Sequence record: DRR378314_606
Length of the DNA: 20,000 bases
Strand: one strand, 5' to 3'
How positions within the stretch are numbered: the stretch's first letter is position 1; every line of letters starts with the position of its first letter. The notes under the pieces were generated by a model. It saw only the letters and a list, made by a program, of their open reading frames with translations, ran no database searches and was not told the origin of the DNA. Of this stretch, positions 1 to 20,000 are shown one piece after another. The position numbers and the translations under genes were made by a program.

Positions 1-73
1 GGGTAGTAATATCAAAAGCTATTCCTAAAATAGAGGTGTCTCCTGTCTTGATTTTTCTAGACCATCTCCCTGT

Positions 74-2296
74 TTAGGATTTCAAAATTTTCTCTGGCGT
101 TATCGGCAGATCATAAATACGTATAGCATAGGCATTATAGATGGCATTGGCTATTGCCGCAGCCGTTGGCGGAACTGGGACTTCCCCGGCACCTTTGGCG
201 TCTTCGCTTGGGCGGTTGATAATGGCTACCTCCACTTCAGGGACTTCAGAAAATTTTAGAATGGGATATTTTATCCAATCTGTACTAGTTATTTCTGTTG
301 TATTGAACGTCACCTCCTCTTTTAGGGTCCAGCTGGCTGCCTGCATCATCCCGCCTTCAATTTGATTGGTGAGTCCATCCATATTGATTACCTCCCCTAC
401 GTCTACCGCTGCCCACATTTTAATAAGACCCACATTACCGTTATTTTTATCCACCGTAACCTTGGCCGCAACGGCAATATAGGCGTCCGTATTTTTATAC
501 CTCATAAAGGCATACCCAATCCCTTTGCCATCCTCGTTATTTTGTGTGCTGGTAAGGGCTTGCACTTTTTGGATTACCGCTATGGCCCTTTCATCTTCCA
601 AGTGGTTTAGTCGGAATTCCAAGGGGTCTTGGCCTGCCTTTTCGGCCAAAGTGTCCATAAACGATTCTATGGCAAAAATATTGGTAAACGATCCTAGGCT
701 ACGCAAAGAGGATGTGCGAAAGGGTCCATCATAGTAGTGTGCATTCACGGTAATATCGGGAATGCCGTAATATGGATCGGCATTTCTATGTCCTCCTCCC
801 AAATACCCTCTCGACTTCATCTGGTATGGGTTTTCCAAATACCTGGCGGCCAATACCGTTCCGGCATCCTTGTTCGGGCGTGTGCTATGGGAGTCGGTCC
901 ACACCTCGGTTTTCCATGAGTTTATTTTATTGTTTTTATCCAGACTGGCTTCCAATTCGGTGATCATGGCCGGACCATAGGGATCCCACAAGTGCTCATC
1001 ATGTCTGGACCATTGCACCCTAATATGGGTATTGGGGTATTCGATGGCCAAAAGTGCTGCATCGGCCGCGGCATCATCGGCAGTGCTATGGCCAAAACAC
1101 CCTGCTCCAGGGACACTCTTAATATGAATTTTATCGGGTTCCATATTCAACATGGTCGCCAAGGCTTCCCTCATGGGATATATTCCTTGACTGTGGGACC
1201 AGATATGCAATATTTCACCATCAAACATCGCTATTCCACAGGCGGGGCCCATAGAGGCGTGCTTAATATAGGGTTTCGTATATGTTGCTTTAAGGGTTTT
1301 AGTGCCTTCAAATGCTGCTGCCACATCACCTTCGTTTTTCACTGTTTCCGGGCTGGAGGCAATCAATTTAATATGTGCGTAGAGATTTTCAGATTTAGCG
1401 AAGGGTATGGGGGCCGTCCATATCGAGTGGTCCTTCAGGTATTGTTCCGCCTTTACGGCTTGGTATTCCCTTTCAGTAATTACGCCCACAAAACTTCCTT
1501 TTCTTACCGTTTTAATGATTCCTGAAACTTCTGATTTTAAACCGGTGTCATCCAAAGAAATCAGTTGGGAAGTATATCTCGGAGGTCTCACCACTCTGGC
1601 ATGCACCATACCGGGGAAGCGCAGGTCTTGAATGTAGGTCGACTGCCCCCTTACCATTTCTTCTATATCTGGTCTTGGTATGGCTTTGCCAACAAAGCGA
1701 TGTTCCCTGTTGTCTTTTATGGGAATTGGAAGCATTACTTCTTTTTCTATCTGTTCGCCATCAAGTATCTCGGCAAAAGTCAAGGATTCTTTGTTTTGTT
1801 TAGATTTAACTAGGCCGTTGTAAAGCAATAGATTATCAACAGCAGTATTCAGTTTTTTACTCGCCAAGAGCAATAATTCCTGTCTAGCTGTAGCTGCTGC
1901 ATAGCGAACAGACATGGCACTGTTCTGAATGGAAGCGCTGGCACCGGTATAGCCCTCATTAGGGGTGACACCAGTCTCTGCCAGATGAACTTGTACCTTC
2001 TTCAGATCCATATCCAGTTCTTCGGCGGCCACCTGCTGGATAGCAGTGCGGATGCCCTGTCCCAATTCTACTTTTCCAGATAGTACCCTAATGGTGCCAT
2101 CCTCCAATATTTCCAACCAGGCGTTTACGGTTTTGGCACGGCCCATACTGCCTGGTAGTTTCCCATCATAATCTAGTCGGGCGGCCATTATGGGGTCTTC
2201 CACACCCGAGCAGGCTCCAAACAATGTAAATCCCACGCTGATATAGCCCAAGTCTTTGATAAATTTTCTTCTGGTTGTAAGTGGTATTGCTGTCAT
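74..2296 (-). CDS. Xanthine oxidase family molybdopterin-binding large subunit (isoquinoline 1-oxidoreductase beta / nicotinate dehydrogenase B-like), predicted Tat-exported lipoprotein
   Basis: 740-aa ORF. The N-terminal twin-arginine motif TRRKFIK is followed by a hydrophobic stretch and lipobox-like LFGAC. Family motifs include GKVELGQGIRTA..Q..AEEL, GAGCFGH, SLRSLG, AIESFMD.LA...G.DPLEFRL, NQIEGG and the C-terminal KGAGEVPVPP carrying the conserved catalytic Glu. It lies next to a [2Fe-2S] subunit gene. Confidence 0.92.
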   Translation of the reverse strand: MTAIPLTTRRKFIKDLGYISVGFTLFGACSGVEDPIMAARLDYDGKLPGSMGRAKTVNAWLEILEDGTIRVLSGKVELGQGIRTAIQQVAAEELDMDLKKVQVHLAETGVTPNEGYTGASASIQNSAMSVRYAAATARQELLLLASKKLNTAVDNLLLYNGLVKSKQNKESLTFAEILDGEQIEKEVMLPIPIKDNREHRFVGKAIPRPDIEEMVRGQSTYIQDLRFPGMVHARVVRPPRYTSQLISLDDTGLKSEVSGIIKTVRKGSFVGVITEREYQAVKAEQYLKDHSIWTAPIPFAKSENLYAHIKLIASSPETVKNEGDVAAAFEGTKTLKATYTKPYIKHASMGPACGIAMFDGEILHIWSHSQGIYPMREALATMLNMEPDKIHIKSVPGAGCFGHSTADDAAADAALLAIEYPNTHIRVQWSRHDEHLWDPYGPAMITELEASLDKNNKINSWKTEVWTDSHSTRPNKDAGTVLAARYLENPYQMKSRGYLGGGHRNADPYYGIPDITVNAHYYDGPFRTSSLRSLGSFTNIFAIESFMDTLAEKAGQDPLEFRLNHLEDERAIAVIQKVQALTSTQNNEDGKGIGYAFMRYKNTDAYIAVAAKVTVDKNNGNVGLIKMWAAVDVGEVINMDGLTNQIEGGMMQAASWTLKEEVTFNTTEITSTDWIKYPILKFSEVPEVEVAIINRPSEDAKGAGEVPVPPTAAAIANAIYNAYAIRIYDLPITPEKILKS

Positions 2297-2308
2297 GGCA
2301 GATGTAAA

Positions 2309-2773
2309 TTATAGGCTTTTGGCTGCGGTCTTAATAGCTCGGATGATCCTAGTATGGGTTCCGCAGCGACAGAGGTTACCCTGCAGTGCAGTTTTGATTT
2401 CCATCTCATCTGGGTTTGGGTTGGAATTTAAAAGTCCAACCGCGGTCATCACCATACCATTGAGGCAATAACCGCATTGGGCAGCCTGCTCGTCCACAAA
2501 AGCCTGCTGCACGGCATGTAGCTTACCTTTATTGGTAGTAAGTCCTTCCAAGGTGATTATTTCAGCATCCCCAATAGAGGATATTGGAATCATACAGCTG
2601 TTGATGGACTTTCCGTTCACGAGGATTTTGCACGACCCACATTGTGCAAGTCCACAACCAAATTTTGGACCATTAAGTTCCAGATAGTCTCGTAGGACAT
2701 ATAGTAAAGGGGTGTCGGCTTCAGTCTCGACCATTTTTTGGGAACTGTTGACGTTGAGGTGGTAGGTTGGCAT
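2309..2773 (-). CDS. [2Fe-2S]-binding small subunit of a Mo-hydroxylase (IorA/NicA/CoxS-like)
   Basis: 154 aa with TPLLYVLRD, GPKFGCGLAQCGSC...C (first cluster) and QCGYC...NLCRCGT (second cluster). It ends 12 bp before the large-subunit start on the same strand. Confidence 0.95.
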   Translation of the reverse strand: MPTYHLNVNSSQKMVETEADTPLLYVLRDYLELNGPKFGCGLAQCGSCKILVNGKSINSCMIPISSIGDAEIITLEGLTTNKGKLHAVQQAFVDEQAAQCGYCLNGMVMTAVGLLNSNPNPDEMEIKTALQGNLCRCGTHTRIIRAIKTAAKSL

Positions 2774-2790
2774 GGTAATTTGTTTAGCTT

Positions 2791-2821
2791 CTAAGATAAT
2801 GAATTGCTTTTCTAAAACAAA
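2791..2821 (-). promoter_or_regulatory. Putative Bacteroidota primary-sigma promoter for the Mo-enzyme operon
   Basis: The minus strand reads TTTG-N19-TATCTTAG. This fits the Bacteroidota -33 TTTG / -7 TAnnTTTG consensus with one mismatch and canonical spacing, 17 nt upstream of the ATG at 2773. Confidence 0.6.
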
Positions 2822-2850
2822 TGACCGTGCAATCTAGAAAGTAGGAATTT

Positions 2851-4311
2851 TTATCGCAGACTTTTTTCTTTGATTTTCTGTTGTTCAAAAGCGGAATCGT
2901 ATTCTGGATTGCTTTGGCTTGGAACCTTGGCATTGGTTGTGGCACGCCATTCCATTAGTTTCTTACGGAGTTCCTGTGTTTTATCCGGATTTTGTTCGGC
3001 AACATTATTTTCTTCACTTGGGTCATCTATTAAATTGAAAAGTTCCAACGCGCCATCTTCAAAATATTCATGCAGTTTCCAATCGCCCGAAATAACTACT
3101 GAGCCAGGACGGGTACGGAACAATGGGTCGCGACTACCATCCTGTAAACCGTGGTATTCCTGAAGGTAGATAGGAAAATGAAAGAATAGGTCCCTTTCCA
3201 CTTGGGATTTGTCCTCAAAAATGGGTTTGAGGTCAATTCCGTCCAGTAGCAGAGCCTTTTTCTCTGGGCTTACAATATTTTGTATGGTGGGGTAAAAGTC
3301 CAGATTGCTTACACGGGCGGCAGAGCTGGAATTGGGTTCTATTTTTCCAGGCCATTTTATCAGTAAAGGTACGCGTATTCCTCCTTCATAATAAGAACCT
3401 TTTCCTGCACGTAAGGGGTTTTGTTCGGATATGGCCCTAATGCCACCATTGTCCGAGGTAAATATTACCAAAGTATTCTTTTCCAGTCCGTTTGCTTTTA
3501 GTGAGGAAAGTAGTTTGCCCACGTTTTCATCCATAGAGGCCACCATAGCGGCATAATCGGCCCTGTTTTGTCCATTGGATCCCTTTTTGTCCTTAAATTT
3601 TTCAATCAGTTCCTCTTTACCCATAATTGGGGTATGTACGGTATAGTAGGGGAGGTAGAGAAAAAAGGTGGTGTCCTTGTATTTTTCTACAAAAGAGATG
3701 GCCTCTTTGGTAATGCGGTCCGTTAAATACTCCCCATCGGGGCCATTGGTGATATGATCTATTTTATATGGCGAAAAGTAGCCCCCGCTTCCTGGGTTTC
3801 CTCTGGCACTTCCGCCAACATTTACATCTATCCCCTGTTCTTTAGGGTCGTTCCCTACGTGCCATTTCCCGAAACTTCCGGTAATATATCCGGCCGATTT
3901 AAGCATGTTGGGGAGTGTGTATATGCTGTCATTTAGATGGTCCGTATTTTTTACAGGGACAAGTTTTCGTGTCTTTGGATTGCCCCTATCCGAAGGGCTC
4001 ACTGTATAAACGCCGTGTCGCGGAGTATTAAGTCCGGATAGGAGGCAGGCACGGCTGGGGGCGCAATTTGCCGCTCCTGCGTAAGCATTGTAAAATACCA
4101 TACCTTCTTTGGCCAAAGCGTCCAAATGGGGTGTTTCATAATACTCACTGCCCATAAACCCTAAATCCTTCCAGCCCAAATCATCTACATTTATTAGAAC
4201 TATATTGGGAAGTGCCTTGTTTGGCTCGTTCTCTTTTGGGGATTTGCAGGAGTGTATGGAATAGATTATTGCCAAAACGACAATAATGGCGTGATGTATT
4301 GAGTGCTTCAT
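2851..4311 (-). CDS. Family S1 formylglycine-dependent sulfatase, Cys-type, lipoprotein
   Basis: Motifs are PNIVLINVDDLGW, YETPHLDALA, the signature CAPSRACLLSG, GKWHVG, FTSDNGG and GKGSYYEGGIRVP. The ATG at 4311 gives signal peptide MKHSIHHAIIVVLAIIYSIHSC with a lipobox Cys. The upstream in-frame ATG at 4332 is an alternative start. Confidence 0.93.
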   Translation of the reverse strand: MKHSIHHAIIVVLAIIYSIHSCKSPKENEPNKALPNIVLINVDDLGWKDLGFMGSEYYETPHLDALAKEGMVFYNAYAGAANCAPSRACLLSGLNTPRHGVYTVSPSDRGNPKTRKLVPVKNTDHLNDSIYTLPNMLKSAGYITGSFGKWHVGNDPKEQGIDVNVGGSARGNPGSGGYFSPYKIDHITNGPDGEYLTDRITKEAISFVEKYKDTTFFLYLPYYTVHTPIMGKEELIEKFKDKKGSNGQNRADYAAMVASMDENVGKLLSSLKANGLEKNTLVIFTSDNGGIRAISEQNPLRAGKGSYYEGGIRVPLLIKWPGKIEPNSSSAARVSNLDFYPTIQNIVSPEKKALLLDGIDLKPIFEDKSQVERDLFFHFPIYLQEYHGLQDGSRDPLFRTRPGSVVISGDWKLHEYFEDGALELFNLIDDPSEENNVAEQNPDKTQELRKKLMEWRATTNAKVPSQSNPEYDSAFEQQKIKEKSLR

Positions 4312-4349
4312 ATTTAGGAAGGTATTTGGCATATAACTTTATATCCAGT

Positions 4350-4380
4350 TAAATATAATAAGTCCATAGGTAGTAGCATA
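4350..4380 (-). promoter_or_regulatory. Possible promoter for the minus-strand sulfatase
   Basis: The minus strand reads TATG-N19-TATATTTA, a degenerate match to TTTG-N19-21-TAnnTTTG in the divergent intergenic region. Confidence 0.35.
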
Positions 4381-4437
4381 ATTTTTAATTACTTTGGGGT
4401 GAGGTATTCTTGCCCCAATGTAATTGATAATAACACC

Positions 4438-5928
4438 ATGACTAAAAAATTTCTCCATTTAGGATTACTTATATTCCTTATTTCCTGTGCATTTGCATGC
4501 AAAAACAAAGGTCAGCTAACTGAGGCCTCCAAAACAGACAGCACTCAGGAAAATGTAGCCAAACCCAATATTATTTACATCTTGGCCGATGACTTGGGTT
4601 ATGGGGATTTAAGTGCCTATGGACAGCAAAAGTTTACAACACCCAACATAGATAAATTGGCTAGGCAAGGAATGCTTTTTACCGAACATTATTCCGGGAG
4701 TACGGTATGTGCCCCGTCTAGATCTGCATTGTTGACAGGTATGCACACAGGACATACCTTTGTACGTGGCAATAAGGAAATACAACCAGAGGGGCAGTAT
4801 CCCATACCCGATAATACCTACACCTTGGCGGAGGCCATGAAAAAAGCTGGCTATGCCACTGGAGTTTTTGGTAAATGGGGGCTAGGATATCCAGGTTCGG
4901 AAGGGGATCCATTGAACCAAGGCTTCGATACTTTTTTTGGATACAATTGCCAACGCCTGGGGCATAATTACTACCCCCGCCACCTATGGGCCAATACGGA
5001 CTCTTTAGTTCTGGAAGAAAATGCAGGAACAAAGAAAGGGATTTATGCACCACAACTTATACATGAAAAAACGCTCGATTTTATTGAGTTCAATAAGGAT
5101 AATTCCTTCTTTCTTTATGTAGCATCTATTATACCACATGCAGAGCTTGCAGCTCCAGAGGAAATCATGAAAAAATACAGAGGTAAATTTCCTCCTGAAA
5201 AAGCTTATGAAGGGGTGGATGATGGACCGGAATACAGAAATGGTCCTTACGAATCACAGAAAGAAACCCATGCCGCATTTGTGTCTATGATTCATATATT
5301 GGACAATCAAGTTGGGGAGATCATGGCCAAATTGGAACAGTTGGGCATTGCCGACAATACCATAGTTATGTTTACCTCGGACAACGGTCCCCACACTGAA
5401 GGAGGTGCCGATCCTGATTATTTTAATAGCAACGGTCCATTTAAGGGTACCAAGCGGGATCTTTATGAAGGAGGAATCCGGGTTCCCTTCATTGTTAAGT
5501 GGCCAGGACATGTTGCCCCTAATACCAGAACCGATCATGTATCTGCATTCTGGGATGTGTTTCCAACATTTGCGGGCATCGCCGATATGGAAGTTCCCAA
5601 TTCCTTGGATGGTGTTTCCTTTTTGCCTACCCTTTTGGGGCAGGACGAAGAACAACAGGAACATGAATATTTGTATTGGGAGTTTCATGAAAAAGGAGGG
5701 CGACAAGCGATCCGAAAAGGGAATTGGAAGGCAGTAAAATATAACGTATTCAATCCGTCCGGTTCGCCAATTGAACTTTACGACCTGAATTCGGACGTGG
5801 GCGAGGAGAATAACTTGGCAAAGGATTATCCGGAAATTGTTGCCGATATGAAATTGCTTTTTAAGGAAGCTAGGACACCGTCTGAAGTTTTTACTTTTGG
5901 TCAGGGGACCTACTTGAATGTAAAATAA
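4438..5928 (+). CDS. Family S1 arylsulfatase-like sulfatase, Cys-type, lipoprotein (tentatively S1_20-like)
   Basis: Motifs are PNIIYILADDLGYGD, TPNIDKLA, CAPSRSALLTGMHTGH, GKWGLG, FTSDNGPH and KRDLYEGGIRVP. The ATG at 4438 gives MTKKFLHLGLLIFLISCAFAC, a lipoprotein signal, and is preferred over the GTG at 4399. The subfamily guess rests on recalled HTGH/GKWGLG motifs only. Confidence 0.93.
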   Translation: MTKKFLHLGLLIFLISCAFACKNKGQLTEASKTDSTQENVAKPNIIYILADDLGYGDLSAYGQQKFTTPNIDKLARQGMLFTEHYSGSTVCAPSRSALLTGMHTGHTFVRGNKEIQPEGQYPIPDNTYTLAEAMKKAGYATGVFGKWGLGYPGSEGDPLNQGFDTFFGYNCQRLGHNYYPRHLWANTDSLVLEENAGTKKGIYAPQLIHEKTLDFIEFNKDNSFFLYVASIIPHAELAAPEEIMKKYRGKFPPEKAYEGVDDGPEYRNGPYESQKETHAAFVSMIHILDNQVGEIMAKLEQLGIADNTIVMFTSDNGPHTEGGADPDYFNSNGPFKGTKRDLYEGGIRVPFIVKWPGHVAPNTRTDHVSAFWDVFPTFAGIADMEVPNSLDGVSFLPTLLGQDEEQQEHEYLYWEFHEKGGRQAIRKGNWKAVKYNVFNPSGSPIELYDLNSDVGEENNLAKDYPEIVADMKLLFKEARTPSEVFTFGQGTYLNVK

Positions 5929-5932
5929 AAAT

Positions 5933-5945
5933 AGTTAGTTTAGTT
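5933..5945 (+). repeat. Intergenic motif AGTTAGTTTAGTT, copy 1
   Basis: This exact 13-mer also occurs at 19977..19989. It lies between the sulfatase stop codon and its hairpin. Confidence 0.7.
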
Positions 5946-5948
5946 TTG

Positions 5949-5985
5949 AAAAAAGAGCCCTTATGTCATATTTGGGGTCCTTTTT
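5949..5985 (+). terminator. Probable intrinsic terminator after the second sulfatase
   Basis: Imperfect inverted repeat AAAAAAGAGCCC-ttatgtcatattt-GGGGTCCTTTTT, starting 20 nt after the stop codon and ending in a T run. Confidence 0.55.
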
Positions 5986-6124
5986 ATCTTTAAGATCTTT
6001 ACTTGTAGTCATTTTTCGTAGCAGATAAGTAATTTGTAGATATGGAAGAGTGTGATTTATTTTTAAATTGAAGTAATAATTTTAGATATTGGGGCTTGTT
6101 TGCTAAATCCTATTATCTAATCTT

Positions 6125-7504
6125 ATGAGAAAACTACTTTTTTGTTTTAGTCTTGTTTCGGTGTTTTTACATTTTCAATACGTTATTGGGCAGTCCCTTC
6201 GCATTAGCGAAAATGGAAGATTTATTGAAAAGTCAAATGCTACGCCTTTCTTTTATCTGGGAGATACGGCTTGGGAATTGTTCCACAGATTGGACATTGG
6301 GGAGGCGGAGTATTATCTAAATAATAGGGCAGATAAAGGTTTTACGGTTATACAAGCAGTTATTTTATCAGAACTGAACGGTATTTCCGTACCTAATGCC
6401 AATGGGGACCTGCCCTTATTCAATAAAGACCCAAAAAGACCCAATGAAGCTTATTTTAAACATGTAGACGCCATAGTGGATAAGGCAAGTTCTTTGGGAT
6501 TGGTTATGGGAATGCTTCCCACCTGGGGCAGTTATTGGAGTTCCCTAAGTGAAAAGGACATCATTTTTACAGCAGAAAGTGCTGAGGAATTTGGACTGTT
6601 TTTAGGGAAAAGATATAAGGATAAACCTGTTATTTGGATATTGGGTGGAGATAGAAATATACGAACGGAAAATGATCGCAAGATTGTGGAGGCAATGGCG
6701 CAAGGGCTGAAGCAGGGGTGTAATGACCAACAGCTTATCACTTTTCATCCCAGGGGACCCGGAATGTCGTCGGATTATTTTCATGATGCCGAATGGCTTG
6801 ATTTTAATATGTATCAATCTTCCCATGGTCAACATGGGCATGACAACGGACTTTATGCAGAGCATGATTATGCCCTAGAGCCTATAAAACCAACCTTGGA
6901 TGGAGAACCGAGATACGAAAGTATACCGGTAGGGTTTTATTTTAAAGGTACGGATCCAAAGGATCGCTTTGACGATTATGACGCACGGCAGGCGGCCTAT
7001 TGGTCGGTTTTTGCAGGGGCTTGCGGACATACCTATGGGAATAATAATATTTGGCAGATGTATTCGCCCGACAATAGTCCAATTATTGGGGCCGCAATAC
7101 CGTGGAAAGATGCCTTGGACCATCCTGGGGCCTTTCAAATGAAACATCTTAGAACCTTAATGGAGGCACGTTCCTTTTCTAAATTGACTCCCAAGCCCGA
7201 GTTGATCAAAAATAGCATGGAAATAAATGGTGAGCCCACAAGGGCGGTATTGGCACTGGATGCCTCTTTTGCAATGATCTATACCCCCAGGGGAAAGGCC
7301 TTTACGGTGGACAAGGGAATGATTTCAGGTTTAAATAAAAAGGCTATTTGGTACGATCCCAGATATGGAGTGTCCCATCATTTGGGCACTTCCGACACTG
7401 ATGGTATTCAGACCTATAAGCCGCCTACTTCTGGAAGAGGGCAGGATTGGATCCTGATCTTGGAAAACGCCGATCTCAATTTGCCAATGCCGGGTTTTCA
7501 TTGA
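6125..7504 (+). CDS. GH140-family apiosidase-like glycoside hydrolase (DUF4038 catalytic domain plus C-terminal beta domain), secreted
   Basis: 459 aa with a Sec-type signal peptide. Motifs PFFYLGDTAW, KGFTVIQAV, WILGGD, ITFHPRG, WLDFNMYQSSHG, KPTLDGEPRYE, GHTYG and C-terminal WYDPR...DWILIL are typical of DUF4038/GH140 proteins such as BT1012. Confidence 0.85.
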   Translation: MRKLLFCFSLVSVFLHFQYVIGQSLRISENGRFIEKSNATPFFYLGDTAWELFHRLDIGEAEYYLNNRADKGFTVIQAVILSELNGISVPNANGDLPLFNKDPKRPNEAYFKHVDAIVDKASSLGLVMGMLPTWGSYWSSLSEKDIIFTAESAEEFGLFLGKRYKDKPVIWILGGDRNIRTENDRKIVEAMAQGLKQGCNDQQLITFHPRGPGMSSDYFHDAEWLDFNMYQSSHGQHGHDNGLYAEHDYALEPIKPTLDGEPRYESIPVGFYFKGTDPKDRFDDYDARQAAYWSVFAGACGHTYGNNNIWQMYSPDNSPIIGAAIPWKDALDHPGAFQMKHLRTLMEARSFSKLTPKPELIKNSMEINGEPTRAVLALDASFAMIYTPRGKAFTVDKGMISGLNKKAIWYDPRYGVSHHLGTSDTDGIQTYKPPTSGRGQDWILILENADLNLPMPGFH

Positions 7505-7538
7505 TTTCCGGCTGCTAATTATAAAGGTTGCTAAGACT

Positions 7539-8138
7539 TTACCCCAAAGAAGACCTTCTTTTTTGTTTTTTGAAATCGAAAAGTAAGAAAAACACAGCTT
7601 CCACTTTGGCACCCAGTTTTTCGGTAAGGATTTTAAAGGCACGGGTAATATGGCCCTCCACTGTTTTTGTAGAGATATTGAGGTATTCGGAGATTTCCGT
7701 ATGGGTTAGCCCCTCCTTTTTATTCATTAAAAATATTTCCTTGCATTTAGAGGGTAAATTGTCAATTTCGGCATTCATTAGTTTTATGAGACCTTCCAAT
7801 TCTACAGGTTCTATTTCCGCCACCACATCAATGGCCTCAAAATATTTTTTTTCCAAATAAAGTACGGGTTTATTTTTTCTATATTGACTTATAAACTCAT
7901 TATAAACAGATTTATACAAATAACTCTTGATGGATAAGTCTGGATTTATTTTTTTTCTTTTGACCCATATTCTAACAAATACATTTTGAACAATATCTTC
8001 GGCCAATGCGGGGTCATTGCATAAGGATTGGGCATATGCGCACAAGCGTTGGTAATATATATCCATTAAGAAATCGTAGGCTTTGCAGTCACCAGAAATT
8101 AATCTTTCGGCTAAATATTGGTTTTTTAGGTGGTCCAT
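7539..8138 (-). CDS. ECF RNA polymerase sigma-70 factor (Bacteroidota PUL type)
   Basis: 199 aa with region 2 AEDIVQNVFVRIW...SIKSYLYKSVYN and region 4 LPSKCKEIFLMNKKEGLTHTEISEYLNISTKTVEGHITRA. It is divergent from a FecR-type gene. Confidence 0.95.
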   Translation of the reverse strand: MDHLKNQYLAERLISGDCKAYDFLMDIYYQRLCAYAQSLCNDPALAEDIVQNVFVRIWVKRKKINPDLSIKSYLYKSVYNEFISQYRKNKPVLYLEKKYFEAIDVVAEIEPVELEGLIKLMNAEIDNLPSKCKEIFLMNKKEGLTHTEISEYLNISTKTVEGHITRAFKILTEKLGAKVEAVFFLLFDFKKQKRRSSLG

Positions 8139-8204
8139 TAAAATTGGTTATTCTCAATATTACAAATTTTTTTTTTTGAATATCGAAAAAAAATACACAA
8201 AAAA

Positions 8205-8233
8205 TAGAGGGGTATGTAAAATTTGAACGTATT
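8205..8233 (+). promoter_or_regulatory. Candidate ECF-sigma-dependent promoter for fecR-susC-susD
   Basis: TAGAGGGGTA...CGTATT lies in an otherwise very AT-rich 118-bp divergent spacer, 23 nt before the fecR ATG. A G-rich -35 with a CGT-containing -10 resembles ECF promoters. This is inference only. Confidence 0.35.
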
Positions 8234-8256
8234 AGATGCATAATTGTTGATTAAAG

Positions 8257-9420
8257 ATGGCCGAAGTAGAAAAAATAATTGTCAAGTTTCTAAATCAGGA
8301 GGCCAATCGTTCCGAGTTGGAAAGATTGGAAGATTTGCTAAAAACGGCTGAAGGGTTGCAAGTCTTTAATAGTCTAGTTAAAACACAATATTTAAGCACA
8401 CTTTCCATGACAGAATACGATGTTGATAAAGCCAAGGAAGCTATAAGGGCTAGACTGAAAAATGGCAGGCGAACAATGAGGATTAACTTATATAGGAGAA
8501 TGGCGGCTGCTGCTTCAGTTATGTTGATACTGGGCCTAGTCTCTTATATGTGGTACAAGACTGAAAAAACAAGCGAAACTGAAATTGTTAAAAAGCCGCA
8601 AGTTATATTAGCTGGTACAGACAAGGCTATACTAACCCTCGGAAATGGTGATGAGGTAGCCTTGGAAAAAGGTAAAAATTTTCAGACTGGAGAGGTTAGT
8701 AGTAATGGGGAGAAATTGGTCTATGCTGAAAAAAAGCATAATAATGATGTTGAAAAAGAACAGTCATTTAATTATTTGACCATTCCTAGGGGAGGTCAGT
8801 TTTTTGTTAAATTATCAGACGGTACGGAAGTTTGGTTGAATTCAGAAACCAAGTTAAAATATCCCGTGACATTCACCGAAGGTCTAACCCGGAAGGTGGA
8901 ACTGATATATGGTGAGGTCTACTTTAAGGTTTCGCCCAGTACTCAGCACAAAGGCGCAGGGTTCCATGTGCTTACAAAATCGCAGGAAATAAACGTTTTG
9001 GGTACAGAATTTAATATAAGAGCCTATAATAATGACGAGGTAATGGCCACCACCCTAGTGGAAGGCAAAATAAGAATTAAAAAAGGTGAAGTCAGTGAAA
9101 CTTTAAAGCCTAATCAACAAGCTAAAATTAGCCAGGAAAGCAATCAAATAGATATTCAGGAAATAGATGTATCTCAGGAAATTTCATGGGTCAACGGATT
9201 ATTTGCCTTCAACGAAAAACCCTTGGAGGAAATATTGACTGTCTTGTCAAGATGGTACGATACGGAGGTGGTCTTTGAGAATGCGAAACAAAAGAAGTTT
9301 GTTTTTACAGGATTATTGGAAAGGACTAAAGCGGTAGAAGATATTCTTAAGCTTATAGAAGCCACGAGTGAGGGGCAGATAAAATTTGAAATTAAAGATA
9401 AAACAATTATTATTAAATAA
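8257..9420 (+). CDS. fecR: FecR-family anti-sigma factor / transmembrane sensor
   Basis: 387 aa with one TM segment (AAAASVMLILGLVSYMWY), FecR motifs LSDGTEVWLNSETKLKYP, GEVYFKV, VLGTEFNI and TTLVEG, and a C-terminal SWVNGLFAF...LEEIL..LSRWYD domain. Confidence 0.95.
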   Translation: MAEVEKIIVKFLNQEANRSELERLEDLLKTAEGLQVFNSLVKTQYLSTLSMTEYDVDKAKEAIRARLKNGRRTMRINLYRRMAAAASVMLILGLVSYMWYKTEKTSETEIVKKPQVILAGTDKAILTLGNGDEVALEKGKNFQTGEVSSNGEKLVYAEKKHNNDVEKEQSFNYLTIPRGGQFFVKLSDGTEVWLNSETKLKYPVTFTEGLTRKVELIYGEVYFKVSPSTQHKGAGFHVLTKSQEINVLGTEFNIRAYNNDEVMATTLVEGKIRIKKGEVSETLKPNQQAKISQESNQIDIQEIDVSQEISWVNGLFAFNEKPLEEILTVLSRWYDTEVVFENAKQKKFVFTGLLERTKAVEDILKLIEATSEGQIKFEIKDKTIIIK

Positions 9421-9424
9421 AAAA

Positions 9425-9463
9425 GGAAAAGGCCAGCACCTTCCACAGCAACGGCCTTTTTCC
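9425..9463 (+). terminator. Stem-loop between fecR and susC (terminator/attenuator or mRNA-stability hairpin)
   Basis: Inverted repeat GGAAAAGGCC-N18-GGCCTTTTTCC immediately after the fecR stop codon. Confidence 0.6.
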
Positions 9464-9508
9464 AAGTAGATCAATTAAAACAATGTTTAACTAAACCATT
9501 ACAAATTT

Positions 9509-12500
9509 ATGAAAATTAAATTAACCAACCGACCACCTTGCCAATTTGGCAAAGTTCTTTTACGCTTTTTTATGAAATCCATTATTTTTCTATTTTGTTC
9601 GATTTCATTTGCACTAAACCCCGTCAATGGGGTAGGCCAAAATGCAGAGATTATTGTCGATTCAGATGTGACCTTGAACGTTAAACAGGTCTTTCGACTA
9701 ATCAATAAGCAGACCGATTATAAGTTTATCTATCGACATGACTTGCTCAAAACCGCGCCGAATATCCAACTCAAGAAGGGAGTGATTAAAGCAGGGGATT
9801 TATTGGATAAAACACTGTCTCCTTTAAGTTTTACTTACAACTTCACAGATGGCTCCACTATTGTAGTGAAAAAAAGTCCAATGAATTCGTCGGAAAGTAA
9901 TTCGGTTGAGGCATTGGACAAGAAAATGCAATTTCAGGTAATGGGACAAGTAACCGATGAAAATAGTACCCCCTTGCCAGGAGCAAACATTGTAGAAAAA
10001 GGTACTACAAATGGTATTCAAGTAGATTTTGACGGTAATTTTGCAATTTCTGTTGACAACGAAAATGCTGTTTTAGTGGTTTCCTATATTGGTTTTGCAA
10101 CCAAAGAAGTGCCAATCAATGGACAGTCCAATATTAGTATTGTTTTGGAGGAGAGTGCAGCAGGCCTAGACGAAGTTGTGGTTATTGGTTATGGTGCCAC
10201 GATAAAGAAAAAAGATTTAACAGGAGCTGTTGCAAGTGCCGATTTGGCCAAGGCTAGCGAATTTCCCAATGTGTCAATAGTTCAAGCGCTTCAAGGAAGT
10301 GTGGCAGGGTTAAACGTTGGTGCTACTACCACCGCGGGTCAGAACCCCACAATATCCATTAGAGGACAAAGTACTTTATCTAGTGATGCTGGTTCCAATG
10401 CCCCACTTATTGTATTGGACGGAATTATTTATAGAGGTAATTTAGTTGATTTGAACCCCTCGGATATTGCCTCTATAGATGTGTTGAAGGATGCAAGTTC
10501 GGCCGCAATTTACGGTTCACAAGCATCAAATGGTGTGATATTGATCAGCACCAAGAAAGGACAAACTTTGATTAAGCCTACCATTGAATATAGTACCAGT
10601 TATTCCATTCAGTCTCCTTCAAATGTGTTACTGCCAATGAGGGCTGCAGAATTGGAGGAGTTTTATCCTGACATATTTTGGGCAGAGGGTGGAAGATTGG
10701 CACCAGACTACCTTCAAGTAAATCCGGATTATGTATGGCAAAATAACTTTAAAACAAATGAAATATCCCAGGGTTATGCCAATGGGGTGGACACCCCTTG
10801 GTGGGATCTTTTTACAGGGAACGGTTTTGTAAATACGCACAATCTTAGTATAAGGGGTAAAACAGAAGCTATAGGATACTTTGTCTCAGGTGGTATTACC
10901 GATCAACAGGCATATCTGAAAAATGATGACTATACCCGTTATAATTTTAGGGTCAACTTTGATGCTAAAATTACGGACTGGCTTAATATTGGTACTCAAA
11001 CTTTTGTTTCTATTGGTGATTATTCAGGGGTTACAGCGGGTACGGGTACACCATTTTATTTACAACCTTGGGCGCCGATTCGTGACGTAAATGGTGAAAT
11101 TATTCCACAACCTGAAGGCGGGTCATTAAATCCTTATTTAATAATAGAACAGGATGATTCAGAGGTGAACAAGAATTTCTTTAGTAATTTATATGCTGAT
11201 ATTAAATTGCCGTTGAAAGGTCTTTCATATAGGCTTAATTATTCAAATAACTATAGAACACAGAATAATTCCCGGTTTAACCCCTCTGCCAATAATTTTA
11301 CTGGTGGTGCCACCAAAAGCTATGGGGAAGCAAGGGATTGGACCTTGGATAATATTGTAACCTACCAAGGGACATTTAATCAAGATCATAATTTTAATAT
11401 GACTTTGCTTTATGGTGTGGAAAAAAGAAACATCAACTCATTCAGTGCGGAGGCCAAACAATTCGGTATAGATTTTTTGGGATATAATAGATTGCAGGCT
11501 GGTGATCCAAGTCAAAACGTTGTAACCTCAAACAAAGAAGAAGAAAGTAGTTTATATTCCATGGCCCGTCTTTTATATGATTACAAAAACAAATACTATA
11601 TCACGGGAACCGTTAGGCGTGATGGGTTTTCTGGCTTTGGTAAAAATGATAAGACAGCTGTCTTTCCAACCGTGGGTCTGGGATGGGTTGTAAGCAACGA
11701 AAGCATGTTCGAAAATAGTTCTTGGTTGAATTTCCTAAAACTAAGGGCCTCGTATGGCCAATCGGGAAGAAGGGGTCTAGGTCGATATGATACTGCTGCA
11801 ATTATTAGTACTGGACCTAGTTATGTCTTTGGTGACGGTGGGCAAAGTTTTCAAGGGCAATCTATTAGTTCCCTTCCCAACGATGCCTTAGGATGGGAAA
11901 CAACAACCGGAACCAATTTAGGTTTGGATTTTTCGGTTATCAATTCCAAAGTTAGTGGTAATGTTGAATATTATAAAAATGATACTGAAAATATTCTCTA
12001 CGCCATTCAGCTACCTAACTTAACAGGCTTTAATTCAATTAACAGTAATATAGCAAAAGTATCCAATCATGGGTTGGAATTTACCCTTAGTAGCAATTTA
12101 TTGAATAGTAAAGACTGGAATTGGGTAGCGTCAATAAACTTTAGTAGCTATCGAAATAAAATAGACTCTATATTAGGTCCGGAAAATGACAATGATGGTG
12201 ATGGTAAGGAAGATGACTTGGTAGGAAGTGGACTTTTTATTGGAGAACCGCAAAACGTTATTTATGATTACGAAATTACTGGCATGTGGCAATTGGCCGA
12301 TGAAGCCGATGGGTCTATTTATAGTGGGTTTTTTCCGGGAACCTATAAACTTCGTGATCTCGATGATAGTGGTGATATTTCTTCCTTGAATGATAGAAAG
12401 ATATTGGGTTACGTGGATCCTGCCTATCGTTTTGGTGTTAGTAATACCCTTAATTATAAGAATCTCAGTCTATACGTTTTCGTTAATTCCATTCAAGGAG

Positions 12501-12901
12501 GCAGCGATTATTATTTCGGAGACGATGCCCCTCATAGTAATGGAAGTTGGAACAAAAGAGACCAATTATCTTACAGCAATATACCAAGAGGTGCATGGGA
12601 TTATTGGATGCCCGAGAACCCAAATGCAAAATACCGAAGGTTGGATTTGGCATCTCAGTTTGGAGGTACACCATATACCCAAAGGAATTTTGTGCGCTTG
12701 CAAGATGTATCATTATCCTACATTTTTCCAGAGCAACTGAAAGATGCATTGCACGTCAGCAACTTAAAGTTATTTATATCTGGCAAAAACTTGGCAACTT
12801 GGACCAAATGGAACGGTGTGGACCCTGAAACCGGGGCGGGATTTTCTCCTGGTTCTCCACTATTAAGAAGCTATTCCCTAGGACTAAATGTTGAATTTTA
12901 A
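9509..12901 (+). CDS. susC: SusC/RagA-family TonB-dependent transporter with N-terminal STN signalling extension (TonB transducer)
   Basis: 1130 aa. It has an extended signal, an STN-like segment (VKQVFRLINKQTDYKFIY), a CarboxypepD_reg-like domain (PLPGANIVEKGTTNG...DFDGNF), LDEVVVIGYG, plug motifs PLIVLDG and DIASIDVLKDASSAAIYGSQASNGVILISTKKG, LKLRASYG and LGWETT, and ends in Phe (GLNVEF). Confidence 0.97.
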   Translation: MKIKLTNRPPCQFGKVLLRFFMKSIIFLFCSISFALNPVNGVGQNAEIIVDSDVTLNVKQVFRLINKQTDYKFIYRHDLLKTAPNIQLKKGVIKAGDLLDKTLSPLSFTYNFTDGSTIVVKKSPMNSSESNSVEALDKKMQFQVMGQVTDENSTPLPGANIVEKGTTNGIQVDFDGNFAISVDNENAVLVVSYIGFATKEVPINGQSNISIVLEESAAGLDEVVVIGYGATIKKKDLTGAVASADLAKASEFPNVSIVQALQGSVAGLNVGATTTAGQNPTISIRGQSTLSSDAGSNAPLIVLDGIIYRGNLVDLNPSDIASIDVLKDASSAAIYGSQASNGVILISTKKGQTLIKPTIEYSTSYSIQSPSNVLLPMRAAELEEFYPDIFWAEGGRLAPDYLQVNPDYVWQNNFKTNEISQGYANGVDTPWWDLFTGNGFVNTHNLSIRGKTEAIGYFVSGGITDQQAYLKNDDYTRYNFRVNFDAKITDWLNIGTQTFVSIGDYSGVTAGTGTPFYLQPWAPIRDVNGEIIPQPEGGSLNPYLIIEQDDSEVNKNFFSNLYADIKLPLKGLSYRLNYSNNYRTQNNSRFNPSANNFTGGATKSYGEARDWTLDNIVTYQGTFNQDHNFNMTLLYGVEKRNINSFSAEAKQFGIDFLGYNRLQAGDPSQNVVTSNKEEESSLYSMARLLYDYKNKYYITGTVRRDGFSGFGKNDKTAVFPTVGLGWVVSNESMFENSSWLNFLKLRASYGQSGRRGLGRYDTAAIISTGPSYVFGDGGQSFQGQSISSLPNDALGWETTTGTNLGLDFSVINSKVSGNVEYYKNDTENILYAIQLPNLTGFNSINSNIAKVSNHGLEFTLSSNLLNSKDWNWVASINFSSYRNKIDSILGPENDNDGDGKEDDLVGSGLFIGEPQNVIYDYEITGMWQLADEADGSIYSGFFPGTYKLRDLDDSGDISSLNDRKILGYVDPAYRFGVSNTLNYKNLSLYVFVNSIQGGSDYYFGDDAPHSNGSWNKRDQLSYSNIPRGAWDYWMPENPNAKYRRLDLASQFGGTPYTQRNFVRLQDVSLSYIFPEQLKDALHVSNLKLFISGKNLATWTKWNGVDPETGAGFSPGSPLLRSYSLGLNVEF

Positions 12902-12916
12902 TCAAAAAAGAAAAAA

Positions 12917-14554
12917 ATGAAAAATCTCATATATATATTTTCGTTGTTCATGATAATAACTTCATGCAATGAAGACCAGTGGTTAGAGGAGGAAGCTTTT
13001 AGTTTTTATACTCCAGACAATTCCTTTACTACCCCCGAACAGTTGGATATAGCCGTAGTCCAACTATACAGAAATGTAAGTAATATGTTATATGGTAGTG
13101 GTGCCAACGGAGATGCATTTACATTTCAATACACCACGGATGTAGGGTATGATGCTATTGCCCCAAACCATGAACTTAATTCATGGGGAGATCAGATACG
13201 CCCAGAAAAAAGACAAATCGGAAGGTTTTGGAACGATTTATATCAACAGATTTATGATGCAAACGTCATATTGAACAGAATAGATAATATTGAATTTATG
13301 TCCGAGGATCAACGAAATATTAAAAAAGGAGAGGCTAAATTTTTTAGGGCATTTGCCTATAGGGGATTAGTAACTATGTATGGTGGTGTTCCTTTAGTTT
13401 TAGAGGAAACCGATTCGCCAAAAAGAGATTTCGTAAGAGCTTCGGCAGCAGAGGTCTGGGCTCAAATCATTGAAGATCTTACCGATGCCGCCCAATTTTT
13501 ACCAGGAGCAGACGAAGTGGAACAGGATGGACGAATAGCTAAAGGAGCAGCCTTTCACTTGTTGTCAGAAGCATATATTGTAATAAAGGACTATCCGAAA
13601 GCGATAACCGCAGCGTCTGAAGTAATAGACAATTTAGGTTATTCTCTAATGAAAGACCGCTTTGGAACTAGAAGTGATGAGCCAGGTGATGTGTATTGGG
13701 ACCTTTTTAGAAGGGGCAATCAGAATAGGGGATCTGGTAATACCGAATCAATTTATGTGTCACAATATGAATATCTTGTAGCTGGAGGTGAAATTGAAGA
13801 CAACCTTGCAAGGTTCCTGGTACCCCTATACTGGCAATTAAAGGGTAACAGTGATGGCTTAAACCTTTTTGTTGGACCAACGCAGAAGTATGGTGGACGT
13901 GGTATAGGCTGGTGGGCCGCATCCGATTATATGCTTAATCAAGTTTGGCATGACTCAGGAAATGATATGAGAAATTCTGAGTACAATATAATACGTGATA
14001 TTGTCTCGGACAATCCGGAATCTGCTTATTATGGACAAAAGATTATCGAAAGTGGCTCTATTACGGAGTTTAGTGATCCATTAAAACGTTGGTGGAGCGC
14101 TATTTTTGCTAAAAGTACCCCAATTAATAACTTTCCAGCCGAGGTGGGGGATAATCAAGCCAATAGCTCTTATCGTGATCGTTATGTAATGCGATTGGCA
14201 GAAACATTCTTATTAAGGGCGGAAGCACATTACCTGAATGGTAATTTGGATGCTGCTGCCGACGACATTAACGAAATTCGAGAACGTTCAATGGCAAGTC
14301 CAATTACTTCAAGTGATGTTACTATGGAGTTTATTTTGGACGAAAGGGCTAGGGAGCTTTTTGTAGAAGAAAACAGATTGATGACCTTAATGAGAACAGG
14401 AACTCTAGTAGAACGTGTGCGGGCATTTAATCCCATGCATAACGGGACTTTGGGAACGAATCAGATTTTTGACTATCAGAATCTATGGCCTATCCCGAAT
14501 AGTGAAATTGAAAGGAATACAGAAGCCAAATTGGATCAAAATCCCGGATATTAG
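12917..14554 (+). CDS. susD: SusD/RagB-family surface glycan-binding lipoprotein
   Basis: 545 aa with lipobox IITSC and motifs GEAKFFRAFAY..LV..YGGVPL, MRLAETFLLRAEA, ILDERARELFVEENR and LWPIP..EIERN...QNPGY. It starts 15 bp after susC. Confidence 0.97.
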   Translation: MKNLIYIFSLFMIITSCNEDQWLEEEAFSFYTPDNSFTTPEQLDIAVVQLYRNVSNMLYGSGANGDAFTFQYTTDVGYDAIAPNHELNSWGDQIRPEKRQIGRFWNDLYQQIYDANVILNRIDNIEFMSEDQRNIKKGEAKFFRAFAYRGLVTMYGGVPLVLEETDSPKRDFVRASAAEVWAQIIEDLTDAAQFLPGADEVEQDGRIAKGAAFHLLSEAYIVIKDYPKAITAASEVIDNLGYSLMKDRFGTRSDEPGDVYWDLFRRGNQNRGSGNTESIYVSQYEYLVAGGEIEDNLARFLVPLYWQLKGNSDGLNLFVGPTQKYGGRGIGWWAASDYMLNQVWHDSGNDMRNSEYNIIRDIVSDNPESAYYGQKIIESGSITEFSDPLKRWWSAIFAKSTPINNFPAEVGDNQANSSYRDRYVMRLAETFLLRAEAHYLNGNLDAAADDINEIRERSMASPITSSDVTMEFILDERARELFVEENRLMTLMRTGTLVERVRAFNPMHNGTLGTNQIFDYQNLWPIPNSEIERNTEAKLDQNPGY

Positions 14555-14631
14555 AACCTAATATGGAATGGTTAGTTTTATATGGAAGAGATAATTGGTT
14601 AATATTTTACCATTTAATTAAAAGTATAGTT

Positions 14632-14642
14632 TTGAGTTAGTT
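14632..14642 (+). repeat. Intergenic motif TTGAGTTAGTT, copy 2
   Basis: This exact 11-mer also occurs at 19974..19984. It lies 7 nt before the GGACTGG hairpin. Confidence 0.65.
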
Positions 14643-14649
14643 GGAAAAT

Positions 14650-14678
14650 GGACTGGATTTGATACCAGTCCTTTTTTT
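14650..14678 (+). terminator. Intrinsic terminator-like hairpin downstream of susD
   Basis: Perfect 7-bp stem GGACTGG-atttgata-CCAGTCC followed by T7. Confidence 0.8.
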
Positions 14679-14697
14679 AAATAAATATAAGTATACA

Positions 14698-17118
14698 ATG
14701 AATTTTAGTAAAAAAAAATTACTCATTTTTTTATTGATCGGCCTTAGTAAGTTATTTTCCCAATCACCACGAACGTTACCTGATTCATATAATATTGTTT
14801 GGCACGAACAAAGTAAAAATAGTTCAGAATCAATGCCATTGGGTGGTGGCGATATTGGATGTAACGTATGGGTAGAAAACGGTGAGGTTCTACTTTATGT
14901 TCAGCGCAGTGGCAGTTTGAGTGAAAACGGAGAGTTTTTAAAAATGGGCCGCTTCCGCATAAACTTGAATCCAAATCCATTTGATGGAGAAAATAGCTTC
15001 AAGCAAGAATTAAAATTAATCGACGGATTTATTGAGGTTGAATCAGAGAAAAAGGTTGGTCCAAATAGTTTAAATGCCAAAATTAAATTATGGGTCGATG
15101 TATATCGACCAATAGTACACATAGATGTAGAATCAAATCAAAAAATAAATGCCACTGTTGAATATGAAAGTTGGCGGACAGAAGATAAAGAATTGACATT
15201 CGGAAAGGAACGCTTCGGGGCATTTGGCCTTGAAGGATATCCCGGAAAAGTTATCAGGACCAAAGACATTTTTGAACAAACAACCGATGGAATTTTATTT
15301 TATCACCGCAACCCGGACCAAAAACCTGTGCCTGAGGCATTTGTAAAACTTCAGGGGTTGGAGGCATATGCTGATGAAATAAAAGATGACCTAAAAAATC
15401 GAACATTTGGAGGATTGTTATTTGGCGAGGGCTTTATTGCAAATGGAACCAAGATTGGAATGTATCAGAATACTCCCTTTAAATCATGGGGATTAAAAAG
15501 TAACACCGCAAAAAGGAAACATAAAATTAGTATTGCAACACACATTGCACAAGCTGAAACAGTTTCCGAATGGAAAGCCAAGCTTTTAAATACGGTTGAA
15601 TCTTCTAAAGCTGACCATCAGAAATCAATTGAGAATTCCGTATTGTGGTGGAACGATTTCTGGAACCGAAGTTATATTGTGATCCAACCTGGAAATTCGA
15701 ATCCTAACGATTCCATTTGGCAAATTGGGCGCAACTATCAATTGTTCCGTTACCAGTTGGGGGGAAATGCTTTTGGCGAATACCCTACAAAATTTAACGG
15801 TGGTAATCTAACTTTTGATTCTGGTCTGGTAGATGAAGAAAAAGCGCACGGCCCAGATTGGCGTCAATGGGGCGGATCCGTGTTTACGGCACAAAACCAG
15901 AGATTGCTTTATTGGCCAATGCTAAAATCGGGTGATTTCGATGCCATATTGCCTCAGTTTGAACTTTACCTAAAAGGACTGCCAGGTGCAACTGCACGTG
16001 TAAAAGAACATTTTGGCCATGATGGGGCAGTTTATTGTGAATATACGAGTGTTCCAGGAATAGCCTTTGGTGATGGCTGGGGATGGCAGAATGATAAGAA
16101 TTATAGAATACGTGGGGAGGAAACTCCCTTTGGCGATCCTCGGGCAAATGGGGCTAAAGCATATAATGATCTGGTAGAAAAAGGGGTAATGGCAAATGGA
16201 TCGATAGCCTATCATTGGGAGTCGCAGATTGAACATGCCTATATGATCCTGGAGTATCACCGATTTACCGGAGCAGATATAACAAGGTATATGCCTTTCA
16301 TTGAAAAGGCTCTAATTTTTTTCGATGAACACTACCGGGCACGACAAAAAATGCGTAATGCTAAAGAATTGGATGAAAACGGAAAACTTGTAATTTTCCC
16401 TTCTACTTCTTGCGAATCGTATAGAGGAGCAAAAAACCCTGTTGACGTACTTTCGGGTCTTAATGCATGCTTGACCACCATGCTGACCTTAAGCGAAAAA
16501 TTACTCCCTTCGAAAAGAAAAGAATACTATCGGGAATATTTAAACCGCATTCCCAATTATGCATTTGAAGAGGTCAATGGGCTACGAACAATTAAGCCAG
16601 CAGAAAGCTGGATCGAAGAGTCCAATCAAGAGCTGCCACAATTCTACCCGCTGTTTCCTTTTAATCAGTTTAAAATTGGTGATACGGAGATTGAATCATT
16701 CAAAAATTCTTATGATTTAGCTCCTGCGTTCCGAAAGGGAACTATTATGAGCTGGCATCAGGACGGTATTCAATTTGCTAGGATGGGAATGACGGACGCT
16801 GCGGCAGATTATAATTCAAAGAAATTGAAAAATTCAGAACGTCGATATCCCACATTCTGGGGCCCTGGACATGACTGGGTTCCCGATCATAACTGGGGAG
16901 GTTCTGGTATGATCGGACTACAAGAAATGTTGATGCAATGTTTTGGAAACCAAATACTGTTGTTTCCGGCGTGGCCAAAAACCTGGGATGTGAATTTTAA
17001 GTTGCATGCACCCAAAAATACTATTGTTGAAGGAATATTCAAAGACGGTAAAATCGAGGAACTAAAAGTGTTTCCTGAAAGTAGACGGGCCGACGTACGT
17101 ATAGTTAATCATAAATAG
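14698..17118 (+). CDS. DUF5703-like secreted protein, putative GH95-related (alpha/alpha)6-barrel glycoside hydrolase
   Basis: 806 aa from the ATG at 14698, with signal peptide MNFSKKKLLIFLLIGLSKLFS. SMPLGGGDIGCNVW, YQLFRY, QNQRLLYW and PDHNWGGSGMIGLQEMLMQ..ILLFPAWP parallel GH95 motifs in the neighbouring gene. The TTG start at 14641 overlaps the terminator hairpin and is unlikely. Confidence 0.75.
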   Translation: MNFSKKKLLIFLLIGLSKLFSQSPRTLPDSYNIVWHEQSKNSSESMPLGGGDIGCNVWVENGEVLLYVQRSGSLSENGEFLKMGRFRINLNPNPFDGENSFKQELKLIDGFIEVESEKKVGPNSLNAKIKLWVDVYRPIVHIDVESNQKINATVEYESWRTEDKELTFGKERFGAFGLEGYPGKVIRTKDIFEQTTDGILFYHRNPDQKPVPEAFVKLQGLEAYADEIKDDLKNRTFGGLLFGEGFIANGTKIGMYQNTPFKSWGLKSNTAKRKHKISIATHIAQAETVSEWKAKLLNTVESSKADHQKSIENSVLWWNDFWNRSYIVIQPGNSNPNDSIWQIGRNYQLFRYQLGGNAFGEYPTKFNGGNLTFDSGLVDEEKAHGPDWRQWGGSVFTAQNQRLLYWPMLKSGDFDAILPQFELYLKGLPGATARVKEHFGHDGAVYCEYTSVPGIAFGDGWGWQNDKNYRIRGEETPFGDPRANGAKAYNDLVEKGVMANGSIAYHWESQIEHAYMILEYHRFTGADITRYMPFIEKALIFFDEHYRARQKMRNAKELDENGKLVIFPSTSCESYRGAKNPVDVLSGLNACLTTMLTLSEKLLPSKRKEYYREYLNRIPNYAFEEVNGLRTIKPAESWIEESNQELPQFYPLFPFNQFKIGDTEIESFKNSYDLAPAFRKGTIMSWHQDGIQFARMGMTDAAADYNSKKLKNSERRYPTFWGPGHDWVPDHNWGGSGMIGLQEMLMQCFGNQILLFPAWPKTWDVNFKLHAPKNTIVEGIFKDGKIEELKVFPESRRADVRIVNHK

Positions 17119-17144
17119 GAAAGTAAAATAGGTAAATAGATATT

Positions 17145-19733
17145 ATGAAAATAAAAGTAGGAATTATAGCTTATTTGCTCTTTGTTTATAATGTATTTGG
17201 GCAAACCAATTCAAACATCCTTCAGTATGATAAACCTGCCGAGGTATGGACGGAGGCCTTACCCATAGGGAATGGATATATGGGAGGAATGGTCTTTGGT
17301 GATCCCTTCAAGGAGAGGATTCAACTCAACGAGTCAACACTGTATAGTGGTGATCCGAACAGGAAATATGAAAATTTTAATATTCGCGAGGATTATAATG
17401 AAATTATGGCATTGTTTGATCAGGGTAAATATGCCGAAGGTCAGGAAATGGTTCAAAAAAAATGGTTGGGTCGCCCGCAGGATTTGTACCAGCCCATGAG
17501 TGATCTCTGGATAGATATGGCACATACCGGAAAGGTCTCCAACTACCAAAGAGTATTGGATATTTCCAAAGCCGTACATAAAGTGTCGTATGCCATTGGT
17601 AATACTAAATACGAACGGGAAGTTTTTGCCAGTTATCCAGATCACATATTTGTTATTAAGCTTTCGGCCAATGGACCGGATCAAATGAGCGGAGCGATAT
17701 CTTTTTCCACGATTCACGAACCGACTATGGAAGTTGGTGGCTCAAATAATGAACTTTACCTCAATGCACAGGTACCTGGATTTGCACTGAGAAGAACCCT
17801 TGAGCACGTGGAAAACTATCAGGACGAGCATAAATATCCAGAAATATATAATAAGGATCGTAGTAGAAAGCCTATTGCCAAACAGATTCTATACCATGAT
17901 GAGGTGGATGGGTTAGGCATGTACTTTCAATCTCGTTTAATAGTTGATCACGAGGGTGGTGAAGTAGTGTACATCGATGGGAAGTTAACGTTTACGAATG
18001 TCGATGAAATGGTAATAAAGCTTACAGCGGCTACAAGTTTTACAGCTTTCGACGAAAGCCCTATTAGTAAAGAATTGCCTGAACAAAGGGTTAAGTCATA
18101 TCTTAAAGGGGTACTGAATTCCAATTATGAGAAAATTAAAGAACGTCATATTGCGGACTACACTTCTCTGTTTGATCGAGTCGATCTTGAAATAAACAAA
18201 GTCGGGAAACGGTCAAATCTGCCCACAGACGAACGGATCATGCGCTACAAAGAGGGTGGTGATGAAAATCTCGCAGCCTTATTTTTTCAGTACGGGCGGT
18301 ATTTGATGATTTCGGGCTCCAGGCCTGGAGGCCAACCACTTAATTTACAGGGAATTTGGAATGATAAACTTATACCACCATGGGCCAGTGCCTATACAAT
18401 GAATATTAATATGGAAATGAATTACTGGCCTGCGGAGGTCACAAATCTCTCGGAATGCCATGAGCCATTTTTCACATCTGTAAAGGAGTTGTCGGAAAAT
18501 GGGGCAAAAGTGGCACGCTCAATGTATGGTAATTCTGGATGGTTGGCCAACCACAATATGTCCATTTGGCGGAATTCTGGGCCTGTTGATTCCTGTGCCT
18601 GCTCATTTTGGCCAGTAGCTTCGGGTTGGCTGGTTAGCCATTTTTGGGAACATTATCTTTTCACGGGTAATGAGGAATTTCTTAGGGAGGAAGCCTACCC
18701 ATTACTTAAGGGAGCAGTGCTTTTTTACAAAGATTGGCTGGTTCCGAATCAAGACGGTTTTTTGGTAACACCTGTAGGTCATTCGCCTGAACAGAGTTTT
18801 TTATATGGGGAAGGAGAAAGCTCAACTTTAAGTCCAGGGCCAACGATGGATATGGCCTTAATTAAGGAAAGCTTTAGTCGTTATTTGCAATCCCTGGACA
18901 TTTTGGGAATTGAGGATGCCGAATTGAAGAATGAAATAATGGAAAAACAAAGTCGATTGTTACCTTATCAAATAGGGAAATACGCACAGCTTCAAGAATG
19001 GCAGTTCGACTTTGAAGATAAGGAAATTCACCATCGACATATTTCCCATTTGTATCCTTTCCATCCTGGAAACCAAATTACACCAACAACTAGCCCGGAA
19101 TTGACAAAGGCTGTAAAGCAAGTATTGTTAAGAAGAGGAGATCAGGCAACAGGTTGGTCCATGGGATGGAAAGTAAATATGTGGGCCCGACTTTATGACG
19201 GAGACAAGTCTTTGGAGATTATGTCAAAATTAATAAATCTAGTAAAAGAGAATGATCCCAAATTTAAGGGTTCTGGCAGTTATCCAAATATGTTTGATGC
19301 GCATCCACCTTTTCAGATAGATGGTAATTTTGGTGCTACAGCGGGTATCGCTGAAATGCTGCTACAATCTCATGATGGTTTTGTTCATTTACTTCCTGCT
19401 TTGCCTACTAAATGGAAACAAGGGAATGTTACGGGTCTAAAAGCGCGCGGAGATTTCCAAATTGACATAACTTGGAAAAGTAATTCTATAAAGGAAGCGA
19501 AAATTGTGGCCAATAAAGGCGGAGTGCTGCCAATTAGAAGTTCAGTAGCATTGGATGTTAAGGGAGGGCAATTGATGAGGGAAAAGACACCCAATGATTT
19601 ATTGAGTTCAATGGATTCAGGACCATTTCTGGATCATAAGAAAACACTATTACCTCAAATAGAGGTTCCAGTCTTTTATGAGTATTTCATCGAAACAGAA
19701 AAAGGGGACACAATAACGTTGATAGCGAAATAA
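17145..19733 (+). CDS. GH95 alpha-L-fucosidase / alpha-L-galactosidase, secreted
   Basis: 862 aa with a signal peptide and motifs W.EALPIGNG.MGGMVFG, ERIQLNE.TLYSG, FQYGRYLMISGSR, NLQGIWN, YTMNINMEMNYW, SPE, HRHISHL, TGWSMGWK..MWARL and FDAHPPFQIDGNFGATAGIAEMLLQSH. Confidence 0.96.
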   Translation: MKIKVGIIAYLLFVYNVFGQTNSNILQYDKPAEVWTEALPIGNGYMGGMVFGDPFKERIQLNESTLYSGDPNRKYENFNIREDYNEIMALFDQGKYAEGQEMVQKKWLGRPQDLYQPMSDLWIDMAHTGKVSNYQRVLDISKAVHKVSYAIGNTKYEREVFASYPDHIFVIKLSANGPDQMSGAISFSTIHEPTMEVGGSNNELYLNAQVPGFALRRTLEHVENYQDEHKYPEIYNKDRSRKPIAKQILYHDEVDGLGMYFQSRLIVDHEGGEVVYIDGKLTFTNVDEMVIKLTAATSFTAFDESPISKELPEQRVKSYLKGVLNSNYEKIKERHIADYTSLFDRVDLEINKVGKRSNLPTDERIMRYKEGGDENLAALFFQYGRYLMISGSRPGGQPLNLQGIWNDKLIPPWASAYTMNINMEMNYWPAEVTNLSECHEPFFTSVKELSENGAKVARSMYGNSGWLANHNMSIWRNSGPVDSCACSFWPVASGWLVSHFWEHYLFTGNEEFLREEAYPLLKGAVLFYKDWLVPNQDGFLVTPVGHSPEQSFLYGEGESSTLSPGPTMDMALIKESFSRYLQSLDILGIEDAELKNEIMEKQSRLLPYQIGKYAQLQEWQFDFEDKEIHHRHISHLYPFHPGNQITPTTSPELTKAVKQVLLRRGDQATGWSMGWKVNMWARLYDGDKSLEIMSKLINLVKENDPKFKGSGSYPNMFDAHPPFQIDGNFGATAGIAEMLLQSHDGFVHLLPALPTKWKQGNVTGLKARGDFQIDITWKSNSIKEAKIVANKGGVLPIRSSVALDVKGGQLMREKTPNDLLSSMDSGPFLDHKKTLLPQIEVPVFYEYFIETEKGDTITLIAK

Positions 19734-19970
19734 TATTCTTGTTAATGAATCTTACGTACATTTTTTTACCAAATATCAAATAATGGAATTTGGCTTAGAA
19801 TTATCTTAATTCCTTGGTTGAACTGGGTAGTAGCACGCCACGTATTTTTAACCTAGCGAAACATCATTTGTAGCCATTACTACAATCTGAAATTGACGTA
19901 AATCCTAATTTACAAAAAAAATTATGGTTATTGATTTATTGAACGGTAGATAGATTGCATTATTTTTTTA

Positions 19971-19990
19971 GAGTTGAGTTAGTTTAGTTG
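19971..19990 (+). repeat. Intergenic motif GAGTTGAGTTAGTTTAGTTG, copy 3 (longest)
   Basis: It contains both the 13-mer of copy 1 and the 11-mer of copy 2, and is followed by CAAAAGGAAC at the window edge. Confidence 0.7.
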
Positions 19991-20000
19991 CAAAAGGAAC

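Follow-up and report, generated by a model that had tools for sequence, protein, structure and literature searches.

A conserved AGTT-repeat motif precedes intrinsic terminators after susD in polysaccharide utilisation loci of marine Bacteroidota

The AGTT-repeat module was found to be a conserved cis-element located after susD inside the operons of polysaccharide utilisation loci (PULs). It consisted of two to five C-free AGTT units on the sense strand, with the core AGTTAGTT and an invariant TTAGTT, and the last unit was followed after 2–8 nt by an intrinsic terminator with its A-run, hairpin and T-run. The module was distributed in the Flavobacteriaceae and a few other marine Bacteroidota. 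The motif is very probably a real, conserved functional element, and it probably acts at the RNA level, in the 3' untranslated region of susD, rather than in the DNA.

The whole stretch of DNA that was analysed (the window; 20,000 nt, sequence record DRR378314_606) was a PUL of Arenibacter (Flavobacteriaceae). The original prediction described three copies of the motif on its plus strand, each followed by an A-run. When re-read in the window, all of its strings and positions were correct, and the A-runs were confirmed (5949-5954, 14645-14648 and 19992-19995). The features of the window that are relevant here are:

5933..5948 (+): AGTT-repeat of copy 1; three AGTT units, AGTTAGTT-T-AGTT then TTG, with the string AGTTAGTTTAGTT at 5933-5945
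5949..5985 (+): downstream part of copy 1; A-run (5949-5954), weak stem-loop, T-run (5981-5985)
9489..9496 (+): susC leader sequence AACTAAAC, separated by 12 nt from the start codon of susC (9509); target proposed by the original prediction, link unsupported
9509..14554 (+): the pair susC (9509-12901) and susD (12917-14554), with a transcript that would terminate at the copy 2 module
14571..14577 (+): isolated GTTAGTT, 17 nt past the susD stop, with no adjoining hairpin
14628..14644 (+): AGTT-repeat of copy 2, AGTT-TTG-AGTTAGTT-GG, in the susD 3' region, with the string TTGAGTTAGTT at 14632-14642
14645..14678 (+): downstream part of copy 2; A-run (14645-14648), terminator hairpin (14650-14671), T-run (14672-14678)
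about 19780..19935 (+): susD 3'-end remnant with homology to the ends of the susD genes of loci L001 and L011; no open frame
19971..19995 (+): AGTT-repeat and A-run of copy 3, AGTT-G-AGTTAGTT-T-AGTT-GC, with the string GAGTTGAGTTAGTTTAGTTG at 19971-19990 and the A-run at 19992-19995

Copy 1 began 5 nt past the stop codon of a sulfatase gene (5928). Copy 2 started 74 nt past the susD stop and ended at the terminator that it shared with the mRNA. Copy 3, which had been placed after a GH95 gene, did not follow this gene directly and really lay 3' of the susD remnant; any hairpin belonging to it falls beyond the window end. L001 diverged from the window past 19832.

Recurrence of the module and its terminators

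The window and 15 related Bacteroidota loci (676,118 nt in total) were compared on both strands. Exact AGTTAGTT occurred at 16 sites, 8 of which fell within only 550 nt located just upstream of susD-downstream terminator hairpins (15 segments of up to 45 nt before the hairpins). At least one exact site was present in 7 of the 15 pre-hairpin segments (Fisher p = 2e-21, in a test that was defined post hoc). The AGTT counts before 14 susD terminators were 3, 3, 3, 4, 5, 4, 2, 2, 1, 0, 0, 0, 0 and 0, and copies 1 and 3 had 3 and 4 units, respectively; the background in intergenic DNA was 0.206 per 45 nt (125 units in 27,285 nt). All nine modules were on the sense strand of the upstream gene and directly before an A-run, and TTAGTT was invariant in each of the eight modules that were aligned. 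Five of the nine occupied one orthologous position, so these are not independent. The enrichment across the loci was strong. This cross-locus enrichment makes the motif robust, unlike its occurrence in the window alone.

The layout of AGTT repeats, a gap of 2–8 nt, an A-run, a hairpin and a T-run was found after susD in Arenibacter, Ulvibacterium, Maribacter and one uncultured Bacteroidia genome, and in degenerate form in Draconibacterium. The recurrent module that had been described at the 3' ends of PUL genes is real and conserved across genera. In Arenibacter (the window, L001 and L011), Ulvibacterium (L004) and Maribacter (L006), the motif was kept while the remaining intergenic region was unalignable; copy 2 was conserved in L001 and L011, and the same position was occupied in L004 and L006. 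The motif was also present 3' of non-orthologous susD genes in L015 (next gene GH43) and in L002 of Draconibacterium (next gene URO-D-like). The combination of motif and shared terminator seen in copy 2 was found in L001, L004, L006, L015 and L002 as well.

The motif was missing after susD in 6 of the 15 segments (L008, L009, L010, L012, the second susD of L007, and L013, which kept one unit only). In the motif-less susD 3' regions, the hairpin began 17–28 nt past the stop codon. Since susD terminators without the motif exist, the motif is not needed for termination as such. A possible second susD of L013 (19379-20494) showed no motif and was excluded from later counts, and L002 ends within a further, partial susD. 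The identity of susD was assigned by Pfam for the window, L001, L002, L004, L006 and L015 only. The other susD calls were based on gene size and order, with additional nucleotide homology to the susCD of the window for L007, L009, L010 and L013.

Across the loci, hairpins were located with a simple custom finder and by reading the sequences by eye. A hairpin of this terminator kind was found downstream of susD in all 14 complete regions examined. The copy 2 hairpin (14650-14671; 7 bp, 5 G-C pairs, followed by a T7 run) ranked first in a terminator scan of the window, and its folding energy of −17.2 kcal/mol (z −3.75) was equalled by none of 200 shuffles. Hairpin and T-run together have the features of an intrinsic (Rho-independent) terminator, and this is the intra-operon terminator between susD and a DUF5703 gene (ATG at 14698). 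The hairpin of copy 1, near 5950-5985, had an energy of −10.6 kcal/mol (z −0.31; 67 of 200 shuffles as good) and was absent from the terminator scan list for the window. Of the two terminator-like hairpins originally proposed, the one at 14650 thus proved to be a strong terminator, whereas the one at 5949 was weak. The copy 2 hairpin and T-run are a standard example of the ordinary intra-operon intrinsic terminators after susD. In contrast, an AGTT-repeat in front is no standard part of such terminators, and about half of the examined susD terminators were without it.

A search of Rfam 15 with permissive thresholds (E up to 1) gave no match in the window. For L004, L006 and L015, no Rfam 15 match was obtained at the modules; the one match was unrelated and below threshold (L006, 16750-16811; 24.1 bits versus a gathering score of 100). 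No description of the motif was found in the literature, and no bacterial context for AGUUAGUU, GUUAGUUU or UAGUUAGU appeared among the matches listed. A search of the Term-seq and Bacteroidota literature returned nothing relevant among the matches listed. The available portions of two Zobellia papers (PMC7641319, PMC5613140) and of a B. thetaiotaomicron transcriptome paper (PMC7366714) contained no susD-downstream motif. The original prediction knew of no described function for the motif, in agreement with the lack of an Rfam family match and of a paper describing it in these searches.

A putative RNA-level signal

Conservation across genera on the sense strand favours a role at the RNA level, and the motif looks like an undescribed RNA-level signal. 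Among the readings considered, we tentatively favour a platform for protein binding or processing over an antisense seed. An array whose 4-nt units vary in number and spacing would be easier to reconcile with proteins that bind additively than with a fixed seed for antisense pairing. The alternative offered by the original prediction, in which the motif would be a processing signal or would be recognised by an RNA-binding protein or antiterminator, is fully viable.

We hypothesize that the repeated AGUU units could form a landing pad for a protein that binds single-stranded RNA, for which the RRM-1 (Rbp) proteins of Bacteroidota, or a ribonuclease, would be candidates. Located at the base of the terminator, this factor would control either the extent of read-through from susCD into the downstream enzyme genes or the survival time of the susCD 3' end. 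Processing at the motif would also free a short fragment consisting of motif and hairpin.

Several observations stand against a platform. Copy 1 follows a sulfatase gene and has a weak hairpin, and the predicted accessibility of the core was not high. The predicted unpaired probability of the core was 0.08–0.50 in seven susD 3' regions and 0.94 in copy 1, and in fold predictions of the full 3' regions the core was no more accessible than the rest of the region. The published RbpB motif also differs from the AGTT motif.

The Hfq-binding module of small RNAs (sRNAs) is composed of a U-rich stretch before the terminator hairpin and a 3' U-tail. The AGTT module shares this layout of a U-rich single strand, a terminator hairpin and a U-tail as a putative protein-binding platform, but its U-rich part is built from a defined unit, AGUU. 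The binding sites of TRAP (9–11) and HutP (2x3) are regularly spaced (G/U)AG triplets that overlap an alternative structure. The motif resembles them in that UAG/GAG triplets, separated by short U-rich spacers, are repeated just ahead of a terminator. It differs in having only three to five triplets, irregularly placed at 4–7 nt from start to start. A TRAP/HutP-type attenuator was rejected because the triplets were too few and irregular and no competing antiterminator structure appeared in the folds.

According to the available portion of one report, RbpB of B. thetaiotaomicron binds single-stranded RNA and shifts a probe with three copies of a motif made of G, U and A only (bioRxiv 10.1101/2021.04.27.441718). 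In the part of a further study that was accessible, RbpB had 26 CLIP peaks in 3' UTRs and affected PUL expression (PMC11697453). Bacteroides is reported, in the accessible text of PMC13370968, to be without Hfq and CsrA.

Short, conserved across genera and placed where the highly expressed susCD pair gives way to the enzyme genes, the element offers a tangible starting point: it can be mutated, searched for genome-wide and used as bait for a binding factor. To our knowledge, FopS/RbpB in gut Bacteroides is the only worked-out case of post-transcriptional PUL ranking. Were the motif to control read-through or stability, this would explain how the ratio of SusCD to enzymes is determined; were it to give rise to an RNA or a protein sponge, different PULs would be connected through it. 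As a long shot, the AGUU-repeat might be a tag at susCD 3' ends, beside the terminator, on which marine Flavobacteriaceae centre a post-transcriptional network of PULs, analogous to FopS/RbpB but arising from mRNA 3' ends. In such a network, freed fragments or intact 3' UTRs would titrate a shared RNA-binding protein or pair with the A-rich leaders of other PULs, and expression of one PUL would re-rank the others.

Alternative explanations

The original prediction favoured a released 3'UTR-derived sRNA, in which the AGUU-repeat would act as a seed on susC initiation regions and provide feedback or cross-PUL prioritisation. A 3'UTR-derived sRNA is possible, but we consider this reading unlikely. 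Its architecture is appropriate, with a conserved, putatively unstructured stretch, a terminator hairpin and a U-tail, and copy 2 is located as expected of a 3'UTR-derived sRNA, in the 3' region of an mRNA with which it shares the terminator. The susC leader does contain the 8-nt complement (9489-9496), and in the window, L001 and L011 alike AACTAAAC occupies positions −20 to −13 relative to the susC ATG. In addition, the spacer between the anti-sigma gene and susC of L006 held AACTAAAC and AACTAATCC. However, the L006 complement was about 150 nt upstream of the ATG, outside the initiation region, and the susC leaders of L004 and L015 were without a complement. In L001 and L011, AACTAAAC lay within a block that was 78–83% identical overall, so its conservation there says little. 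Moreover, AACTAA was common in A-rich leaders, with about one match per kb of intergenic DNA (about 28 plus-orientation matches in 27.8 kb), and one match in an 88-nt leader is thus unremarkable.

Pairing predictions covered susC and the genes within each locus (10–12 genes per locus). The susC initiation region was not preferred, ranking 3/11, 3/11, 8/11, 2/11, 7/10, 11/12, 2/12 and 1/10 among the genes of its locus. When duplex energies were compared with those of 200 mononucleotide-shuffled, composition-matched leaders, 8.5–78% of the shuffled leaders paired at least as well as the real susC leader. The complement therefore remained at chance level by ranks, shuffled duplexes and AACTAA frequency, and as a seed for susC initiation regions the motif performed no better than chance by gene ranking and shuffled-leader duplex energies. 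Among susC and the locus genes, no complementarity to a target was both above background and conserved across species. A variable number of repeated units would also be unusual for a seed.

Enterobacterial 3'UTR-derived sRNAs such as MalH, NarS, CpxQ and SroC have a contiguous seed, demonstrated targets and a dependence on Hfq and RNase E. Like them, the AGTT motif is conserved and directly precedes the intrinsic terminator of its parental mRNA, where a transport operon ends. Where these sRNAs have a contiguous seed, however, the motif is a variable array of 4-nt units, and no target stood out among susC and the locus genes. A precedent within the Bacteroidota is the FopS family of B. thetaiotaomicron, whose members share a conserved 41-nt motif. 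In the available portion of PMC11697453, FopS is described to repress susC translation near the start codon, with the involvement of RbpB, a protein binding single-stranded RNA. The FopS/GibS and RbpB system, as far as the same text describes it, is similar to the module in being a multicopy, PUL-linked RNA element in Bacteroidota. Compared by description, FopS RNAs are encoded by independent genes with their own promoters, whereas the motif is found at susD 3' ends and its pairing with susC leaders was not above chance. The FopS family is reported there as conserved within the Bacteroidaceae, in contrast to the Flavobacteriaceae origin of the window. An own sigma-ABfr promoter of the FopS/GibS type (TTTG ... 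TAnnTTTG) was not found at the nine modules: the −7 box was present in two of them, overlapping the motif, and a TTG at 17–23 nt in none.

The motif could also be without a regulatory role of its own. In this reading, duplication of susCD pairs or their exchange between PULs would carry along a terminator cassette attached to the susD 3' end, with the motif as its passive upstream part, which may then act as a short homology anchor for these exchanges. We regard this as improbable. Such exchange is visible between the window and L001, in which the susC barrel and susD were replaced: the first 230 or so residues of the SusC proteins were nearly identical, against an overall identity of 37%, and the SusD proteins were 23% identical. 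Nucleotide homology between the two loci resumed at 14629, the 5' edge of the motif, and copy 3 was located behind a susD remnant left by rearrangement. Co-inheritance of a cassette should, however, conserve hairpin and core together or neither of them. The hairpins were wholly different between genera while the AGTT core was constant, which argues against a cassette. The motif was also found after unrelated susD genes (L015, L002) and after a sulfatase gene, and an invariant TTAGTT across genera is not expected of neutral AT-rich sequence.

A function in the DNA appears distinctly improbable, whether as an operon-internal promoter serving the enzyme genes that follow or as a direct-repeat operator of a transcription factor. 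The TAGTTT part of the motif resembles the Bacteroidota −7 box TAnnTTTG, a consensus quoted in the accessible part of PMC7641319. An exact TAnnTTTG overlapped or abutted the motif in copies 1 (5941-5948) and 2 (14627-14634), and the units in L004 and L006 were repeated with a 10-nt period. On the other hand, the exact box was limited to these two of the nine modules, none of which had a TTG 17–23 nt upstream, and transcription starting just past the motif would meet a strong terminator at once. The strict sense orientation and fixed adjacency to the hairpin also suit RNA better. The Bacteroidota housekeeping promoter (−7 TAnnTTTG; −33 TTTG/TTG at about 19–21 nt) was rejected, as the nine modules did not have its features.

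That AT-rich, T/G-skewed intergenic DNA produced the motif by chance or through its composition is already very unlikely, and we give it hardly any weight, given the positional enrichment across loci and the invariant core in 8/8 modules. Within the window alone, the motif was modestly unusual only, and its 7- to 9-mer counts could be reached by shuffling. GTTAGTT had 4 matches versus 2.2 expected (36 of 200 shuffles reached 4), all on the plus strand and all intergenic, and GTTTAGTT had 3 versus 0.95 expected (11 of 200 shuffles reached 3); the third count of this series was matched in 122 of 200 shuffles. When the intergenic regions of the window were shuffled 1000 times, at least one 8-mer with at least two G/C was common to at least 3 of the 12 regions in 7.8% of the shuffles. 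Two such shared 8-mers, as seen in the window, were obtained in 1.4%, a figure that speaks against chance.

AGTT arrays ahead of susD terminators

The ORF map and a Pfam scan identified the window as a polysaccharide utilisation locus (PUL).

Genes of the window (ORF map, Pfam scan)
2851-4332, minus strand: sulfatase
4399-5928, plus strand: sulfatase
6125-7504: apiosidase-like hydrolase
7539-8138, minus strand: ECF sigma factor
8257-9420: FecR-type anti-sigma factor
9509-12901: SusC
12917-14554: SusD
14698 (ATG) to 17118: DUF5703 protein
17145-19733: GH95

The sulfatases are adjoined by genes for the molybdopterin-binding and 2Fe-2S subunits of a xanthine-dehydrogenase-type enzyme (74-2773, minus strand).

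Judged by sequence comparison, the AGTT element is a real, conserved cis-element tied to susD 3' ends and apparently undescribed. The original prediction, a recurrent GTTAGTT(TAGTT) motif at the 3' ends of PUL genes followed by an A-run and a terminator-like hairpin, was largely right as an observation. Its strings and coordinates were all correct when rechecked in the window sequence, and an A-run followed each of the three copies. The hairpin was confirmed after copy 2 (14628-14644). This hairpin (14650-14671) was the top terminator-like site of the window in the terminator scan (seven pairs, including five G-C, with a T7 run) and folded at -17.2 kcal/mol (z -3.75), far better than shuffles. 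The structure 3' of copy 1 (5933-5948) was weak (-10.6 kcal/mol, z -0.31; 67 of 200 shuffles folded equally well) and was not among the sites from the terminator scan of the window, and copy 3 (19971-19995) runs off the window. Copy 3 had been placed after GH95, but a susD 3'-end remnant (19780-19935) homologous to the end of the susD genes in the Arenibacter loci L001 and L011 lies upstream of it, so copies 2 and 3 are both susD-downstream modules.

The motif statistics from the window alone were modest. GTTAGTT had four matches against 2.2 expected (36 of 200 shuffles reached four) and GTTTAGTT three against 0.95 (11 of 200 reached three), while GAGTTAGTT with one mismatch allowed occurred in the window as often as expected. 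The striking point was placement: all four GTTAGTT matches were intergenic and on the plus strand. When the 12 intergenic regions (1116 nt) were shuffled 1000 times, two 8-mers with at least two G/C, common to at least three regions, were found in 1.4% of trials.

A scan with the DUF5703 protein, taking one genome per species, yielded 22 loci, 16 of them from Bacteroidota, and 15 long Bacteroidota loci (L001-L015) were compared. The module recurred in the susD/DUF5703 spacer of Arenibacter (L001, L011), Ulvibacterium (L004) and Maribacter (L006), with intergenic surroundings and hairpin sequences that could not be aligned between genera. In an uncultured Bacteroidia locus (L015) it lay 3' of an unrelated susD, with GH43 as the next gene, and in Draconibacterium (L002) a degenerate module, AGTT-TGGTTAGTT, lay 3' of susD ahead of a URO-D-like gene. 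TTAGTT was invariant in an alignment of eight modules. Rather than GTTAGTT(TAGTT), the module is best seen as two to five arrayed AGTT units, 4-7 nt apart, with the core AGTTAGTT, terminating 2-8 nt before the A-run.

In the stretch of at most 45 nt preceding the hairpin, 14 susD terminators had 3, 3, 3, 4, 5, 4, 2, 2, 1, 0, 0, 0, 0 and 0 AGTT units, and copies 1 and 3 had three and four; the background in intergenic DNA was 0.206 per 45 nt. Exact AGTTAGTT occurred at 16 sites in 676 kb (both strands), eight of which fell within the 550 nt of pre-hairpin windows, occupying seven of 15 windows (Fisher p = 2e-21, post hoc). The modules are partly non-independent, five being at one orthologous position, and represent at least five independent contexts: the orthologous set, L015, L002, copy 1 and copy 3. 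In the Cyclobacteriaceae, Reichenbachiella, Marinilabiliaceae and Sunxiuqinia loci, where the hairpin begins 17-28 nt past the susD stop codon, the motif 3' of susD was weak or absent. L006 (16469-16998, minus strand) also has a more loosely arranged instance away from susD, in which a lone AGTTAGTT precedes a long A/T-rich bidirectional hairpin by about 30 nt, 3' of a VIT/TonB-plug protein gene.

Possible roles of the array

The strict sense-strand orientation, the fixed adjacency to a terminator and the persistence of the motif despite changing hairpin sequences point to an element acting in the transcript rather than in DNA. Short C-free units in variable number are more suggestive of additive binding by a single-strand RNA-binding protein, or of a nuclease entry site, than of a fixed antisense seed. 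The reading tentatively proposed as most likely is that the AGUU array, at the base of the susCD terminator, serves as a platform for a protein or for processing. It would thereby adjust either how far transcription continues into the enzyme genes or how stable the susCD 3' end is.

The layout of the module resembles those of 3'UTR-derived sRNAs, of Hfq-binding modules (a U-rich stretch, a hairpin and a U-tail) and of the triplet repeats of TRAP/HutP sites; of their defining features, the 3'-region position with a shared terminator was present, whereas complementarity above background to the targets examined (susC and the genes within each locus) and the many regularly spaced triplets with a competing structure of TRAP/HutP sites were absent. 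No Rfam family matched at the modules of the window, L004, L006 and L015, and none of the papers retrieved mentioned the motif in a bacterial context. The nearest functional precedent is FopS/RbpB. RbpB, an RRM-1 protein of Bacteroides, binds single-stranded RNA and shifts a probe carrying three repeats of a motif that contains only G, U and A (bioRxiv 10.1101/2021.04.27.441718); 26 of its CLIP peaks fall in 3' UTRs, and it controls PUL expression and antagonises the FopS sRNAs, which repress susC translation (PMC11697453). Unlike the susD 3'-end module, FopS sRNAs have genes of their own, and their conservation is reported for Bacteroidaceae (PMC11697453).

That the module instead gives rise to a 3'UTR-derived sRNA is unlikely, and predicted accessibility of the motif was not distinctive, favouring neither the protein platform nor an sRNA. 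The proposed seed complement AACTAAAC was indeed located at -20 to -13 relative to the susC ATG. Translation probably does begin at this first ATG, since its CAAATTT-ATG context (several among the window, L004, L006, L008 and L012) and an extension of about 20 residues before the signal peptide (window 9509-9575 and the same four loci) recur in distant orthologues. Preferential pairing with the susC initiation region was not borne out: among locus genes, RNAduplex ranked susC 3/11, 3/11, 8/11, 2/11, 7/10, 11/12, 2/12 and 1/10, and 8.5-78% of 200 shuffled leaders equalled or beat the real one. The A-rich intergenic regions of these loci hold roughly one AACTAA per kb. The complement was missing from the susC leaders of L004 and L015, and in L006 some 150 nt separated it from the ATG downstream; in L001 and L011, AACTAAAC belongs to a block that is 78-83% identical as a whole, which makes its conservation there uninformative. 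The susC-seed mechanism is unsupported. In the Maribacter anti-sigma/susC spacer (L006 4608-4660), AACTAAAC and AACTAATCC, both motif complements, were suggestive, not above background.

A promoter reading was rejected, as exact TAnnTTTG occurred in two of nine modules, an upstream TTG at 17-23 nt in none of nine, and transcription starting at the motif would encounter the terminator immediately.

The spacer separating the anti-sigma gene from susC contains a strong hairpin with A- and T-runs (window 9430-9462, L001 4820-4852). This hairpin is conserved in Arenibacter, has counterparts of different sequence in Ulvibacterium and Maribacter, and could serve susC as an upstream attenuator or bidirectional terminator. 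In L010 (Cyclobacteriaceae; 19296-20128), tandem units of about 55 nt are each capable of folding into a hairpin that precedes a T-run.

Apparent rearrangements around the module

The nearest genome locus found was that of Arenibacter aquaticus (L001; family Flavobacteriaceae), whose DUF5703 protein is 92% identical and whose DNA is 92.8% identical across window 14629-19832. Comparison of window 10047-14629 with L001 5438-9929 suggested what looks like a swap of a susC-barrel/susD cassette. The SusC barrel and SusD over its full length were divergent: the SusC proteins were near-identical over about the first 230 residues and 37% identical overall, the SusD proteins were 23% identical, and the flanks of the divergent segment had 78-93% DNA identity. 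The right junction of the apparent swap is the 5' edge of the AGTT motif. The susD remnant 3' of GH95 (no open frame in 19780-19935) is a trace of an earlier rearrangement.

In L011 (10001-10788), the DUF5703 gene matched only query residues 6-207 and was soon followed by a regulator gene, which suggests that the rest of this gene and GH95 were deleted. In L001 (12448-15035), GH95 was split into two frames by an ATG-only ORF caller, which may reflect a frameshift.
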